Shown here piece after piece: positions 1 through 64,000 of a stretch of DNA of 64,000 bases (positions within the stretch are counted from its first letter, which is position 1; every line of letters starts with the position of its first letter). The stretch lies in IMG/VR virus record IMGVR_UViG_3300033153_015063, positions 1-64,000 of that record. The stretch is one strand, 5' to 3'. The position numbers and the translations under genes are program-made. The notes beneath the pieces were generated by a model that was not told the DNA's origin, did not search any database, and saw nothing but the letters and a program-made list of their open reading frames with translations.

Positions 1-77
1 TTGTATTGTGTCTTTCCTTCCTCGTACTCGTACCTGTATCTGTTACCGGACCCTGGTGGAATCTCAACGGTGGTCAT
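1..77 (-). CDS. VEIPPGSG-module protein, copy 1 (partial, runs off window edge)
   Basis: Reverse complement from ATG at 77 reads MTTVEIPPGSGNRYRYEYEEGKTQY; TATA-like TTTATAA about 30 nt upstream; not in the supplied ORF track. Confidence 0.85.
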   Translation of the reverse strand, partial: MTTVEIPPGSGNRYRYEYEEGKTQY

Positions 78-297
78 GTCCAGGGAATAAAGAAGGTTGG
101 TTATAAACTGTTCTACTATCATTTTAGTAGATCCATCCAATATTTCGAGTCCCGTAAATTAGCCGATGAAAAGCTAAAACGCTTATTGAATAGCCGAGAA
201 AACGATGAGAAGATAGAAGGTATAATAAGTGTTTTCAACAATAACAGATTGGTTGGCTGACCAGACCCTTACGGGTATGTTTTTTGGTGTCATCGAA

Positions 298-1890
298 CTA
301 TCTCTTTGAGAAGCTGTCGAAGAAGTCCATCATCTCTTGTTCTTCATCGGAGAGAGGGTCAGTCAGTTTCCGGGTTCGCTTCTCATGGTCGAGCTTCAGG
401 GGTCCGTCGGGCCACTGTCCGACCTCGAAGTACTGTTGCTTCTTACGGCCTTTTCCTTTGATGAGAACGGTTCCATTTTCCTCGATGCCGAAGCGGCCAC
501 CAGACCACTGGTCGTGTTCCATCAGTATTCTCCAGAGCTCATGGGGGAACCTGTAGTAGTCCCGTCCCCCCTTCCGTTTGATGAAGGCCCACCGGTTGTT
601 TCCTATGATGGTCAAGGAATATACCTTCGCCTTGTAGTATCTGGACCGTAGATCCAGTTCGGTCTTTGTTGGGACCTTACCATTGGCAAGGGTAATGGGC
701 TGGAGGTCAGGATCGACGATGTGGATATGTTTCGGGTCGAGGACCCCAGACCTGATAAGGTTCAGAGTTCCTGTCTCATCTGTAGTTCCTCTGGCAAAGA
801 GGCGATGGACCAGAGTGACCGGGTGCCCTTCTGGTCGGACACCCCGGCCGATACTCTGGATGAGATGACGTTCTCCAGCCGAGCTGGACATGATAACTAC
901 ACAGTCGATGGTTGGAACGTTCATACCTTCCTGGAAGGTCCTGACGCTGACCAGTAGGTCAGTTTTGCCATCCTTGAAGCGGTTGATTGAACGAGTCCGA
1001 TCATCCCGGGACATCTGGCTATGCTCCATGAAGGCATGGAGGTGGTTCGCCAGTTCCACCGCTGGTGGTATGGACTCACCTACCACAAGCACCCTACGAC
1101 CATCTGAAAGGGCGTCTTTAACGAGTTTCTCAGTGAGGTCAATGCGGGTCTGGTGCTGGTAGAGAGCTCGCTTCCGTTCGAACAGGAGCTCCCTCAACTG
1201 AACGGCAAGGCGACGGCGTTCTGGGTCCTCATCCTTCGTGGCGATGCTGTTCAGCAGTTCTGGTGCCGGAGAATGGAGACCGAGTTTGTTCTCAAGTTGC
1301 TTCTTGTCCCGGCTGTACTTGTCATACTCTGCAGCTTCACTGGGGGCCATGGTGTAACCGACGTTGTTCATCTTGATGGAATGAATAATTCCATCAGAGA
1401 TTCCATCATCAAATGTGTAGCGGTAGATGACCTTCTTGAAGGGCCCCATCTCATCTGGGGCAGTAGCGGTCAGACCGAGTAGCCACCGATAGTCGGTGTC
1501 AAAGATGCGACTATTCTTCTCGGAGAAGTATCTGTGTGCTTCATCACAAACCAGAAGGACGTTTGGGAGATTGATGAGTGGCAACATCTCTCTGGCTGTA
1601 TTGACCACGATGACGTTGACCTTCTCCAGCCCTTTCCCGTTCCTACCTCCGCCCTTCCTGGATGCTTTGATACCCTGTTTCCAGAGCTCCTCATACCACT
1701 GTTCCATCAGGTTCGTACTTGGAACCACGATGAAACAAATAGCATTGGAATACTCAGTGGAAAGACGATTCCAGATTTCGATGGCAACAAAGGTCTTACC
1801 TGAGCCGGTGGAAGCTTCTACGATGCCCTTACCCTTGTCGAGGAAAGTATTGACAGCTTCTACCTGCCACTCTCGAAGTTCTGATGTCAT
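298..1890 (-). CDS. Superfamily 2 DEAH helicase (XPB/Rad25/ResIII-like)
   Basis: LREWQ Q-motif, ASTGSGKT Walker A, DEAH, TAT, QSIGRGVR motif VI. Confidence 0.9.
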   Translation of the reverse strand: MTSELREWQVEAVNTFLDKGKGIVEASTGSGKTFVAIEIWNRLSTEYSNAICFIVVPSTNLMEQWYEELWKQGIKASRKGGGRNGKGLEKVNVIVVNTAREMLPLINLPNVLLVCDEAHRYFSEKNSRIFDTDYRWLLGLTATAPDEMGPFKKVIYRYTFDDGISDGIIHSIKMNNVGYTMAPSEAAEYDKYSRDKKQLENKLGLHSPAPELLNSIATKDEDPERRRLAVQLRELLFERKRALYQHQTRIDLTEKLVKDALSDGRRVLVVGESIPPAVELANHLHAFMEHSQMSRDDRTRSINRFKDGKTDLLVSVRTFQEGMNVPTIDCVVIMSSSAGERHLIQSIGRGVRPEGHPVTLVHRLFARGTTDETGTLNLIRSGVLDPKHIHIVDPDLQPITLANGKVPTKTELDLRSRYYKAKVYSLTIIGNNRWAFIKRKGGRDYYRFPHELWRILMEHDQWSGGRFGIEENGTVLIKGKGRKKQQYFEVGQWPDGPLKLDHEKRTRKLTDPLSDEEQEMMDFFDSFSKR

Positions 1891-1910
1891 ACAACTTGAT
1901 TTGTATTCAG

Positions 1911-1952
1911 TCTTTATATAGTTTCATAGACCAAGACCGTAAAAAGCGTAAA
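1911..1952 (-). promoter_or_regulatory. Operator-class promoter 1 (TTTACGCTTTTTACGG upstream of TATATAAAG)
   Basis: Motif recurs 9 times; TATA 30 nt before helicase ATG. Confidence 0.8.
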
Positions 1953-2011
1953 TGTCTGTTTCATCTGGTCGCTCCCTGAAGAGATACTCCTCAGACCACC
2001 TCGGCCCTCGG

Positions 2012-2473
2012 TCACGACCTTGGTATAAGAGGGACCCGTTGCCATCTCCCACAGTTCAAACACTGAGCTCTGTAGGTCCGACAATGCCATCCACCACCCC
2101 GGTATTCCTTCATCAAGTCGCCACAACCAGGGCAGGTTGGTATCTTTGGTTTGATAGTGCGATTTAGAAGTAGTTTCTCTTCCATGAGTGAAACGGTCCC
2201 CAATAATTTTTCTATGATAAGGTCTTTTTCTCCGATGATCTTTTCCAGGGCATCAATACGTCCTTTTTCCTTATCGAGCTCATCGTTGAGATGCCTCGGT
2301 GCCTGTTTCTTCTTTCCCTTTTCATCTTTATGTCGTGCGAGCTTCAGGTTGACGGCCTGGCCAGTGGTCCCAAACATCTCTCCAATATCCTTGTTGGTGA
2401 GTTTCGGGCTCTTTTTCTTCATCCTGATTATTTCAGGTGCAGAGGGTAGTTTTGAAGGTCTACCACCAGGCAT
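2012..2473 (-). CDS. Putative DNA-binding protein (HTH, coiled coil, Zn ribbon)
   Basis: LTNKDIGEMFGTTGQAV HTH-like segment; CPGC...CLNC; upstream CTTTTTAAAC box. Confidence 0.55.
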   Translation of the reverse strand: MPGGRPSKLPSAPEIIRMKKKSPKLTNKDIGEMFGTTGQAVNLKLARHKDEKGKKKQAPRHLNDELDKEKGRIDALEKIIGEKDLIIEKLLGTVSLMEEKLLLNRTIKPKIPTCPGCGDLMKEYRGGGWHCRTYRAQCLNCGRWQRVPLIPRS

Positions 2474-2536
2474 CTATCTCACTTCCATTGTAAAACGGTA
2501 AGATAGGGAGAGTTTAAAAAGAGTACCCTAACCTTA

Positions 2537-3520
2537 TCAGAAATCCAACACGTTATGGCCCTCGGATTCCAGCCTGGCCTCGGCTATCTCAAAGGCACCA
2601 TATCCATCATTGGTGTTCTCCCCGATCTCACTTTCGAACCCGATGTATTTTCTACCCAGGCGATGAGCTGCAATAGCCGTTGTCCCAGAACCAATGAAAG
2701 GGTCCAATACCACATCGCCAAGCCTACTTCCGATGGTGATAAGGTAGGACATCAACTTGATGGGTTTGACTGAGATATGGGTGTTCTTGACCTTCTTTTT
2801 TCTACCTTCCTGTTCTTTGGCCTCGTAGCCCACATTACACCCACAGTTGTAATCCTTTCTTTTTCCGCATTCCACACAGAATAGATTATGAGAGTAGTAG
2901 TCACGATTCCTGGTCTCCGCTATTTGTTCAGTGACGCAGGACCCCTCTCTTTCGAAGTTCTCCAGGCCTTTTTCCTTTTCACTACGTGATGGTTTAGGAA
3001 CGATGAGAAAAGGAAAAGTTCTTTGAATGCTATCGGGTAATTGGTCGATAAGTTTTTCCCACCACCTATCGAGAGAAAAGAACATCGAGTAGTCACCTTC
3101 GTCGCCATAACCCCCCATCTGGAAGTCATCATAACCCCATTTTCCCGCTTTCTCATCTTTTGGTCTGGTTGTTTTACCGCCATCAGATTTCCTGATACAC
3201 CCATCATCAAGTACGTTGTCAGATACCAGTAGGTTCGGGGCAAAGCGACCTCTTGGGTCCACTACTGCATCATCCATCGACTTGTAACCATACTCAGCGG
3301 AACCAGTACCGATACGCCGGCCCTCGACGTTGTGCCGGCCACCGACGGATGGTTCCTCGGTCTCTCCATAGGGTATTTTTCCATCGTCCAACCAACAACA
3401 TCCAGTCCCTTGTTTGCAGAAATGAGCAATAGGTGGTTTTCTGAATTTACCATTAGGCAATCTTTCAACTTCCACCTCGATGCCATTATAATCTATTTCG
3501 TAGATTTTCTTTTCTTCCAT
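2537..3520 (-). CDS. Split N4/N6 DNA methyltransferase, C-terminal part
   Basis: HISVKP, DPFIGSGTT motif I; continues the alignment with intact paralogue 35816-37084 from KQGTG. Confidence 0.85.
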   Translation of the reverse strand: MEEKKIYEIDYNGIEVEVERLPNGKFRKPPIAHFCKQGTGCCWLDDGKIPYGETEEPSVGGRHNVEGRRIGTGSAEYGYKSMDDAVVDPRGRFAPNLLVSDNVLDDGCIRKSDGGKTTRPKDEKAGKWGYDDFQMGGYGDEGDYSMFFSLDRWWEKLIDQLPDSIQRTFPFLIVPKPSRSEKEKGLENFEREGSCVTEQIAETRNRDYYSHNLFCVECGKRKDYNCGCNVGYEAKEQEGRKKKVKNTHISVKPIKLMSYLITIGSRLGDVVLDPFIGSGTTAIAAHRLGRKYIGFESEIGENTNDGYGAFEIAEARLESEGHNVLDF

Positions 3521-4391
3521 CCTTCTTCCCTCAGTACCATCTTAATAGGAAACACAGAACAATTAAAATGAGAAGCACATTCTTTTACAGTTTTGTTTTT
3601 AACTATATAAAGTTCAAATAATGTCTTTTTATTGATATTGACTATTCTTTTATTAGATATATTAAACTTTCTCATATTTCTTTCTACAGTCGATGTTGAA
3701 CAACCAAAATATATTGAGGTTTCTTTTACAGTGTGTGTCGAGAGGAAATTTCTTAGTCCGTTTTCTTTTATGTTATATTTGAAGTTCGGGTTCAGTTTAC
3801 CTTTTCTTGCTTTAGCTTTCCGACTAATCTTCTTTCTCACATCAGGTCGTTTTGATGGATTTTTATCTCCTTTTATCCTCCCTTTTAATGTCTTACTTCT
3901 TTTTTTGTTGATTTCCTTTGGTTGCTTCTTTCCCCACATATAATGCTTTTCACCACTACATTTCTCTTCCATAGCTCTCTTATGTATCTGACGAACTATC
4001 TCATTTTCCATTGGATTGATATCTCCTCCTAAAGTCATATTGTAACCATTACCATTTCCTATAAACGTATCATATTCCTCAATAAAACTAACTTCCATAT
4101 TTCTTAATTCCTCGATAGATTCTGATTCATAAAGAGTAGTATATGTAAAGTTCTCTATCCCATATTCCTTTATCTTTTTATCTATTAATAGAGTAGGATT
4201 GGTATAACCTGATATTTTTTTATGTTCTTTCCATCTTTTATCCAACCCTCTACTATCAATACCAATATACATTTTATTATTTAGAGTATTTGTTATACAG
4301 TACACTACTCCCATTCTACATCAACTCCATATTTCTTTTCTATATCGAGTTTGATTTCCTCTAATATTCTTTCCTCTTCCCTTAATCTAGA
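3416..4391 (-). mobile_element. 976-bp homing-endonuclease insertion splitting a methyltransferase
   Basis: Removing it joins TYVDQAL to KQGTGCCWLDDGKI, which aligns without gaps to TFVENALKWGVAGLNIDGARI of the paralogue. Confidence 0.75.
3493..4314 (-). CDS. GIY-YIG homing endonuclease with NUMOD3-like and HTH repeats
   Basis: GVVYCITNTLNNKMYIG, R and E catalytic positions, GYNMT; AT-rich relative to flanks. Confidence 0.9.
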   Translation of the reverse strand: MGVVYCITNTLNNKMYIGIDSRGLDKRWKEHKKISGYTNPTLLIDKKIKEYGIENFTYTTLYESESIEELRNMEVSFIEEYDTFIGNGNGYNMTLGGDINPMENEIVRQIHKRAMEEKCSGEKHYMWGKKQPKEINKKRSKTLKGRIKGDKNPSKRPDVRKKISRKAKARKGKLNPNFKYNIKENGLRNFLSTHTVKETSIYFGCSTSTVERNMRKFNISNKRIVNINKKTLFELYIVKNKTVKECASHFNCSVFPIKMVLREEGWKKRKSTK

Positions 4392-5006
4392 TAGTGCCTG
4401 GTCCACATAGGTTTTTTCACTCAGTGGAACCATCGCCACTATGATGACCTCAACTGCTGGCTTAGGATTATAGCCTCCATAGGACCCTTCCATCGCCTTT
4501 GCCTCTTCTGTGGATGGTGCTGTTATATCACCCGCATCTCCTGTGCCACCAGTAGAACCACCATCACATCTCTTTGAGAATACAGCAGTATCTCTGGAAT
4601 AATTATATTGTTTGTGATGTGAACGACCTACTACTTCTCTCTCGACGCCAGCCCGTTCGTCAATCTTCTTCGAGATGTTTGGTGCCTTAGGCCACCCTGT
4701 AGCATAGGTCCAGTAGATGCTACTATTGGAAACCACAAATCCAGCGTCGTGGAGGTTGAGTATCATCTTTGCAAGGACATCTTGACGAGGCGATGACATC
4801 ACAAAGGCGAAGGACCCTGGTTTTAGGACCCGTAGACATTCCCTCCAGATTTCGACAGGCGGGACCCCTCGGTCCCAGTTTCGACCCATAAACGATAATC
4901 CATAAGGTGGATCTGTGATGATGGTATCAATGCAATTATCAGGAAGATGCACAGGCATACCAACCAGGCAATCCTCGTTGTAGATGATGTCGGTTTTGAA
5001 ATCCAT
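4305..5006 (-). CDS. Split N4/N6 DNA methyltransferase, N-terminal part
   Basis: MDFKTDIIYNEDC, TDPPY motif IV; start moved to 5006 to fit upstream TATA. Confidence 0.85.
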   Translation of the reverse strand: MDFKTDIIYNEDCLVGMPVHLPDNCIDTIITDPPYGLSFMGRNWDRGVPPVEIWRECLRVLKPGSFAFVMSSPRQDVLAKMILNLHDAGFVVSNSSIYWTYATGWPKAPNISKKIDERAGVEREVVGRSHHKQYNYSRDTAVFSKRCDGGSTGGTGDAGDITAPSTEEAKAMEGSYGGYNPKPAVEVIIVAMVPLSEKTYVDQALSRLREEERILEEIKLDIEKKYGVDVEWE

Positions 5007-5046
5007 ATGAAAGATACACACTAGATGGAGTTTAAAAAGATTCTTA

Positions 5047-5772
5047 TCAAATTTTCCTGAACACCATAAAGTGATGAAACCCACGTAGTAGGAATTTATT
5101 CTTTGTAGCACGATAGTGCCAGAGACCACCGGTCCCGGCCTGGTTCCTGACAGTGACAGAGATGTATTCGACTGGTTCAAAGTCTCGTTCAAGGAATAAT
5201 TGGTAGATACGCCAGCCTGCCGGTATGAACCTACCCTTTTTACTCTCATCCCCAATAAGCCAACCGACTGGCCCGCCACTCTTCAGGACTCTGTGAATCT
5301 CATCAATGACCTCCGCCATCGCCTCGAAGAAAGCATCGTCAGAGACAGGTATTTTACCTATATCTTCAGGATTATCTCCATAGTCGATGTTATCTCCATA
5401 AGGTGAATCGCAGAACACGGCGTCTATTGAATCCTCATTGAACACCTCACTGAGATTCCTAGCGTCGCAGAGTTCAATGTCGTCTCGATGCACATGCACA
5501 TCTGACCCAACAGCCTCTCGATCCATCATTTCAGCGACGTCGATGGTTGTTCCAGACCCACAAAATGGGTCGAGAACCAGATCACCTGGTTGGGTCCAGA
5601 GATGTAGGAAGTTCCAGATTACCCTGGCGGGTGTAACACCCCGGTATTTGTTATCACCACCTTTCACCTGCTTGTCACTCTGGGTCGGAAAATCCCAGAG
5701 AGTAGTGGTCTCTGGTTGGACCCCAACTCTCTTAACAAGTTCTTCTGGTAGATCATCCTCGAAGAAACTCAT
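5047..5772 (-). CDS. DNA methyltransferase (motif I before motif IV)
   Basis: DPFCGSGTT then DSPY, HRVLKSGG. Confidence 0.85.
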   Translation of the reverse strand: MSFFEDDLPEELVKRVGVQPETTTLWDFPTQSDKQVKGGDNKYRGVTPARVIWNFLHLWTQPGDLVLDPFCGSGTTIDVAEMMDREAVGSDVHVHRDDIELCDARNLSEVFNEDSIDAVFCDSPYGDNIDYGDNPEDIGKIPVSDDAFFEAMAEVIDEIHRVLKSGGPVGWLIGDESKKGRFIPAGWRIYQLFLERDFEPVEYISVTVRNQAGTGGLWHYRATKNKFLLRGFHHFMVFRKI

Positions 5773-5775
5773 ATA

Positions 5776-6438
5776 TTAAACCTCGCTTTTCTTTGATAGA
5801 AGTTTCAGACTGGTATCCGAGATAGTTTGATCTGAATCCAAATCCATCTCACCTATACCTTCGTTCATGTCTCCGTCCTCCAGCCACTTTCTATAGAATT
5901 TGAAGTGCTTTTTACATCCACTACAGAACATAGTATTCCCGGTAACCTTGTATTCGATACCACAATCACAGGGGTTTTGTTTCTCATAAATATTCCCGAC
6001 GATGTAGATTGACCCCTGTCTCACGACATCGAAGTCAAATAGGTCGATCTTTGGTTGTGGAACCCGCTCAGAACCTATGTAATCAGTCCAGCTCACCTCT
6101 AGCATGAACCTGGGGTAATACTTACCACGTGTCTCTTTCTTCCAGACCACTACACCCCTTATCAGATCATCTCTCAATGCGGGTTTGTTAGAGAATGTCT
6201 GGAAGGTAATGATGTCCCCTTCGTAGATGTTGTTACCTCTCCGGTCCTCCATCCCGATAGATGGCATCAGAACGTCACCCTCGTCGGTGCCGATGACCTC
6301 GGTACCCAGGTTATCTTCCTCTTCTATCGCAGCATTCCACGACCCATCACAGTAGACTGTCACACTATCGTAGAACCTCTGATGCCTGACAGACCAGGCA
6401 CGGAAATTGAATTCTCTCTCATCCTCGCACATGACCAC
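5776..6438 (-). CDS. YopX-family protein with C-terminal Zn ribbon
   Basis: FRAW, MEDRRGNNIYEGDII, VGNIYE; then FCSGCKKHF. Confidence 0.75.
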   Translation of the reverse strand: MVMCEDEREFNFRAWSVRHQRFYDSVTVYCDGSWNAAIEEEDNLGTEVIGTDEGDVLMPSIGMEDRRGNNIYEGDIITFQTFSNKPALRDDLIRGVVVWKKETRGKYYPRFMLEVSWTDYIGSERVPQPKIDLFDFDVVRQGSIYIVGNIYEKQNPCDCGIEYKVTGNTMFCSGCKKHFKFYRKWLEDGDMNEGIGEMDLDSDQTISDTSLKLLSKKSEV

Positions 6439-6604
6439 TCCTCACTCTGAAATTCATAGGATCTTCATTTTTGATGGATCGTTTTCGTAGTTGTTCACAT
6501 CGCCTTATGGCCACCCACTCGTTCCTGGTCCTGGTCCCAACGACCTCTGCCCATACACCAGGACGCTTTTCCTCTTGAACATAGTATGATTTGCCCATAA
6601 GACT

Positions 6605-7768
6605 TCAACACGCTGTGGAGAAAGTAAAATCTTCTGTGAAAGAATATACATTGATGGTATCGGCATCTTCGAGAGTGAACACAGGTTCATCCTCGTCAAA
6701 GTTACAATCATCGGTGTCTATCTCGTCTTCTCCGGGGGGATAGTTGAACTCATAGACAGGTTCTCCGTCGTTGTCACAGAACTCACAGTTGATAACGAGA
6801 CCAGAGAATATATCTTCCGGGGCATCTACGATATAAATACTCACATAACACAATGGGCAACATATCTCGATATATTTATCAAAGTGGCCTTCCTCGACCA
6901 TTTTCTCGAAGAGTGACTCAAAGTCAATTCCATCTGGTCTCGGTTCCAGATACTTCCAGATCCTACCCAGGAACCTTTTTTCGTATCCTTTGGATACGAT
7001 GAGTTCGATAAGTCTGGTCATTGCTTCCACTTCATCATCGGTGGACTCTGGTAGTATTTTCAATTTGAGTCTGGGTGGGCTACTCTTTTTGTCGGTGAAT
7101 AAGTGACTGGTAGATTTATCGGTGAGTGCTTCAAAGAGATGCATTATGGCCTTCTTACCCACTTTACAGGATGGTCCAGCATCTTCCCAGGGCGGCCCCA
7201 ACGCACATCCACATCTATCGTTATCGAAGCACCCAGCCAGATTCTCGGCAGCGTCCTTCCCACTCATGTTGCTGTTGACCCTCCATTTGACGTACTCCCA
7301 CATTTTATCCTCAACGTATCTCTTTCCCAACTCGACAAGATACAGTTCTTCCATAGCTTCCTTGTTCACTTCATCGGACCATGAAACGTTCTCGCCACAA
7401 CCAGGGCATGTCCATCCACCATCAATATTTCTCATCTGACAACAGTACTCGTGGTGAGATAGATAGACCAGACCACATCCGAGGCAGATAACAGCATAGG
7501 GGGTAGGAACCTCAGATACGGGGTCCTGGGGTTCTCCACCATAAGTGCACTGACAGTCATCCCAGACGTATTTCATCTCGTCGGCGGAAGGGATAACGTC
7601 TACTTCCTCAACATTGAACTGGAGATTTCTTCCATCGGTTGTTATATAGGAATATGAAGAACCATCTCTATCTCTCTTTCTCACTTCCACAACGGTTCCC
7701 GCTACCACAACGGTTTCCTCTACACTATATTGTGTATCTTTCTTCAGTACCACTTTCATTTCAATCAC
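6605..7768 (-). CDS. Hypothetical protein with several CxxC pairs
   Basis: 387-aa ORF in minus-strand operon. Confidence 0.6.
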   Translation of the reverse strand: MIEMKVVLKKDTQYSVEETVVVAGTVVEVRKRDRDGSSYSYITTDGRNLQFNVEEVDVIPSADEMKYVWDDCQCTYGGEPQDPVSEVPTPYAVICLGCGLVYLSHHEYCCQMRNIDGGWTCPGCGENVSWSDEVNKEAMEELYLVELGKRYVEDKMWEYVKWRVNSNMSGKDAAENLAGCFDNDRCGCALGPPWEDAGPSCKVGKKAIMHLFEALTDKSTSHLFTDKKSSPPRLKLKILPESTDDEVEAMTRLIELIVSKGYEKRFLGRIWKYLEPRPDGIDFESLFEKMVEEGHFDKYIEICCPLCYVSIYIVDAPEDIFSGLVINCEFCDNDGEPVYEFNYPPGEDEIDTDDCNFDEDEPVFTLEDADTINVYSFTEDFTFSTAC

Positions 7769-8249
7769 TCTTCAGTATAGATTTTTTGACCGCCAGATAA
7801 CGTGCATAGTGAGGGTTTTTGTGAAGTGTGTGTGGTAACGGGATGTTCCCATTGTCATCGAGGATAAAATCACCAATCAGGGTTTTTCCATTCTTCGTTT
7901 TGATGAAGTAATTACTGTTCCACACATCCATTACCTCCCACTGATGGGCAAGTGGTAATGGAACGCATCTATGACCAACTCTCTCTATCTCTGGTTCGGT
8001 GACGACACCGATGTAGTGTTCGATGTATTGATCGTATAAACCAACCTCATCGTCTGGCCACTTTCCACCATACTGCCGCCAATCTCCTACTCTCCACTTC
8101 CACTCAGCCCTGGGTTTGACGGGTGGACCTTCGTTCGTGTAGGTTGGTGTAAACTCTTCCCATGATGCTTCTACGAACAGAACTCGGCAGAACTCGACCA
8201 TCTCAGTGATCTCTTCTGGGGTCAGGTCATAAAACGGGGTATCTTCCAT
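7761..8249 (-). CDS. Hypothetical protein
   Basis: ORF overlapping next gene start. Confidence 0.55.
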   Translation of the reverse strand: MEDTPFYDLTPEEITEMVEFCRVLFVEASWEEFTPTYTNEGPPVKPRAEWKWRVGDWRQYGGKWPDDEVGLYDQYIEHYIGVVTEPEIERVGHRCVPLPLAHQWEVMDVWNSNYFIKTKNGKTLIGDFILDDNGNIPLPHTLHKNPHYARYLAVKKSILKSD

Positions 8250-8608
8250 TAACTATCCCTCATCTTCAACCATTTCAGGAAAGTAATTACAGAACAATCA
8301 TCGTCACACGGAATACCAGTATCAGCGGTATGAACATCTCGATGATAAACATCCCATAGGTGAAACAATTCATCAACACTGTACTTCATTTTTTAATCAC
8401 CCATTTACCATCTTCAAGTTGTTCGAAGCTACACTTCGCAAGTATAAATCCCAATTGACGTCTGCTGGGGATGGAACATCTGTACTTTCTCCTCTTGGTT
8501 TTACGAGTGGATGCAGATACCTCTATCATCTTCGGTAATATTTCACCAAACCATAACGGGCCATAGTTTTCGAGGACCATTTTGGTCAGTCTGGCGAATC
8601 TGCTATTG

Positions 8609-8794
8609 TCAGTCGTTTTGATGAGCCATTACCTCCTTTATGTTATCGGAACCGCAATCAGGACAGCATCCATCACCACTCATCTGATATTTACAGTCGG
8701 TGCAAAACTTCATGCCACATTCCAGGCATTCGTGTTCTGCGTCGTCACAACAGAAGTCACAGTTCTCCTTGTAAATACCCATCCTTACCACCAC
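8609..8794 (-). CDS. Small Cys-rich Zn-finger protein
   Basis: Four CxxC pairs. Confidence 0.5.
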   Translation of the reverse strand: MVVRMGIYKENCDFCCDDAEHECLECGMKFCTDCKYQMSGDGCCPDCGSDNIKEVMAHQND

Positions 8795-9492
8795 TTCAGG
8801 GCCGTCCCGGCTGACCGTTTCTTCTTTCCGTCATCATCAAACCAGATTAGACGCCAGGACGTCCACTGATGGAACTTCTCCTGCTTCTCATCCTCACTTT
8901 CGTCCTTGAATGAAGAAAAAATCTCATCGCAGACCAGATGGGTAAGATAACCCAGGAAAGCCATCAACCACATCAACACGAAGAGATAGAGCTCGATGTC
9001 TGCAACATACACAGAGATGAAGAAAATGGCCCCAATGATGGCAGAGTAAAGGATTCCAGCCCCGATGGAGTGCATATGCCCTCGGTGGTCAGTCAACTTG
9101 ACGGCCAGATAATAGGCAAACAGCCAGTTGAAAGCAACAGCCAGCATCACCGCCGAGAACACGTATGGTAGCATCTCCTTTGGAGACATCGAGAAAACAT
9201 AGTGACAGATAGCAACGGCAATGGACGAGAACAGCACCATGAAAATAGTCGAAGATACCTGTCTGGCAAGCTGAGAAGGTTTGGAGTTTGGAGAATCCAG
9301 GGCATCTGGCATCACGACGCCACCCATCCAGATGAAACAACCTGTCAGATAGAAAAACATGAAGCGTAAGACGGCCCAGAGGTCCAGAGACGAAAATGTG
9401 TGTGCTACTATGAACCATAACGGTAGCAGAATGAGAGAGAACACAATCAGCCATCTTTTGCCATAGAACACGTGGTCTTCGTAATTTCCCAT
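8785..9492 (-). CDS. Membrane-bound metal-dependent hydrolase (YdjM/DUF457-like)
   Basis: H near N-terminus, PDxLD, HRGHMHS, HLVCD, several TM helices. Confidence 0.75.
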   Translation of the reverse strand: MGNYEDHVFYGKRWLIVFSLILLPLWFIVAHTFSSLDLWAVLRFMFFYLTGCFIWMGGVVMPDALDSPNSKPSQLARQVSSTIFMVLFSSIAVAICHYVFSMSPKEMLPYVFSAVMLAVAFNWLFAYYLAVKLTDHRGHMHSIGAGILYSAIIGAIFFISVYVADIELYLFVLMWLMAFLGYLTHLVCDEIFSSFKDESEDEKQEKFHQWTSWRLIWFDDDGKKKRSAGTALKWW

Positions 9493-9669
9493 GCCTACTC
9501 AACCATCAGGAAGTGTTTTTAAATTTTACTATTACTGTTTTGGGTTCATCCACCCTTATGGGGCTAAGGTGCGTGTTTATAAACTTTACGCATATGTAAA
9601 GTGATAATATATAAATAGATATTCAAAAAGTTTATATATACCCTGTTTCACTCTTTTCGGTGATCTTCC

Positions 9670-9921
9670 ATGTTCTTACTCAACAACGTATTGGATATCG
9701 GCTATCAAACAGCAGTTCTGATGGGCCTCGTACTTGTAGTTCTCTTCGTAGTTGGAAAGAAGATAGCCGATAGGATAGGCTACACAACGATAAGTGGTGC
9801 ATGTTGTGTATCACTCGGGGCGATCATGGGATATATATTCCTTGATGTTATAGGATATGGGATAGTGCTGGTGGCAGCGTATCTTTTACAGAGTAGACTG
9901 AGAGGCACCTGTCCTATTTGA
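9670..9921 (+). CDS. Small membrane protein
   Basis: Hydrophobic ORF; TTTATATA about 30 nt upstream. Confidence 0.6.
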   Translation: MFLLNNVLDIGYQTAVLMGLVLVVLFVVGKKIADRIGYTTISGACCVSLGAIMGYIFLDVIGYGIVLVAAYLLQSRLRGTCPI

Positions 9922-10480
9922 CCTTATCCAGCCCTTCCCCATACTCAGCATCCATCTTATGGCACTCACATTTCTCTCGTGGTAAGTTACAGTGAGGGCA
10001 AGTCACCTTGCAATCGAGACACATCACATCTCCAGGTTCTGCAGCACTTCCCCAACACTCCTTGCAGAGAAGGGCATAAATACTATCCAGCGTGGGAGAC
10101 GGCGGTGTATTGTACAACTGGGCTGTTCTATCAGACACTCTGTTGACGATACGGTAGTAGTTTTTGAATGGCCCTATCTCAATCTCGTCCTCGACACCTG
10201 GTTGTTTGACGTGGACCAGACCGGCATAACCGATCTTCAGGACTTTGACTGGTTGATTTCCCCACAGGATCGTATCTCCGGGGTCGAGGTTATTGACTAC
10301 CTCGATTTTGGCCCTGATAACAACTTTCAGTTCGTCCAGGTCTTGGACCCTCTTTGCATCACGTAGGAACATTTCCAGTCTATTCATCTTATCGGTCCAT
10401 GCACAGGACATACAACGATGATACCACAGCGACAGGTAGACGAGACCACCACAGTCAGGACACTTCTTTGCATGCTTCAT
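9914..10480 (-). CDS. Hypothetical Zn-finger protein
   Basis: CxxC motifs at both ends. Confidence 0.55.
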   Translation of the reverse strand: MKHAKKCPDCGGLVYLSLWYHRCMSCAWTDKMNRLEMFLRDAKRVQDLDELKVVIRAKIEVVNNLDPGDTILWGNQPVKVLKIGYAGLVHVKQPGVEDEIEIGPFKNYYRIVNRVSDRTAQLYNTPPSPTLDSIYALLCKECWGSAAEPGDVMCLDCKVTCPHCNLPREKCECHKMDAEYGEGLDKVK

Positions 10481-10513
10481 GTACTATCAGAATCGCAGGG
10501 TATGAATAAATAC

Positions 10514-11053
10514 TTACCTCTTGTAGAAGAACCATGCGAGTCCGACGCCAATGAAACCGCCTGCGATGTCATAAAGGAAATCATCCATCGTATCAGCATA
10601 GAACATACCGAGTGGTGCAGGTGTCACCTCTACTAACTCCCACAGAAGATACTCAACCATCTCGATAAAATACCCAAACAATACCACCATACTCATAGAA
10701 ACCAATAGTATTAACCATCCACTTTCCAGATGACGGGACCAGAGACGATAAGCCATAATACCTACAAGGAAATGAATTGATAGGTGGATGTAATTATCAA
10801 AACCATTGTCCCACCAACCATAAAACGTGGCAAATCCAGATGTGATGGTAACAGCACACACACCTATCGAGACGACGTGATTGACGTCGTTGTACAGGCT
10901 GTAGATAAAAAAGCCCACAACTCCTCCTACGTATATCACATAGGTCCACGCCACGTTTGACCTGGCCTCTTTTAGCCAGAACCAGGACATTATGGCTGAT
11001 GTGGAGAGTAGAAGAATGAGGTTGAACCAGGCCTTTTGTTTATTGTCAATCAC
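10514..11053 (-). CDS. Membrane protein (DUF2238/VanZ-like)
   Basis: FDNYIH, EMVEY, DTMDD motifs between TM helices. Confidence 0.55.
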   Translation of the reverse strand: MIDNKQKAWFNLILLLSTSAIMSWFWLKEARSNVAWTYVIYVGGVVGFFIYSLYNDVNHVVSIGVCAVTITSGFATFYGWWDNGFDNYIHLSIHFLVGIMAYRLWSRHLESGWLILLVSMSMVVLFGYFIEMVEYLLWELVEVTPAPLGMFYADTMDDFLYDIAGGFIGVGLAWFFYKR

Positions 11054-11091
11054 GACTAGTAGAAAGGTTAACTACTATTTAAGGTGATTGT

Positions 11092-11170
11092 GTAACAAAC
11101 TAGCATACTTGGAGTTTGTTACGATTGAGATGGAGAGTTTGTTACGATTTGAGAATGGAGTTTGTTACGA
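11092..11170. repeat. Iteron-like repeats GAGTTTGTTACGA x3 (23-bp period) plus one inverted copy
   Basis: Copies at 11112, 11135, 11158; inverted GTAACAAACT at 11092-11101. Confidence 0.85.
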
Positions 11171-11219
11171 ATTTTTGGGGGAGAAACCTCTCGGTAGTCT
11201 ACAGTAATAACCCAAAGCC

Positions 11220-11708
11220 TCATTTATCGGATGGTTCTTCGAGGCCGAGTTTCTCCAACGTAGTCTCCCATGAGGTCTTGAAGGCATCGTAAGATAGCTG
11301 CTGTTGTTCCATCTCCTCCAACGGGCCGCCAGTAACCTTCAACTGGAACTTCAGTTGTAAAATGTTGGTAAGGGTGAAGAAGAAAGCTGCGTGGAACTTG
11401 TCTCCTATTTCTTCACAGAAACCAGCAGCTCCTAACATCATCTCCATTATGGTTTTTGCATTGAGTGGATTTGTAGATTCCATCTCTTTGATGGTAATCC
11501 ATAAGAAATAGTCTCTGACATCGGCCAACATCACTGTGGATTCATCTGGAGTAAACTTAACAACTTTAAGGTTATCACAACAATGATGATATTTATCATA
11601 ATAGGGTATCTCTTTAAAGCATCCTTGCTGTTCAACCTCGGTTCTGACGATGAAGAGAACCAGTTCATTATGAAAAACGGCCAGATCCTTCAGATAATTG
11701 TTATTCAT
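11220..11708 (-). CDS. Hypothetical protein
   Basis: ORF downstream of gyrB. Confidence 0.55.
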   Translation of the reverse strand: MNNNYLKDLAVFHNELVLFIVRTEVEQQGCFKEIPYYDKYHHCCDNLKVVKFTPDESTVMLADVRDYFLWITIKEMESTNPLNAKTIMEMMLGAAGFCEEIGDKFHAAFFFTLTNILQLKFQLKVTGGPLEEMEQQQLSYDAFKTSWETTLEKLGLEEPSDK

Positions 11709-11759
11709 ATTCTCACCATCAAAAATTCATTACTCTCGAAATCACTACATCAACCTCAG

Positions 11760-13721
11760 TTACACTTCCACCTCAGCTTCGAGTGCGTGTAAGAAGATAA
11801 AATCACGGCGGTGGCTCGGGTCCGTACCCATCAACTCCTCGAAAGCATTGGCCGTTGCCTCTTCATCCTCTATCTTGACCTGTATCAGAGTTCTACTATC
11901 AGGGTCCATCGTGGTTTCCCATAACTGGTCTGAGTTCATCTCACCCAGACCTTTGTATCGTTGAATCTCCATCTTACCAGTCCTGGTCAGCATCTTCTCA
12001 ACTACCTGTTCCTTCTCTTCCTCATTTATAACGTAGACAACTGAACGGCCCTTCGTTATTTTGTAGAGTGGAGGGCAAGCAACGAACACATGACCCTCTC
12101 TTATAAGAGTTGGGAGATATCTGAAAAAGAAGGTTAGTATAAGTATCTGGATATGGGCCCCATCTTCATCAGCATCACACATTATTATTATACGATTATA
12201 TCTGAGGTCATCATAATTGAAAATGCCAGTCAACTCGATCCCTGTCCCTATTACAGAAATCATCGACTGTATTTCACGGTTCTTCAGCACCTGACCCACG
12301 TCTACCTTCTCGACATTCCGCACTTTTCCTCGAAGAGGAAGAATTGCCTGTGTACGTCTGTCACGACCCTGTTTTGCCGTCCCACCGGCCGAGTTACCCT
12401 CTACTATGAACAACTCACACTCATCAGTATTCCGTGATGAACATGGTACGAACGATCCCTGGCTTTTCGGTAAGCCTCGCCTCTTACCTTTAGTTGCTTC
12501 TCTGGCCCTCTTGGCAGCCTCACGGGCCTTCCTCGAAGTGATTGCCCTTTCCACTATCAGCTTCGACTCTCGGATGTTTTTATCCAACCACTTCGACAGG
12601 TGCTCAGATACGACGTTATCAACTATTTTTCTGACCTCGGCGTTACCCAATCTGTACTTGGTCTGACCCATGAACTCTGGCTCAGGGACCTTCAAGGATA
12701 TTATTGATACGAGACCTTCTCTCACGTCTTCACCGCTGAGGGAACCATTCTTGTTGAGTCCGTGCTTCTCCGAGAATGAATTGATGGTCCTGGTGAAAGC
12801 AGACCTGAACCCCGCTGCGTGGGTTCCGCCTTCGATGGTTGGGATATTGTTGACGAAGGAAAGGAAGGTCTCACCATCGGCATAAGTATAGTAGAAGCCA
12901 ATCTCCACCAGCACTTCATCCCTGGTCTGGGAAATATACTCTGGTTTGTGGTGAATGGCACTCTTGTTACCTTTCAATTTCAAAACATAATCTTTCAAAC
13001 CACCTTTATGATGGTAGATAACCTCGTCCTCGTCGAGGTAGGTAAAGATGATAGCCAGACCGGGATTGAGATACGCCAGTTCATCACAGCGTTTTGAAAT
13101 CCTCTCCTCTGAAAATTTCCTAGGCCCGAACATCGTCTGGTCTGGCCTGAACCTGATAAGAGTTCCGGTCCCTCTCACCGGAACCTCCGTCAACTCCCTG
13201 GGTATCGAAGCATCCGTTAATTTCTTCGTGGTCGATTTGGTTAACGACAGCCGTGAAATTGGGGCATTAGCAACCCCCCGGGTGTATGACACCATCCAGA
13301 GCTTGTTTTGACGCCATACGTATGCTTCCAGGGTATCAGACAGGGCATTGGTCACCGACACCCCAACACCATGTAACCCACCAGAGACCTTGTAAGCACA
13401 CTTGTCAAACTTACCACCAGCATAGAGTGAGGTAAGAACCACCTCCAGGGCACTGGAACCACCGAACCTGGGGTCAGGATGCTTTCCAGTGGGGATACCC
13501 CTACCATTATCCTTGATGCTGACAAATCCACCTTTTTCAACGACTATGTTTATCTGGTCACAATAACCTGCGAGTGCCTCATCAATCGAGTTGTCGAGTA
13601 CCTCCCACAGCAGACGATGGAAACCACCTTCACCAACGTCATCAATGAACATGGCCGGACGTTTTCTGACTGCGTCAATACCATCAAGAGCTACGATGTC
13701 TTTGGCAGTATAACTTCCCAT
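11760..13721 (-). CDS. gyrB: Type IIA topoisomerase / DNA gyrase subunit B
   Basis: VRKRPAMF, EVLDNSIDE, DNGRGIP, SGGLHGVG, EGNSAGG, PLRGK, DADEDG, RYKGLGEM. Confidence 0.95.
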   Translation of the reverse strand: MGSYTAKDIVALDGIDAVRKRPAMFIDDVGEGGFHRLLWEVLDNSIDEALAGYCDQINIVVEKGGFVSIKDNGRGIPTGKHPDPRFGGSSALEVVLTSLYAGGKFDKCAYKVSGGLHGVGVSVTNALSDTLEAYVWRQNKLWMVSYTRGVANAPISRLSLTKSTTKKLTDASIPRELTEVPVRGTGTLIRFRPDQTMFGPRKFSEERISKRCDELAYLNPGLAIIFTYLDEDEVIYHHKGGLKDYVLKLKGNKSAIHHKPEYISQTRDEVLVEIGFYYTYADGETFLSFVNNIPTIEGGTHAAGFRSAFTRTINSFSEKHGLNKNGSLSGEDVREGLVSIISLKVPEPEFMGQTKYRLGNAEVRKIVDNVVSEHLSKWLDKNIRESKLIVERAITSRKAREAAKRAREATKGKRRGLPKSQGSFVPCSSRNTDECELFIVEGNSAGGTAKQGRDRRTQAILPLRGKVRNVEKVDVGQVLKNREIQSMISVIGTGIELTGIFNYDDLRYNRIIIMCDADEDGAHIQILILTFFFRYLPTLIREGHVFVACPPLYKITKGRSVVYVINEEEKEQVVEKMLTRTGKMEIQRYKGLGEMNSDQLWETTMDPDSRTLIQVKIEDEEATANAFEELMGTDPSHRRDFIFLHALEAEVEV

Positions 13722-13726
13722 CCGTT

Positions 13727-13984
13727 TTACTCCTTTTTGATGATTACAACGGAATGGATACTATCATCAACTTTAATCTTCATTGTAGATAACACATCTT
13801 TGATATCGTTCTGGAGAGTTGCCAGGTCACAGTTCGGTGTATGACCTGGTACCAATCTGTGACACATTGGGCACATGTTATGGAACTCTCCGCTGCACCA
13901 CTGAAGATTCTCGAACAGCATCTCGAAGCAACGCTTTAGTAATGGTGTCGTTCTACCCAGAGTGGATACAGCATCCTCTATCAT
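13727..13984 (-). CDS. Hypothetical protein
   Basis: ORF between promoter box and gyrB. Confidence 0.5.
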   Translation of the reverse strand: MIEDAVSTLGRTTPLLKRCFEMLFENLQWCSGEFHNMCPMCHRLVPGHTPNCDLATLQNDIKDVLSTMKIKVDDSIHSVVIIKKE

Positions 13985-14060
13985 ACAAAGAAGATAGTAG
14001 AACGTGTTTAAAAAGAAGATGGTGAGAAAAAAGGGTTGGGGGTGGTGTATGTAGTTATTT

Positions 14061-14993
14061 TCAATCCCGGGGGTCAGGAGTGTTGTCGGCGGTCCAGGGA
14101 GTCAGGTCCTCGACCCACCCCTTCGGGACATAGGTGCTGAAGAACCCAACCTCGTCGGAGTACTTCTCCAGTTGGGTCATTGCCTCCCGCTCGTCCTTGG
14201 CGGTCACTCCGACCCGGGCCCCGCAGATAGGTCCGATTCCAGTGATGACAGAGACCGGGTTGGTCAATGTCCTACCACAGATGTGACAAAGGGAATGGGG
14301 GGTTGTGTCGAATCGGGCGGTCACTTTGTACGCCTTCCCCGACTTACTCTCGGAGAGCTTGTAGACCTTCCACCGCCGCATAACAACCCGCTCCTCGTCC
14401 CATCCCAGGTCGTCCACGAAGCACCGTTGCTTCTTTTTCATGCCATACTTCGTCAGTGTGAGGATGTGGGTCGGGTCGGTCCCGGGGTCGGCGGTCTGGT
14501 AAGTGAACTTACCCTGGCCCTGGTTCTTCTGGGCATGTTCCTTCTCCTGCTTCTTGTTCTGGTTCCGCCGCCACTGGACTGCACCCTCGTCCTCGTTGCA
14601 GTACCAGATGGCTTTGCCGACATGGGACTTGAAGGGCTTACCATCCTTGTCGGTGTGTTCGACCTTACAGAACCCGCCCGACTTTCCGCAACGGTTCGGA
14701 CAGCGGAGACAGGGTTCCTTCACGTAGTCGGGAGTGGGCATCTCATCGAGCTTCTTATCGGCATAGAACCTGTTGGCCTTCGGACAGGCACCGTTGTCAG
14801 CAAGATGGCGGCTGGTGTCAGGGTCGATGGTGTCTCCACCCCGGACAGCATCAGCAAGGAAAGTTTTGAAGATTCGGCAGTAGTTACCCTTTCCACCCCG
14901 GCTGGGACACTCCTTACAGGGGGCAGGGGCACTCTCTGGGGCAGGGGGCACTGATCTGGGGGCACTTGTCAAATGATATCCATATCCCATCAT
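14061..14993 (-). CDS. Cys-rich protein with DUF6011-like domain
   Basis: CHICGRTLTNPVSVITGIGPIC; AGGTGAT RBS. Confidence 0.65.
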   Translation of the reverse strand: MMGYGYHLTSAPRSVPPAPESAPAPCKECPSRGGKGNYCRIFKTFLADAVRGGDTIDPDTSRHLADNGACPKANRFYADKKLDEMPTPDYVKEPCLRCPNRCGKSGGFCKVEHTDKDGKPFKSHVGKAIWYCNEDEGAVQWRRNQNKKQEKEHAQKNQGQGKFTYQTADPGTDPTHILTLTKYGMKKKQRCFVDDLGWDEERVVMRRWKVYKLSESKSGKAYKVTARFDTTPHSLCHICGRTLTNPVSVITGIGPICGARVGVTAKDEREAMTQLEKYSDEVGFFSTYVPKGWVEDLTPWTADNTPDPRD

Positions 14994-15022
14994 ACATCAC
15001 CTAACTCTTACCCGCATCTTGG

Positions 15023-15064
15023 TCTTTATATAGTTTTGGCTGGGTTGACTGTAAAAAGCGTAAA
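15023..15064 (-). promoter_or_regulatory. Operator-class promoter 2
   Basis: ctttatata...gtaaaaagcgtaaa on + strand. Confidence 0.8.
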
Positions 15065-15120
15065 AGGGAGGGGAGGTTAGAACCTTTTAAATACTCCTCA
15101 GCCCATCCCACATTGATACC

Positions 15121-15714
15121 ATGACCGTCGTCGAAATCCCTCCAGGTTCAGGGAATAGATACCGCTATGAATATGAAGAGGGAGCTACGGTTTACAAAGG
15201 CCCGGTCGGCACGGCCCCGGAGCTTTCGGAGGGGGAGTTCCTGGAGATGTCCCAGGTTGTTGGCCAGAAAGAACGAAAACTCAAGACAGCCTTCGAGATA
15301 CTGGACCTCGATGAACAAAACCGTTACGATACTGGTCTTGGGGATGTTGATTATGATGTGATGAGTGACCCACCACAGATAGCACTCTGGATGGGAATCG
15401 ACAACCCCCTATCAGATTTCGAGGAGGAAGGATATCATAGTGGTGAATATGAAGTGAGCCAGAGGGACCAGGACAAGATGGGTAAATACTTCGAGGAGAA
15501 CTACAAGGGCATCTCCTTCGACCCATCTCATCTCAACAAACAGTACATCTCTGTGTGGTTCACCATCGAACCGACGATGCCCCCAGATACCAAAAATGAA
15601 GATAAACTCCGGGAATGGTTTGATGGAGAAATGAATAGGGCTTTCCAAGACACCGGGGCCAACAGTTTCAGGAATGATTTTCTCATCTACGGAGAAAAAT
15701 TAGAGTTCGACTAA
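15121..15714 (+). CDS. VEIPPGSG-module protein, copy 2 (acidic unknown cargo)
   Basis: N-terminal module; TTTAAATAC promoter identical to that of copy 12. Confidence 0.85.
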   Translation: MTVVEIPPGSGNRYRYEYEEGATVYKGPVGTAPELSEGEFLEMSQVVGQKERKLKTAFEILDLDEQNRYDTGLGDVDYDVMSDPPQIALWMGIDNPLSDFEEEGYHSGEYEVSQRDQDKMGKYFEENYKGISFDPSHLNKQYISVWFTIEPTMPPDTKNEDKLREWFDGEMNRAFQDTGANSFRNDFLIYGEKLEFD

Positions 15715-16040
15715 TCCTCTTCCCGAAATGTCTCCTCGATGTCGTAACAGTCGTGCCATGCTTTTTGGCAGCCCTCGATGTCATCGGGGTTGATGCCCTG
15801 GTCACGCATCCATGTGAGGTCTTCCCGGGTGTGCCGGGGCCAATCCTGCACAGCGGGAGAGTTTCCATCAGCAGCCTCGGCGTGGAGGGCCTCGAAAGCA
15901 CCAAGACCACTCAGGCCCGGGATTTTCCCGATTCTACGGGCATATTCGGTCCACTCATGGGCATCAAGTGTCTTTACTGCTGATGTCAGGTCATATCTTA
16001 ATGCTATCTTGTCCACTACTCCACTTCCGTCATCTGGCAA
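15711..16040 (-). CDS. Hypothetical protein
   Basis: Last gene of GC-rich operon. Confidence 0.5.
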   Translation of the reverse strand: MPDDGSGVVDKIALRYDLTSAVKTLDAHEWTEYARRIGKIPGLSGLGAFEALHAEAADGNSPAVQDWPRHTREDLTWMRDQGINPDDIEGCQKAWHDCYDIEETFREED

Positions 16041-16209
16041 CAGGCGATGGCACGGCGGACGGCTGCCTTGTTGTCAGCGAAGTTGCCGCTTCGCACAAAA
16101 CCCGACCAGCTCCCGTCCTCATCTTCATCCACCGTCACCTCTCCGAGGCGTCCGACCCAGAGATACCGGTATCCACCATCCACCTGGGGCCAGAGACCCT
16201 CGACCGGCA

Positions 16210-17058
16210 TCACTCATCCTCCTGACACGCTTCCGCCAGCCACTCGGCGACATCTTCGATCTCGATGTCTGGCGGGAGTTCCCAACCCTGGTCTGGGCCC
16301 AGATCGACGAGGGACTCCACGTGTTGCTTCCAGTCGTATTCTTCGTCTCCTGGGTCAGTCTCGTCCCCTTGCCAGTCATTCCAGAGCTGGATAAGTGCGG
16401 TCACTCGGTCTCCACCCACCCCATCATAGATACCAATGTCGAGGGCGATGGCTGGATTGGTAGGGTCCCCACAATCACACTCGTCCTCGTCCTCTGGTGT
16501 ATCAGCCATGAACTCTCGACACCTGGGGCAACGGCTCAGAGGCACCTCATAGGTCACACTGTTGCGGTTTCCACACTGGTTGACATCACCGGAGATGACG
16601 GTCCGGCGGACGCCGCAGATGGTACAGTGTTCTGAACTGGAAATTGCTGCGCCGTTGAGTCCCCAGACACCAGGGTTTTCTTTGATGCCACCCTCGATTT
16701 CCAGGGTAGAGTCCCACTTATGATCGCACTCAGGGTCCCCACCGACCCTCCGAACCATCTCCTCCTCGTTGTGTTCGAACACCACCTCGACGCTGTCACT
16801 CGCCTCCTCGGAGTCCTCGTCTCCATCTTTGTCTTCCCATTCCCGGGTGACCTCGACGTAGCCGGTCACTGAACCGCCCTCCACCTCCAGGTCACCCCAG
16901 TCCCCTGAGCGAATCCAATCCTCGATACCATCGTGGTTGGCATCGCCATCCCGGGCCACAGCGAGGGCATCTTCCAGCGATGATGCCTCGATTGGTTCTT
17001 GATCCTCGTAATAGCCGTCATGTCCATACGAGACTTCGTAGGTTTTCTCTCCAGTCAT
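16210..17058 (-). CDS. Acidic hypothetical protein with Zn-binding Cys pairs
   Basis: RBS AGGTGAT and operator promoter upstream. Confidence 0.65.
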   Translation of the reverse strand: MTGEKTYEVSYGHDGYYEDQEPIEASSLEDALAVARDGDANHDGIEDWIRSGDWGDLEVEGGSVTGYVEVTREWEDKDGDEDSEEASDSVEVVFEHNEEEMVRRVGGDPECDHKWDSTLEIEGGIKENPGVWGLNGAAISSSEHCTICGVRRTVISGDVNQCGNRNSVTYEVPLSRCPRCREFMADTPEDEDECDCGDPTNPAIALDIGIYDGVGGDRVTALIQLWNDWQGDETDPGDEEYDWKQHVESLVDLGPDQGWELPPDIEIEDVAEWLAEACQEDE

Positions 17059-17092
17059 GCTTTATCACCTGTTGCCTCTTACTAACAATCAG

Positions 17093-17134
17093 CCTTTATA
17101 TAGTTTCAGGCTTAGTAACCGTAAAAAGCGTAAA
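17093..17134 (-). promoter_or_regulatory. Operator-class promoter 3
   Basis: cctttatata...ccgtaaaaagcgtaaa. Confidence 0.8.
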
Positions 17135-17150
17135 AGGATCTATAGAAGAG

Positions 17151-17669
17151 CTACTTTCTCAGAGCGTCTCTCACTTTTTTATCCATACTTGGGGTGAAGT
17201 AGAAATCAATCCTGACGGTCTTTCCACTCGTCATATTCTCACGGTTACTGTGCATGTTCTTCACGGTAAATCGTTGATGGGTCTCAGCCTCGATAAATGT
17301 CCTGAAGTGAGCATCATCGACGGTCTCGCCCTCTTGTTGATGCACGTCGAGACCGTCGACGATTGATATTGGTTCTCCGTATGTGTTCTGGTAAGGTATA
17401 TCATTGTGCATCTTGATATATGATGCACCATCAACCATCAACGATGGCCTGATTACACCCCGTTCTACCAGCCTTTTCAACTGGTGTTGCTTCAGAGTTA
17501 TCTTCTCTGAGGGTTCCTCGGTATCAAATGCTGCCATGAACTCAGGTTCTGTAAGTACTGGAACATCCCCGACCGGCCCCTTGTAGACCGTAGATCCACC
17601 TTCGTACTCGTACCTGTAGCGGTTGCCTGATCCAGGAGGGATTTCAACGATGGATTGTGAGGGCATCAC
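17151..17669 (-). CDS. VEIPPGSG-module protein, copy 3
   Basis: SIVEIPPGSGNRYRYEYEGGSTVYKGPVGDVPVLTEPEF. Confidence 0.85.
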   Translation of the reverse strand: MMPSQSIVEIPPGSGNRYRYEYEGGSTVYKGPVGDVPVLTEPEFMAAFDTEEPSEKITLKQHQLKRLVERGVIRPSLMVDGASYIKMHNDIPYQNTYGEPISIVDGLDVHQQEGETVDDAHFRTFIEAETHQRFTVKNMHSNRENMTSGKTVRIDFYFTPSMDKKVRDALRK

Positions 17670-17705
17670 CCACTGTATAGATTCCGTCAGTAAAAAGCTT
17701 TTCCT

Positions 17706-18083
17706 TCATGGACTGTCACAGATAACATTATTGAGAAAATCTTCCTCTGATACAACTGTGATACCCTGGGACTGAGCCTTCTGGACCTTGGCAGTCCGTC
17801 CATGACGCCCTGTATTGGCATAGACCAGATATTGGGTCCCGGCACGAAGAGACGTATGGTAGGTCCATCCCTTCATCTCAACCCACTCTTCGAAATTCCC
17901 CTTACTCTTGAAGTTCTGGAGTTTTCCTGTTACTGCTACTGATGTAGGACTAACTGGTGGTTGTGGTTGTGGTGGTGGTCGACCCGACGACACTCCCTTG
18001 AAGTGTGTTTTGCAGTCCTTACAGAAGTGGACCTTACCATGACCCTTTGTATTGGTGCCATTACATTTTGGGCATCTCATCAT
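17706..18083 (-). CDS. Zn ribbon plus BRCT-domain protein
   Basis: VAVTGKL, TQYLV, KVQKAQSQGITVVSEEDF resemble ligase/RFC-type BRCT. Confidence 0.75.
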   Translation of the reverse strand: MMRCPKCNGTNTKGHGKVHFCKDCKTHFKGVSSGRPPPQPQPPVSPTSVAVTGKLQNFKSKGNFEEWVEMKGWTYHTSLRAGTQYLVYANTGRHGRTAKVQKAQSQGITVVSEEDFLNNVICDSP

Positions 18084-18348
18084 TCGTCACCTCGGTGGTA
18101 TTACCTCAACTCCCGCTTCTCGATTGTGATGAAACTATTTATCTCCCAATAGTCAGGATTCCCATTTTCATCTTTGGTGTTCACTTCGTCGGGGTCAACC
18201 CACTCGATGCCATCCCCTTCAGGTTCTTTTACAGGGATATAACCCCTCCGTTCCAGGAGATATTTCTCTGCCTTTTTTTTCGAGGTAAAAGCAACATCTA
18301 CATAATTTCCGGTCTCTCCATGTTCATAGATTATCCAGGCAAACGGCA

Positions 18349-18603
18349 TTACAATACCTCCTGAAGTGCCCAGTACTCGTTGGCCGACCGGGTCCATCTT
18401 GGTTGCCAGGGACAGTCTCGGCATCGGGTCTCCTTCTCACAGGCATCACAGAAATCCTCGCCAGGCACAGGACATATCTCCATCTTACCCTGCACATAAT
18501 TGGCCCCTCTGGGGAGTAACTTGCAGATACCGAAGATACCGTTCTTCCCCTTTCCCTTCTTCTCAAAGTTGGGGCAGCTCCGACACAGGGGCATCTGACC
18601 CAT
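18349..18603 (-). CDS. Small Cys-rich protein
   Basis: Multiple CxxC in operon. Confidence 0.45.
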   Translation of the reverse strand: MGQMPLCRSCPNFEKKGKGKNGIFGICKLLPRGANYVQGKMEICPVPGEDFCDACEKETRCRDCPWQPRWTRSANEYWALQEVL

Positions 18604-18766
18604 TACAATACCTCAAAGATAGTAACGGTTGGGTTATCTCCCAGATGTACCAGGTAACTGGACAGAACGTCCTCGGAGACCCAAGCTCTGACAATCGAAC
18701 CGGTATCAGTCAAATACATCACATTACTCATCATCACACATCACCTAACTCTTACCTGACATTTGG

Positions 18767-18807
18767 TCTTTATATACTTTCAGGATTTCTAACTGTAAAA
18801 AGCGTAA
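18767..18807 (-). promoter_or_regulatory. Operator-class promoter 4
   Basis: tctttatatac...ctgtaaaaagcgtaa. Confidence 0.75.
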
Positions 18808-18884
18808 TAGAATCTACACCATCCCTCATCACCCATCCCTCATCACCCGAACTCTTTAAATACAACCATTCCTATTCCCTGGAC

Positions 18885-19226
18885 ATGACCAGAATAGAGT
18901 TTGATGTCACCAGGGCAGACCTCGTTGGATCGAGTTTTATTGCCTTCCTGATTATGTCCATTGCTATAACAATGGATTTCCTTGGTATAGGTGGTGGGCT
19001 TCAATTCGACCTATGGATGTATGTTGTATTAATAATATTCCTAATACCAATCTCTTTGGTGATGTTTCAGACAATCGCAAAAATAACAAATGATTTTATT
19101 GCGTCTGGTATCTGGATAGCATTCCCCTGGATTTTCACTACCATAGCACCAAACCAATTGATTGATGTTGGTGTCTGGTTCGTAATGATAGGAACTCTTC
19201 TATGGTTCCTGTGGGAATCGGTCTAG
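18885..19226 (+). CDS. Small membrane protein
   Basis: MTRIEFD start after CGAACTCTTTAAATAC box; about 4 TM segments. Confidence 0.65.
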   Translation: MTRIEFDVTRADLVGSSFIAFLIMSIAITMDFLGIGGGLQFDLWMYVVLIIFLIPISLVMFQTIAKITNDFIASGIWIAFPWIFTTIAPNQLIDVGVWFVMIGTLLWFLWESV

Positions 19227-19828
19227 GAAAGGTAGGCGTTGACTTCGTAACGTCCTGTATCGTGCCTGTACCATGAGAGTACCAGGATGGAGTTTTTGAT
19301 TACCTTCCACTCTTCGTCACCTACATCGTCTTTGAATACCCTGGCCATCTCGATACGGGCCCTACCTTCTCTTCCCAACAACATCCCACTCCAACGAGTA
19401 TAATCCTCCTGAAGTGGGACCACCCCGTTATCTTCCATCGACTCAAAGATGTCGTCCAGGGGAATCGCACGATGATAGTGGCTGGTCAAAGGGTACAACT
19501 TATCATTGATTTTATTTTTGATGTTTTTTGGGAGAGTGACCTGGTTTTTAAAATCAGCCACCAGTGGCGGTTTGACCTCGAATTGCTCAAGAGAAAAGTG
19601 TTTTTTGCACCTGTTACACCATATCGTTTTACCCCGGCGAACGATGTCAGATGACCCACATTCGATACAGGTTGTACTCAGGACAACACCTTCACTCATT
19701 GCCTGAATGAAGCGTTCCTCATCCAGGGCTGGTGCATTGCCGACCGGCCCCTTGTAAACCGTAGCTCCCTCTTCGTAGACATACCTATAGCGGTTACCTG
19801 AGCCTTCTGGGATTTCAACGGTGGTCAT
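19223..19828 (-). CDS. VEIPPGSG-module protein, copy 4 (module, Zn ribbon, unknown domain)
   Basis: MTTVEIPEGSGNRYRYVYEEGATVYKGPVG; WCNRCKKHF. Confidence 0.85.
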   Translation of the reverse strand: MTTVEIPEGSGNRYRYVYEEGATVYKGPVGNAPALDEERFIQAMSEGVVLSTTCIECGSSDIVRRGKTIWCNRCKKHFSLEQFEVKPPLVADFKNQVTLPKNIKNKINDKLYPLTSHYHRAIPLDDIFESMEDNGVVPLQEDYTRWSGMLLGREGRARIEMARVFKDDVGDEEWKVIKNSILVLSWYRHDTGRYEVNAYLS

Positions 19829-19860
19829 CAAGGAATACAATGGGTGTTGAGTATAAAAGA

Positions 19861-20580
19861 TTAACTGTCCAACAGCCCCAATCTCTTTACCGCAGCCCTG
19901 ATGGTACTCGGATTTCTCTTCAACATCATGGCTATCTTACTGGCCCTCTTTTCTTCCGGGATCGTCATTTTTCCAAACTCTTTTATGATGAATTGATTTT
20001 CCTCATCACTCATGGGTATTCTTACTCTCATCTTTCGGCCCATGACATGTGACCTTCTTTCAACTACCTTCAATCCAACGTTTTCCCCCATCTTTTCTGA
20101 TACATAATCTTTCAATACTCTACAGTTGATATCTGAAAATCCATTATCGTTCATATAATCTTTGATAATATTATCAATTCGGATGTTTCTTTCTTCCTCT
20201 ATCTCGCTTCTCGAAGAAAGTCCGAGTTGTTTTGCCTGTTGATTAACAGTAGATACGTCCCGCTTCAAAGTATCTGCGATCTCATTTGAAGTCATTTTAT
20301 ACCAGTTCGATTCGATAAAGTCATTTTCATCTCTTTTGAATTTCTTCTTGACTCTTCTCATACCTACTACGTCTTTTTCTTCTATCTCTACTCCCTCTTT
20401 CTTCATCCTGAGCGATTCTGAAAGCATCTCTCTCAAATTACCATCTACCCCAACCTTTGCTGCCAGTAGTTGGCAGCTTGTACAGAGAAAACGGAGTGTC
20501 TGACCCTCCTTGGTGATTATAAAGGAGTGACCACCACAATCACAGGATAAGGTATCGAGCCCATCGAAATCATCCCACAT
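19861..20580 (-). CDS. Putative DNA-binding protein (HTH/Myb-like repeats)
   Basis: EIADTLKRDVSTV and IAMMLKRNPSTI repeats. Confidence 0.6.
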   Translation of the reverse strand: MWDDFDGLDTLSCDCGGHSFIITKEGQTLRFLCTSCQLLAAKVGVDGNLREMLSESLRMKKEGVEIEEKDVVGMRRVKKKFKRDENDFIESNWYKMTSNEIADTLKRDVSTVNQQAKQLGLSSRSEIEEERNIRIDNIIKDYMNDNGFSDINCRVLKDYVSEKMGENVGLKVVERRSHVMGRKMRVRIPMSDEENQFIIKEFGKMTIPEEKRASKIAMMLKRNPSTIRAAVKRLGLLDS

Positions 20581-21142
20581 TTCTATCCCTCAATTCTTTT
20601 TTTCTCTTTAAAACACACTTTTTGCATTTCTTTTCATGGTATCTGGCTCCATCTTTTCTAACCGGGCCACTATAATAAAAATCGTGGATCGGTTTTGTCT
20701 CTCTACACTCCATACACTCACGTTCATCTGGTGGGTAGTAGGAACCCTGCCGTTTGGACTGGATAGGACCATTGACATCAGCTCGACTAACACCCCGAGC
20801 AATGCAGGAGACGGTATTCGAGGCAAGACCAACCTCAGTAGCAATATCCTTGTAGGACCTTCCCTTATCTGCCTCTTTACGGATATAGATCACCTGTGCT
20901 ATCGAAGACTGTATTTCTCCCACCTGTTTCTTCCGTTCTACCCATTTCTTCCCTTCTTTTACTTTCACTCTCCTGGTGACGATGTTCAGCTCGTTGGCCC
21001 GCCTGATGAGTATCAGGATTGTAGTATCCAATCTCATGGCCATCTCACCAATAACCATCTCTCCGGTCTTGATCTTGTGCCAGTTATCTCTGATGTAATC
21101 GTCTTCGACAGGAGAGAACACTCTCTTCTGGTCTCTATCCAA
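20570..21142 (-). CDS. HTH plus Zn-finger protein
   Basis: SYKDIATEVGLASNTV; CMECRETKPIHDFY...CKKC. Confidence 0.6.
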   Translation of the reverse strand: MDRDQKRVFSPVEDDYIRDNWHKIKTGEMVIGEMAMRLDTTILILIRRANELNIVTRRVKVKEGKKWVERKKQVGEIQSSIAQVIYIRKEADKGRSYKDIATEVGLASNTVSCIARGVSRADVNGPIQSKRQGSYYPPDERECMECRETKPIHDFYYSGPVRKDGARYHEKKCKKCVLKRKKELRDRNVG

Positions 21143-21162
21143 TCTGACCCTCCTTCAACAAC

Positions 21163-21711
21163 TCACACAGCCAACATATCACTGACAGTCTGGTGGATTT
21201 TCATCTGCTTCGCCTTACTGAGCCTCTCAATTACAGGTTTGTAGTTTGGGAATGAGTACCACTTGCATGACACCATCGGAGGTTCAGGATTTTTTCTCGA
21301 TGTCCAGATAGGTCCAGGGATTAAAATGTCCTTGAGTGGCCGGTGGGCCTGCGGGGCCCCCATGTCAATAATCTCGTTTGTATCTGGTAGATAGATTACT
21401 GCATGGAGTGGGTTTTTTACACCAGGGCGAGGGGCACCTAACCCCACAGACCACATCGTACTGGTTGGCCAGCCGTTTGCCTGGATGCTTCTGTTGAGCT
21501 CGTCCCAACCGATAACTCTGACAGCCGTTCTGAACTCCTGATTGCCATATGTGACGACGGCTGTTACAACTCCGTTGTGGATACTCAACTCATCCCACAG
21601 GACCTGGCCTACAATCATAGACATCGACAGACAGGTCGTCACACCAAGCCTGGCGGTAAGATAGGGATACACATTTTCAGTTAGAATGTGTAGTATCCTG
21701 TCCTTACTCAC
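21163..21711 (-). CDS. Hypothetical protein
   Basis: Operon member. Confidence 0.55.
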   Translation of the reverse strand: MSKDRILHILTENVYPYLTARLGVTTCLSMSMIVGQVLWDELSIHNGVVTAVVTYGNQEFRTAVRVIGWDELNRSIQANGWPTSTMWSVGLGAPRPGVKNPLHAVIYLPDTNEIIDMGAPQAHRPLKDILIPGPIWTSRKNPEPPMVSCKWYSFPNYKPVIERLSKAKQMKIHQTVSDMLAV

Positions 21712-22189
21712 GTTTATCTTCCCCTCTCATTTTTAACCAATAATCGAGGAGTCTGGGCCTTGTTATCTCTTCTTTAATTTTTTCCATCAAAAAATCATTT
21801 GGGATATTGATGCCGAGATACTCAGTTGGTGGGTGGTCGTAGGACTTATTATTTTCCTCGTAGCACCACTTCAGTTTTTCCAGAGTCAGGTCTATGACCT
21901 TCCCATTCTCATCGACTATCCAGGCATGTTCAATAGGGATTATTGTGAACACAAACCCCTCGTAGTATCTCCACGTAGGATGGAAGACCAACGCTATTAT
22001 GGAGTTATGAAAACACTCCTTTATCTCGGCGTCGATAAACTCGATTTCTGGCGTCTGGCCGATGGTGGGTTCGAACTCTTCTGCGTTTTCAATGAACCAC
22101 GTGTAGTACTCCAATTGTTTACTACAATCACTTGATGTGAACAGTTGAAGTAAACCATCAACATATCTCCGAAGGGTGGTTATTTCCAT
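21704..22189 (-). CDS. Hypothetical protein (ECFHNS...EHAW, transglutaminase-like Cys-His-Asp pattern)
   Basis: C...HAW...D spacing. Confidence 0.45.
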   Translation of the reverse strand: MEITTLRRYVDGLLQLFTSSDCSKQLEYYTWFIENAEEFEPTIGQTPEIEFIDAEIKECFHNSIIALVFHPTWRYYEGFVFTIIPIEHAWIVDENGKVIDLTLEKLKWCYEENNKSYDHPPTEYLGINIPNDFLMEKIKEEITRPRLLDYWLKMRGEDKRE

Positions 22190-22676
22190 CAATTCACTCC
22201 TTATACCAGGTCTCTTTGTCAAATCTCCAGTAGAGTTCAGTCCATCTTCCATTGCTGTAGACCGATTCTTTGACCACAGGTGCATTTGGTTTTCCTGGGA
22301 GTTTAGCACGACCCCGCTGAATCGTAGCGTATTGGAGTTCCACCGGATTCTCCGGGAGAGAAACATCTTTGATGTTTCTGATAACCCGACGATAGTGAGT
22401 TTTATGGTGGGGGTCTTGACCCCCACAACCACACCGACACGGTTCTGAACGCATCCTGATATACTCCTTTTCAGCCATCAGACCGACCTCATGTAGATGT
22501 CAAACCGCTTGAGAAAATCTGGATGCACGTTCTCTCTCCCGATTCTTCCCTTCCGGCAACAGTGTTTGCAGTAGCGGTCTCCGTTCTTGTGGTCTACTCC
22601 GCCGATACGACCAAAGGCTGTGAGTTTTCCACCGCATACCACACAATACACTACCATACCTCTTACTAACAATCAG

Positions 22677-22718
22677 CCTTTATATACTTTCAGGCTTAGT
22701 AACCGTAAAAAGCGTAAA
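22677..22718 (-). promoter_or_regulatory. Operator-class promoter 5
   Basis: Near-identical to copies 3 and 6. Confidence 0.8.
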
Positions 22719-22733
22719 AAGAGTTTCTTCCCC

Positions 22734-23402
22734 TCAAAACTCAAGAACACTTGTCTGATTGGGATGACCGTGATATCTGAACTCGGCTCTCTCGTTTGCA
22801 TCCTCCACCAGGTCGTTGTAGTCATCAGGAACAATTAACAGTTCTACTCCTCTCTTTTCCATTTCGAGATACTTACTATCGTTCTGTTCACTTTCAGTGA
22901 CCAACATCTCGAAACCAGATGGTTTAAAGGCACAGAACACCGCCGGGACCTTAGTAGTTTTACCATCAGTTACTCTGGTTCCACCCTTTCTATGGACAAG
23001 GTAAATCCATGTCTTACCAGGTTCCAACCACGCCGGGATGCCCGATACGGCTTTCGAAACTCCCATTCGTTTCGCTTCGTCAATGAACCATGTGGGGGTA
23101 TAATACTTCTCTCCAACCCACATCAAACCCCCATCTTTGGGTGGCCTACAGGTAGGACAAGCCTTGACGCATCCACAAACCCCTTCACACTTACCAAACA
23201 GGCGTTGTGGCTTAATCCTCCGAAGACCTCGGGTAAATCTGATACCTTCTCCACAGACAGGGCACGGTTGGTCCACGTTGAATGGTAATCGGTGACATCC
23301 ACTATCCTGTATGAGTGTAGATCCGACGAGATACAATTTGTGGAGGGTCCTGTACCCACAACCTCTGGCGGGTTCCAACCCAACCATTTTTTTTCGTGTC
23401 AT
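22734..23402 (-). CDS. Cys-rich hypothetical protein ending QTSVLEF
   Basis: RGCGYR, CPVC, WVGEKYY; PIP-like tail. Confidence 0.6.
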   Translation of the reverse strand: MTRKKMVGLEPARGCGYRTLHKLYLVGSTLIQDSGCHRLPFNVDQPCPVCGEGIRFTRGLRRIKPQRLFGKCEGVCGCVKACPTCRPPKDGGLMWVGEKYYTPTWFIDEAKRMGVSKAVSGIPAWLEPGKTWIYLVHRKGGTRVTDGKTTKVPAVFCAFKPSGFEMLVTESEQNDSKYLEMEKRGVELLIVPDDYNDLVEDANERAEFRYHGHPNQTSVLEF

Positions 23403-23403
23403 G

Positions 23404-23931
23404 TTAATTCCTGTAGAAGATATTGAGAAGAATATCTGACTCTTTTTGAACCCTACGGCAATAGTTACATCTAACGAGTAGTGGGTTTGTTGATATAAGC
23501 GTCGAGGATGGTATGAGTGGTTCGTTGTCGACCCTACTGATGCAACCAGAGTTGTTGCATCTAACCACACCTTTTAGCACCCTTGGTGGTGTAACAACAT
23601 ACTTCGAAATTACTTCATATTCCTGGATAAGATTGATAGTTACGTTCGGGGAAATAATACCAATTTTGGAAATATCCTTCTGATTAATATATGTATCTTC
23701 GATTTTGATGATATCTTTTTTTCTCATCCTACAGATAAGGCCGTCGCCATCTTTTTTTACGACCTTCGTGTCAATGTTCATCACAACCGAGATTGTTTCA
23801 GATGGTATCAAGTTACTACCAAGTAGACCCATGACCCGGAGAACCAGGAAGGCCCTACCTCCTGTGATGTGGTCTATGACCATCCCATTGGCAATCTTCG
23901 AGACTTTTAGCGTCTCACGTTCCTGCTTCAA
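23404..23931 (-). CDS. pyrI: Aspartate carbamoyltransferase regulatory chain
   Basis: KIANGMVIDHI, KKDIIKIE, CNNSGCIS, RCNYC. Confidence 0.9.
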   Translation of the reverse strand: MKQERETLKVSKIANGMVIDHITGGRAFLVLRVMGLLGSNLIPSETISVVMNIDTKVVKKDGDGLICRMRKKDIIKIEDTYINQKDISKIGIISPNVTINLIQEYEVISKYVVTPPRVLKGVVRCNNSGCISRVDNEPLIPSSTLISTNPLLVRCNYCRRVQKESDILLNIFYRN

Positions 23932-23997
23932 TGCCTAATCAATATCTGGATGTCTTTTTAAACTCATCGAGTGGAGAGTGGAAGGTGGAAGGTACTG

Positions 23998-24474
23998 TTA
24001 TGCACGCCTATCCCTTCCACTACCAACCTTCATCCTCTTCAAGAACTCCTCCTCCGTCAACTGAGGGCTATCCCCGACCGGGCCCTTGTAGATGGTTTTA
24101 CCGCCTTCGTAGATGTACCTGTATCTGTTGCCTGAACCTGGGGGAATCTCGACTATGGCACCTTTCACCTTCTCCCTCACTGGACGCTTCGTAAACTTTT
24201 CTCTCTTATGTTTTACCCACTTCTCAAGTTCGGCTTTACACTCCTCGCCATCCCAATCCATCGGTAAGATAAGGTTGCCCATCATATACTCATCATACCA
24301 TCTCTTATTCCACTCGCCCTGCTTACCATGTATCTCTGTCCCAAGATGCCTTCCAAACTCGTTGGGGTTGGCACTTCCATCGTGTGCTATAGCATGGAGT
24401 AGATAGTCCTCGTACTGATTGGGTGTCATAGCCCAGACGCCACCCTCTAACGATACATAGGTGTATCTTGGCAT
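23998..24474 (-). CDS. VEIPPGSG-module protein, copy 5 (module at C-terminus)
   Basis: Ends ...AIVEIPPGSGNRYRYIYEGGKTIYKGPVGDSPQLTEEEFLKRM... Confidence 0.8.
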   Translation of the reverse strand: MPRYTYVSLEGGVWAMTPNQYEDYLLHAIAHDGSANPNEFGRHLGTEIHGKQGEWNKRWYDEYMMGNLILPMDWDGEECKAELEKWVKHKREKFTKRPVREKVKGAIVEIPPGSGNRYRYIYEGGKTIYKGPVGDSPQLTEEEFLKRMKVGSGRDRRA

Positions 24475-24523
24475 ACATGAGGAAAGGCATAAGGTATTTA
24501 TATCCTTATCGCCATGCATCGTC

Positions 24524-24748
24524 ATGCCCCTGATACCTGAAGAGGTCCGTGAAAAAACAGGCCTGATGGTCGTCACCGCCCTGGGACTTTTCCTAGCACT
24601 CCAGTATTCTGTTGTTGTATCAGACATTTTCGAGGCTTATCTCCCAATGGGCGACAGTCTTATTATCCAGTTGGTTTATCTATTATTAATCACGATAATC
24701 GTGGTATACGCAGTCATCTTTGTTGAGAGACGTTTTGGTTCATCTTGA
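24524..24748 (+). CDS. Small membrane protein
   Basis: Two TM segments; divergent from copy 5 across one TATA region. Confidence 0.55.
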   Translation: MPLIPEEVREKTGLMVVTALGLFLALQYSVVVSDIFEAYLPMGDSLIIQLVYLLLITIIVVYAVIFVERRFGSS

Positions 24749-24770
24749 TAGTAGTGCTTTTTCTCTGTTC

Positions 24771-25018
24771 GTTGCATTTTTCTATCAATTATAATCATCA
24801 GTGAAACTGACGAGAACCCCCTTATCAACTTCGGTTATAATGTTGCATTTTTCTATCAATTATAATCATCAGTGAAACGTTACGGACCTTTGTGCTAAAG
24901 AGGTTAAGGTCATTGTTGCATTTTTCTATCAATCATAATCCTCAGTGAAGCCCTCAGTATGTAGGGTGAGCTCAAGAAGGCTGGAGTGGTTGTATTTTTC
25001 TATCAATCGTAATCATCA
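24771..25018 (-). CRISPR. Satellite CRISPR array B: 4 repeats (one degenerate), 3 spacers
   Basis: 37-bp repeat at 24771, 24842, 24915, degenerate at 24989; spacers 34, 36, 37 bp. Confidence 0.9.
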
Positions 25019-25927
25019 AAAGTCCAGAACGCTGGTGTTTTTATCTGTTTCTTTGCTTATTAGATTTTTCCAGTCTTCAGGATTTTTCAGGAACGACCTA
25101 AAATCCAGACCTTCGAGTAGACCAAAGAACTGGTCGAAGTCGGGCTCGCCCTGGTCTGGGATGGTAATACCCTGCTGTTCGGGGTACTCAGGAACCAGTG
25201 GAAGAGTAATGAGCTCGATGTTCCGTTTGATGAGCTCGATGTTATCAGGTTCATTGACCCGGGCCATCACCCCTTTCAATCCATCAAACGGTAGTGCTTT
25301 GACGCTGATAACCTTCTTAGCTATCTTAATGGCCCTCTTCTTCCCAATACCATTGACACCATCAATGTTATCAGATGGGTCCCCCATCATCGCCTTCATA
25401 AAAAGGAACTGTTCTTTTATATCTCTATACTCATCCGGGTAGTCTTTGAAGTCGTCGATGGTGAAGGGTTCTTTCCCCCTTGGGTTCCAGATGGTAATAA
25501 CATCGTCCACGAGCTGACGGAAATCCCTATCTGATGATACAATGACAATATTATCCTCAATCTTATCACAATACATATCTGTCATAATTGCTATGACATC
25601 GTCAGCTTCAACATCAGGATACCGGAGGTGAGGAATACCCAGGGCGTCGAGAATCCTGGTGAATATCTCAATCTGAGCATAAAAGGTTTTTTCCATGTCA
25701 ACGGATCGGTTGGCCCTGCTACTGGTTTTTTTGTAAGTAGGGTGTATCTCCAACCTACGCTTACTGATACCACCATCAAACACATAAACAACATCATGTC
25801 CAGGGAATTTAGTGATGGTGTTACGGAACATAGCCAGCATCGAGAAGACGGTCCCGTTGGTGAGTTTTTGGCCCATCGTACTGTGGGCCATCCAGGCCTG
25901 GTTATTACCATCAAAGATGATTACCAT
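25016..25927 (-). CDS. 5'-3' exonuclease / flap endonuclease (Pol I N-domain type)
   Basis: FDGNN, VFDGG, YK, EADDVIA, SSDRDF, GDPSDNIDGVNGIGKKRA. Confidence 0.9.
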   Translation of the reverse strand: MVIIFDGNNQAWMAHSTMGQKLTNGTVFSMLAMFRNTITKFPGHDVVYVFDGGISKRRLEIHPTYKKTSSRANRSVDMEKTFYAQIEIFTRILDALGIPHLRYPDVEADDVIAIMTDMYCDKIEDNIVIVSSDRDFRQLVDDVITIWNPRGKEPFTIDDFKDYPDEYRDIKEQFLFMKAMMGDPSDNIDGVNGIGKKRAIKIAKKVISVKALPFDGLKGVMARVNEPDNIELIKRNIELITLPLVPEYPEQQGITIPDQGEPDFDQFFGLLEGLDFRSFLKNPEDWKNLISKETDKNTSVLDF

Positions 25928-25963
25928 ACCGGTCGATTACCGACCAAGTTTATAAAGAACAGC

Positions 25964-26464
25964 CTATCGTTTTTTATCTATTCGTCGGCGTGTCAAGCTT
26001 CTCGGTTTCAGGTCGGGTTCAAGTTCCCTGATAAGCACGTTCATCCTTTTCCCCTTCTCGGTGAGACCGCCCTGCCACACCCAATACCGCTCACCGCCAT
26101 GCGGGAACCTTCCTTCATCGGATTCCCAATCTACGAGTCCGTGCCGATACAGAACTGCCAACGTCCTGACGTTGAACAACTGCTGGTCGGTGGTCCCTAT
26201 TGTATGGATTGGTGCATTCGGATGAAGAGTCGAGAGCATGAGGACCCCTTCTTTCTGTGCATTCGAGAGTTTTCTGTATGTCTGGCGTAATTGTACGTCA
26301 AGCACGTCGATCCCCTTTATATCGTCACCAATCATCCCCTTCAAGAACTCCTCCTCCGAAAGCTCAGGTGCTTCTCCCACAGGCCCCTTGTAGACCGTAG
26401 ATCCACCTTCGTACTCGTACCTGTATTTATTCCCTGAACCCTCAGGTATCTCTACAGTGGTCAT
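25964..26464 (-). CDS. VEIPPGSG-module protein, copy 6
   Basis: MTTVEIPEGSGNKYRYEYEGG; CGAACTCTTTAAATAC promoter. Confidence 0.85.
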   Translation of the reverse strand: MTTVEIPEGSGNKYRYEYEGGSTVYKGPVGEAPELSEEEFLKGMIGDDIKGIDVLDVQLRQTYRKLSNAQKEGVLMLSTLHPNAPIHTIGTTDQQLFNVRTLAVLYRHGLVDWESDEGRFPHGGERYWVWQGGLTEKGKRMNVLIRELEPDLKPRSLTRRRIDKKR

Positions 26465-26622
26465 TGGAGAGTGATAGGGCCGGAGAGTATTTAAAGAGTT
26501 CGGGAGGTTTATTACCACCGTCATCATCTATTGACCGCCACCGAAGTCAATCATACCAGTCAATGAAGGCACTATACACTTCCTCTCCATCTTCCTTTTT
26601 CATCAAAGTTAGACCACTTTGT

Positions 26623-27498
26623 TCAGAAATCCTCGGCTACATCGAATCTTTTCTTCTCCCGCATCTCCAGTGAATCTGCACGTTCTGTAAAGACAACATT
26701 CCCACCGACCTTCTCTCTGATAATAGTCCGTAGGTTCTTATCCACATCATAGCCTATCCCCTGCCGATCCAGGTCCCTGGCGACCGCCAACGTCGTCCCG
26801 GACCCGCAGAAAGGGTCCAGAACTACCTCGTTTTTGTGTGAAAACAGCGTTATCAGGCGAAAGGGTATCTCCGGGGGAAAGGCTGCGATATCCTCTTCTA
26901 AACGCCCCGGAATGGGCAAAACATTGGTGATGTCCCAGACGTTCAGATACCACTTCTCGGACTGGAACCGTTCCAGGTCAATCCCGGAGAGATTCTTCAG
27001 GTCCTTCGAGACCGCCTTGTGATTGTGCTTCCCCTTTTGCCAGATGAGAATAGATTCCTGGATGTTGTCGGGATAGTAGTACATGGGATATGGATGCTGC
27101 ACTACGACGCCAGAACGTCTACTGGTTCTGATGTACCCTTCGGGCTTTCTCCAGACGATACGGTCTCTGTAGATCCACTTCAGATCCGCCTGGTCATGCA
27201 GCTCCAGAGAAGAATTAATTATCGACCTGGTGTTCATCCACAAGTCAGATACGATGGGATACTTGACCCCATCTACTATGATATCGTCTATGACGATGCA
27301 GGCGATACGTCCCCTCTTCAGAACCCTGTGCATCTCCTTTAGGACCCGTGTCATAAACGAGAGATAGGTGCCATAGTTTTCGAAGAGACCTGGGTAGTCG
27401 AACGGAGCGTTGTAGTAAGGCGGAGAGGTCACAATGAGGTCCACACTCTCATCCTTGATTTCTTCCATGTTTTCACATGACCCAAAAATAACCTTCAT
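26623..27498 (-). CDS. N4/N6 DNA methyltransferase (beta class)
   Basis: TSPPY, AAFP, DPFCGSGTT. Confidence 0.9.
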   Translation of the reverse strand: MKVIFGSCENMEEIKDESVDLIVTSPPYYNAPFDYPGLFENYGTYLSFMTRVLKEMHRVLKRGRIACIVIDDIIVDGVKYPIVSDLWMNTRSIINSSLELHDQADLKWIYRDRIVWRKPEGYIRTSRRSGVVVQHPYPMYYYPDNIQESILIWQKGKHNHKAVSKDLKNLSGIDLERFQSEKWYLNVWDITNVLPIPGRLEEDIAAFPPEIPFRLITLFSHKNEVVLDPFCGSGTTLAVARDLDRQGIGYDVDKNLRTIIREKVGGNVVFTERADSLEMREKKRFDVAEDF

Positions 27499-27501
27499 TG
27501 C

Positions 27502-27936
27502 TCAGTGTCCCCACTCTTCAATCTTCTTTTTCATATCAGGAAGGATATAAACATCTTTGAGTTTTATCTCTTTCAACTCTTTCCGGCAATTTGGACATCT
27601 ATCAATAACCATTCTCAAAGCCCCGATTTTCTCCTCCAAAATCTTTACATCTTTCCGTGTATAGAGTAGATCCATAGCGAGTACTTCCTTTGGATGTATC
27701 TCGACAAATGTTCCTTCTTTTTTGATATCCTGCTTTATTTTTCTGTTGTTTATGAAGAGTATGATACAGGCAATACCACACATCACGCCTGGCATCATAC
27801 CAAAGAGATGAATCTCATATAGGAGATAGATAACAATCAAACTGAACCATATCGACACTGATAGGAGTATTCCCACGAGTATCCCCACGAGCCAATTGAA
27901 TGCTTGGCCCTTTTCCTCTTCAGGACACATAGACAA
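27502..27936 (-). CDS. Membrane-anchored hypothetical protein
   Basis: Two TM helices, upstream promoter box. Confidence 0.55.
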   Translation of the reverse strand: MSMCPEEEKGQAFNWLVGILVGILLSVSIWFSLIVIYLLYEIHLFGMMPGVMCGIACIILFINNRKIKQDIKKEGTFVEIHPKEVLAMDLLYTRKDVKILEEKIGALRMVIDRCPNCRKELKEIKLKDVYILPDMKKKIEEWGH

Positions 27937-28003
27937 TGATGAGCCCGGTGAGTTTAAAAAGATTGAGTAGAAGAAAGGGTTGATATCGGATGGAAACGAT
28001 ACT

Positions 28004-28443
28004 GTTACATTTTTCTATCAGTCATCAATGGAACCGTTCTCCACAAGTCCCTATTGTTACATTTTTCTATCAATCATAATCCTCAGCGAAACGGACGTCT
28101 AACAATGAGTCGTAGAGAGTACAATGATCGTTGCATTTTTCTATCAATTATAATCCTCAGTGAAACATGGCATGGCTGTCGCTGAAGGGAGAGATGCTTA
28201 TTATAATCCTCAGTGAAACCAGTACAAAGTGAAGAAGAAGAGAGGCTTTTGCTGCTTCGTTGCATTTTTCTATCAATCATAATCCTCAGTGAAACAAAAT
28301 GCGTTGAGAGAGTTGGGGATACCATTTCGTATGTTGCATTTTTCTATCAATTATAATCCTCAGTGAAACTACTCCATGTTGACGGTCCACATCCAGGTAT
28401 TTGTGTGTTGCATTTTTCTATCAATCATAATCCTCAGTGAAAC
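28004..28443 (-). CRISPR. Main CRISPR array A: 7 repeats (one partial, distal ones degenerate), 6 spacers
   Basis: Repeat GTTTCACTGAGGATTATAATTGATAGAAAAATGCAAC (minus) at 28407, 28333, 28259, 28200 (partial), 28130, 28056, 28004; 3' ATGCAAC end as in Cas12f/Cas14 repeats. Confidence 0.95.
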
Positions 28444-28444
28444 C

Positions 28445-30166
28445 CTACTTTTTCACTCTATGTAGGGTCCCTTTCGCCTTTTTTAGGAGCTCAGTTGTCT
28501 GCTTCAACCTCTCCGTTCTGTTCTTAACTCTGTCGCTCATAATAAGGTCACGGTTTTCAACCAACACCCCGGCGAAATGAGCTGCGTTGGTAGCTGCGTT
28601 CCGGTCAGCGTTGAGTTGGCGGCCGCAGTCACCACATCTGAACCATGAGTGCCAGTGTTCCCAGAAGACGCCAGATTTCCCTACATCTCCATGTTTACCC
28701 CACCCACCACACACTGAACACCGTTTGCAAGCCAGCGTCAAAGGAATCTTCTGGATAACGATGTTGGGAATCTCTCTCAGCTTATATGTGAGTTGCCAAT
28801 CTACGATATGGAAAGGCCACCTATTGGCCATCCTCCTGATAAAGTCCGGTAGGAGTTCCTCCTCGCAACCTACCATGTTTTCCAATCTACCAGCTTTGTC
28901 CCTACTTCCGGTGAAATCGTGGATGCAGACCAGGATGTTCCCGCCGAGTTCTTTGAGTTTGTTGGCAATCATCCTGGTTGCGTTGTGTAGCTCGTGCCTT
29001 AGAACCAACGACGCTTTTGTGAGATAAATAGATGCCTTCTTATACTTGATAGAAAGGTTCTTTTTTGTTATCGGGCGTTGATCTTTTCCACGACGGGTTG
29101 CCTTGGATTGTCTTTCCGCATACTTATCGTCACTTGACTTCCAGTCACGAAGCATTTTCTTTCCTTTATGTATGTAATGAAACAACTCTCGGCCAGTTCT
29201 GGCATCCAACACAACCAACGACATTGGACGATAGATACCACCATGAACACCAACAATATAGTCTATTTCATCTTTTTTGTAATCATAAACGTCCACATCA
29301 ACGGATAGTGTGATGTGAAGCCACCACTTACCATCCTTTGGTATCAAAGTCCCTGAACCATGTTTCAGGATCGCTTCAAGTGTAAGCTCGCACCATCCCT
29401 CCTGATAGTGTTTCTTACCGAACTCTTTCAACACCCCGGATCGGTCCCTGATTTGTGATGACTCTACCTGGGCTGAAAAAATACCATTACGATTTATTAC
29501 TCCAACACTAAAGACAATCCCAAAATTATTACCGTTTTTCTTAATTTTGATGGACCTGTTATGCAGTTCAATAACATTATACTTTTCATAGCTTGGTCTG
29601 TTCTTGTTATTGACGGGTTTCCTTGGCCCTTTTTTGGTTGATGTTCTGTTCATAATCTCATCAACCAACTTTGTTTTAATATCTGGGATCTGTTTTCTGG
29701 CTATTTTAAGTAGGATTTTTCTATACTCTCCTATTTCCTTTTTGTATTTCTTATTTCCCTTTTTTCTGGGGTAAGCCGGTGGATTGGCTACTTGACTGGT
29801 CAACCATGGCCACCATAACTTATATTTGTTGAGTAGAACATAGCTATCGGTACGCCAGAGACGGCTTATCCAATTGGACAATGAGGAACGAAAGTTGGCC
29901 AGAACAACCGATACCTGTTCCTGAACAGTAGTTGATGAAAGTAGTGTGGTATTGATTTTCTGATCTTTATTAATTCCTTGAGAAAGACGTAGAATATGTG
30001 GCGGGAGTTTAGGAGACTTAGGAATCTTACTGCCTTTGTAGTAAGATGGTATCATAATTGATGCATAGTCAGCTACATCTCTGGCCTGCCCAAGGGCCAC
30101 AAACAGACGTTCAGAGTCCTCTTTCTTGAACGTCAATGGGACCTGGATTGTTCTGATTGATTTCAT
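28445..30166 (-). CDS. cas12: Type V Cas12f-like effector with non-canonical, probably inactive RuvC
   Basis: IRTIQVPL N-terminus, RuvC-I VGVHGG, RuvC-II CIHDF, Zn finger CSVC...CGDC, RuvC-III NADRNAA; array starts 2 nt after stop. Confidence 0.85.
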   Translation of the reverse strand: MKSIRTIQVPLTFKKEDSERLFVALGQARDVADYASIMIPSYYKGSKIPKSPKLPPHILRLSQGINKDQKINTTLLSSTTVQEQVSVVLANFRSSLSNWISRLWRTDSYVLLNKYKLWWPWLTSQVANPPAYPRKKGNKKYKKEIGEYRKILLKIARKQIPDIKTKLVDEIMNRTSTKKGPRKPVNNKNRPSYEKYNVIELHNRSIKIKKNGNNFGIVFSVGVINRNGIFSAQVESSQIRDRSGVLKEFGKKHYQEGWCELTLEAILKHGSGTLIPKDGKWWLHITLSVDVDVYDYKKDEIDYIVGVHGGIYRPMSLVVLDARTGRELFHYIHKGKKMLRDWKSSDDKYAERQSKATRRGKDQRPITKKNLSIKYKKASIYLTKASLVLRHELHNATRMIANKLKELGGNILVCIHDFTGSRDKAGRLENMVGCEEELLPDFIRRMANRWPFHIVDWQLTYKLREIPNIVIQKIPLTLACKRCSVCGGWGKHGDVGKSGVFWEHWHSWFRCGDCGRQLNADRNAATNAAHFAGVLVENRDLIMSDRVKNRTERLKQTTELLKKAKGTLHRVKK

Positions 30167-30179
30167 GTGACAGTAAGTG

Positions 30180-30420
30180 TGGGGGGCAAAAGCCCCCCTT
30201 GATAGATTTCGACCGCCCCGCACTTTTCCCCTAACTCCGAAGAGATTGGTGACTTATGTACAGTTGGATAGCAGTACTCTGGGCCCAAACTGATGCACAG
30301 CCTGGGGGAACATACAACAGTCCCTGTTACCGGCGGTACGCAACCCCGGATTTCCGGTCTGGGAATCGAACCCAGCCTGGTTGGCCCAATTGACAACCAG
30401 TTCCAACATCCGAACATCTG
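30180..30420 (-). ncRNA. Putative tracrRNA
   Basis: TATA at 30443-30450; hairpin CCAGGCUG-UGCAU-CAGUUUGG whose loop pairs with repeat AUGCA; UCUAUCAA (30199-30206) pairs with repeat UUGAUAGA; terminal GGGGGGC-UUUU-GCCCCCC hairpin. Confidence 0.75.
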
Positions 30421-30452
30421 GTACTTGATAGCGAGGAATGTGTTTATAAACA

Positions 30453-30749
30453 TTACGTGTCAACTCTCTCAACCGATACCTTCATTTTATAACCCTCGCC
30501 AGCATCCTCACTGACCTTTGAACCATAGGCAAAGCACATCTCAAGGAGGTCTTCATCAGGCCAGCAGAGTATGAACTTCTCATCTACGTTCTCCCACCAG
30601 GCCCAGTATGTGTCATCTACATCATGGTTTTCGGTCAATCGGTATTTTCCAATCTCACCAGAAGAAACCATCTCAACCTGGTGTTTGTAAAGGTAGAAGT
30701 GTCGAGGGCCCTTCTCAGTCTCAAGAGCAAACATCTCACTACTTCTCAT
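30453..30749 (-). CDS. Hypothetical protein
   Basis: Operon member. Confidence 0.5.
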   Translation of the reverse strand: MRSSEMFALETEKGPRHFYLYKHQVEMVSSGEIGKYRLTENHDVDDTYWAWWENVDEKFILCWPDEDLLEMCFAYGSKVSEDAGEGYKMKVSVERVDT

Positions 30750-30811
30750 GTTGAACGCCTCTCCACACCATCGTTCTCTTTCTCGGTCATGTTTACATCA
30801 CCTCTGTTGCA

Positions 30812-31768
30812 TCATGGTGGGTTCTTCGCCGGTGTCAGGTAAGATTCGTAACCATTTTTCTTGAAACACCGTTTACATAAATCGAACCACTGAGAGGTGA
30901 ATGCACCGGTAAATACGTTCCTGGACCAGAAGTATTCACCAATGAGCCATCCGCTGACCCCTTCCCCAGATCCATGCTTCCCTGGAATGTGGAATTTACC
31001 AGAGTCACTTACAGACAACTCAATTGTTGGGTACTGATCGAGAATCTTTGTGATAGAATCCTCGTCAAGGGGCTTATGACTATATCTTTCTGACGAGTGA
31101 TATGCAAGGGTGTGCCGATGGAGTCCTTGGATGGTGTCGAAGAATTTCAAACACCTTGGCCCATTCTCACCTGGGTAGTAACAGTAGAATGGCCTACCTC
31201 CGCATTCATCAGCGATGCATTTCAGTCCATCGGGATACTCCGACATCAACTCATTGTACAGGTCTGGATGGGCATCCCTCAGGTCGTTGTGGAACTCCTC
31301 TCGGTGCTTCCGTTCCTTTTCTTCCTCATCATGGGCCAGCTTAGCTCTGTATTTGCTCCATGCATCATCCTTGAGTGGGTTGAGTACCCTATTGAGAAGA
31401 TCACACGTGAGGTCCATTACCTCCGTTTTAAGCCGGTCAATGAAGCTCCATGCAACGCCAAACTCCCCTTCGTCCATCAGATGGTGACACTTTGCCTGGC
31501 CGAGTGCGAAAGCTTCCATCGGACTGATTATCTTTTCTTTGTGAACCTCCACCAACACCAGTGACCTGTCAGCGTTACAATAAGGGCAGGAAAAACGGTC
31601 ATTCACGTTTTCCAAAAGTTCTTCACCTTCCACGTCCATGACATAGGTGTTCTCCCTCCAGAAGCCTTTTTTCTGGTGTTCCATCGAGACTTGGAACTTG
31701 TTGGAACAGGTAACACAGGAAAGGGACACAAACTCATCATCAGTCATTCTCGTCACCTTCATAATCAC
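30812..31768 (-). CDS. Hypothetical Zn-finger protein
   Basis: CxxC pairs and a C2H2-like segment. Confidence 0.55.
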   Translation of the reverse strand: MIMKVTRMTDDEFVSLSCVTCSNKFQVSMEHQKKGFWRENTYVMDVEGEELLENVNDRFSCPYCNADRSLVLVEVHKEKIISPMEAFALGQAKCHHLMDEGEFGVAWSFIDRLKTEVMDLTCDLLNRVLNPLKDDAWSKYRAKLAHDEEEKERKHREEFHNDLRDAHPDLYNELMSEYPDGLKCIADECGGRPFYCYYPGENGPRCLKFFDTIQGLHRHTLAYHSSERYSHKPLDEDSITKILDQYPTIELSVSDSGKFHIPGKHGSGEGVSGWLIGEYFWSRNVFTGAFTSQWFDLCKRCFKKNGYESYLTPAKNPP

Positions 31769-32022
31769 TCATAAGCTCAAGGTCTGCGATGATACGATTC
31801 ACCTGGGGCCCAGAGAACTCGACGGACATAGCATCGGCAAGCTGCTGGCCATCTAACTGCAGTTTTAGAGTATCTCTGTAGAAATCTGCCGAGAACTCAT
31901 AGATACAGGCAATACCGTATCCGATGAACTCGTTGAAGAGGTCCTGCCGACACTGAGATTCGTTACACCCATCTGTTTGAGTTGCCATCATACATCACCT
32001 GTTGCCTCTTACTAACAATCAG

Positions 32023-32064
32023 CCTTTATATACTTTCAGGCTTAGTAACCGTAAAAAGCGTAAA
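32023..32064 (-). promoter_or_regulatory. Operator-class promoter 6
   Basis: Part of a ~100-bp repeat shared with 49681-49783. Confidence 0.8.
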
Positions 32065-32136
32065 AGACCCTTTCACTCTCCGTGCAGTCGGTCTAGCTTG
32101 AATCGACGGTCCACTCTGGACATTTTCGTTGCCCAT

Positions 32137-32925
32137 CTAAAATTCCAGTACGTCATAGTTATTGAAGAACCTCTCAAAGTCAGGATTCACCTCATACCCG
32201 ATAGACCTACGGCCCATCCGTCGTGCAACTCTGGTTGTTGTGCCAGTCCCGAGAAAAGGGTCCATCACTACCTCGGTAAGATAGGAAAAGCCCCTGATGA
32301 TACGTATTGGGATCTCCTTTGGAAAAGGGGCAGGATGGTCACGGTTTCCACTTGGAGCTGGCTTTATCTTCCAGACCGAGCTCTTCTTTATCTCCACCCA
32401 CTGGTCCTTACTGAGCTTCGAGGCTTCCTTTATCTCGCCAGAGAGATGAGATAGGTCACGCTTCCCAGATTTCTCAAATTCAAGGATAAATTCATGCATG
32501 AAATTGATTGGAAGGGCCCCTGGATAGGGGTAAGATCCGATAGGAGACTGAACAGAATTGGCCTTCTCCCAGATGATCTCTCGCTTGAACGCAAACCCCA
32601 ACCCCACACAATCGTCGATGGTCCAGCCGACCAGATTGATGGAGTGGAACAATTGCTTATCAGAGGCCGGGACAGGCAGGTTCATCAGATTGACAAACAT
32701 CTTACGCCCAGGGGCAAGTACACGGAGGCACTCTTTCCATACGTCTCTCATTTTGAGACGCCATGAATCTGGATTGGTCGTGTTACCGAGGTCGTCTGGT
32801 AGATTTGAGTATTTCTTTGCGTTGTAGTATGGCGGGCTGGTCACCACGAGATGAACAGAACAATCATCCACCTCGGACATATCCCTCGAATCTCTGACGT
32901 GATAGATAGGCTCAAAAAACTCCAT
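32137..32925 (-). CDS. N4/N6 DNA methyltransferase (beta class)
   Basis: TSPPY, HPAPFP, DPFLGTGTT. Confidence 0.9.
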   Translation of the reverse strand: MEFFEPIYHVRDSRDMSEVDDCSVHLVVTSPPYYNAKKYSNLPDDLGNTTNPDSWRLKMRDVWKECLRVLAPGRKMFVNLMNLPVPASDKQLFHSINLVGWTIDDCVGLGFAFKREIIWEKANSVQSPIGSYPYPGALPINFMHEFILEFEKSGKRDLSHLSGEIKEASKLSKDQWVEIKKSSVWKIKPAPSGNRDHPAPFPKEIPIRIIRGFSYLTEVVMDPFLGTGTTTRVARRMGRRSIGYEVNPDFERFFNNYDVLEF

Positions 32926-33289
32926 CTGTCTCACTGTGATAATCACATTCCCGTGAACAATATTCATCATCGTCGTAACAGAGTTTGTTGCATCCATTCC
33001 CCTGACATCTACCAGTAGGTTCGAAATCTTCTTCTTCTGTATCTATGTAGTCGATGATTGGGCATAACCACTGGTTGGCAGTTGGGTCAACTATCTCGCC
33101 ATCTGGAGTAGTAAGCCACCAATGATCTTCCAGTAGTTTTGGTCGGGCGGCTAGGGTAACAAAACCACTACAGAGTCTGAGTTCAGGAAAGATATCGTTC
33201 ATCTCTATACAGAGTTCTTTACACCTGTTAATCTTTTTTTCAAGTGTCGTTTTCTCAATCCACTCTTCGTAGATAGGTGACAAACTCAT
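32912..33289 (-). CDS. Hypothetical protein
   Basis: C...HWW...DPT pattern; upstream promoter box. Confidence 0.5.
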   Translation of the reverse strand: MSLSPIYEEWIEKTTLEKKINRCKELCIEMNDIFPELRLCSGFVTLAARPKLLEDHWWLTTPDGEIVDPTANQWLCPIIDYIDTEEEDFEPTGRCQGNGCNKLCYDDDEYCSRECDYHSETDGVF

Positions 33290-33327
33290 GTATATCAAAC
33301 AGCGGAGTGTGTTTAAAAAGAACGTGG

Positions 33328-33615
33328 TCAAAAATTCAACACCTCACCTCTTTTCTCTATCAATTCCACCAGAACGTCACCATGACACGGTTTTGGTTTA
33401 CACCAACACCCAAGCACCTTCCCTTCCAACTCACCAATACGAGATAAAAGTTCTGGTTTGTTATTGATATATCTACGATACATCTCGACAACCTCGGCCC
33501 TACTTCCATCCTTTCCAACTATGAAGGGATTTCCCCAGACACTCGGTCTTCCGATATAGATATCCCACTCTTCATCAAAAATATGTACCACTCTGGTTGT
33601 CATTTTGGTTCCCAT
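33328..33615 (-). CDS. DUF4326-family protein
   Basis: YIGRPSVWGNPF, LGCWCKPKPCHGDVL. Confidence 0.85.
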   Translation of the reverse strand: MGTKMTTRVVHIFDEEWDIYIGRPSVWGNPFIVGKDGSRAEVVEMYRRYINNKPELLSRIGELEGKVLGCWCKPKPCHGDVLVELIEKRGEVLNF

Positions 33616-33871
33616 CCTAACAGTTCAGCGAAAGTCTTGATAAGTTTATAGTCGTCTTCGTTTATCTCCATCCAGTACACCCAGAAGGATTCATGGTCGT
33701 ACAAATACATTCTATCGTCATCGGCACACACTTCCAGGTCAGCCAGTCCTTTATCTTTATCGGGGTCTCGAACAATTATCATTTTATCAATATGTTTCGT
33801 TTCCACCATTTTTTCACCTTCAAAAGTCCATGATTGTGCATCCTTCTGATACATCCACTCTAACCGTAGCA

Positions 33872-34207
33872 TTACTTATTACTACCACTATTCAGACCGC
33901 CATTTTTAATATATATCATTGTATCGAATAGCCTGAAACCTATATCCTTGAAGAATAATGCCTGCCGAAAACTTGTTCCTGTTTCGCTACCATCTACAGT
34001 GGCGTCACCCACGACCCAGACAACCACGCCGCCCTTTTTTGTTACTCGAAACAGTTCTTCTGCTACGTTCTTAAAGTCGAAGTTGTAGCCATCATACTCT
34101 CTGAGGTCATCGTATGGTGGACTTGTCACGGTCAGATCCACAAAGTTATCTGGCATACCCGCCATTGTAATCAAGCAGTCTTCATTGTATATCATATTCA
34201 TTTCCAT
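33872..34207 (-). pseudogene. Truncated DNA methyltransferase (N-half only)
   Basis: IYNEDC, TSPPY, stops after DTMIYIK; no motif I follows. Confidence 0.7.
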
Positions 34208-34691
34208 CTTCTTTCTCCAGATTTTCCAGTAGCTTTTCTGCATCCTTCTTCAATCGGTCCAATTCCTCCAGAACCTCATCACGTAGTGAACCATCATTGT
34301 TACGGACCTTTCCACCACGCCTCAGACAAGCCCAGTTACGTCGGAGGTCCTCTCTCTTTGACCAGACCCGCCATCTCAACGCTTTGTACCCTTCCCAAAA
34401 CATAGTGGCGTTCGACGGCCTGTAGTTGTTGTTCATTTTGGGCGGCCTATAGTAGAACTCTTCAAGGTCATAGATGTTTGAGTAGTAGAGAAGCGTCTGA
34501 ACGGAATGGGGGACCTTCATGGCCGTATGGTACTCCCATCCATTTGCTTCCATCAGATACTTGGTCTCTGATGCACAACAGAATCCTGTGGTCATCAGCT
34601 CGTAGACCAACAACCGTGCTGCGGCCTCGTTGGCACCAATGTTGTTCCGCCTGCCGCCCCCTGTTCCCTTTTGCTGTCCTGAAGTCAACAT
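34182..34691 (-). CDS. Hypothetical protein
   Basis: TATA about 30 nt upstream. Confidence 0.5.
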   Translation of the reverse strand: MLTSGQQKGTGGGRRNNIGANEAAARLLVYELMTTGFCCASETKYLMEANGWEYHTAMKVPHSVQTLLYYSNIYDLEEFYYRPPKMNNNYRPSNATMFWEGYKALRWRVWSKREDLRRNWACLRRGGKVRNNDGSLRDEVLEELDRLKKDAEKLLENLEKEDGNEYDIQ

Positions 34692-34757
34692 GTATCTACA
34701 TACCTCCGATTGTATTTAAATATATTTCCTTGCCTTGATAAAACCTTGATACTTCTC

Positions 34758-34810
34758 AGCTCCTGTGGAAACACGGCATGATGGGCCTGCTTGAAGGGTT
34801 TAGTATTCTG
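34758..34810 (-). repeat. Orphan ~52-bp copy of methyltransferase segment (37302-37354)
   Basis: Encodes QNTKPFKQAHHAVFPQEL; one mismatch to source. Confidence 0.8.
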
Positions 34811-34827
34811 AAGGATAGGCCTCGTCA

Positions 34828-35550
34828 TCATCGAGTCTTGTCTGAGTTAGCAGATTGAAAAAGTAACTCATCAAAACACTCATCTTCAAATTCAAATCTC
34901 AGTTGTGCTTCTTTCTCCTGTATGTCCATAACCCTACCATGCTTTTCTTTCACAAGTTTTTTTCCACAAGTTGGGCAAAAAAACATTTTATATTCATCAC
35001 CAAGATAGTTGGTATATTTGGTCTTTACATCCTCAAAAACAAGAACGCAGTCTCTACAGAATAATACAATTTCGTTTTTGATATCCTCAGTTTGGCACTC
35101 GCTGCAGAGAAGATTCTCGTTGACATCACAGTATTTACAATAAGTATCGTAGCCACCGCCACACCCACCACATCTTGGGCATATTGGTGGTGGGATTAGT
35201 TTTTCAGCACATATATCACAGGTATCTTCATCACACTCGCTGCAGAGAAATAAATGTGGGTTATGTGCATCAATACTGCAAATTTTACAAAAATCCTCTA
35301 TTTTGATTTTGCGGTTACATCTTCTACAGGTTGTGGTTAGTGTAATCAATATCTCTTCACAATGAAAGGAACAACTCTCGATATTCTTATTGTAGCGTAA
35401 CGAAGGTTTTTGATTATCGGTTTCCGGTTCCGGGTAGTATCTTCGAGCTGTTCTGATATTTCCACATTGAACATCTTGTGTACCATCATCCTTCATCGGG
35501 ACTTTTTCAGCCGGTGCTTGTGTATGGTTGGGGTCCGGTACGATAGCCAT
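34828..35550 (-). CDS. Cys-rich multi-Zn-finger protein
   Basis: Many CxxC; internal LCSEC duplication. Confidence 0.6.
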   Translation of the reverse strand: MAIVPDPNHTQAPAEKVPMKDDGTQDVQCGNIRTARRYYPEPETDNQKPSLRYNKNIESCSFHCEEILITLTTTCRRCNRKIKIEDFCKICSIDAHNPHLFLCSECDEDTCDICAEKLIPPPICPRCGGCGGGYDTYCKYCDVNENLLCSECQTEDIKNEIVLFCRDCVLVFEDVKTKYTNYLGDEYKMFFCPTCGKKLVKEKHGRVMDIQEKEAQLRFEFEDECFDELLFQSANSDKTR

Positions 35551-35815
35551 GAAGGTAGAAGGGCCGCCTGTCTTTATAAAGAGTTTGAGCTCAGTCCCAT
35601 GTTGCCATCAGTTCACTTTCTACCTCTACCCATTCGACAGAATCCTGGGTCACCTACGTTTGCCAACAAGGGGCTCCATCACCTCTCCGATTTCAATGGC
35701 ACTCCTTCCCTTTTCCTTATGTTCCCTCTTCAACCATTCCTTGTTTTTGTATAGGTATTTATTCTTACTCATAGCTAACCTCCAATTTGCTATTTTTTTC
35801 ACTCATCTCATCATC

Positions 35816-37084
35816 TCAGAAATCCATCACATCGCTTTTTACCATGATACTACCATCTTCGTCTATAGGAACCATTTCGCCTATCCTTTTCATAGCAATG
35901 TCATAGTAACGTTTTTCCCTCTCAAAACCAATATAATCCCTACCACATCTGGCTGCTGCGATAGCTGTAGTGCCCGACCCCATGAATGGGTCCAGGATGA
36001 TACCTCCACTTGGAGTTGCTGTGAGTCTGCAAAGATATTCTATCAACTCCAATGGTTTTACAGTTTCATGGTCGTTGTACTCACATCGTTCTGACCTCGA
36101 TGCTTTAGCACAGTAAAAAAATCTTGAAGGTCGGTCATCATTACCAACCTCATTGTCCAATAAATTACCTACATCCTCATCCAATATGAGATTGGCCGGA
36201 TAACGCCCTTTTGGATTATGGCGTTCCTCACCTAGATTTCGTGGTGGGGTCTTACCTTTACCCCATATCCCAGCACCAGGGACACTGGTCCTCCGTTCGC
36301 TATCTAGAACCTTACTCTCTATCCTCGCACCGTCGATGTTCAATCCGGCCACACCCCATTTCAAAGCATTCTCAACAAAGGTTCCATCGAGAGGTTTCAT
36401 AGCAACGAGGATGGTTTCCCATGCTGGTTTGAGTGAACTCCTCCAACCATCCCATATCTTTGCCTCCTCAGTCGCTGGAGTGGTAATATTGATCTCTCGT
36501 CTGCCAGCTTTCCAACCACCAGGAGCTTCATAGCCGCCATCCTTCTGGTTGATAAATATCCTTGCTCGCTTTTCATCGACACCAACGACCTCCCTCTCGG
36601 CTCCGGCGGCCTTGTCAATTCCCTTCGAGATATCGGTTCCCTTACCCCAACCCGACCCATACAACCACATCATTGTATCTCTAATTATCCATCCAGCATC
36701 CTCGATGGCACAGGCCAACCGATGCCAAGTTCTGGTACCAGAAAAAGCGAGAAAGAAAGCTCCTGGTTTTGCTACTCTTAAAGCCTCTACGGACCACTTA
36801 TAGTGCCACTCGTAAAGTTTTTGCATTTGTTTAATATGATTATGAGAACCGCCAAATTTTGGTGATGGTAAGTGCCTCGGCCATTTAATTCGCCTTTCTC
36901 CTATACCTGGTTTTTGAAATGGCTGAACGTCGCCTTCTTTCCAAGGCGAGTCCCACTCTGACATAAACGATAATCCATAAGGTGGATCTGTGATGATGGT
37001 ATCAATGCAATTATCAGGAAGATGCACAGGCATACCAACCAGGCAATCCTCGTTGTAGATGATGTCGGTTTCAATCTCGTCCAT
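35816..37084 (-). CDS. N4/N6 DNA methyltransferase (intact paralogue of split gene)
   Basis: TDPPY, GRYPAN, HETVKP, DPFMGSGTT. Confidence 0.9.
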   Translation of the reverse strand: MDEIETDIIYNEDCLVGMPVHLPDNCIDTIITDPPYGLSFMSEWDSPWKEGDVQPFQKPGIGERRIKWPRHLPSPKFGGSHNHIKQMQKLYEWHYKWSVEALRVAKPGAFFLAFSGTRTWHRLACAIEDAGWIIRDTMMWLYGSGWGKGTDISKGIDKAAGAEREVVGVDEKRARIFINQKDGGYEAPGGWKAGRREINITTPATEEAKIWDGWRSSLKPAWETILVAMKPLDGTFVENALKWGVAGLNIDGARIESKVLDSERRTSVPGAGIWGKGKTPPRNLGEERHNPKGRYPANLILDEDVGNLLDNEVGNDDRPSRFFYCAKASRSERCEYNDHETVKPLELIEYLCRLTATPSGGIILDPFMGSGTTAIAAARCGRDYIGFEREKRYYDIAMKRIGEMVPIDEDGSIMVKSDVMDF

Positions 37085-37096
37085 CTCGTTTCACCC

Positions 37097-38326
37097 TCAG
37101 AAATCCATCACGCTACTATCTCTCAACAAACCTTCGGTCTCGGCCCTGTCTATAGCCATCCTCACGTACTTCTCTGAAGTATCGCACCCCAACCAATCCC
37201 TACCCTCCTGGGTAGATACAACGGCTGTGGTCCCACTTCCCATGAAAGGGTCGAGAACGACACCGTCCGATGGGCAACATGCCTTGATGATTGGCCTGAT
37301 GAGCTCCTGTGGAAACACGGCATGATGGGCCTGCTTGAAGGGTTTGGTATTCTGTAAGATTGATACCACCCCATTCTCATCGTCCAATGCCCCATACTTC
37401 CCCATGTCATATCTGGCAGTAGATAACTCGTGTAGTAGTGTCTCCAGATTCTCTATGATGACGTCAATGGAATCTGAGTACCAGTCAATGGTTCTACGGT
37501 AGTGCCCCTGTTCTCTGATTGCTTCCCGATCATAGTAGTAGGATTCCTGCTTCGTGAGTACAAGGAAATATTCGTGTGCGATAGTAGGGCGATCCTTGGC
37601 GGATTCTGGCCGGATATTCCATTTCAACCATGGTACGACGGCCCGCCAATACCACCCAGCAGCCTGGAGAGACATTGCCAGACGCCAGGGGATACCAACC
37701 AAATCCTTCGGTTTTACACCCTCTGGGACCCTCACGGACATCCAGTTACCAACGTCCCCTACCTTCCCATCGACCTGTCCCCATGTCCTGTTTGCAGCGT
37801 ATGTATCACCGATATTCAGCCACAGAGACCCGGTGTCTTTGAGTACCCGCCAGTATTTCCCGAACACTGACGTCAGGTTGGAAACGTAGATGTTGGGTTC
37901 TGGTTCCAGACCAAGATGCCCCTTCCAAGCATCACACCATTTACAGTAGTATGACGTATATCCCTCGCCTCTGATGACACTCTCGCTCATCACCCGGTTC
38001 GCACCTACAGAAGAAGGTCGGTCAGGGTGGTTTTTACCACCCCTCGCAGGTGTAAAATGTTCCATCCACTCATGGGTACATTCATAGGGTTCCAAATCGT
38101 AACATTCTTTGTTCTGGGGATGGTAACAAAGTAACTCTTCACCATCACTGACCTGTTTACATTGCGGGCATCTCCGAAACCTTTTCCCACCCCACACCTC
38201 GGCTTTACCTAGATACTCTCTCAACATCCAGAATGGTGGTGATGTGACTATCAGGTCTACTATCCCATCTGGTAGAGTGTCGGCATACTCCATCGTATTC
38301 GATAAAGCGACTGTGTTGAGTGCCAC
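37097..38326 (-). CDS. N4/N6 DNA methyltransferase with Cys-rich insert
   Basis: TSPPF, HHAVFP, DPFMGSGTT; GTG start 30 nt after TTTATAAA. Confidence 0.88.
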   Translation of the reverse strand: MALNTVALSNTMEYADTLPDGIVDLIVTSPPFWMLREYLGKAEVWGGKRFRRCPQCKQVSDGEELLCYHPQNKECYDLEPYECTHEWMEHFTPARGGKNHPDRPSSVGANRVMSESVIRGEGYTSYYCKWCDAWKGHLGLEPEPNIYVSNLTSVFGKYWRVLKDTGSLWLNIGDTYAANRTWGQVDGKVGDVGNWMSVRVPEGVKPKDLVGIPWRLAMSLQAAGWYWRAVVPWLKWNIRPESAKDRPTIAHEYFLVLTKQESYYYDREAIREQGHYRRTIDWYSDSIDVIIENLETLLHELSTARYDMGKYGALDDENGVVSILQNTKPFKQAHHAVFPQELIRPIIKACCPSDGVVLDPFMGSGTTAVVSTQEGRDWLGCDTSEKYVRMAIDRAETEGLLRDSSVMDF

Positions 38327-38396
38327 TATCGAGAAATGGCCGCCCGTCTTTATAAAGAGTTTGAAAGCGTTCTGGAACTCCTTCATTTCCAGAACT

Positions 38397-38568
38397 CATT
38401 TTTCTATCAATCATAATTCTCAGTGAAACTGGCACAACGTCAATACTACCGTTCTACAACGACATTTGTTGCATTTTTCTATCAATTATAATCCTCAGTG
38501 AAACAAGGTGGGGTGGGCAAGACACTAAACCATCTATCTGTTTATGCTTTATGCCAGTTGCATTTTCT
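38397..38568 (-). CRISPR. Satellite CRISPR array C: 2 repeats plus a remnant
   Basis: Repeats at 38397-38429 and 38468-38504, 38-bp spacer; GTTGCATTTTCT remnant at 38557. Confidence 0.8.
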
Positions 38569-38589
38569 GGGTGTGAACATGTTATTAAT

Positions 38590-39129
38590 TTACTCCCACG
38601 TTGCCTCCAGCTCACTCTTTATATCATCCCACTCAGCCATGTCATGGGTACTGTGGGATTGCCAACACCTCGACCCATCTTCTCCAATGTCGACGAGTAA
38701 TCCTTTGTTCTCCAGTAACGTGGAAATAGTACTGACACGTTCCATGCTAATACCGATATTTTCCCCTATTGTATCTTCATAGGCGGCGTAGGATTTGAAC
38801 ACGAACATAAGCACCTTCAACTCATCTGAATGCTCTTGTTCCTCTATCTCATACCTTACACGTGTAAAGGCTTCACTTCTCATTTTTGTTATTTTATCTC
38901 CATCTCTCAGGAAGTAAATCCTCGTCGTTCTTTTTCCCACTATCGGGTCCTTGACAGCATACACCTCTCTGTCAGTTTGTCTATTGTTCTCTGACAACAT
39001 TTTATTATCATGCTGAAGACAGCATTTAACGGCACCTTGCATTGTATTGTGGACCTTTTTGCACCAACCATCACGTTTACCGAGACAGACAAATCCAGAT
39101 TTCCTTCCTCTCTTACCCATATCACTCAC
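38590..39129 (-). CDS. Hypothetical protein
   Basis: Operon member. Confidence 0.55.
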   Translation of the reverse strand: MSDMGKRGRKSGFVCLGKRDGWCKKVHNTMQGAVKCCLQHDNKMLSENNRQTDREVYAVKDPIVGKRTTRIYFLRDGDKITKMRSEAFTRVRYEIEEQEHSDELKVLMFVFKSYAAYEDTIGENIGISMERVSTISTLLENKGLLVDIGEDGSRCWQSHSTHDMAEWDDIKSELEATWE

Positions 39130-39851
39130 CGATTAATTTTTTCGGACCTTCCCTCATTTTTCTTTGCGAGTTTGTTGATGGCCCACTGATATTCACAACC
39201 AGGACACTCAACATACAACCACTGACGTTGTGGAAAACCATCTACACATTGGCCGTCGGAGTGGTCATAGTACTTGAGTCGGTGGAAATCGAGCTCTGTG
39301 CCACAAGTTGGGCAATCTGGAGATTGAGTACGTTTCAATTCCTCAATCCAACCATCAAGAGTTAAATCGTATTTGGGAATTATAATATGTGGTTCAAAAA
39401 TATCAGTCTCTGGGAGACCCCTGACCGGCCCCTTGTACACGGTCTTGCCGCCTTCGTAGACGTATTTGTAGCGGTTACCTGAACCTGGGGGAATTTCAAT
39501 TACAGTCGTCCCTCTACATTTTATCTTTCTACATTTTTTGAGTATATAATCATTGATAACTCTATCCATCTGCCCCCTTGTATAACCATCGAGTGAGTCC
39601 CAGTCAACAGATATAAACACGACATCACTACTCATAACTTCATAATGTGTTTTACATAAGGGGCACCATTTTATTTTGCCTCTACTCCTTTGTTCACCAC
39701 ATGTATGTTTATGGTCAAATATTACTTTGTCAAATATCTTACAGAAAACGTCAGATGGGGCTGGATTTTTATGTTTCCGGTGCTTGGTCCATTGCTGAAA
39801 AAACAACGGAAGATTGAACTCATCAAGAGTGAATGTTAGATTCATCGGCAT
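39126..39851 (-). CDS. Protein with internal VEIPPGSG module (copy 7) between Zn ribbons
   Basis: TVIEIPPGSGNRYKYVYEGGKTVYKGPV at about 39420-39510. Confidence 0.8.
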   Translation of the reverse strand: MPMNLTFTLDEFNLPLFFQQWTKHRKHKNPAPSDVFCKIFDKVIFDHKHTCGEQRSRGKIKWCPLCKTHYEVMSSDVVFISVDWDSLDGYTRGQMDRVINDYILKKCRKIKCRGTTVIEIPPGSGNRYKYVYEGGKTVYKGPVRGLPETDIFEPHIIIPKYDLTLDGWIEELKRTQSPDCPTCGTELDFHRLKYYDHSDGQCVDGFPQRQWLYVECPGCEYQWAINKLAKKNEGRSEKINR

Positions 39852-40298
39852 TCACACTCTGTTGTAGTGCCTGATGTAGATTTTACCTCTTCGTAGCTTC
39901 TGACTGGCCACAGAAACGATTTTACCATTCTGTCCAATAAGCCTACCTGGTCTATTTGTATAGATAATAACCCGCCCGGCCCCTTTTGTGACCCAGTCGA
40001 AGTTGGAATCGAAAGATTCCCCAAAGGCATCAGAAACCTCGTTCTGTAAAGAATGGTTCTTCTGCCACCCTTCAGAAAGATCATCAGTACTCCTACGGTC
40101 TATGGTCCCATCCGGGTTCAGGACACAACCCTTCTCCTGGCATTGCCACCCGAGATGATGCCAGACCAGGGCCGAGTTCCGTCCACACTCCGGGCACACC
40201 TCATGCAGTACTGGTGCCTCTACATTCTCGTCCTCACCGACGTCCCACAACCAGGACATCTTTTCTTTCTTTGATACTATATCCCATAGATTCATCAT
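39852..40298 (-). CDS. Zn ribbon plus KH-like (uS3-type) domain protein
   Basis: VIIYTNRPGRLIGQNG GxxG loop. Confidence 0.55.
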   Translation of the reverse strand: MMNLWDIVSKKEKMSWLWDVGEDENVEAPVLHEVCPECGRNSALVWHHLGWQCQEKGCVLNPDGTIDRRSTDDLSEGWQKNHSLQNEVSDAFGESFDSNFDWVTKGAGRVIIYTNRPGRLIGQNGKIVSVASQKLRRGKIYIRHYNRV

Positions 40299-40310
40299 CT
40301 TACTTCCTCC

Positions 40311-41543
40311 TTATCCTTCGATATTATGTTGGATTTTGACCTTTGGTAGCTCTTTATCGCCCCTCTCATATGGAGGGTGCCAGCTCAACCAATACTTGAG
40401 CTCCAGTTCATGGTGACAGACCGGGCACTCTGATGTACCACGTTCTTTTTTATAGATACGTTTGCCACAGTTGGCACATTTGCTGAGTTTGTGATATGAC
40501 CCCACAACATCATGTCGATATCGGAGGCGATGGATCGGTTTCTCTCCATCCTCATACTCAGGATGTTCAGAGATATGGACCTCCTTTGGAACAAGCCTCT
40601 TATCTCTCCTGACAACAAGTGTTGGAATCTCAGGAATAGAGAATATAAAACCTTCACGACGCTCCAACCTCTTCATCTTTGATGGCTTGTCCCTTTTTTT
40701 CTCGGCCACTTTTCTACACTTGATTTCTCGATAGATTAGTGTCCAGATAATCCGTTTGATAAAATAGAGTATTCCGATAGAGTTTTTGAACATTGGGCAA
40801 GCAACGTCGTCTCTAACATCGTTCGTGTCGTTATCCATCGGTTTAACATAATGAATACAAAGCGGGAGAGCTCCATTGAAATTTTCGTGCCCTGATACAT
40901 CGAGGGCGGCCCTGTCACGTCCCACTGTGCCTTTGGTCATAGCAGTCCGGTAGGGGCATCCATCCTCATCAATTATGATTTCGTTACTATCACTGTAGAA
41001 CGTGGCTATGGTAGGACAGGATAACCTGGCGATCCACAACTCACCCAGGGTTCTGTCAATCTCGAATATAAAATCCTGTCCAGCCCCTCTACCAGTATAG
41101 ATGGTGACTGTGATGTTGTCAGAATCCAATCCAGGGTTAACGTCTTTGAACAGATGGTCCACAGTTCCGACGTTCTCTTTTATATCCCCGAAGAGTGCCT
41201 TCAGGGTTTGGCCACCAGCCAACAAAACACCATATATCTTTGATGAATTGGTTTTTTTCTTTTTCTCCACAGGAGGGTTATTCTGATTTGGAACACTTCT
41301 GATTACTGTGCCTGTCTCCAGAGGTTTTTCAAAGTTCAAAAATATATTATCAAATGGAAGATGTAGTAGTTTTTTATCATTCTCCACATCACGGAAATTA
41401 ACTTTTTCTAACGCATTTATAAAGCCCTCAGTGATATAATAGACATGGCTCTTGAGCAGAGCTGTGAATGGGTGCTTTGACACAACGTTCGGGTCCTGGC
41501 TGTAGTCTCTGTGCCTTTGCAACAAAACCTTGTCATAAAACAT
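40311..41543 (-). CDS. Hypothetical protein with C-terminal Zn ribbon
   Basis: 410-aa ORF with RBS. Confidence 0.6.
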   Translation of the reverse strand: MFYDKVLLQRHRDYSQDPNVVSKHPFTALLKSHVYYITEGFINALEKVNFRDVENDKKLLHLPFDNIFLNFEKPLETGTVIRSVPNQNNPPVEKKKKTNSSKIYGVLLAGGQTLKALFGDIKENVGTVDHLFKDVNPGLDSDNITVTIYTGRGAGQDFIFEIDRTLGELWIARLSCPTIATFYSDSNEIIIDEDGCPYRTAMTKGTVGRDRAALDVSGHENFNGALPLCIHYVKPMDNDTNDVRDDVACPMFKNSIGILYFIKRIIWTLIYREIKCRKVAEKKRDKPSKMKRLERREGFIFSIPEIPTLVVRRDKRLVPKEVHISEHPEYEDGEKPIHRLRYRHDVVGSYHKLSKCANCGKRIYKKERGTSECPVCHHELELKYWLSWHPPYERGDKELPKVKIQHNIEG

Positions 41544-41602
41544 GTATCAGCAACCTCCTTTCATCACTTTCCATCTTTAAATACTTTCAGGATAGTGTTT
41601 CG

Positions 41603-43096
<1,494 letters not shown>

Positions 43097-43402
43097 CACC
43101 TCTTTCGGCTTCGATTGAAAGTACTCAGGACGAACTCGCCACCACACCCATCTACACACTCGTAGATGGATTGGAACGAAGGCCCACCGGTCATATCCCC
43201 GGTCTGCCTCAGGATTTTGTGGTCACACCCCTCGATCCTTACAAATCTCAGGTAATCATCAACATCGTCCAACGTCCGGTGGTAGGTCTCTTTACCAAGC
43301 AGTAATGTCCGATAACGACATTCCCCGTCCCAAATCTGGTCGAAACCGGGAACCCGGCGTTCCAGGGTATATCCGTTCTCTCTGGCTTTCTGCTGCATCT
43401 TT

Positions 43403-44026
43403 TCAAACTTGCTTACCATTGTTCTCACCTTTCCATAACTCAAAGAAATGTTCTGCTTTATCGGGATGTTCTTCAATCAGATGTTCCTTCATCTGACTCC
43501 ATGACGGAACTTTACTGGGATGCCAATGATAGCAATCTGCCTGTGTAGTGTCGATATCAGACATCTTCCCAATATCTCTGATGTACTCCCAGACGTTCTG
43601 TTCTGACATACCACAGGCCATCCCAGCTTCTATCACGAAGCGATAGACGAGACCCTGGGTCAGAGTGTCGGTTACATCATCATCATCGGCATAGACCTTT
43701 TTATCGAACATACCAAAGTAATTGAGCAAGAATATATTGATTGTTGTGAGAATCGAACTACCATTAGCCTCCACCAACTTCTGAAGGAAATCCTCTGCTA
43801 GTTGAGAGATACGTCTGTTACCGGCCTTCCGTCTCATCCCCCAATCGTGTGGTTCTCCGTCTTCGATGAGATATTTCTCAAAGTCTCCCAGGCTCAGTCT
43901 AGAACCAGAGAACATCCGAGTATCCATCCCTACCCCAGATTCGTAGTCAAAGTGTAACTTACACGACTGGCAGAAATAGTTCTTACCAACACTCCTTGCT
44001 TCATTGCCACATTTTGGGCAATCCAT
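43403..44026 (-). CDS. Hypothetical protein with N-terminal Zn ribbon
   Basis: CPKC...FCQSCKLHF. Confidence 0.6.
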   Translation of the reverse strand: MDCPKCGNEARSVGKNYFCQSCKLHFDYESGVGMDTRMFSGSRLSLGDFEKYLIEDGEPHDWGMRRKAGNRRISQLAEDFLQKLVEANGSSILTTINIFLLNYFGMFDKKVYADDDDVTDTLTQGLVYRFVIEAGMACGMSEQNVWEYIRDIGKMSDIDTTQADCYHWHPSKVPSWSQMKEHLIEEHPDKAEHFFELWKGENNGKQV

Positions 44027-44046
44027 GACACTTACAGTGTATTCAG

Positions 44047-44088
44047 CCTTTATATAGTTTCATGGTTTTGAACCGTAAAAAGCGTAAA
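44047..44088 (-). promoter_or_regulatory. Operator-class promoter 7
   Basis: cctttatata...ccgtaaaaagcgtaaa. Confidence 0.8.
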
Positions 44089-44114
44089 AGGTTTACTTTC
44101 TTTTCAACACACCT

Positions 44115-46145
44115 CTACTTCTTACTTGGACAGTTCATATCAAGACACATATTCCAGGGTTGCTTCCCTTTTGTCTTGATTACAACCTTCGGCGTGTTGC
44201 ACGACACACAGATTGCCCCGGTAACCTTGATATCACCCTGCCCGGGGAGTGGAAAGGTCCTGCTACAACCTGGATAACCCGAACATCCCACAAACCTTTT
44301 TCCCTTCCTGGAACGGCGTATTTTCAGGTCCTTCCCACAATCAGGGCATGGACCAACCACTTCACCGGATTGCTGAGCCCCAGATCCCATTTTTTTACTG
44401 ATTTCAGGTGTCCTCTTCAGCAACCCATCAATGATTTTATCCAGATTGTCTCTAGAGACAGTCAACACTTTATCTTTCGTGTTCTGACCATCGGCAATCA
44501 TGTCCATGTCAACTTCCAACTCCTTTGTCATGGTAGGTTTACTGATACCAGGTGCAAAGTCCATCAGGAGTTCCGCCAGTGCCATTCCATCTTGAGTTGG
44601 TCGGATATTCCCCTCGACATACCCACGATTGTAGAGCTTTGAGATGATTTCTGCTCTTGTAGATTTGGTACCAAGACCTTCGTTCTGCATCACCGAAACC
44701 AATGTGCCCTGTGAGAACCTGGAAGGTGGTTGGGTAGTTTTTTCTATTAATATTATAGTATTAACAGGTATCTTCTCATCCAATTTTAAGGAAGGCAAGT
44801 GGTTTGGTGGACTCCATCCATATTGATACACGTCTCTCCATCCCATCTCAATAATCCTTGAACCAACAGTAATAAAAAATTCTCCATCAATATCGAGTTC
44901 TACTTTAGTATATTCGTAGACGTAGTTTGGCATCAGCGTCGCCAGGAAGCGTCTGACAATGATATCAAACAGTTCGCTTTCGTCACCATTCATTGACCCG
45001 AAGAGACCAGTTGGATGGATAGGTGGATGGTCAGTGGTCTGTATCTTACCTTTACTCGGTCTTATCTTCGGGAGTCCGAGAACTACGCCGGCAGCATCAT
45101 AGATAGAACTGGTTGTGGGATACTCATTGAAGAACGACATTGTAATGTTCTTCAGACCGATACCTATTGGATAAACAGTATTGTCAGTACGTGGATATGA
45201 ACATATTCCTTTGAGATAGATGCTCTCGGACACATCCAATACCTTCTTGGCGTTCCAACCCAACACCCCAGTTGCCAGTCTGACCAATTCGGTTGTATCG
45301 AGTGGTGGTGGTGCCCATGCTTCCTGTCTCGTGGTGTCAACGTCGGATACCACGGCCTGTTTCGAACTCTCGATTCTGGTAAATATGTCTCTGGCTACTT
45401 TTTTATCGGTAAACTTACCTTCTGTGTGCCAGGCATCGAAGTTGCGGTTCTTGGTCAGATTCGCCTTGATTTTCCAGTATGGTGTTGGTTTGAAGTTCAG
45501 TATCTTCTTCTCACGTTCAACGATGAGGCATAGCGTCGGACTCTGGACCCTACCGACAGAGAGAAAACCTTTCCCCCTTCGTCCAGTCGACAGAGAGAAA
45601 AACCTGGTCAGAACAGCACCCCACACCAGGTCCACGAACTGGCGGGTTTCCCCCGCTGACGCCAGATTGTAGTCGAGACCGACGAGGTTCTTGAAAGCCC
45701 TTATCACCTCGATATTTGTCAAAGATGAAAATTGAGCTCTTTCGATAGAGACTCTGGGTCCTACCATCTTCACGATGTCGATAGCCTCCTTACCGATAAG
45801 CTCTCCTTCACGGTCATAGTCAGTGGCCACTATAATTTTATTCACTTTCTTCCCCAACATCTTCAGAGTCGCCACAATCTCTTTTTCAGAAGGTATCACA
45901 ATCGGGTTGGCATAGATGACATCCTTCAGATTCCCCAACTCCCAACTCTTGTATTTCTGAGGATACTCAACCTTCACGATATGCCCACGCAGACCAACGA
46001 TGTAGATGGTGTCGTTGCCATCATCATACGAGAAGTAGTAGATTGCACCATTCTTTCTGGTGATGTATCTGTTGCTGGGGGAGAGTATGTAAGCCAGCCT
46101 CTTCGCAGCTTTGGATTTCTCTGCTATGACCAGAGTATCTACCAT
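44115..46145 (-). CDS. topA: DNA topoisomerase I (type IA, archaeal-like)
   Basis: IAEK, ATDYDREGE, GRVQSPTL, SYPRTD, GLGTKSTR, C-terminal Zn ribbons. Confidence 0.95.
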   Translation of the reverse strand: MVDTLVIAEKSKAAKRLAYILSPSNRYITRKNGAIYYFSYDDGNDTIYIVGLRGHIVKVEYPQKYKSWELGNLKDVIYANPIVIPSEKEIVATLKMLGKKVNKIIVATDYDREGELIGKEAIDIVKMVGPRVSIERAQFSSLTNIEVIRAFKNLVGLDYNLASAGETRQFVDLVWGAVLTRFFSLSTGRRGKGFLSVGRVQSPTLCLIVEREKKILNFKPTPYWKIKANLTKNRNFDAWHTEGKFTDKKVARDIFTRIESSKQAVVSDVDTTRQEAWAPPPLDTTELVRLATGVLGWNAKKVLDVSESIYLKGICSYPRTDNTVYPIGIGLKNITMSFFNEYPTTSSIYDAAGVVLGLPKIRPSKGKIQTTDHPPIHPTGLFGSMNGDESELFDIIVRRFLATLMPNYVYEYTKVELDIDGEFFITVGSRIIEMGWRDVYQYGWSPPNHLPSLKLDEKIPVNTIILIEKTTQPPSRFSQGTLVSVMQNEGLGTKSTRAEIISKLYNRGYVEGNIRPTQDGMALAELLMDFAPGISKPTMTKELEVDMDMIADGQNTKDKVLTVSRDNLDKIIDGLLKRTPEISKKMGSGAQQSGEVVGPCPDCGKDLKIRRSRKGKRFVGCSGYPGCSRTFPLPGQGDIKVTGAICVSCNTPKVVIKTKGKQPWNMCLDMNCPSKK

Positions 46146-46194
46146 ACCACAACATCAATGGGAGAGTTTAAAAAGAGTTCTGAGCTCAGGAAGT

Positions 46195-46803
46195 CTACCA
46201 TCGAGGGATTCTTCTTGCGAAAACATCAGCTCTGGATTCTCTTCGATAGAAGGGGTCCACTTTCCCGTTGATATCAACTGACCGATATGTGATTGAATTG
46301 GTATAACCATCCGAGAAGACCTGTGCATTCCAGACGATACGGCTGTTCTTGACTGCTACAATCCCTACCCCCAACCCATTATGCTTACTCCATATGGGAG
46401 GAGATGTTGACTGATTACCTATGCTGACGTGTAGTTCGAGACCTTCCTTGATGCTTTGCTTTGTGAGTCGTCGGAGTTTGTTCACCAATGCACGGCCTTC
46501 TGCCGCTGCATATTTTTCATCTCTCTCTACAGCGATATGGGCCATGGCTTTTTTCATAGCATCCGTCTTGAGGATATCGGACACTTGAATTGGAGTATTT
46601 ATCGGCACATCCGATCTATCTTCCCATGTTATCTCTATAGATGGCTTGGATCTTTTCAATCCACCCATACTGAACATCTCCAGGAACTCCTCCTCCGAAA
46701 GCTCCGGGGCCGTGCCGACCGGCCCCTTGTAGACCGTAGCTCCCTCTTCATATTCATAGCGGTATCTATTCCCTGAACCCTCAGGTATCTCTACGGTGGT
46801 CAT
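46195..46803 (-). CDS. VEIPPGSG-module protein, copy 8
   Basis: N-terminal module; 5' flank shared with copy 4. Confidence 0.85.
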   Translation of the reverse strand: MTTVEIPEGSGNRYRYEYEEGATVYKGPVGTAPELSEEEFLEMFSMGGLKRSKPSIEITWEDRSDVPINTPIQVSDILKTDAMKKAMAHIAVERDEKYAAAEGRALVNKLRRLTKQSIKEGLELHVSIGNQSTSPPIWSKHNGLGVGIVAVKNSRIVWNAQVFSDGYTNSITYRSVDINGKVDPFYRRESRADVFARRIPRW

Positions 46804-46844
46804 CAAGGAATACAATGGGTGTTGAGTATATAAAGAGTTCGGGA

Positions 46845-47756
46845 CTACTTCTTACTTACCTTCTCCAGATACCTATCGGCTTTCTCTCTATCCTGGTCCC
46901 GATGAGGCACTCTGGTGAAATTGAACTTGATGTAGAGGTCAACTATTTGTTCCTCTGTCATATGTTTGACAGACATCATAGGCATCGTGGTTTGTCGAAA
47001 CTCAAACCGGTCCCTCTGAGAGAGTTCTGAGAACTTCGTCCCCCTCACTATCAGCTCGTCGTTGAAGAACATGATTATCGCCTTCAGGCGGTGTTTTCCA
47101 TCAATCACTTTCTGGTGCATTATATCTCTGTCATCTATAATAACAGATGGTGCCATAACCCTATCAAAAATTGACTCGATGAACTCATCATACTGTCCAT
47201 CGGTCCAGACAAAACCACGCTGATAGTCAGGAACGTAGAGACCAGGTCTGTCATCGTCTACCATTTTGTGATAATCTTCGTCTTTCTCTTTCCAGTCGAG
47301 ACCAAACTTCTGCCACTCCCCGATGGTAAAGTTGTACATCTCATAGATCAATCGCTTTGTGAAGGTAAGCTTATCAGGGTTCGATTCGTCAGACCAGGGG
47401 CTATCAGGGACTTGTTTCATGCCACCGGTGGTAGTTGGGTCAGGCTGAGTGTCTTTCGACGCTTGTGACCGTCTTTTTTCCCAACGTTTCTCGTCGTGAG
47501 AAGGCATATCCCATTGATAGTTAAATTTACGGTCAGTGTAAAACTCACCATCGAGATAAACGCCGATACCTTTCTCAAATGCAACATCCCGCTTCTCTAT
47601 TAATGATGGGTGTTGTGAGGACAATGTAGTGAGGGCTTTGTAGACCGTCTTCGCTGTCACTTTGTATCGTTCCGCTATCTCAAAAGTTGTACCTCCTTTG
47701 AAAGCCCCATCCATCAGGCCCTCGTAGATCCGATCCTTCACACTTTTTCTTGACAT
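46845..47756 (-). CDS. wHTH plus DUF262 (ParB/Srx-fold, GmrS-like) protein
   Basis: PDYQRGFVW, VIDGKHRL, KFN. Confidence 0.8.
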   Translation of the reverse strand: MSRKSVKDRIYEGLMDGAFKGGTTFEIAERYKVTAKTVYKALTTLSSQHPSLIEKRDVAFEKGIGVYLDGEFYTDRKFNYQWDMPSHDEKRWEKRRSQASKDTQPDPTTTGGMKQVPDSPWSDESNPDKLTFTKRLIYEMYNFTIGEWQKFGLDWKEKDEDYHKMVDDDRPGLYVPDYQRGFVWTDGQYDEFIESIFDRVMAPSVIIDDRDIMHQKVIDGKHRLKAIIMFFNDELIVRGTKFSELSQRDRFEFRQTTMPMMSVKHMTEEQIVDLYIKFNFTRVPHRDQDREKADRYLEKVSKK

Positions 47757-47916
47757 TCGTTCACCTCCTGAAAGCCTCGAACACTTCATTGAGAGTGTCA
47801 CCAGAGTTCCATAGCAAGGTGTCTTCGATTTCCTGCCTTGTCAGGAGATTTATCTGGTCACAATCGCAGCGTCTTTCCTGTGTAATTACACTCTCATTTT
47901 TATCCATATTTCTCCC

Positions 47917-48318
47917 TCATATCGTTTCGTACTCGATGTCTTCGATTGTGATTGTATAAACTGGTTTACCATACCTCTTCATCTCGTCGATGGTGTGTGC
48001 TGTGCCTCTGGAACCGATATCCAGGGCTACCAACACATCTGAGACCTTAACCATCTCTTTGTTTCGTCTCAATGGGGCACCCCGGTCGTTCGAGTGCATG
48101 TATTGGGGTTTCATGGTCTCTGGTTCGATGTCTCTGGACCTGGCCCACACCATTCCAACCTCCCGGTCAAAACCCCTAGCGCCACCTGTCAAAACCGACG
48201 TGATGCCCCCTTGTTCCGCTTCAACCTTTGGGATAATCTCGGCGTCAATATATGCCAGGATACTGTCTATTCCTACCCCAACGGGCATATCCCTTGGTCC
48301 AGAGAATAATAGTTTCAA
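47917..48318 (-). CDS. SLOG-superfamily (YspA-like) protein
   Basis: SGPRD, TGGARGFD, RNKEM, SRGTAHTI. Confidence 0.8.
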   Translation of the reverse strand: MKLLFSGPRDMPVGVGIDSILAYIDAEIIPKVEAEQGGITSVLTGGARGFDREVGMVWARSRDIEPETMKPQYMHSNDRGAPLRRNKEMVKVSDVLVALDIGSRGTAHTIDEMKRYGKPVYTITIEDIEYETI

Positions 48319-48728
48319 CTCTCCACCTCAGTGACAACATCGCTTCCTTCGAACCATTCCCACGCTTCGAGTAGCTTGTTGAGTTTAGCAATACGTTTCT
48401 CTGACTTGCTACGGAAGATGGAACCTTTCAGGTTGTTAATGATGTCGCCTGAAACCTTTCTCATTCTCTTCTCGAAGTTGGCCCGGACCTCAGCCTCCGT
48501 ATGGTGACCAGGATTTTTTGACTGCAATCCCTCTTCACTCTTTTTAACGAGTTGATGATTCTCCTCGAACCGGATGCCGTCGAGTGACGGCCAGGCATCA
48601 GTGTAATCGTTTCCATCCATCTCAAATTTACTGACCAGAAGGACACCCACCTCAGTCTTATTGATATAAATGCGATGATTTCTACCCTTCCTGTTGCATA
48701 TCTCTATTCTACTCATCGGCGTCATCAC
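48315..48728 (-). CDS. Hypothetical protein
   Basis: Operon member. Confidence 0.5.
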   Translation of the reverse strand: MMTPMSRIEICNRKGRNHRIYINKTEVGVLLVSKFEMDGNDYTDAWPSLDGIRFEENHQLVKKSEEGLQSKNPGHHTEAEVRANFEKRMRKVSGDIINNLKGSIFRSKSEKRIAKLNKLLEAWEWFEGSDVVTEVES

Positions 48729-48771
48729 ATCCCAACAGAATACGGCCCAGTGCCTATCTCGTTTTTATTCA

Positions 48772-49251
48772 TTATTCACTTCCTTCGAAGATGGCCTGGA
48801 CCTCATCCTCTGTATGGCCCAACAGAATACGGGCGGCTTTAATACCCGCCTCCCACCTCCGCTGTTCTTTCTCAACATCAGCGGCAGGAGAGTAGATACA
48901 TTGTTCAGACCGACAGGACCAGATATCTTTCTTGAACTTTTTACAGTAGCTCCCAGCCCGACCCTGGCGATAATTACACTTACTACAGATGGGTGGGCAG
49001 TTGTCAGGAATATCTCCATGAGGGGTCCCTTCGGAGTAAGGAGGTGTGACTTTCCTGAACCTCTTCACCTTTTTACCAGTCTTTTTATCTACCTTTATCG
49101 TGGTCTTCCCCTCAATCACAGTTGTTGAAGTTTTGGTACTCTGGTTAGGGTTGAAGTGTTGCTTACAACCTTTACACCAAAGTGCCTTTCCCGTTTTTTT
49201 GTAGGGAAACTCATATTGGTCACAATCACAGTAACGGGTTAACTCAACCAT
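48772..49251 (-). CDS. Basic Cys-rich protein with Zn ribbon
   Basis: WCKGCKQHF. Confidence 0.55.
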   Translation of the reverse strand: MVELTRYCDCDQYEFPYKKTGKALWCKGCKQHFNPNQSTKTSTTVIEGKTTIKVDKKTGKKVKRFRKVTPPYSEGTPHGDIPDNCPPICSKCNYRQGRAGSYCKKFKKDIWSCRSEQCIYSPAADVEKEQRRWEAGIKAARILLGHTEDEVQAIFEGSE

Positions 49252-49697
49252 CCTACATCACACTTGACAGTCTTCCCTACCACATTCGATGATGGTCTCT
49301 CCACATTCGATGCACCACTTACAACCGCATTCTAACCTCTCCAGGTTTGTCGAGTTACATTCAGGGCACTTGTCCATCATACATCACCAATAAGATTCAA
49401 TTAATCCTTTTTTCTTCATCCTGCGAAGATCAATATCCCAGGGCCAATCATCCTCAATATCTTCTTTTTTTACTACTATCACTTTCTTCTTTGCTATTTT
49501 TACTTCACCAACGTATTCTTCCATTTCATCATCGTAATAGATATTTTTGACCATCGCTGTACGGGTTGTCTCGCCATCGGAGAGTCCTGGTAGCCATCCA
49601 TCCCAGATTGCGTGGTTATCCCCAGCGTCGATGAAGATTTTTTGTTTCTTCAAATTTTTATCCACATACACTATCATTACCTCTTACTAACAATCAG

Positions 49698-49739
49698 CCT
49701 TTATATACTTTCAGCACCTTCAACCGTAAAAAGCGTAAA
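49698..49739 (-). promoter_or_regulatory. Operator-class promoter 8
   Basis: Same motif; precedes ORF 49384-49677. Confidence 0.8.
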
Positions 49740-49767
49740 AGATCCTTTCACTCTCCGTGCAGCCGGT

Positions 49768-50103
49768 CTAGATTGAATCGACGGCAGGTGGTTTGTCCCG
49801 AACTGCATCGACGATGAGCTCTTGCACCTTTACCTTCAGTCGATTCCATCCACAAACAGGGCACATATCCGTATCTGTAAGCCGGTTACAGCTCGGGCAC
49901 CATGATGCATTCTCATTCAATTTGAATGAGTACATTGGTTCATCTCCTGCGAAAGCAACAAAGTGCTTACTGCCACACTCAGGGCACACAGGGTCCGTCC
50001 CCTCTTTGTGGCAGTCGATACAGAACCTCTCTCGGCAGATCAAACACAGACCAAGTTCCGTGTCACAGTCATTGCACACTTCACACAGTATCGTTGTTGG
50101 CAT
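49768..50103 (-). CDS. Small Zn-finger protein
   Basis: Six CxxC pairs. Confidence 0.55.
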   Translation of the reverse strand: MPTTILCEVCNDCDTELGLCLICRERFCIDCHKEGTDPVCPECGSKHFVAFAGDEPMYSFKLNENASWCPSCNRLTDTDMCPVCGWNRLKVKVQELIVDAVRDKPPAVDSI

Positions 50104-50145
50104 GGATGTAGAACACAGACTATGTTTTTAAAGAGATTGGTGTTA

Positions 50146-50634
50146 CTACCAACTACGAACAAACACCCACACTTGAACATTGAAACCTTCTCGTTCCATT
50201 GGATTGAGCTTCGATTCCACTTCAGCTCGGGCCCAATTGACAGCATTATAAAAATCCTTGACTTTGATAGGACTGTGAGTACAGTAATCGTCGTTGGAAA
50301 CTATCAGCCTCCCGATCAGATGTCTATTCTGATAGCCATCTGGGAGGGGACAACTCTCTCTGTTATCGGGATGACTGGCCCATTCGAGTTGATCGGCCCT
50401 TCCTCCTTGTAGACATCTATCGGAACCGATTTCCTCGGGTTCTCTGAGTTGAGTATCGAGGAAATTACTCATATTTTTCATGTCCTCGTCGTTCTCCATC
50501 ATCAACTCGATATCTTCATTCCACTTCTCTGTGTATCTCACGAACTGTTCCCTGGTCATAAAGTAGCGTAGGACCTTTGGATGTTCTTGGAGAACGATGC
50601 CCACAAAGACTTTTGCCGTGTGTGTTGTAGTCAT
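50146..50634 (-). CDS. Hypothetical protein
   Basis: Upstream CTTTTTAAAC box. Confidence 0.55.
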   Translation of the reverse strand: MTTTHTAKVFVGIVLQEHPKVLRYFMTREQFVRYTEKWNEDIELMMENDEDMKNMSNFLDTQLREPEEIGSDRCLQGGRADQLEWASHPDNRESCPLPDGYQNRHLIGRLIVSNDDYCTHSPIKVKDFYNAVNWARAEVESKLNPMEREGFNVQVWVFVRSW

Positions 50635-50774
50635 TGGTAGTATAAAACCCAGAGTATGTTTAAAAAGATATTGTATAATAATCTTCCAGCATCCCCTTCC
50701 ATGCGTCTCCCAGCCTCCAGTTTCCAGCCTCCAACATCGAATCTTTTAAATAGTCCATCCCCTATCCATGATCT

Positions 50775-51023
50775 ATGAGTGAAATATCGGAGATACTCAT
50801 CATACCTGTGACAGCTGCTATCGTGGCCACGGTCCTTATCTTTCTCATCGTGGCCACCATCCTCGTCTTCATCTTCTCGTGGTGGTTCGGTTCAAAGATG
50901 CTGGGCTACAACAGGAAAAAGTCCACCACACTCGGTCTCGTGTCAGCAGCAAGCTTCATCTTCACAGGTTTCATCGGACCAATCGTGGTTCTAGCGGTTG
51001 CCTGGTTCTTTTTCAAGCAATAG
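50775..51023 (+). CDS. Small membrane protein
   Basis: Hydrophobic; TTTTAAATA upstream. Confidence 0.6.
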   Translation: MSEISEILIIPVTAAIVATVLIFLIVATILVFIFSWWFGSKMLGYNRKKSTTLGLVSAASFIFTGFIGPIVVLAVAWFFFKQ

Positions 51024-51031
51024 ATGGGACT

Positions 51032-51622
51032 CTACCCGCCAGGTAACTTTGGGACCTTCGTCGGTCTCGTCAACCTCAGATTACTGTTGGTAGTTCGTAA
51101 CAGGATGGCGAAGTAACTTTCGTCCTCATCAAACTCGACTGACACGACGGCCATCTTCTCTCGATACCCAGCCCTTATGACAATCGGGGTTATAAAAGGG
51201 CCTTTCATCTTCATCAACATAGCAATGAAAAAAAGTGGGACTTTCTGATTATCCACTGATGGTACTACTTCGAAATATTCATCAAAAACGAAATCATCTT
51301 TGTCTTTTTCAGGTATTTGTTCACGTAATTCGAGATATCGTGTTCTCTCAACTTTATCAATACGATTACCAGTTCTTTCATCTATAGCGTAGACCTCTTC
51401 ACGTTTGTAGTTCAGACCGTCGGAATTTGTCAACTCTTTTTTCTCATCATAATCGTAGATAGGAAAATTTTCATTATCATACATCTGTTGCCGATAGGAT
51501 ACCTCTTCTTGGCTTTTCTTCGATAATAATTTTATCTTTGGCACGTGCATGAGTTCCTTCTTTTCAAGTGGAAGTAACTTGACCCTGGCGGAGAAGTGTT
51601 CAGTCTGGAAAGTAATCTCCAT
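51032..51622 (-). CDS. Ku-like DNA end-binding protein (putative)
   Basis: ITF...VKL, LELREQIP...FDEYFEVVP, IVIRAGYREKMAVV follow prokaryotic Ku core pattern. Confidence 0.5.
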   Translation of the reverse strand: MEITFQTEHFSARVKLLPLEKKELMHVPKIKLLSKKSQEEVSYRQQMYDNENFPIYDYDEKKELTNSDGLNYKREEVYAIDERTGNRIDKVERTRYLELREQIPEKDKDDFVFDEYFEVVPSVDNQKVPLFFIAMLMKMKGPFITPIVIRAGYREKMAVVSVEFDEDESYFAILLRTTNSNLRLTRPTKVPKLPGG

Positions 51623-51823
51623 ACCAACAAGAAACCTAACCATCTTTATAAAGATTCTTCATCTTTTCTCCGCTTCGAGCTCCGCAACCCGTGTGTTCAA
51701 TCGAGTGATGTGGTCAGTAACCAGTTACTTCTCTGTCAACCACTCACACCAAATGCAACGTTCGGAAGAGACACAGACTACGAACTCTTTAAATACATCC
51801 CATACTATTCCTTGGTCAATACT

Positions 51824-53297
51824 ATGACCATAGTCGAAATCCCCCCAGGTTCAGGGAATAAATACAGGTACGTTTACGAACAATCAAGTCAGGACACTGT
51901 CTACAAGGGGCCAGTAGGCCAGGCCCCGGAACTGGGAGACCTATGTAGTTGGTGGTGCGGTCCGGGACCTCGTGATGGGTCGGGAACCGAAGGACTACGA
52001 TATTGCAACATCAGCTACTCCCGGAGAGATAAAGGACATCTTCGGAGACGAAGTGGCCAAGACAATCGGTGGTGACGTTCACGGGACTGTCCTTATCAAA
52101 GACCCCCGTCGGGGAGGACGAGAACCGATGGAGGTTACGACGTTCAGAAAAGAAACCTATGGTGAGGCGGGCCGAGGTAGAAGGCCCACAGATGTAGAGT
52201 GGACCCGTTCGCTTGAAGAGGATCTCGGGCGTCGGGATTTTACTATCAACGCCATGGCCATGAAGACCGATGGAACTGTCATAGACCCCTACAACGGTAT
52301 TTCTGACATCAAAGCAGGTGTTATCCGGGCGGTGGGGAACCCAGACCTACGTTTCGATGAAGACCGTCTCAGGATGCTTCGGGCTGTCCGTTTCGCCAGC
52401 AGGTTTGGGTTCGATATCGAATCGGGCACAAAAAATTCGATCCAGAGAAACAAAGACAGCATCAACGAGTTACGGGCTGACGGACAACGTGTTGTGTCAT
52501 GGGAACGTATCAGAGGTGAGTATGACAAGGGTTTCTCACAACAGATGTTTGAGGCTGCCGCTGAGGTAGGGTTACTCGATGAAACCATACCAGAGGTCGC
52601 TGACCTGATTGGCTTTGAACAACGGAACCCCTGGCACTATGGCGACGTCTACGCACATACGATGGATGTGGTCAATGAGGGTATGAAGATGGAAGCACCG
52701 AAGGAGGTTAGGTGGGCATCTCTTCTCCATGATGTTGGTAAGATACAAACACGAACCATCGAAGAAAAGGAAGGCCAACAGATACATCGCTTCTTTGGGC
52801 ACGACAAGGTATCGGCTACGATGTCAGACGAGATACTGACCAAACTCAAATTCCCCAATGATGAGAAGGAATACATCAAGCTTCTGGTCTCGAAGCACAT
52901 GGTTCAACTGCCAGACGTCGATGACCCAGGTTTTGGTCGGGCGGTGGACCGATGGGAACGGAGGCTACAAGCAAAAGTGAAGAAGAACCCCAACAAATAC
53001 AAACCCAGGGTTGCAGGGGACCTGTTGATGCTTCGTAAGGCCGATGCCCTTGCCCATGTCGGTGGCGTCGAACTGGCTACCAATGTTGATGCGGTCCAGA
53101 GACACCGAGAGAACAGACAACCTGTGGTCGAGGTCAAACCAGTCCTGAGTGGCAAAGACCTGATAAACATGGGCTATGACCCTGGACCCAGGTTCAAGGA
53201 TATATTACAGTCTCTTACAGATTGGGAAGATGACCTTGGTTACAGACCAACGAAAGAGATGGCCCAGACCTTCATTGAAGAGAATTATGGTGAATGA
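51824..53297 (+). CDS. cca: VEIPPGSG module (copy 9) joined out of frame to class II CCA-adding enzyme with HD domain
   Basis: Module from ATG 51824; YVVGGAVRD, DYDIAT, RRDFTINA, EDRLRMLRAVRF, LLHDVGK in the +1 frame from about 51930. Confidence 0.85.
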
Positions 53298-54109
53298 GTA
53301 TGTCCATAGTCGAAATCCCTCCAGGTTCAGGGAATAAATACAGGTATGAGTACAACGCTGAGACCAAGGCTACAATCTACAAGGGGCCGGTCGGCACGGC
53401 CCCTGAGATGGGAGAAGAGGAGTTCATGGCGGCTATGGTGAAAAGCCCTGAAGAACGATATCCCGGTCTCTTCATGGACACAGATAAAGATGGTATCCCG
53501 AACGTCGATGACACTGAGCCACTTGTATATGGTGGTGGTTGGGTCGAAGAGATTTCACTCGCCGAGGAGATGAGAAAGATACTATCTCATAGAGATTCAT
53601 ATGATGAAGATTTACCAAAACTCAAAAGTGAGCTAAGGGGCATATCACCAGATGACGCTGAAATCAAAGGAAGAACAAAAAGTCTTTACTCTATAATAAA
53701 CAAACTACAACGTTCTCATCTCGATAAAATGCATGACATAATGGCCGCCAGAATAGTAGTTAATGATAACAAAGAACTTATGAGAGTGAAAGCGAACGTC
53801 GAGAAAAAATACAACCAAAATGTATTATCAGTCTGGGATTATTATAGTAATCCACTTGGTGGTTATCGTGCCTATCATTATATCATCGAAGGGTCTGACG
53901 GAAAAATGTTCGAGCTACAATTAAAAACAAAGAGATTATCAAGATTGAGCTCATTATCTCACACACCATACAAGAAAGGGGCACTCGACAAAGCGGAGTA
54001 TGGAAGATTGAGTGAACTGGCCGTCAGAGCTGATATGGAAGACAGTGATGCTATGAGTGTATTTGATGGGTACTCAGATGAAGAGTTAATTAATATGATA
54101 GAGAAGTAA
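53294..54109 (+). CDS. VEIPPGSG module (copy 10) fused to RelA/SpoT-type small alarmone synthetase
   Basis: GRTKSLYSIINK, DIMAARIV, DYYSNP.GGYRAYH, ELQLKT; DTDKDGIPNVDD Ca-binding-like linker. Confidence 0.85.
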   Translation: MSMSIVEIPPGSGNKYRYEYNAETKATIYKGPVGTAPEMGEEEFMAAMVKSPEERYPGLFMDTDKDGIPNVDDTEPLVYGGGWVEEISLAEEMRKILSHRDSYDEDLPKLKSELRGISPDDAEIKGRTKSLYSIINKLQRSHLDKMHDIMAARIVVNDNKELMRVKANVEKKYNQNVLSVWDYYSNPLGGYRAYHYIIEGSDGKMFELQLKTKRLSRLSSLSHTPYKKGALDKAEYGRLSELAVRADMEDSDAMSVFDGYSDEELINMIEK

Positions 54110-54185
54110 CCATCCTCCCACCACCTCCCACCTCTCGTTCCCAGTTCCCGAACTCTTTAAATACCCATCAGCTCATCCATAGCCG

Positions 54186-55247
54186 ATGACCACCGTTGAG
54201 ATTCCACCAGGGTCCGGTAACAGATACAGGTACGAGTACGAAAATGGTAAAACTGTGTACAAGGGGCCGGTCGGCAATGCACCTGAGCTGGGAGAGGTTG
54301 AGTTCCTGGAGATGATGGCTGGGGTGGGTATAGAGGACCCTGTAGTTGGTTGCCCTATTCATGGTGACACTGATATCAAAAAAGGTAGGGCAAGGTCAAT
54401 TAAAGAAGCCAAAAAAACATATACTGTAATTCCAGGAAAGAAATGTGGGATTTGTGGTGGTCCAATAGTAGAACTTCGTTCTGCACGTCCTGGTGTTGTA
54501 GTCGAACTTGGAAAGGGTGTTACAGACCCCAACATCAGAGACCTACCATTAAACGAGGACAGTACTGGCGACGAGGCGTATGTCATCGGAAGAGACAGAG
54601 ATACAGTGTATGTTTCCAGGCGTCGTCGTAAAAGTGACGGCTTGATGGAAGAGACCATCTACAGGATATCAGACCCCACAGGAAAACTCAAGTATGAATA
54701 TGGTGTAGGTGAACATGTCCCTTTCGACTACAGAAACCGGTATCAATTCTACTGGCAAAACCCCTGGTCTGGACAACATATTTATTATCCATTCAAAGAT
54801 GAGTTTGGTAGTCGTCGATACTGGATTACCAGTAAAACAACCAAGGAAGAGAAAGAAGTTCGCAATCAGTGGCTGACCACCCAGATGAGAACCGAAGGTT
54901 ACAATGTTATACAGATATGGCCGGACAGGGGACGTATCACAAAAGTGGAGATAAAAGAGTTGAAGAACGTTCTGAGAACAGGAAAGATGCATGGTTTCGA
55001 GTCAGATGAGTTCGATAAGGATTACAACAGGATGTGGGACGTTCTTGGGACCGATAAAGGGAACCGCATCGACAACATGTACAGGCACGTCTCGGACCTG
55101 GAGGGAGAGGATACGTCGAATGTGGTGTTCAGAATCCACTCTTCACAAAAAGAAGAGGCTGGAGAGTTCATGGATGCACCTTATGGATATTTTGAGAAGC
55201 GTTACCAAGATGGGATTTCCAAACCTGCCAGACACCTGGTTTTCTAA
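54186..55247 (+). CDS. VEIPPGSG-module protein, copy 11
   Basis: N-terminal module; CGAACTCTTTAAATAC promoter. Confidence 0.85.
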   Translation: MTTVEIPPGSGNRYRYEYENGKTVYKGPVGNAPELGEVEFLEMMAGVGIEDPVVGCPIHGDTDIKKGRARSIKEAKKTYTVIPGKKCGICGGPIVELRSARPGVVVELGKGVTDPNIRDLPLNEDSTGDEAYVIGRDRDTVYVSRRRRKSDGLMEETIYRISDPTGKLKYEYGVGEHVPFDYRNRYQFYWQNPWSGQHIYYPFKDEFGSRRYWITSKTTKEEKEVRNQWLTTQMRTEGYNVIQIWPDRGRITKVEIKELKNVLRTGKMHGFESDEFDKDYNRMWDVLGTDKGNRIDNMYRHVSDLEGEDTSNVVFRIHSSQKEEAGEFMDAPYGYFEKRYQDGISKPARHLVF

Positions 55248-55323
55248 TATGGTTGTATCACCTACCATCAACTATCAGCTATCAGCCTAATCTTTTTAAA
55301 CTCTCCAAAGGTTTCTGTGTAAG

Positions 55324-56157
55324 ATGGTAGTGAGTGAACGTAAAAACGTTATCTGGTTATCAGATTGCTGGAAGGACGAGTATCCAACCAGGCTAATCGG
55401 TGGTAAGGCGAAGAACCTGGGTATTCTGAAAAGGAACAGGTTCAACTGCCCTGATGGGTTTGTGGTTTCCACCTCAGTACAGGTGAGGTATGATGGGGAG
55501 AGGTTCGCTCATCAGGATCGTCAAGCGATCATGGATGCATATCACTATCTCACTTGCTATGTTGCCGTGAGGTCGTCTGGCGTTAAAGAAGATGGCGACG
55601 AGGAGAGTATGGCGGGGAAGTTCAGCACCTTTGTCTACATCTTCGGAGATACTAACCTACTACTCAATATCAGGAAATGTTATGAATCCGGTCCAGGGAC
55701 GCAGATGGCGGTTGTGGTCCAACGGATGGTGAACCCGGTTTGTGCTGGTGTGATGTTCACAACTTCTCCTTTTTCCTGGGATGATGGCAAAACTCTTATC
55801 GAGGGTTCATGGGGTCTCGGGTCCATCGTTGTGGATGGAATGGTGGTCCCAGATACTTTCAAATGCGATACAACTGGTATGGCAAAAAACGAAAAAGAAC
55901 TTGGTAAAAAGGCGATGAAGAGATTTCTGACAGATAGTAATATTGTAATGGGTTTACCAACAACAGCAGAGGAGCAAGAATCTTTTATACTCACAGATGT
56001 CCAGGTATTTGAATTAAGTAGGATAGGAAAGAACATCGAAAAGGTGTATTCACGTCCTATGGACGTCGAGTGGTTATTGGATGAAGACGGTATGTTCCAT
56101 ATCGTCCAGGCCCGTCCGCTGACAACGATTCTATCGGAATTTTCGATGTCTGGTTGA
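55324..56157 (+). CDS. Stand-alone PEP synthase/PPDK N-terminal ATP-binding domain
   Basis: GGKAKNL, PDGF, AVRSSG, SMAGK, VVQRMV, GLG..VVDG, DVEW, QARP; no His-swivel or pyruvate domain. Confidence 0.85.
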   Translation: MVVSERKNVIWLSDCWKDEYPTRLIGGKAKNLGILKRNRFNCPDGFVVSTSVQVRYDGERFAHQDRQAIMDAYHYLTCYVAVRSSGVKEDGDEESMAGKFSTFVYIFGDTNLLLNIRKCYESGPGTQMAVVVQRMVNPVCAGVMFTTSPFSWDDGKTLIEGSWGLGSIVVDGMVVPDTFKCDTTGMAKNEKELGKKAMKRFLTDSNIVMGLPTTAEEQESFILTDVQVFELSRIGKNIEKVYSRPMDVEWLLDEDGMFHIVQARPLTTILSEFSMSG

Positions 56158-56337
56158 CCAGATAGGTTCAAGGCCAAGGGGAACTCTGATAAATGGCCAC
56201 TCCTTACATTGTTCACAGAGACCTTCTTCGTTTAATATATCCTCAGGGAAGTTGCAGCCCTTACATTTTTTGTAAGTGTGGTTACTGACCATGAAAATAC
56301 TCAAGTGATGGAGAGTTTAAAAAGAGTTTGGTGGGTT

Positions 56338-57057
56338 CTAATCGCTTTTCTCGATGATTAACTGAAGACCATAGTCTCCATCGGCCTCGGAATTTCCAAA
56401 GAAAAATTGTGCTGAGTAACCGTCGGGGACTGAGAACTCTGTGAGATTGTTGAGGCCACCAGCGACTCTGTCCAGCGTCGGTTCGATAAGGTCGCCCCAT
56501 ACTTCAGGGCCGTATTGTACACCATATCCAGGACTCAATCCAGGGCCTTCGATGTAATCTTCTAATTCCTTTTCGGGAAAGAGGCCCTCAAACTCGGAGA
56601 TGACCTCCCCTGGCATATATGTTCCAGCGGAACCTGATGCGACAGTCTCTATCCAGTACTCGGCCCTCCCATCATCGAACTCGTATTCCTCGAAATTGGG
56701 TCCTATGACCTCGTTGAGTGCTGCCTGAGCGGCCATTTCTGCCCGCTTGATGCCATTATGACCATAGGCTTTCAGAGCTGATGCAGCATCTTTGGCCTCT
56801 CCCATGCTGGAGAAATATTCACCGGCCACGAACATGTTGGCAGCGGTCTCGATATCAACATCCTTGGCGATGATGGAGAGTGCTTCCAGGTCAGTCTTCA
56901 CCCTTGGATTCATACCACTCCGCTCCATCATCTCCAGGAACTCCCCCTCCGAAATCTCCGGGGCCGTGCCGACCGGCCCCTTGTACACAGTCTTGCCGCC
57001 TTCGTAGACGTATTTGTAGCGGTTACCTGAACCTGGGGGGATTTCGACGACGGTCAT
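56338..57057 (-). CDS. VEIPPGSG-module protein, copy 12
   Basis: N-terminal module; 5' flank identical to copy 2. Confidence 0.85.
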   Translation of the reverse strand: MTVVEIPPGSGNRYKYVYEGGKTVYKGPVGTAPEISEGEFLEMMERSGMNPRVKTDLEALSIIAKDVDIETAANMFVAGEYFSSMGEAKDAASALKAYGHNGIKRAEMAAQAALNEVIGPNFEEYEFDDGRAEYWIETVASGSAGTYMPGEVISEFEGLFPEKELEDYIEGPGLSPGYGVQYGPEVWGDLIEPTLDRVAGGLNNLTEFSVPDGYSAQFFFGNSEADGDYGLQLIIEKSD

Positions 57058-57121
57058 GGTATCAATGTGGGATGGGCTGAGGAGTATTTAAAGAGTTCGG
57101 AGTAGGAGCGATACATCATCG

Positions 57122-57457
57122 TCACGAACTACGTTCGTCCTCGTCATCATCACCACAGCAATCATCATCGTCGTCTTCGTCTTCGTAGTCATCCTTCGGG
57201 TACTGGATTGAGGTGTCAATGGTAATCTCGTTGACCAACACCTCTGCACACGAAGTTGCCTCTCTCCAGTTCGGAGAAAGAATGTCGAGGATTCTCGCAA
57301 TATGATAAAGCAAAGGTTTGTTTTTGAAATCTTCAGATGTAGCGAGTTTTTCAAGCTCTTCTGGTCCCGGCGAGTCGTACATCAGTTCTTCAAATCCATA
57401 TTCTTGTAGATGCTCGAAGATACACCAACCTTGCTCAAGTGTCAGTTTCTGTTTCAT
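57122..57457 (-). CDS. Acidic hypothetical protein
   Basis: Upstream CTTTTTAAAC box. Confidence 0.55.
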   Translation of the reverse strand: MKQKLTLEQGWCIFEHLQEYGFEELMYDSPGPEELEKLATSEDFKNKPLLYHIARILDILSPNWREATSCAEVLVNEITIDTSIQYPKDDYEDEDDDDDCCGDDDEDERSS

Positions 57458-57501
57458 GTTGAAGTGTAGATGAAGAAGTGTTTAAAAAGATTGTTATTGT
57501 T

Positions 57502-57930
57502 CTATGAAGATGAAAGATGCTCTTTGATAGATTCAACGTGGATTTCTTTTTCCTGAAGGGCCGATAGACGTGGAGGGATACGATAAGCAACCTTAATAGG
57601 TCGAATTTTTTTCAATCGTGTAAAATTCCTTTTGAAGTCGCCCTTGACCAGATCCCCATTTTTATCATACCCCCAGATAAGGAGTTTCGAAGGGTCAGGG
57701 TGCCTGTTCTCCTTATCGACATAGACGATGATTGGGTCGCTCCAGAGGTTCTCCTGATACTCGTATGCCAACAGGGTAGCCTCGCCCCTTCCCTTTCCTA
57801 TAACATTCAAGAACTCCTCTTCTCCCATCTCAGGGGCCGTGCCGACCGGCCCCTTGTACTGTGTCTTGCCGCCTTCATATTCGTAGCGGTATCTATTCCC
57901 TGAACCTGGAGGGATTTCGACGACGGTCAT
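57502..57930 (-). CDS. VEIPPGSG-module protein, copy 13
   Basis: N-terminal module; CGAACTCTTTAAATAC promoter. Confidence 0.85.
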   Translation of the reverse strand: MTVVEIPPGSGNRYRYEYEGGKTQYKGPVGTAPEMGEEEFLNVIGKGRGEATLLAYEYQENLWSDPIIVYVDKENRHPDPSKLLIWGYDKNGDLVKGDFKRNFTRLKKIRPIKVAYRIPPRLSALQEKEIHVESIKEHLSSS

Positions 57931-57976
57931 GGTTGGAGATAACCGGGATGGTATTTAAAGAGTTCGGAAAAGGATG

Positions 57977-60355
57977 TTAGTAGATAGTAAGCCCTTGGAC
58001 CTTTTTCTTCGCAATATATACGTATAGAATTTTTCCATCTACCAACTTCTGGCCACCTCGCTTAATCTCCTCAGCCTTCTTTAACACTACAGATCCATCT
58101 TCTTTAAAGAGATAAACTTCATCGTCGGGTCCTATGCCCCATACCCCGATAAGTTTTTTCTTCTGTGCTTGTGGTACTATTTCAAGTACCTTACCGACCA
58201 ATCCCCTGTTCCTATCTGAAATCTCTTCAATAGGACATTTCCTCCCCCACCCAGTTGTGGAGACCATCAACACCTCTTCACGTTCCGATACAACCGACGC
58301 CCCCCGGCACTCTGTATCAACCTTGATTCCCCTCACACCAACACCATCCCTGTTCGTAGGCCTTATATCTCCAATTGGATAAGATACGTATCTGGCAATT
58401 TCATCAACGTGGATAATCCGTGTATCATCACCTGGGAACCTACCGAATCCATACGACAGATCCGCATCTATAAGGAAATCTCCATATCTGATAGTCAACA
58501 TCTTGGTACTGGCCCGATTGCTGTTCAATGAAGATAACTTGATTGCTTTGACTTTTCCTGATCGTAGAAAGAAATAAACTTTTCTATCATCGAACTCCTC
58601 TATGGCCATAACCTTTCTGAAAATCTCTTCGCCACAAACCTTCAATATCTCATGGAACGGAGTTCCTTTCCCTTTTTCACTCAGAGGTATGTCCCATGCC
58701 TTTACCCGGTGAGCTCTATCATCGGTAAAGAAAAGGATTGTATCGTGAGATGAACACTGTACCATATCCACCAATCCCTTCCCCTGGGTTTTCTTTTTCC
58801 GCCAACTTGACAGATAGTCTTTTTTTATCCCATCAGACGTTAATGATATAATTATATCACGATCTTTTACCATGTCTGATTTTTCCACATCCACCGGTTT
58901 TTTAATCAAACTCGATCTTCTGGACGATGTAAACACGTCCCTCATGTTATTGATTTCATCTACTATAAGCCTCAATATTTTCTTATCATCGGATACTGTA
59001 ATGGAAAGTGCTTTGATATCGACTGAAAGTTCTTTGACCTTCTCCTCCAACTCATCAACCTCGAATCTCGCCAACCTTTTGAGAGACATTTGCATCACGG
59101 CTTTTGCTTGTGTCTCACTGAAACCCATCTCGACCAATGAATAGATCAACTCCTTATCGGTTGTGCAGACCTTCACCTTCTCTATGATGGTGTCGATGAT
59201 AGGAAGTGCCTTCATCAACCCAACCTTGATATTGTAATCATAGGTTTTCTTTTCGAGTTCAAACTCTACCCGACGCTGGACCACCGACATCCTGTGTTCG
59301 ATCCACCGCTGAAACAGGTGGTAAAGAGAGACCTCTATCGGTATCCCACCATCCAGTACAAGGTTGAGATACGAGTACGTCTGGTCAAGTGATGTCCTTT
59401 TCAGTATCTGGTTCCTCACAACCTGAGGTTCGTCTCCCCGTTTGACCTCGATGACTATACGAAGTGTGTCACTACTCTCATCACTGTAATCTGCAATACC
59501 AGAGTTTTTCTCCTCAGCCAACTTCTCCAGTTGCCCGAACAGTTTCTCCTTTGTAAGGTTGTAAGGTAGTTCTGTGATGATGACCCTGTTCTTTTCCGTC
59601 CTGATTTTAGCTCTGACGTGAAACGAACCTCGGCCTGTCTCAAAAATCTTCCGAAAGTCCCCATAGACCTCACCACCTGTAGGAAAATCCGGGCCACGCA
59701 TGAACATCATATAACCATTCACAGCCTCAGAAACCCGCTGTTTTTCGTCGCTCAACGACGCTAGACCATCCATGTTATGGATATGCCAGACCGCTGCGGT
59801 TATCACTTCCTGGATGTTGTGTGGATACATCCTGGTCGCCATCCCAACAGCAATCCCTTCGGTCCCATTGATAATTAGATTAGGAACCATCGCCCCGAGT
59901 ACCGTGGGTTCTTTGAGAGACCCATCAAAGTTAGGAATGAAATCGACGTACTGGTTATCAGTATCTTCGAGTAGGTACAAGGAATATTTTGAAAGGGTAG
60001 CTTCGGTGTATCTCATTGAAGCTGGTGCATCTGGGTCATTGGAACCGAAGTTACCCTGACCTATCACCATAGGCTCCCTGACTTGCCAGTCCTGTGCCAT
60101 CCTCACCATAGTAGAGTAAACGGACTGGTCACCGTGTGGATGCCACTTTCCCATCACATCTCCAACGATACGAGCTGACTTGACAGGTTTTCCGCCCGGT
60201 TTCAGACCCAACTCCATCATCGCCCATAGAATACGCCGTTGGGCCGGTTTCAGCCCATCTCTGACATCTGGTAGGGCCCTGACCAGAGAAATCATCGAGT
60301 AATCAAGTAGGTTCTTTTGGAGAAGGTCGATGATGTCCCTACCATTTATAGACAC
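57977..60355 (-). CDS. gyrA: Type IIA topoisomerase / DNA gyrase subunit A
   Basis: [29 protein letters not shown] catalytic Tyr, GPDFPTGG, C-terminal pinwheel-like repeats. Confidence 0.93.
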
Positions 60356-60447
60356 AGTAGAAAATCAATGTGCGAGTTTAAAAAGACTATGGACCGGAGA
60401 CCGGATGAGCATCTTTTGGTGCAGCCGGGTAATTGGGCCAGGTGAGT

Positions 60448-60780
60448 TTAAGATAAACATGATCTTCTGGACATTTCTAGTTTGGTGATGATACGTGCGA
60501 TGCTTTTTGCCCGTTCTAGATTCTCTTCTTCAATCTCTTTTTCACTCTCGATTGTGTTCATAATACCCCATAAAACATCGTGGGTAAGCTCGCCACTCTT
60601 GACCATCTCCATCTGTTCGTAACAAATATCCTGAAAGGATGGATTTTCGATTATTATATCTTCATCAAGTGCCCAATCTTCAAGTATATTCAATAGTAGA
60701 CTTTTTTCGGTGTCATCAAGATCTACAGGTATCTTTCTCTGACCCATTTTAGGGGTTGGATTATCTGGTATGGCAGGCAT
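60448..60780 (-). CDS. Hypothetical protein
   Basis: ORF divergent from tRNA. Confidence 0.5.
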   Translation of the reverse strand: MPAIPDNPTPKMGQRKIPVDLDDTEKSLLLNILEDWALDEDIIIENPSFQDICYEQMEMVKSGELTHDVLWGIMNTIESEKEIEEENLERAKSIARIITKLEMSRRSCLS

Positions 60781-60858
60781 TCTAACTTCATCCTTTACGG
60801 TATTTATGGTTCAAGTTGGGAAAAGTATATAAATCTAGATCCAAAGGTAGTAGTGGGA

Positions 60859-60947
60859 CCGGGGGTGGCTGAGTGGCCGAAGGCGAGGGGTTTAAATCCC
60901 ATCGGCGTCGCTGCCCATCGTGGGTTCGAATCCTGCCCCCCGGACCA
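60859..60947 (+). tRNA. tRNA-Leu(UAA), CCA encoded
   Basis: CCGGGGG/CCCCCGG acceptor, GAGTGG D-loop, TAA anticodon, long variable arm, GGTTCGAATCC, discriminator A; TATATAAA upstream. Confidence 0.8.
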
Positions 60948-61005
60948 CCTTTACCTCCCATCCGATTACACTACTTGATGTATAACTCTGTCTGAGTTAT
61001 TAAAG

Positions 61006-61437
61006 TTAATCCATCAAGTAAAGTCTGGACCTGAGGTCATTGACAAACACTTCAGGATTTCTTTCGATGAAAGTGGGCCAATCAGGAGTATCACTACTCT
61101 GGCCGTGACTCATGGCATAGTAGATGGCCTTTCTTCTCTTATCACTGGATGTATCTGGACCGATAATACGGGCAAGTGAGAACAACTCATCCATGGCCAT
61201 CGCTTCAGTTCCCATCCATCTATCAGTTTCGATGACCTGGCCGTTGACGATGTATGGCCTGATATCGTATTGTACCTCAACAACATTCTCGGCTGGAGAG
61301 ATAGTCATGGCGTAGATAAACTCCCCCTCGCTCATCTCAGGAGAATCCCCGACCGGCCCCTTGTAGACCGTAGCTCCCTCTTCATATTCATAGCGGTATC
61401 TGTTACCTGAGCCAGGAGGGATTTCGACGGTGGTCAT
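61006..61437 (-). CDS. VEIPPGSG-module protein, copy 14
   Basis: N-terminal module; 5' flank shared with copy 6. Confidence 0.85.
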   Translation of the reverse strand: MTTVEIPPGSGNRYRYEYEEGATVYKGPVGDSPEMSEGEFIYAMTISPAENVVEVQYDIRPYIVNGQVIETDRWMGTEAMAMDELFSLARIIGPDTSSDKRRKAIYYAMSHGQSSDTPDWPTFIERNPEVFVNDLRSRLYLMD

Positions 61438-61494
61438 CGGAGAGTGATAGGGCCGGAGAGTATAAAAAGATGGTGTTGACTGTTGACTGTTGAC

Positions 61495-61893
61495 CTAAAG
61501 ATCATCAAGCGTCATCGGACGCTCCGGTTCTTCGTCGATCACATCTTTTTCAGTTTTTACTTTTCGTTTCCTGGGTTTCTTTGGCGGTAGTTTCACAGCA
61601 TCAGCGTTGACGATGGCGATGCCTTCCAGACCCAGGTCCTCCTTCACTTTGTAGAGCTCGACGGCACGAACGTGCTTGCACCTGAAATTATCTTCACCAC
61701 GACGTGTCTGTATCTCCCAATCCTTACACTCACAGGACCGTTTATCATCTCCGAAGTAGACGTTGTAGATACTTTCAACCTCCACCCCCTTCTTTAATTT
61801 CCTCGAAGTGACCTTGAAAAGTGGCCCACCAGAGACCAGGCGTTCTACATCCATGTCGAGTGCCTTCAAACTACGCTGGTCAATGCCGGTCAT
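61495..61893 (-). CDS. SWIM zinc-finger protein
   Basis: YNV...CECKDW...CKHVRAV. Confidence 0.75.
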   Translation of the reverse strand: MTGIDQRSLKALDMDVERLVSGGPLFKVTSRKLKKGVEVESIYNVYFGDDKRSCECKDWEIQTRRGEDNFRCKHVRAVELYKVKEDLGLEGIAIVNADAVKLPPKKPRKRKVKTEKDVIDEEPERPMTLDDL

Positions 61894-61899
61894 AGGACC

Positions 61900-62241
61900 T
61901 CAGTACTCCAACCTAACAAATGAAGAGTGGGTAGATCCTCTCAGATATGTTATAAGTTTATTTTTATCGAAGTCTGGTGGGTACGACATCTCATCGAGAA
62001 ATAGTTCTAATCCATCAATACCGCTGATTATTTTACAGACCTCACCACACCAGTCATTGCTGTCGTAAACAATAACTTGTTCTGGATGCCTCTCGATGAA
62101 GGACCTCACATCTGTTTCAACGTCGTTACCACCAAGGTAGTGTCCGACTGCAACAGGAATGGAGTCGAGGGACGCAACTTTGTTGAGACTCAATGAAGTT
62201 TGTTTGACGGCAAATACATCGAGATAAGCGTCATAACCCAT
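61900..62241 (-). CDS. Hypothetical protein
   Basis: Operon member. Confidence 0.5.
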   Translation of the reverse strand: MGYDAYLDVFAVKQTSLSLNKVASLDSIPVAVGHYLGGNDVETDVRSFIERHPEQVIVYDSNDWCGEVCKIISGIDGLELFLDEMSYPPDFDKNKLITYLRGSTHSSFVRLEY

Positions 62242-62777
62242 CAGTGCCACGCACCACAGGAACACGGGCCCTCTCGCACATCACAACCATTTCCCAATCT
62301 GGTCAGGAACCCCCCTCCAAGTGCCAGACCGTCGATGGTGCCGGTTTTCCTGTCGGTTGCTTTCTTCACCAACTCTTGAAAGGTTGGTTTTTCACTCATA
62401 TCACTGGATCGCCTGTCTGTCTTTATAAAGATATCACTCTTCACTATCCTACTTGGTTGACGCCATGAACCATGAACCAATCCATTTAAATACAACACCA
62501 GGCATTGGAGTGTTGATGTTAAGCGGGTTTGTAATCAAACCACTCCTATCTCCACTGGTCGAAACGGTCTACGTCGGAGAGAATAGAATCTACAACATGG
62601 GAGAGACCACACACATCGAGGACGGAGAGGTTGTTGAGATAGCCAGAATGATTGATAACATTCTTCGGCACTCAGGTGACTTTGTTGCCCGGGAGGGGAA
62701 CCGATTGGTCCCTGTGCCAAAACGCTAAGTTTTTTAACACTCCATGCGTCTTTCCTGTTCAGGGACACCGGGCAGGT

Positions 62778-63185
62778 ATGGATTATAAAATCTTAACAGG
62801 AAACACCTTTTTTCATTGTAATAGATGCCTGGTGCCACTCCAGGGAATAGAATATTGGGTTGCTTTTCTGTTTGTCTATGGTGCTGACCACAACTTGGAC
62901 AAGGTCGACGAAAGATACTACTGCACAACCTGTCTCGATCTGTCGATGGACGCTGGGGATGGCTGTTCCTTTTGCCTCAAGTACGTGGATATGATGTTAG
63001 GTTGGTATTGGGAGTTACTTCTTTTCGAGAAGGAGAGTGATTGGTTGGATGAACCCAAAGAAAAGCGATACTCCTGCCATAGTTGTATGACCAACTTCGA
63101 CCAGAAGATAGAGGCTGGTCACGAACCGCAATCAGAAGAAAAAAATGGGTTTAGATTGAATGAGTTGTCTGGGTTCAGGCCCTGA
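62778..63185 (+). CDS. Cys-rich hypothetical protein
   Basis: Four CxxC pairs. Confidence 0.5.
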   Translation: MDYKILTGNTFFHCNRCLVPLQGIEYWVAFLFVYGADHNLDKVDERYYCTTCLDLSMDAGDGCSFCLKYVDMMLGWYWELLLFEKESDWLDEPKEKRYSCHSCMTNFDQKIEAGHEPQSEEKNGFRLNELSGFRP

Positions 63186-63380
63186 ACTGGTGGATCTTCT
63201 TTGGGGGCATCATCAACACCTCATAAACCATATCAGTGGGTTGATGCCCGGCCCTTTGTCCCTCTTCATCCATCCAGTCATAGTACTCTTTCAGTTCACT
63301 CTTCAGCACAAGGCCTGCCAGGACTCCGTTGCCCATTACTGCCATAGACATACTTACATCACCTACTACTCGCTTTGTAG

Positions 63381-63424
63381 CCGATTATATAATAGTTACT
63401 GCCCGTTAACAGTAAAAAGCGTAA
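63381..63424 (-). promoter_or_regulatory. Operator-class promoter 9 (variant)
   Basis: attatataata...cagtaaaaagcgtaa; AGGTGAT RBS and small ORF downstream. Confidence 0.65.
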
Positions 63425-63425
63425 T

Positions 63426-63980
63426 TTACTCGAATGAGTTTGCGACGTAGCCTGCCAGGGCACCCAGCAATCCAGCTACGATGGCTGCATTGATAGTCAC
63501 CTCGTAGATTAAAGGTGGCCAGTAGATGATTATCAATATTGGAAATATAACCGTAAAGGCCATGAGTGGCCTACCGACATCGACACCAAGTCGAACCATG
63601 AAGAATAGTAGAAAAACTCCGAAAACCAACGAAAGGAAAGCGACCTCTGTTCTTTCGACCTCGATTGGGGCGAGGTAGACAAACAGGAGTGCCAATGCAA
63701 TTGTGAAGATGAATGGATATACTTTCAGGTCTTTTCCCGGGCCCCCATCTTTTATTTTCAGTTGCTCGTAGTGAAAAAGAAGGAAACCACCTATCCCGAA
63801 GTACATACCAACTGAACCGCAGAACAACACCAGATTGCCCTCCATCCCCTGTGATACCCAGTACCAGAAAGGCAGCACGATGAACGTCGTCATGGTCCCA
63901 AGTCTCCATGGCCCACCCCACGTCTCAAGTGTGCCATAGACAACTACCGCCGCCAACATACCTATGACCACACACAGCAT
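63426..63980 (-). CDS. Multi-pass membrane protein (possibly 5'-partial)
   Basis: About 7 hydrophobic segments; frame open to window edge. Confidence 0.6.
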   Translation of the reverse strand: MLCVVIGMLAAVVVYGTLETWGGPWRLGTMTTFIVLPFWYWVSQGMEGNLVLFCGSVGMYFGIGGFLLFHYEQLKIKDGGPGKDLKVYPFIFTIALALLFVYLAPIEVERTEVAFLSLVFGVFLLFFMVRLGVDVGRPLMAFTVIFPILIIIYWPPLIYEVTINAAIVAGLLGALAGYVANSFE

Positions 63981-64000
63981 GTTGATTTGCCTGGTGAAGG

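Follow-up and report, generated by a model that had tools for sequence, protein, structure and literature searches.

In Cas12f guide RNAs, the first repeat:anti-repeat duplex takes the form of a pseudoknot and the second corresponds to stem 5 (PMC10097598), and the guides of Cas12f1 enzymes are described as combining a long anti-repeat with a short one of 5-7 bp (PMC11246509). The scaffold of Un1Cas12f1 (Cas14a1, type V-F1) carries the hairpin GGCUG-CUUGCAU-CAGCC, and its repeat ends in AAUGCAAC (bioRxiv 10.1101/2022.10.20.513037). Nuclease-dead Cas12f homologs are truncated and use single guides without a tracrRNA (PMC13472631). Among more distant systems, the TnpB of IS200/IS605 elements works with an omega-RNA whose scaffold extends over the gene's 3' end and the transposon right end, with a single guide and no array, and extrachromosomal elements of Methanoperedens carry TnpB-like genes beside CRISPR arrays, with mini-arrays in viruses, in a system thought to target rival elements. 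The adaptation genes cas1, cas2, and cas4 are found in V-F1 loci but not throughout type V-F.

The locus described here lies in the first 64 kb (the window) of a 242,596-bp IMG/VR virus genome with direct terminal repeats, and its features are collected in Table 1. Judging by sequence comparison, a minus-strand interval directly upstream of the effector gene very probably encodes a tracrRNA, serving a virus-borne CRISPR system that is Cas12f-like (type V-F-like) and very divergent. A tracrRNA is in itself an expected component of a Cas12f-like system; what sets this system apart is a predicted tracrRNA that forms the leader of the cas mRNA and has a tRNA-like 5' module, together with the rare His-His-Asp effector family and the dispersed crRNA units. 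With type V-F the locus shares a Cas12f/TnpB fold, an adjacent co-directional array, and, as read from sequence, a two-part anti-repeat, while neither the canonical RuvC triad nor Cas1 or Cas4 domains were found. The main weight for the tracrRNA reading comes from related loci and not from the window alone.

Table 1. Coordinates of the predicted tracrRNA, the effector gene, and the repeat units of the virus (window positions unless marked as genome positions).
Feature	Position	Strand	Description
TATA-type promoter box of the tracr-cas unit	30443-30450	-	TTTATAAA; conserved as TTTATAAACA in L001
Predicted tracrRNA (5' leader of cas transcript)	30181-30420	-	Covarying helices; non-coding
tRNA-like 5' module	30349-30418	-	Stem 30418-30410/30357-30349; long hairpin 30400-30377; T-arm 30375-30359
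Conserved helix 1	30330-30349	-	30349-30344 with 30335-30330; RNAalifold
Family-conserved pseudoknot hairpin (predicted)	30307-30324	-	GGGAC-UGUUGUAU-GUUCC
Inserted hairpin	30284-30306	-	9-bp stem; loop UGCAU (30297-30293) complementary to repeat AUGCA
Conserved long-range helix 3 and enclosed region	30218-30263	-	30263-30258 with 30223-30218
Long anti-repeat (predicted)	30199-30206	-	UCUAUCAA; complements repeat UUGAUAGA, repeat positions -18 to -11
Terminal GC hairpin	30181-30198	-	GGGGGGC-UUUU-GCCCCCC; 7 bp, UUUU loop; 14 nt before cas ATG
Cas12f-like effector gene, P0001	28445-30166	-	ATG at 30166; stop codon 28447-28445; 573 aa
Main CRISPR array	28004-28443	-	37-nt repeats, 37-nt spacers; repeats degenerate at far end
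Second array	24771-25020	-	4 units; repeat identical to that of main array
Mini-array	38393-38570	-	Partial unit, full repeat, and degenerate terminal repeat; main-array repeat
Mini-array outside window	genome 208059-207888	-	Main-array repeat
Solitary repeat 3' half outside window	genome 145663-145680	+	Main-array repeat

The effector has a single Pfam match, to the Cas12f1-like TNB domain (PF07282, E = 6.9e-8). A word search returned one relative, P0002, at 62% identity, and an exhaustive profile search of 1.84 billion representative proteins returned four clear ones, P0002 to P0005. The family thus numbers five distinct members among 1.84 billion representatives and is very rare. Peptide and DNA-pattern scans of IMG/VR found no further relatives, nor were any present in GTDB genomes or GenBank phages; of two metagenome scans, the first found none and the second only another copy of the L004 element. 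When a profile of the five sequences was compared with the PDB, it matched CnCas12f1 (8HR5, 1.6e-8) and Un1Cas12f1 (7L48/7C7L, 3e-7). The AlphaFold model of the effector has a mean pLDDT of 67, and the top 11 Foldseek matches to this model are all Cas12f (E down to 3e-12). Pfam, the PDB profile search, and the predicted fold therefore agree in identifying the effector as Cas12f-like. A weak TNB match at 159.9 kb of the genome was considered as a second effector and rejected, as it covers a zinc ribbon only.

The active site of this family departs from the canonical RuvC Asp-Glu-Asp triad, with two of the three carboxylates replaced. An hhalign comparison with a canonical TnpB-like protein (probability 99.2) places H308 at the RuvC-I Asp and H416 at the RuvC-II Glu, while the RuvC-III residue D521 is kept; H308 is also aligned with D326 of Un1Cas12f1 in the family-profile match. 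The His-His-Asp combination is invariant in all five members, within the motifs GVHGGIYRP, CIHDFTG, and NADRNAA, and the C-terminus of the effector retains RuvC-III and the zinc ribbon in full. With His-His-Asp at the RuvC site, the complex may still cut DNA, perhaps through a different metal chemistry, or may be limited to binding it. Since two of the three carboxylates are missing, the system may differ in behavior from characterized Cas12f enzymes.

Comparison with described effectors shows likeness and disparity in each case. AsCas12f, CnCas12f1, OsCas12f, and SpCas12f1, for which sgRNA complexes have been solved, provide the best structural matches (Foldseek E = 3e-12 to 1e-10), with 8HR5 the best match by sequence, and their guides likewise contain two anti-repeats, one long and one short, together with a pseudoknot. 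Their identity to the window effector is only 12-14%, however, and the latter is longer (573 aa versus ~420-500) and lacks the canonical triad. The dCas12f proteins (dCas12f-sigmaE and array-associated dCas12f) and TldR are also derived from Cas12f or TnpB, have an altered RuvC, and act by RNA-guided DNA binding, but they are C-terminally truncated, use a single guide without a tracrRNA, and have sigmaE or HTH neighbors in bacteria. The window effector is full length, with invariant His replacements, a predicted tracrRNA, and arrays, and no Sigma70_r2 domain was found in the virus. Of the traits that mark dCas12f and TldR, only the altered RuvC is common to both. The Methanoperedens elements resemble this locus in placing a Cas12f/TnpB-like effector and arrays on a mobile element, here too probably archaeal. 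They differ in that their cleavage residues are reported to be conserved and no tracrRNA has been described for them, and none of the searches detected homology to the window family.

A homologous non-coding leader is present at all five loci of the effector family, the relatives being represented by contigs L001, L003, L004-L007/L018, and L008, of which L004 is known from marine-sediment samples. In the virus genome it occurs as a single copy; the gene upstream of it stops at 30455-30453, and 286 non-coding bases separate that stop from the cas gene. Window and L001 leaders are 76% identical, compared with 62-65% for the proteins, and are separated by indels of 28, 2, and 1 nt, which excludes a protein-coding leader. 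The two open reading frames that overlap it (30163-30453 and 30254-30472) were rejected as genes on the basis of these frame-breaking indels.

An alignment of the five loci yields a consensus structure of four helices and 26 pairs, in which 85% of cells are paired and 10 pairs are changed on both sides. None of 500 shuffles reached its score, which falls far lower when the 3' partner is slid by 1-3 columns. Both-side changes affect four of the eight pairs of helix 1 across the five loci and three of the six pairs of helix 3, where 90% of cells are paired. Several conserved G-U pairs, including those of helix 3, are compatible with the minus strand only. The stem of the terminal GC hairpin is invariant in the window, L001, and L003, and different GC-rich hairpins occupy this position in L004 and L008. 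Stability of the whole-leader fold does not exceed that of shuffled sequences (z = -1.2). The covariation, drawn from five sequences of which those of the window and L001 are closely related, supports a conserved structured RNA on the minus strand but falls short of proof. The sequence-only reading had placed a tracrRNA on this strand upstream of the cas gene, and the retention of the leader with compensatory changes at five of five loci supports this.

The minus-strand repeat of the window is 37 nt long (GUUUCACUGAGGAUUAURAUUGAUAGAAAAAUGCAAC), with UUGAUAGA inside it and AAUGCAAC at its 3' end. Each array-bearing locus has its own repeat, and at all four of these loci two leader segments, an anti-repeat of 8-9 nt and a loop hexamer, match the cognate repeat only. 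In the window, UCUAUCAA is complementary to UUGAUAGA, as previously proposed, with a duplex energy of -8.8 kcal/mol, and the loop hexamer GUUGUA (30318-30313) complements UGCAAC, the 3'-terminal hexamer of the repeat, with one G-U pair. In L001 the anti-repeat UUCCAUCAA corresponds to repeat UUGAUGGAA and the hexamer GUUGCA to the repeat end UGCAAC; in L003, AAACAUCC corresponds to GGAUGUUU and GUCGCU to AGCGAC; and in L004, UAGCAUCCC corresponds to GGGAUGCUA and GUCGCA to UGCGAC. The L008 contig has no array, and its hexamer is GUUGCA. The position of the anti-repeat is homologous across loci, directly before the 3'-terminal GC hairpin, and the hexamer lies throughout in a hairpin of 5-6 bp with a loop of 7-8 nt. 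The earlier proposal of a two-part anti-repeat is thus upheld by the change of both segments with the cognate repeat in four loci.

To assess chance expectation, the 254-nt leader was put through 2000 dinucleotide shuffles. Watson-Crick complementarity of 8 bp to the repeat arose in 1.5% of window-leader shuffles, whereas a match of at least 6 bp to the repeat 3' end, G-U pairs allowed, arose in 42%, so that the loop complementarity alone is not significant; its chance level is 12-45% of shuffles. Both matches in the right order were obtained in 0.55% of window shuffles, and in 0.1-0.55% per locus. Two other candidate repeat-pairing sites were rejected: GUUGCGU (30344-30338) is not conserved, and CUAUCAA (30431-30425) is likewise not conserved and lies upstream of the predicted transcription start.

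Two hairpins of this leader could provide the pseudoknot loop, and they compete for the same repeat bases. The sequence-only reading had assigned this role to a hairpin with loop UGCAU. That hairpin is present, its arms CCAGGCUG and CAGUUUGG (30305-30298/30292-30285, two G-U pairs) being extended by a ninth pair, 30306/30284, where eight had been counted, and its loop complementarity to the repeat stands. It is, however, a 28-nt insertion seen in the window only and missing from L001, L003, L004, and L008, and the loop conserved in the family is that of the adjacent hairpin. The four other loci use the homolog of 30324-30307, with perfect cognate covariation.

Conversely, the UGCAU loop is predicted to be 99.9% unpaired, while the conserved hexamer is fully unpaired with a probability of 0.003. 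In this virus the match of the conserved loop includes one G-U pair, the stem below the loop is weak, and folding predicts the loop to be mostly inaccessible. The duplex energies with the repeat are similar, at -5.1 kcal/mol for the inserted loop and -5.5 kcal/mol for the conserved one. The inserted hairpin has a strong stem, resembles the pseudoknot hairpin of Un1Cas12f1, and would pair in the same register; within the tracrRNA reading, it may well have taken over the pseudoknot here, the ancestral loop having decayed. The thermodynamic prediction of loop accessibility leaves the protein out. With the comparison of loci supporting the conserved loop, and accessibility and likeness to Un1Cas12f1 supporting the inserted one, we lean slightly towards the conserved loop.

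With Un1Cas12f1 the arrangement has much in common. In both, a loop would pair with the repeat 3' end just before the guide and a separate short duplex would form further 5' in the repeat, and the scaffold elements follow the order pseudoknot hairpin, stem, anti-repeat. The presence of a pseudoknot plus a second duplex in Un1Cas12f1, to which the earlier reading had pointed, agrees with the published descriptions (PMC10097598, PMC11246509). The window repeat has the same terminal octamer, AAUGCAAC, and the inserted hairpin resembles GGCUG-CUUGCAU-CAGCC, although these are short motifs compared by eye. The order of the leader sites, with an anti-repeat for the inner part of the repeat and a loop hexamer for its end, corresponds to that of stem 5 and the pseudoknot in Cas12f guides. 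Unlike Un1Cas12f1, the predicted scaffold of the window makes up the 5' leader of the cas mRNA, with a GC hairpin at its end, the RuvC residues are His-His-Asp, and Cas1 and Cas4 were not found. The protein match to Un1Cas12f1 is confined to the TNB/RuvC-III region (family profile, E = 3e-7), and the register of the conserved pseudoknot is off by 1 nt (last 6 nt of the window repeat versus -7 to -2 in Un1Cas12f1).

Transcription of the unit can be related to the promoters of the virus as a whole. A virus-wide motif, (GAAC)TCTTTAWAWAC, precedes 66 of 280 ORFs, with its start 31-28 nt ahead of the ATG, and Shine-Dalgarno-like motifs peak at -15 to -6 in virus ORFs. Examples in the window are found upstream of ORFs 25016-25927, 34828-35550, and 44115-46145. 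The TATA box proposed earlier for the leader is present and fits this motif, as does its L001 counterpart TTTATAAACA, and it predicts a transcription start at about 30420-30419, near the position that had been assumed. The GC hairpin noted just before the cas start was also found; its role as a terminator was ruled out, as no U-tract follows it and a terminator scan reports none there. No promoter motif precedes the array, and the effector stop codon and the main array are separated by 1 nt. With no room for a second promoter and no U-tract terminator, a single transcript covering tracrRNA, cas gene, and array is the simplest reading, and we infer one primary transcript of this kind, together with any processing. 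No terminator or processing site lies between the scaffold and the cas ORF, which makes a free trans-acting RNA an assumption of the model.

In the mechanism that we propose, transcription directed by the TATA box would begin near 30420, cross the tracr scaffold and then the cas ORF, and continue into the array. The scaffold would base-pair with the final 18-20 nt of each repeat, and also with solitary repeat halves elsewhere in the genome, the anti-repeat engaging repeat positions -18 to -11 and the loop hexamer the last 6 nt before the guide. Either the conserved or the inserted loop would serve as the pseudoknot partner in this virus, and the effector would bind the resulting composite dual guide RNA.

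The 5' part of the leader has a distinct character. Folded alone, segment 30418-30349 adopts a tRNA-like shape as its minimum-energy fold, with a T-arm loop of UUCGAUU; the tRNA-like parts are the acceptor-like stem and the T-arm only. The module shows compensatory changes in L001, is represented by an acceptor and T-arm minihelix in L004, and is absent in L003 and L008. ARAGORN reports no tRNA in it, and its score against the Rfam tRNA-Sec model, 14.5 bits, is below the gathering score of 47. The module may act as a signal for tRNA-processing enzymes that sets the 5' end of the tracrRNA.

At the other end of the L001 leader, a degenerate copy of the repeat 3' module (L001 1109-1128, ending in AAAAUGCAAC) follows the tracr GC hairpin and precedes the cas ATG, which puts the 5' end of the cas gene where a guide would be. 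This copy, poorly matched to the anti-repeat, may be a remnant or may act as a natural single guide.

The leader is contiguous with the cas ORF, ends 14 nt from its ATG, and is followed by neither a terminator nor a second promoter, as would also be expected of a structured cis-acting 5' UTR controlling stability or translation without pairing to repeats in trans. We regard this as improbable, since it leaves unexplained both the tracking of the cognate repeat by two leader segments in four loci and the finding that the conserved unit of the repeat is exactly the part that pairs. It is a little more improbable still that the RNA is a TnpB-type omega-RNA or a natural single guide, in which the scaffold is fused to one guide, instead of a dual tracrRNA/crRNA. 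Such an RNA would suit a TnpB-related effector, the single guides of nuclease-dead Cas12f homologs, and the repeat-like module of L001, but the scaffold is located upstream of the gene and not across its 3' end, four loci have multi-spacer arrays after the gene, and the window itself has no repeat module after the scaffold, that of L001 being poorly matched.

Chance complementarity in an interval without RNA function deserves least credence of all. The 8-mer and 5-mer matches are individually weak and the fold of the leader is no more stable than that of its shuffles, yet chance would have to account for a leader better conserved than the proteins, for covarying helices, and for matches restricted to the cognate repeat in four loci. 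A tracrRNA with a two-part anti-repeat remains the reading that we favor.

The arrays of the virus and its relatives bear on how such an RNA would be used. In the window, as in L001, L003, and L004, the array lies beside the effector gene in the same transcription direction. One unit of the main array (28226-28207, minus strand) retains only the first 20 nt of the repeat, without the 3' half that would pair with the tracrRNA, so the sequence downstream of it should give no usable guide. Conversely, copies of the repeat 3' module outnumber those of the 5' part by 33:16 in L003 and 15:5 in L004, such that the over-copied part (about two to three times the 5' part) is exactly the tracr-pairing one. 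Arrays at L003 4137-6300, at L004 7900-8760, and in L018 are crowded with units retaining only the last 15-19 nt of the repeat. L004 and L018 are two assemblies of one element and differ in spacer and array content, indicating that the arrays turn over.

Including the units outside the window, there are ~15 potential guides in the whole virus. The solitary plus-strand unit has a canonical TATA motif ~30 nt upstream of it and runs antisense into the 3' end of ORF 145684-146745. Searches for spacer targets returned nothing beyond matches of 12-18 nt in the virus's own genome or related loci, and none in GenBank phages. A search with the 19-nt repeat module gave single scattered matches in bacterial MAGs and two virus contigs, at about chance level and without arrays. 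Cas1 and Cas4, the adaptation domains included in the search, were not found in the 242.6-kb genome.

A TATA element set at constant spacing ahead of leaderless start codons is the archaeal pattern, and we infer from the virus-wide motif that the promoters have an archaeal-type BRE/TATA architecture with leaderless mRNAs, and that the host is probably archaeal. As searches of the virus genome gave no sigma-70 (Sigma70_r2), TFIIB, HK97 capsid, or terminase domain, the promoter architecture is the one indicator of host domain. If the host is archaeal, a 243-kb genome is large for a virus of archaea.

A more speculative and, taken as a whole, unlikely scenario would join these features in a giant virus with archaeal-type promoters and a Cas12f-derived effector all its own, in which the RuvC site has been remodeled into an invariant His-His-Asp and which either binds DNA programmably or cuts it through non-canonical metal chemistry. 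Its ~15 crRNA units would be scattered, some with promoters of their own, and its tracrRNA would be a cas mRNA leader matured by tRNA-processing enzymes at the tRNA-like module. The case, a large virus, probably of archaea, with its own effector, predicted tracrRNA, and dispersed crRNA genes but with Cas1 and Cas4 not found, bears on the use of CRISPR by viruses against hosts or rivals. The combination of a Cas12f RNA architecture with a His-His-Asp RuvC makes the effector family a natural test of whether DNA cutting is retained or has given way to binding-only control. For a family with five public members, the analysis supplies a guide design at sequence level (scaffold, two pairing segments, and minimal repeat module) that is directly testable.

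The surroundings of the locus show some further features. Four N6/N4 DNA methylase genes flank it on the minus strand (26623-27498, 32137-32997, 35816-37084, and 37097-38386), the last of which starts within the degenerate terminal repeat of the mini-array (38386-38429, minus strand), where AAAAAUGAG replaces AAAAAUGCAAC. The virus also encodes gyrase B and A, a type IA topoisomerase, a CCA-adding/poly(A) polymerase-like enzyme, a 5'-3' exonuclease, a GmrSD-like nuclease, and a family B DNA polymerase, the coordinates listed together for the non-methylase genes being 11760-13721, 57977-60355, 44115-46145, and 51972-53297.

Follow-up and report, generated by a model that had tools for sequence, protein, structure and literature searches.

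T4 directs its internal proteins and Alt into the capsid through a targeting sequence of ~10 residues that is cut by the prohead protease. The tagged products, encoded by small, fast-evolving genes, are loaded into the head, injected, and act on host defences. Jumbo phages commonly carry CCA-adding enzymes as an RNA-repair gene with a proposed role in tRNA 3′-end repair (PMC7824862). In toxSAS modules (FaRel2, PhRel2, and CapRel with SAH or other antitoxins), the synthetases pyrophosphorylate the CCA end of tRNA, a modification that SAH enzymes of the HD fold undo (10.1101/2021.04.30.441581). Archaea rarely encode RSH proteins (Atkinson 2011, PMC3153485).

Here we describe an island of a complete, circularly assembled virus genome of 242.6 kb (also given as 243 kb), in which a CCA/HD frame overlaps a RelA/SpoT-type synthetase. 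The island lies in the window, the 64,000-nucleotide stretch of DNA that was analysed. The novel part of the finding is a family of protein tags (modules) that recur on unrelated soluble proteins across the genome, among them the synthetase.

Organization of the island

The island consists of four co-oriented plus-strand ORFs surrounded by minus-strand genes (Table 1), and the GC skew flips locally to match the strand switch. In order, the ORFs encode a CCA/HD frame, a RelA/SpoT pyrophosphokinase, an orphan protein, and a lone PPDK_N ATP-grasp. A sequence-only reading had called four such genes, and its assignments of PolyA_pol plus HD, RelA_SpoT, an orphan, and PPDK_N were all correct, as was the overlap that it saw between the CCA frame and the synthetase start (stop codon 53295-53297, ATG 53294, sharing ATGA). 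We interpret the island as a cluster of co-transcribed auxiliary payload genes that would use a virus-wide tag, a reading that, taken whole, we place only just short of an even chance.

Table 1. Features of the island, tagged genes of the window, and the separately encoded swivel gene.
Feature	Position	Strand	Evidence or remark
Module copy running over the record's ends	1-77	-	
Module-tagged gene	15121-15714	+	
Module-tagged gene	17151-17669	-	
Module-tagged gene	19223-19840	-	
Module-tagged gene	23998-24627	-	module at C end
Module-tagged gene	25964-26527	-	
Module-tagged gene	39126-39851	-	module internal
Module-tagged gene	46195-46815	-	
Promoter-like box GAACTCTTTAAATA (BRE-like GAAC + TATA-like box)	51782-51795	+	28 nt before module ATG of CCA gene
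Module copy of CCA gene, 38 codons, ATG to CTGGGA	51824-51937	+	own frame stops at 52073-52075
Class II tRNA nucleotidyltransferase (CCA-type) frame with C-terminal HD/HDIG	51918-53297	+	PF01743, PF01966, NCBIfam, phrog_2244, PDB
Junction of module frame and CCA frame	51932-51941	+	+1 offset; deleting one G of CTGGGA run joins both
Module-tagged small RelA/SpoT-type pyrophosphokinase, 271 aa	53294-54109	+	PF04607; ATG overlaps CCA stop
Promoter-like box GAACTCTTTAAATA	54150-54163	+	22 nt before ATG of third gene
Module-tagged orphan protein, 353 aa	54186-55247	+	ORF; CxxH...CxxC zinc-ribbon-like motif after module
TATA-like TTTTTAAA	55293-55300	+	23 nt before ATG of fourth gene
Stand-alone PPDK_N ATP-grasp, PEP synthase / rifampin phosphotransferase type, 277 residues, untagged	55324-56157	+	PF01326
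Module-tagged orphan gene, island neighbour, convergent with island	56338-57057	-	ORF + module match
Module-tagged orphan gene, island neighbour, adjoins gyrA	57502-57930	-	ORF + module match
Module-tagged gene	61006-61437	-	
Swivel phosphohistidine (PEP-utilizers) gene, putative partner of PPDK_N	197258-198241 (genome)		separate gene

The third ORF carries the module, as had been noticed from the letters; its protein matched no family in Pfam, NCBIfam, PHROG, or PADLOC, and the ESM Atlas models it poorly (pLDDT 0.41). The fourth does encode a lone PPDK_N domain: PF01326 is its only match (E 9e-53), and its PDB match to PEP synthase 8a8e has an E value of 1e-30. Like PEP synthase and rifampin phosphotransferase, the virus has a PPDK_N nucleotide-binding domain and a swivel domain with a conserved His. 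Unlike that family, it does not join them in one chain but encodes them in genes 140 kb apart, and the swivel domain follows an unassigned N-terminal part of 240 residues in its own protein. A PEP/pyruvate-binding barrel was not seen. The two could form a split phosphotransferase.

The CCA/HD frame and its break

The CCA frame, present in a single copy in the genome, contains a full PolyA_pol head (PF01743 model positions 1-126 of 126, E 6.8e-34) and an HD domain (PF01966, E 2.3e-7). Its top PHROG family is phrog_2244 (E 3e-70), and it matches the PDB entries 6ibp (E 3e-45) and 1miv (E 2e-39). The head-domain motifs GGxVRD and DxD are visible as GGAVRD and DYD in the alignment to 6ibp. Motif D (EDxxR) is the nucleotide-selecting template of CCA enzymes, and EDRLR of the virus frame aligns with EDALR of 6ibp, a solved CCA enzyme. 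A class II head with these three motifs and a C-terminal HD are shared with the CCA enzymes of jumbo phages and with bacterial CCA+HD enzymes of the E. coli type. The virus frame differs from both in having archaeal-type promoters, a +1-frame module upstream, and no start of its own. It also scores under every NCBIfam equivalog cut-off: E values reach 7e-65, but the top model, PRK13299, gives 219.5 bits where 290 are required and the pcnB subfamily model 152 bits against 306, so that CCA-, A-, and poly(A)-adding specificities are not separated. The virus has four tRNA genes, with CCA encoded in that for Leu and absent from those for Pro, Lys, and Ala. The enzyme may complete or repair tRNA 3′ ends.

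It had been claimed that the CCA enzyme and the synthetase both carry the module. This holds for the synthetase (residues 3-49), but the CCA frame lies +1 relative to the module frame and opens only past a TAG at 51915-51917. We found no ATG, GTG, or TTG for it before 51972, a position that lies past the essential first motif of the CCA enzyme; PF01743 position 1 falls at 51939, immediately 3′ of the module. The CCA gene, frame-broken as assembled, could be dead.

The break may instead reflect an assembly or consensus error within a 114-nt repeat, or programmed +1 recoding, with the module-CCA fusion made in vivo; we regard this explanation as a substantial possibility, if a less than even one. 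The module copy of the CCA gene is 100% identical over its 114 nt to genome positions 124542-124655, where the same +1 offset recurs. In these two copies, and in no other, the +1 frame is open from within the module (459 and 157 codons). The CCA head domain begins at the very next codon after the module, and removing one G from the GGG run fuses the two in frame, giving a junction that resembles those of other copies. However, the junction has no canonical +1 slippery site and the stretch shared by the two copies no such motif, rare codon, or stop codon, and long ORFs elsewhere in the genome, up to 1627 codons, are intact, which implies that the assembly contains few indel errors.

Promoter architecture and host

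The promoter-like box of the CCA gene and the third gene also precedes many other module genes, as well as those for topoisomerase IA, a methylase, and membrane proteins. Because topoisomerase and methylase genes share it, the promoter does not define a class of virion genes. Across the genome, TATA-like words are most frequent at 29-31 nt ahead of the start codon, the GAAC box lies just upstream, the leaders are G-poor without a Shine-Dalgarno sequence, and sigma-70-like sites are not enriched. This architecture suggests that the host is likely an archaeon. Archaea had been said normally to use class I CCA enzymes and rarely to encode RSH proteins, and our control genomes agree: a class II head was found in 10/10 bacterial and 0/4 archaeal genomes, and RelA_SpoT in the 10 bacterial controls and, among the archaeal ones, only in Methanosarcina.

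If the host were instead a bacterium, the class II CCA enzyme and the RSH protein would be ordinary jumbo-phage accessories. Several genes are indeed phage-like and of bacterial type, including the phrog_2244 CCA enzyme, gyrase A/B, topoisomerase IA, a 5-hmdU DNA kinase, TROVE, and CobT/AAA_5. The archaeal replication markers PCNA, PriS, and MCM were not found in the genome, and the nearest ESM Atlas cluster to the synthetase comes from tailed viruses. Set against these are the fixed spacing of the TATA-like box, the GAAC box, the leaders, and the lack of sigma-70-type enrichment, and the viral GyrA, ~35% identical to every cellular match, carries no host signal. We consider a bacterial host unlikely.

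A RelA/SpoT-type synthetase with a complete catalytic core

Behind its module, the synthetase has a thrombospondin-type-3-like Ca loop (aa 63-74) and a synthetase domain (aa 126-228, nt 53669-53977). RelA_SpoT (PF04607; E 7e-18, 65.3 bits against a gathering cut-off of 27) is the sole family on the protein, with no hydrolase, TGS, or ACT domain. The catalytic and ATP-binding pattern GRxK...S...K, D..A.R, GY...H, ExQ is complete: R127, K129, K137, D148, R153, Y191, H195, E207, and Q209 are invariant when the domain is aligned with those of seven cellular RSH proteins, and residues of the synthetase align to G251, D275, Y319, E335, and H354 of E. coli RelA. The acceptor-preference motif EXDD/RXKD is absent, with SVWD aligned to EFDD of RelA, and the motif thus does not fix the substrate or acceptor. 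Judged from its sequence, the synthetase is an orphan lineage that keeps every catalytic residue. It would use ATP to pyrophosphorylate a nucleotide acceptor, yielding an alarmone-like product that could reprogram or shut down the host.

Among solved structures, the synthetase matches RelA best (E 5e-12), followed by RelP (6e-5) and RelQ (6e-3). The tRNA-modifying toxin CapRel (7ztb) reaches only E 0.46 and is the sole toxSAS chain at E ≤10, and tblastn matched no phage toxSAS record. On these matches we do not place the synthetase in a toxSAS subfamily.

The sequence-only reading had inferred a tRNA-end attack/repair pair: a toxSAS-like synthetase would pyrophosphorylate the tRNA 3′-CCA, and the translationally coupled upstream CCA/HD enzyme would unblock or rebuild the end, much like a toxin and its antitoxin. 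The locus does resemble toxSAS modules in that a single-domain synthetase in a mobile element overlaps a neighbouring gene with an HD-fold phosphohydrolase domain, the proposed chemistry of attack and reversal has a precedent in toxSAS and SAH, the core of the synthetase has a basic pI of 9.4, and PADLOC gives a single match, to the candidate defence RSH family PDC-S33 (E 3.6e-17). However, RelA, RelP, and RelQ all match better than CapRel, and the module and Ca loop of the synthetase are not known in toxSAS. The upstream neighbour is a frame-broken CCA-adding enzyme without an in-frame start, whose HD domain is of the generic HDIG type of CCA enzymes and not HD_4, the RSH hydrolase type by which tRNA pyrophosphorylation is reversed; it is neither SAH nor a known antitoxin domain. 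Moreover, jumbo phages widely carry CCA enzymes without RSH, the searches made found no relative of either gene, and the module is on ~37 other genes. We treat the attack/repair pair as an unsupported possibility and a very improbable one. The CCA/HD and RelA/SpoT-type enzymes would rather be two payloads among many than a dedicated pair. The data would also accommodate the looser suggestion of a kit for anti-defence or host takeover.

A conserved tag on unrelated soluble proteins

The tag had been thought to mark nucleotide-transfer enzymes, a view refuted by its 14 copies in the window and ~39 in the genome, carried by unrelated soluble proteins. When 1.84 billion representative proteins were searched exhaustively, 137 carriers were found, and all 137 matches to the third-gene protein are confined to its residues 1-50; the tag is almost always N-terminal. 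Carriers lie on 18 short contigs from three metagenomes with up to three tagged genes in succession, and the tag was absent from scans of IMG/VR and GTDB. Behind it, 128 payloads make up 111 groups that are unrelated to each other, and only ~10 of the 137 proteins have a Pfam domain (AAA_5, Ham1, DUF families, and the RelA_SpoT of this synthetase). A TM-like segment was seen in 0/128 payloads versus 59/277 untagged ORFs.

Among the copies pN/pS is 0.25 and pS 0.60; with many synonymous but few amino-acid differences, the tag is not a product of chance. Tyr, Gly, and Pro positions are invariant over the 137 proteins, which come from several metagenomes. The tag is predicted to fold as an N-terminal domain of 45 residues, with three beta-strands and one helix, and AlphaFold models it confidently (pLDDT 85-96 in two independent runs); a fold search gave no significant structural match. 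Residues 2-20 resemble a stretch of family I inorganic pyrophosphatases of IEIPKGSxNKYEY type. These enzymes account for 5 of the 7 best PDB matches to the tag profile (best E 0.0016), and hhalign gives a probability of 75% over 19 columns. The likeness covers only 19 residues, one active-site Glu of the pyrophosphatases is replaced, and PF00719 matches nothing in the genome (E ≤10). We take the resemblance as a lead on the origin of the tag, not as membership of the family.

The tag could in principle lack a function in the protein. It would then be a portable cassette for expression, made up of the promoter, a leaderless start, and the first 40 codons, which spreads between genes by intragenomic recombination and which the island genes simply picked up. 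In favour of this, 43 copy pairs share identical stretches of 45-115 nt whose borders shift (a mosaic typical of gene conversion), the leader and promoter are conserved along with the tag, and the two identical copies lie out of frame ahead of unrelated ORFs. Against it, strong purifying selection on amino acids at near-saturated synonymous divergence, the invariant residues, the confident autonomous predicted fold, the complete lack of membrane proteins among payloads, and the use of the same promoter by untagged genes make this the least probable of the explanations weighed here.

Possible role of the tag

We propose that the tag may act as a common delivery or docking label on ~39 unrelated, exclusively soluble proteins, serving either to package them in the virion, so that they are co-injected, or to recruit them to a single structure, viral or host, that they share. 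As with the internal proteins and Alt of T4, a short conserved N-terminal sequence is common to soluble proteins that are otherwise unrelated and include enzymes, and the genes are small and evolve fast. Unlike the cleaved T4 signal of ~10 residues, the virus tag is a predicted folded domain of 45 residues. No capsid, terminase, or prohead protease family was recognised among the virus genes, which leaves virion packaging without a structural anchor, and no cleavage was identified. Our most far-reaching suggestion is speculative, and we hold it as rather less likely than our reading of the island. Large and probably archaeal viruses would have an effector-delivery system not seen before, in which the tag serves as the address label. 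Through it, one virus may load ~40 diverse soluble proteins into its particle or into one intracellular structure, among them a pyrophosphokinase of alarmone type, an enzyme for tRNA-end repair, an ITPase, and ATPases of the MoxR type, and new payloads would be joined to the label by recombination at its 3′ border.

Tagged proteins of the virus

The plus-strand island (51824-56157) had been described in the sequence-only reading as a group of nucleotide-transfer enzymes tagged with a shared module. All four of its genes are real (ORF 1, CCA/HD enzyme; ORF 2, RelA/SpoT homologue (RSH) synthetase; ORF 3, orphan; ORF 4, PPDK_N protein), but the tag is found genome-wide, ORF 4 is untagged and the CCA frame is broken as assembled. 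The module spans about 45 residues. In alignments A1 and A5 its conserved core is a stretch of the VEIPPGSGNRYRYEY type, and a turn, a YKGPVG-terminated strand and an acidic helix come after it; we observe 14 copies in the window and about 39 in the genome. None of Pfam, NCBIfam, PHROGs and PADLOC assigns ORF 3 (353 aa) to a family, and the ESM Atlas gave it no match better than chance. Because the family scans left this ORF open and the claim rests on absent relatives, it was used as the query for an exhaustive search of 1.84 billion representative proteins. We found 137 proteins of 72-365 aa, about 30 of them from the virus itself, and all 137 match through residues 1-50 only, at the N-terminus in almost every case. 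The protein parts behind the module are diverse: 128 such payloads form 111 groups, almost all unrelated. Pfam domains occur in only about 10: AAA_5 in four, and otherwise a Ham1 ITPase, three DUF families and the RelA_SpoT domain of ORF 2. None of the 128 has a membrane-like segment, compared with 59 of 277 untagged ORFs. The module was not confirmed in IMG/VR or in 185,579 GTDB genomes. The tag is present on 18 short contigs from three metagenomes, with at most three tagged genes in succession, and one metagenome contig is syntenic with the gyrA region of the window, carrying a GyrA fragment (60% identical) that adjoins a module gene there too. A related contig of 10.7 kb carries a module gene.

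Between copies of this one genome, 60% of synonymous but 15% of non-synonymous sites differ (pN/pS 0.25), and AlphaFold models the tag as three strands and a helix with pLDDT 85-96 in two runs. Judged by this low pN/pS and the confidently predicted fold, the tag is a selected, folded protein domain and not just a DNA repeat. Its DNA also recombines, since 43 pairs of copies have exact shared blocks of 45-115 nt whose borders shift anywhere between a point 45 nt ahead of the ATG and codon 45, suggesting that gene conversion is frequent among module copies. Examples of mosaic copies are at positions 15121, 46803(-) and 57057(-) of the window and 86549 and 211566(-) of the genome. Several other copies lack an ATG or are internal or terminal in longer ORFs (window 17642, 24147, 39494).

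Fold searches with the module model gave a best Foldseek E of 1.4 (an AP2 domain, over 26 columns) and a best VIA Z of 2.3, which we counted as no match. Single-sequence Pfam matches of module copies to Actino_peptide (6), RHS_repeat (4), TumE (4) and Pyrophosphatase (3) were weak and unconvincing. The only lead from sequence came at the profile level: module residues 2-20 (19 residues) are similar to strands at the N-terminus of family I pyrophosphatases (E 0.0016 against PDB; 75% probability in hhalign), and pyrophosphatases are five of the seven best PDB matches for the module profile. The virus genome encodes no pyrophosphatase domain, and this sequence resemblance may be a clue to the origin of the tag.

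An orphan synthetase and a lone PPDK_N domain

The only known domain of ORF 2 (271 aa) is a RelA_SpoT synthetase (E 7e-18). All ATP-binding and catalytic residues of RSH enzymes are kept, with SVWD at the position of the EXDD/RXKD acceptor motif. Among solved structures, it is most similar to E. coli RelA (5e-12) and other long RSHs, followed by RelP (6e-5), RelQ (6e-3) and, at 0.46, CapRel, one of the tRNA-modifying RSH toxins (toxSAS). IMG/VR scans with the synthetase domain and with an RSH alignment found no close relatives. A word search limited to proteins of 0.55-1.75 times the query length returned the synthetase itself and two matches via the module only, and tblastn against phage records gave only weak matches of 27-35% identity, mostly to host-type relA. 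The synthetase is assigned to candidate family PDC-S33 in PADLOC (3.6e-17) and to the unannotated phrog_4773 in PHROGs, and its nearest neighbor in the ESM Atlas is a tailed-virus RelA_SpoT protein cluster (0.94). Because the catalytic residues are kept and no close relative was found, ORF 2 very probably belongs to an orphan viral lineage and encodes an active pyrophosphokinase, whose acceptor may be a nucleotide or RNA. Between its tag and catalytic domain lies a thrombospondin-type-3-like calcium loop (window 53480-53515); a separate viral protein of 1130 residues (genome 91337-94729) has 17 thrombospondin type 3 repeats and a PKD domain.

The 277 residues of ORF 4 hold a PPDK_N ATP-grasp domain (9e-53) and no other; its match to PEP synthase 8a8e is at 1e-30. 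A PEP-utilizers swivel domain is encoded 140 kb away, and this protein is likely the trans partner of the lone PPDK_N protein in a split phosphotransferase.

Locations of island genes and other features of the virus
Feature	Coordinates	Strand
ORF 2, synthetase	window 53294-54109	plus
ORF 3, orphan	window 54186-55247	plus
ORF 4, PPDK_N	window 55324-56157	plus
tRNA-Leu-UAA	window 60859-60947	
tRNA-Pro-UGG	genome 165438-165508	
tRNA-Lys-UUU	genome 175583-175654	
tRNA-Ala-UGC	genome 175969-176043	
Cas12f1-like TNB domain protein (TnpB/Cas12f-like nuclease), 592 residues	window 28445-30223	minus
Gyrase A	window 57977-60355	minus
Gyrase B	window 11760-13721	minus
Topoisomerase IA	window 44115-46145	minus
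327-residue protein: 240-residue N-terminal part of no known family, PEP-utilizers swivel domain with phosphohistidine motif	genome 197258-198241	minus
C-rich direct repeats (examples)	window 54100-54150; genome ~86470-86510	

The CCA/HD enzyme and its broken frame

ORF 1 is a class II nucleotidyltransferase with a PolyA_pol head (E 6.8e-34 over the full model) and an HD/HDIG domain; RNA-binding and tRNA_NucTran2_2 matches are both weak. It matches best the phage tRNA nucleotidyltransferase family phrog_2244 (3e-70) and, among solved structures, the bacterial CCA-adding enzymes 6ibp (3e-45) and 1miv (2e-39). No close relatives of the gene were found in IMG/VR. Since its score is below every NCBIfam equivalog cut-off, its specificity may be CCA-, A- or poly(A)-adding. 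Only tRNA-Leu among the four viral tRNA genes encodes its 3′ CCA, and the three without it give the enzyme an ordinary job.

The ATG at 51824, previously taken as the CCA start, instead opens the module frame, which runs for 83 codons to 52075. Shifted by +1 against it, the CCA frame is closed upstream by a TAG at 51915-51917, and its first possible start codon (51972) is already past the GGAVRD strand. Pfam position 1 of the head domain falls at 51939, directly behind the last module codon, so the sequence is built for a module-CCA fusion that, as assembled, requires a +1 shift. A second module copy at genome 124542-124655 agrees in all 114 nt from the ATG through CTGGGA (100% identity). It lacks the usual promoter box, and behind it lies a 157-codon orphan ORF that, again from that TAG onward, is open in no frame but +1. 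These are the only two of about 39 copies with a long +1 ORF behind the module, and removing one G from the GGG run (51934-51936 at the CCA gene) would bring both downstream ORFs in frame with it. The 157-codon ORF has no Pfam or PDB relative, and an apparent ADP-ribosyltransferase-like motif in it was dropped on that ground. The frame break may reflect recoding, an assembly error where a repeat collapsed, or genuine decay that gene conversion has spread; no canonical +1 slippery site was seen at the module/CCA junction. This identical, equally shifted pair is a compact test case for recoding versus decay spread via gene conversion.

Genome content, promoters and host

The circular record (242,596 bp, GC 46.6%), of which the window is the initial 64 kb, has overlapping ends, is rated complete by CheckV and falls in the direct-terminal-repeat class of IMG/VR. 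Simple ORF calling yields about 310 genes, of which three quarters are on the minus strand; the island lies in a plus-strand block at 51.8-56.2 kb across which GC skew is reversed. Terminase, HK97 capsid and reverse transcriptase have no Pfam match in the virus. The whole genome also encodes eleven DNA methyltransferases of N6/N4 type and a 5-hmdU DNA kinase helical domain (E 3.7e-48; alignment A6), together with a thymidylate-synthase-like protein of 619 residues (genome 209190-211049); the viral DNA is probably heavily methylated and contains hypermodified thymidine. A TROVE (Ro60-like) domain protein (E 3.5e-44), two resolvases, CobT/vWA-like proteins and one AAA_5 ATPase were also observed (alignment A6), a set that corresponds to RNA quality-control and MoxR-type modules seen in jumbo phages.

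In many genes, both tagged and untagged, the ATG is preceded by a GAAC box and a TATA-like octamer that ends 21-27 nt ahead of it. Counted back from start codons, TATA-like words are most frequent at 29-31 nt; in ORFs 1, 3 and 4 a TATA-like box lies 22-28 nt upstream of the ATG. Leaders are G-poor and without a Shine-Dalgarno sequence, and sigma-70-type sites are at chance level in the virus. Such boxes at fixed spacing, with leaders that lack Shine-Dalgarno sequences, are how leaderless archaeal transcripts are organized. Just upstream of several module promoter boxes, the coding strand also carries C-rich direct repeats (CCCACC / CCTCCCACC type). We consider an archaeal host quite probable, although PCNA, PriS and MCM were not found by Pfam and many genes are of bacterial jumbo-phage type. 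GyrA gives no host signal, with about 35% identity to all cellular matches. The premise that archaea normally use class I CCA enzymes held in our control genomes, where the class II head domain is in 10 of 10 bacteria and 0 of 4 archaea. Likewise, RelA_SpoT is in ten bacterial controls and, among the archaeal ones, only in Methanosarcina, in agreement with the reported rarity of RSH proteins in archaea (PMC3153485).

Interpretation of the island

The island would be a cluster of auxiliary payload genes. By analogy, the tag, as a conserved N-terminal fold on many small, soluble, fast-evolving proteins that are otherwise unrelated, may act as a targeting or docking label; the closest parallel is the capsid targeting sequence of the T4 internal proteins and Alt, although here no head genes were recognized.

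The sequence-only reading had proposed that the synthetase attacks the tRNA 3′-CCA end and the CCA/HD enzyme repairs it. The two genes are adjacent, with the ORF 2 ATG overlapping the ORF 1 stop, and toxSAS chemistry is known and is reversed by HD-fold SAH enzymes. However, the affinity of the synthetase is RelA-like and not toxSAS-like, the HD domain is of the CCA and not the RSH type, the CCA gene is frame-broken, and CCA enzymes are common in large phages as RNA-repair genes (PMC7824862). Because about 37 other unrelated genes also carry the tag, sharing it is no evidence that the CCA and RSH genes work together. An attack and repair pair is thus possible but unsupported, and we regard it as improbable. 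In themselves, the CCA/HD and PPDK_N enzymes are ordinary jumbo-virus accessories.

What is new is first the tag family and second the orphan RSH of a virus whose host is probably archaeal. In such a host the RSH would introduce pyrophosphokinase chemistry into cells largely without a stringent response, which would raise the question of its target. Should the tag serve in delivery or docking, it would provide a sequence-readable catalogue of the effectors of a large virus, most of them without known function, and a means to isolate the partner that they share.
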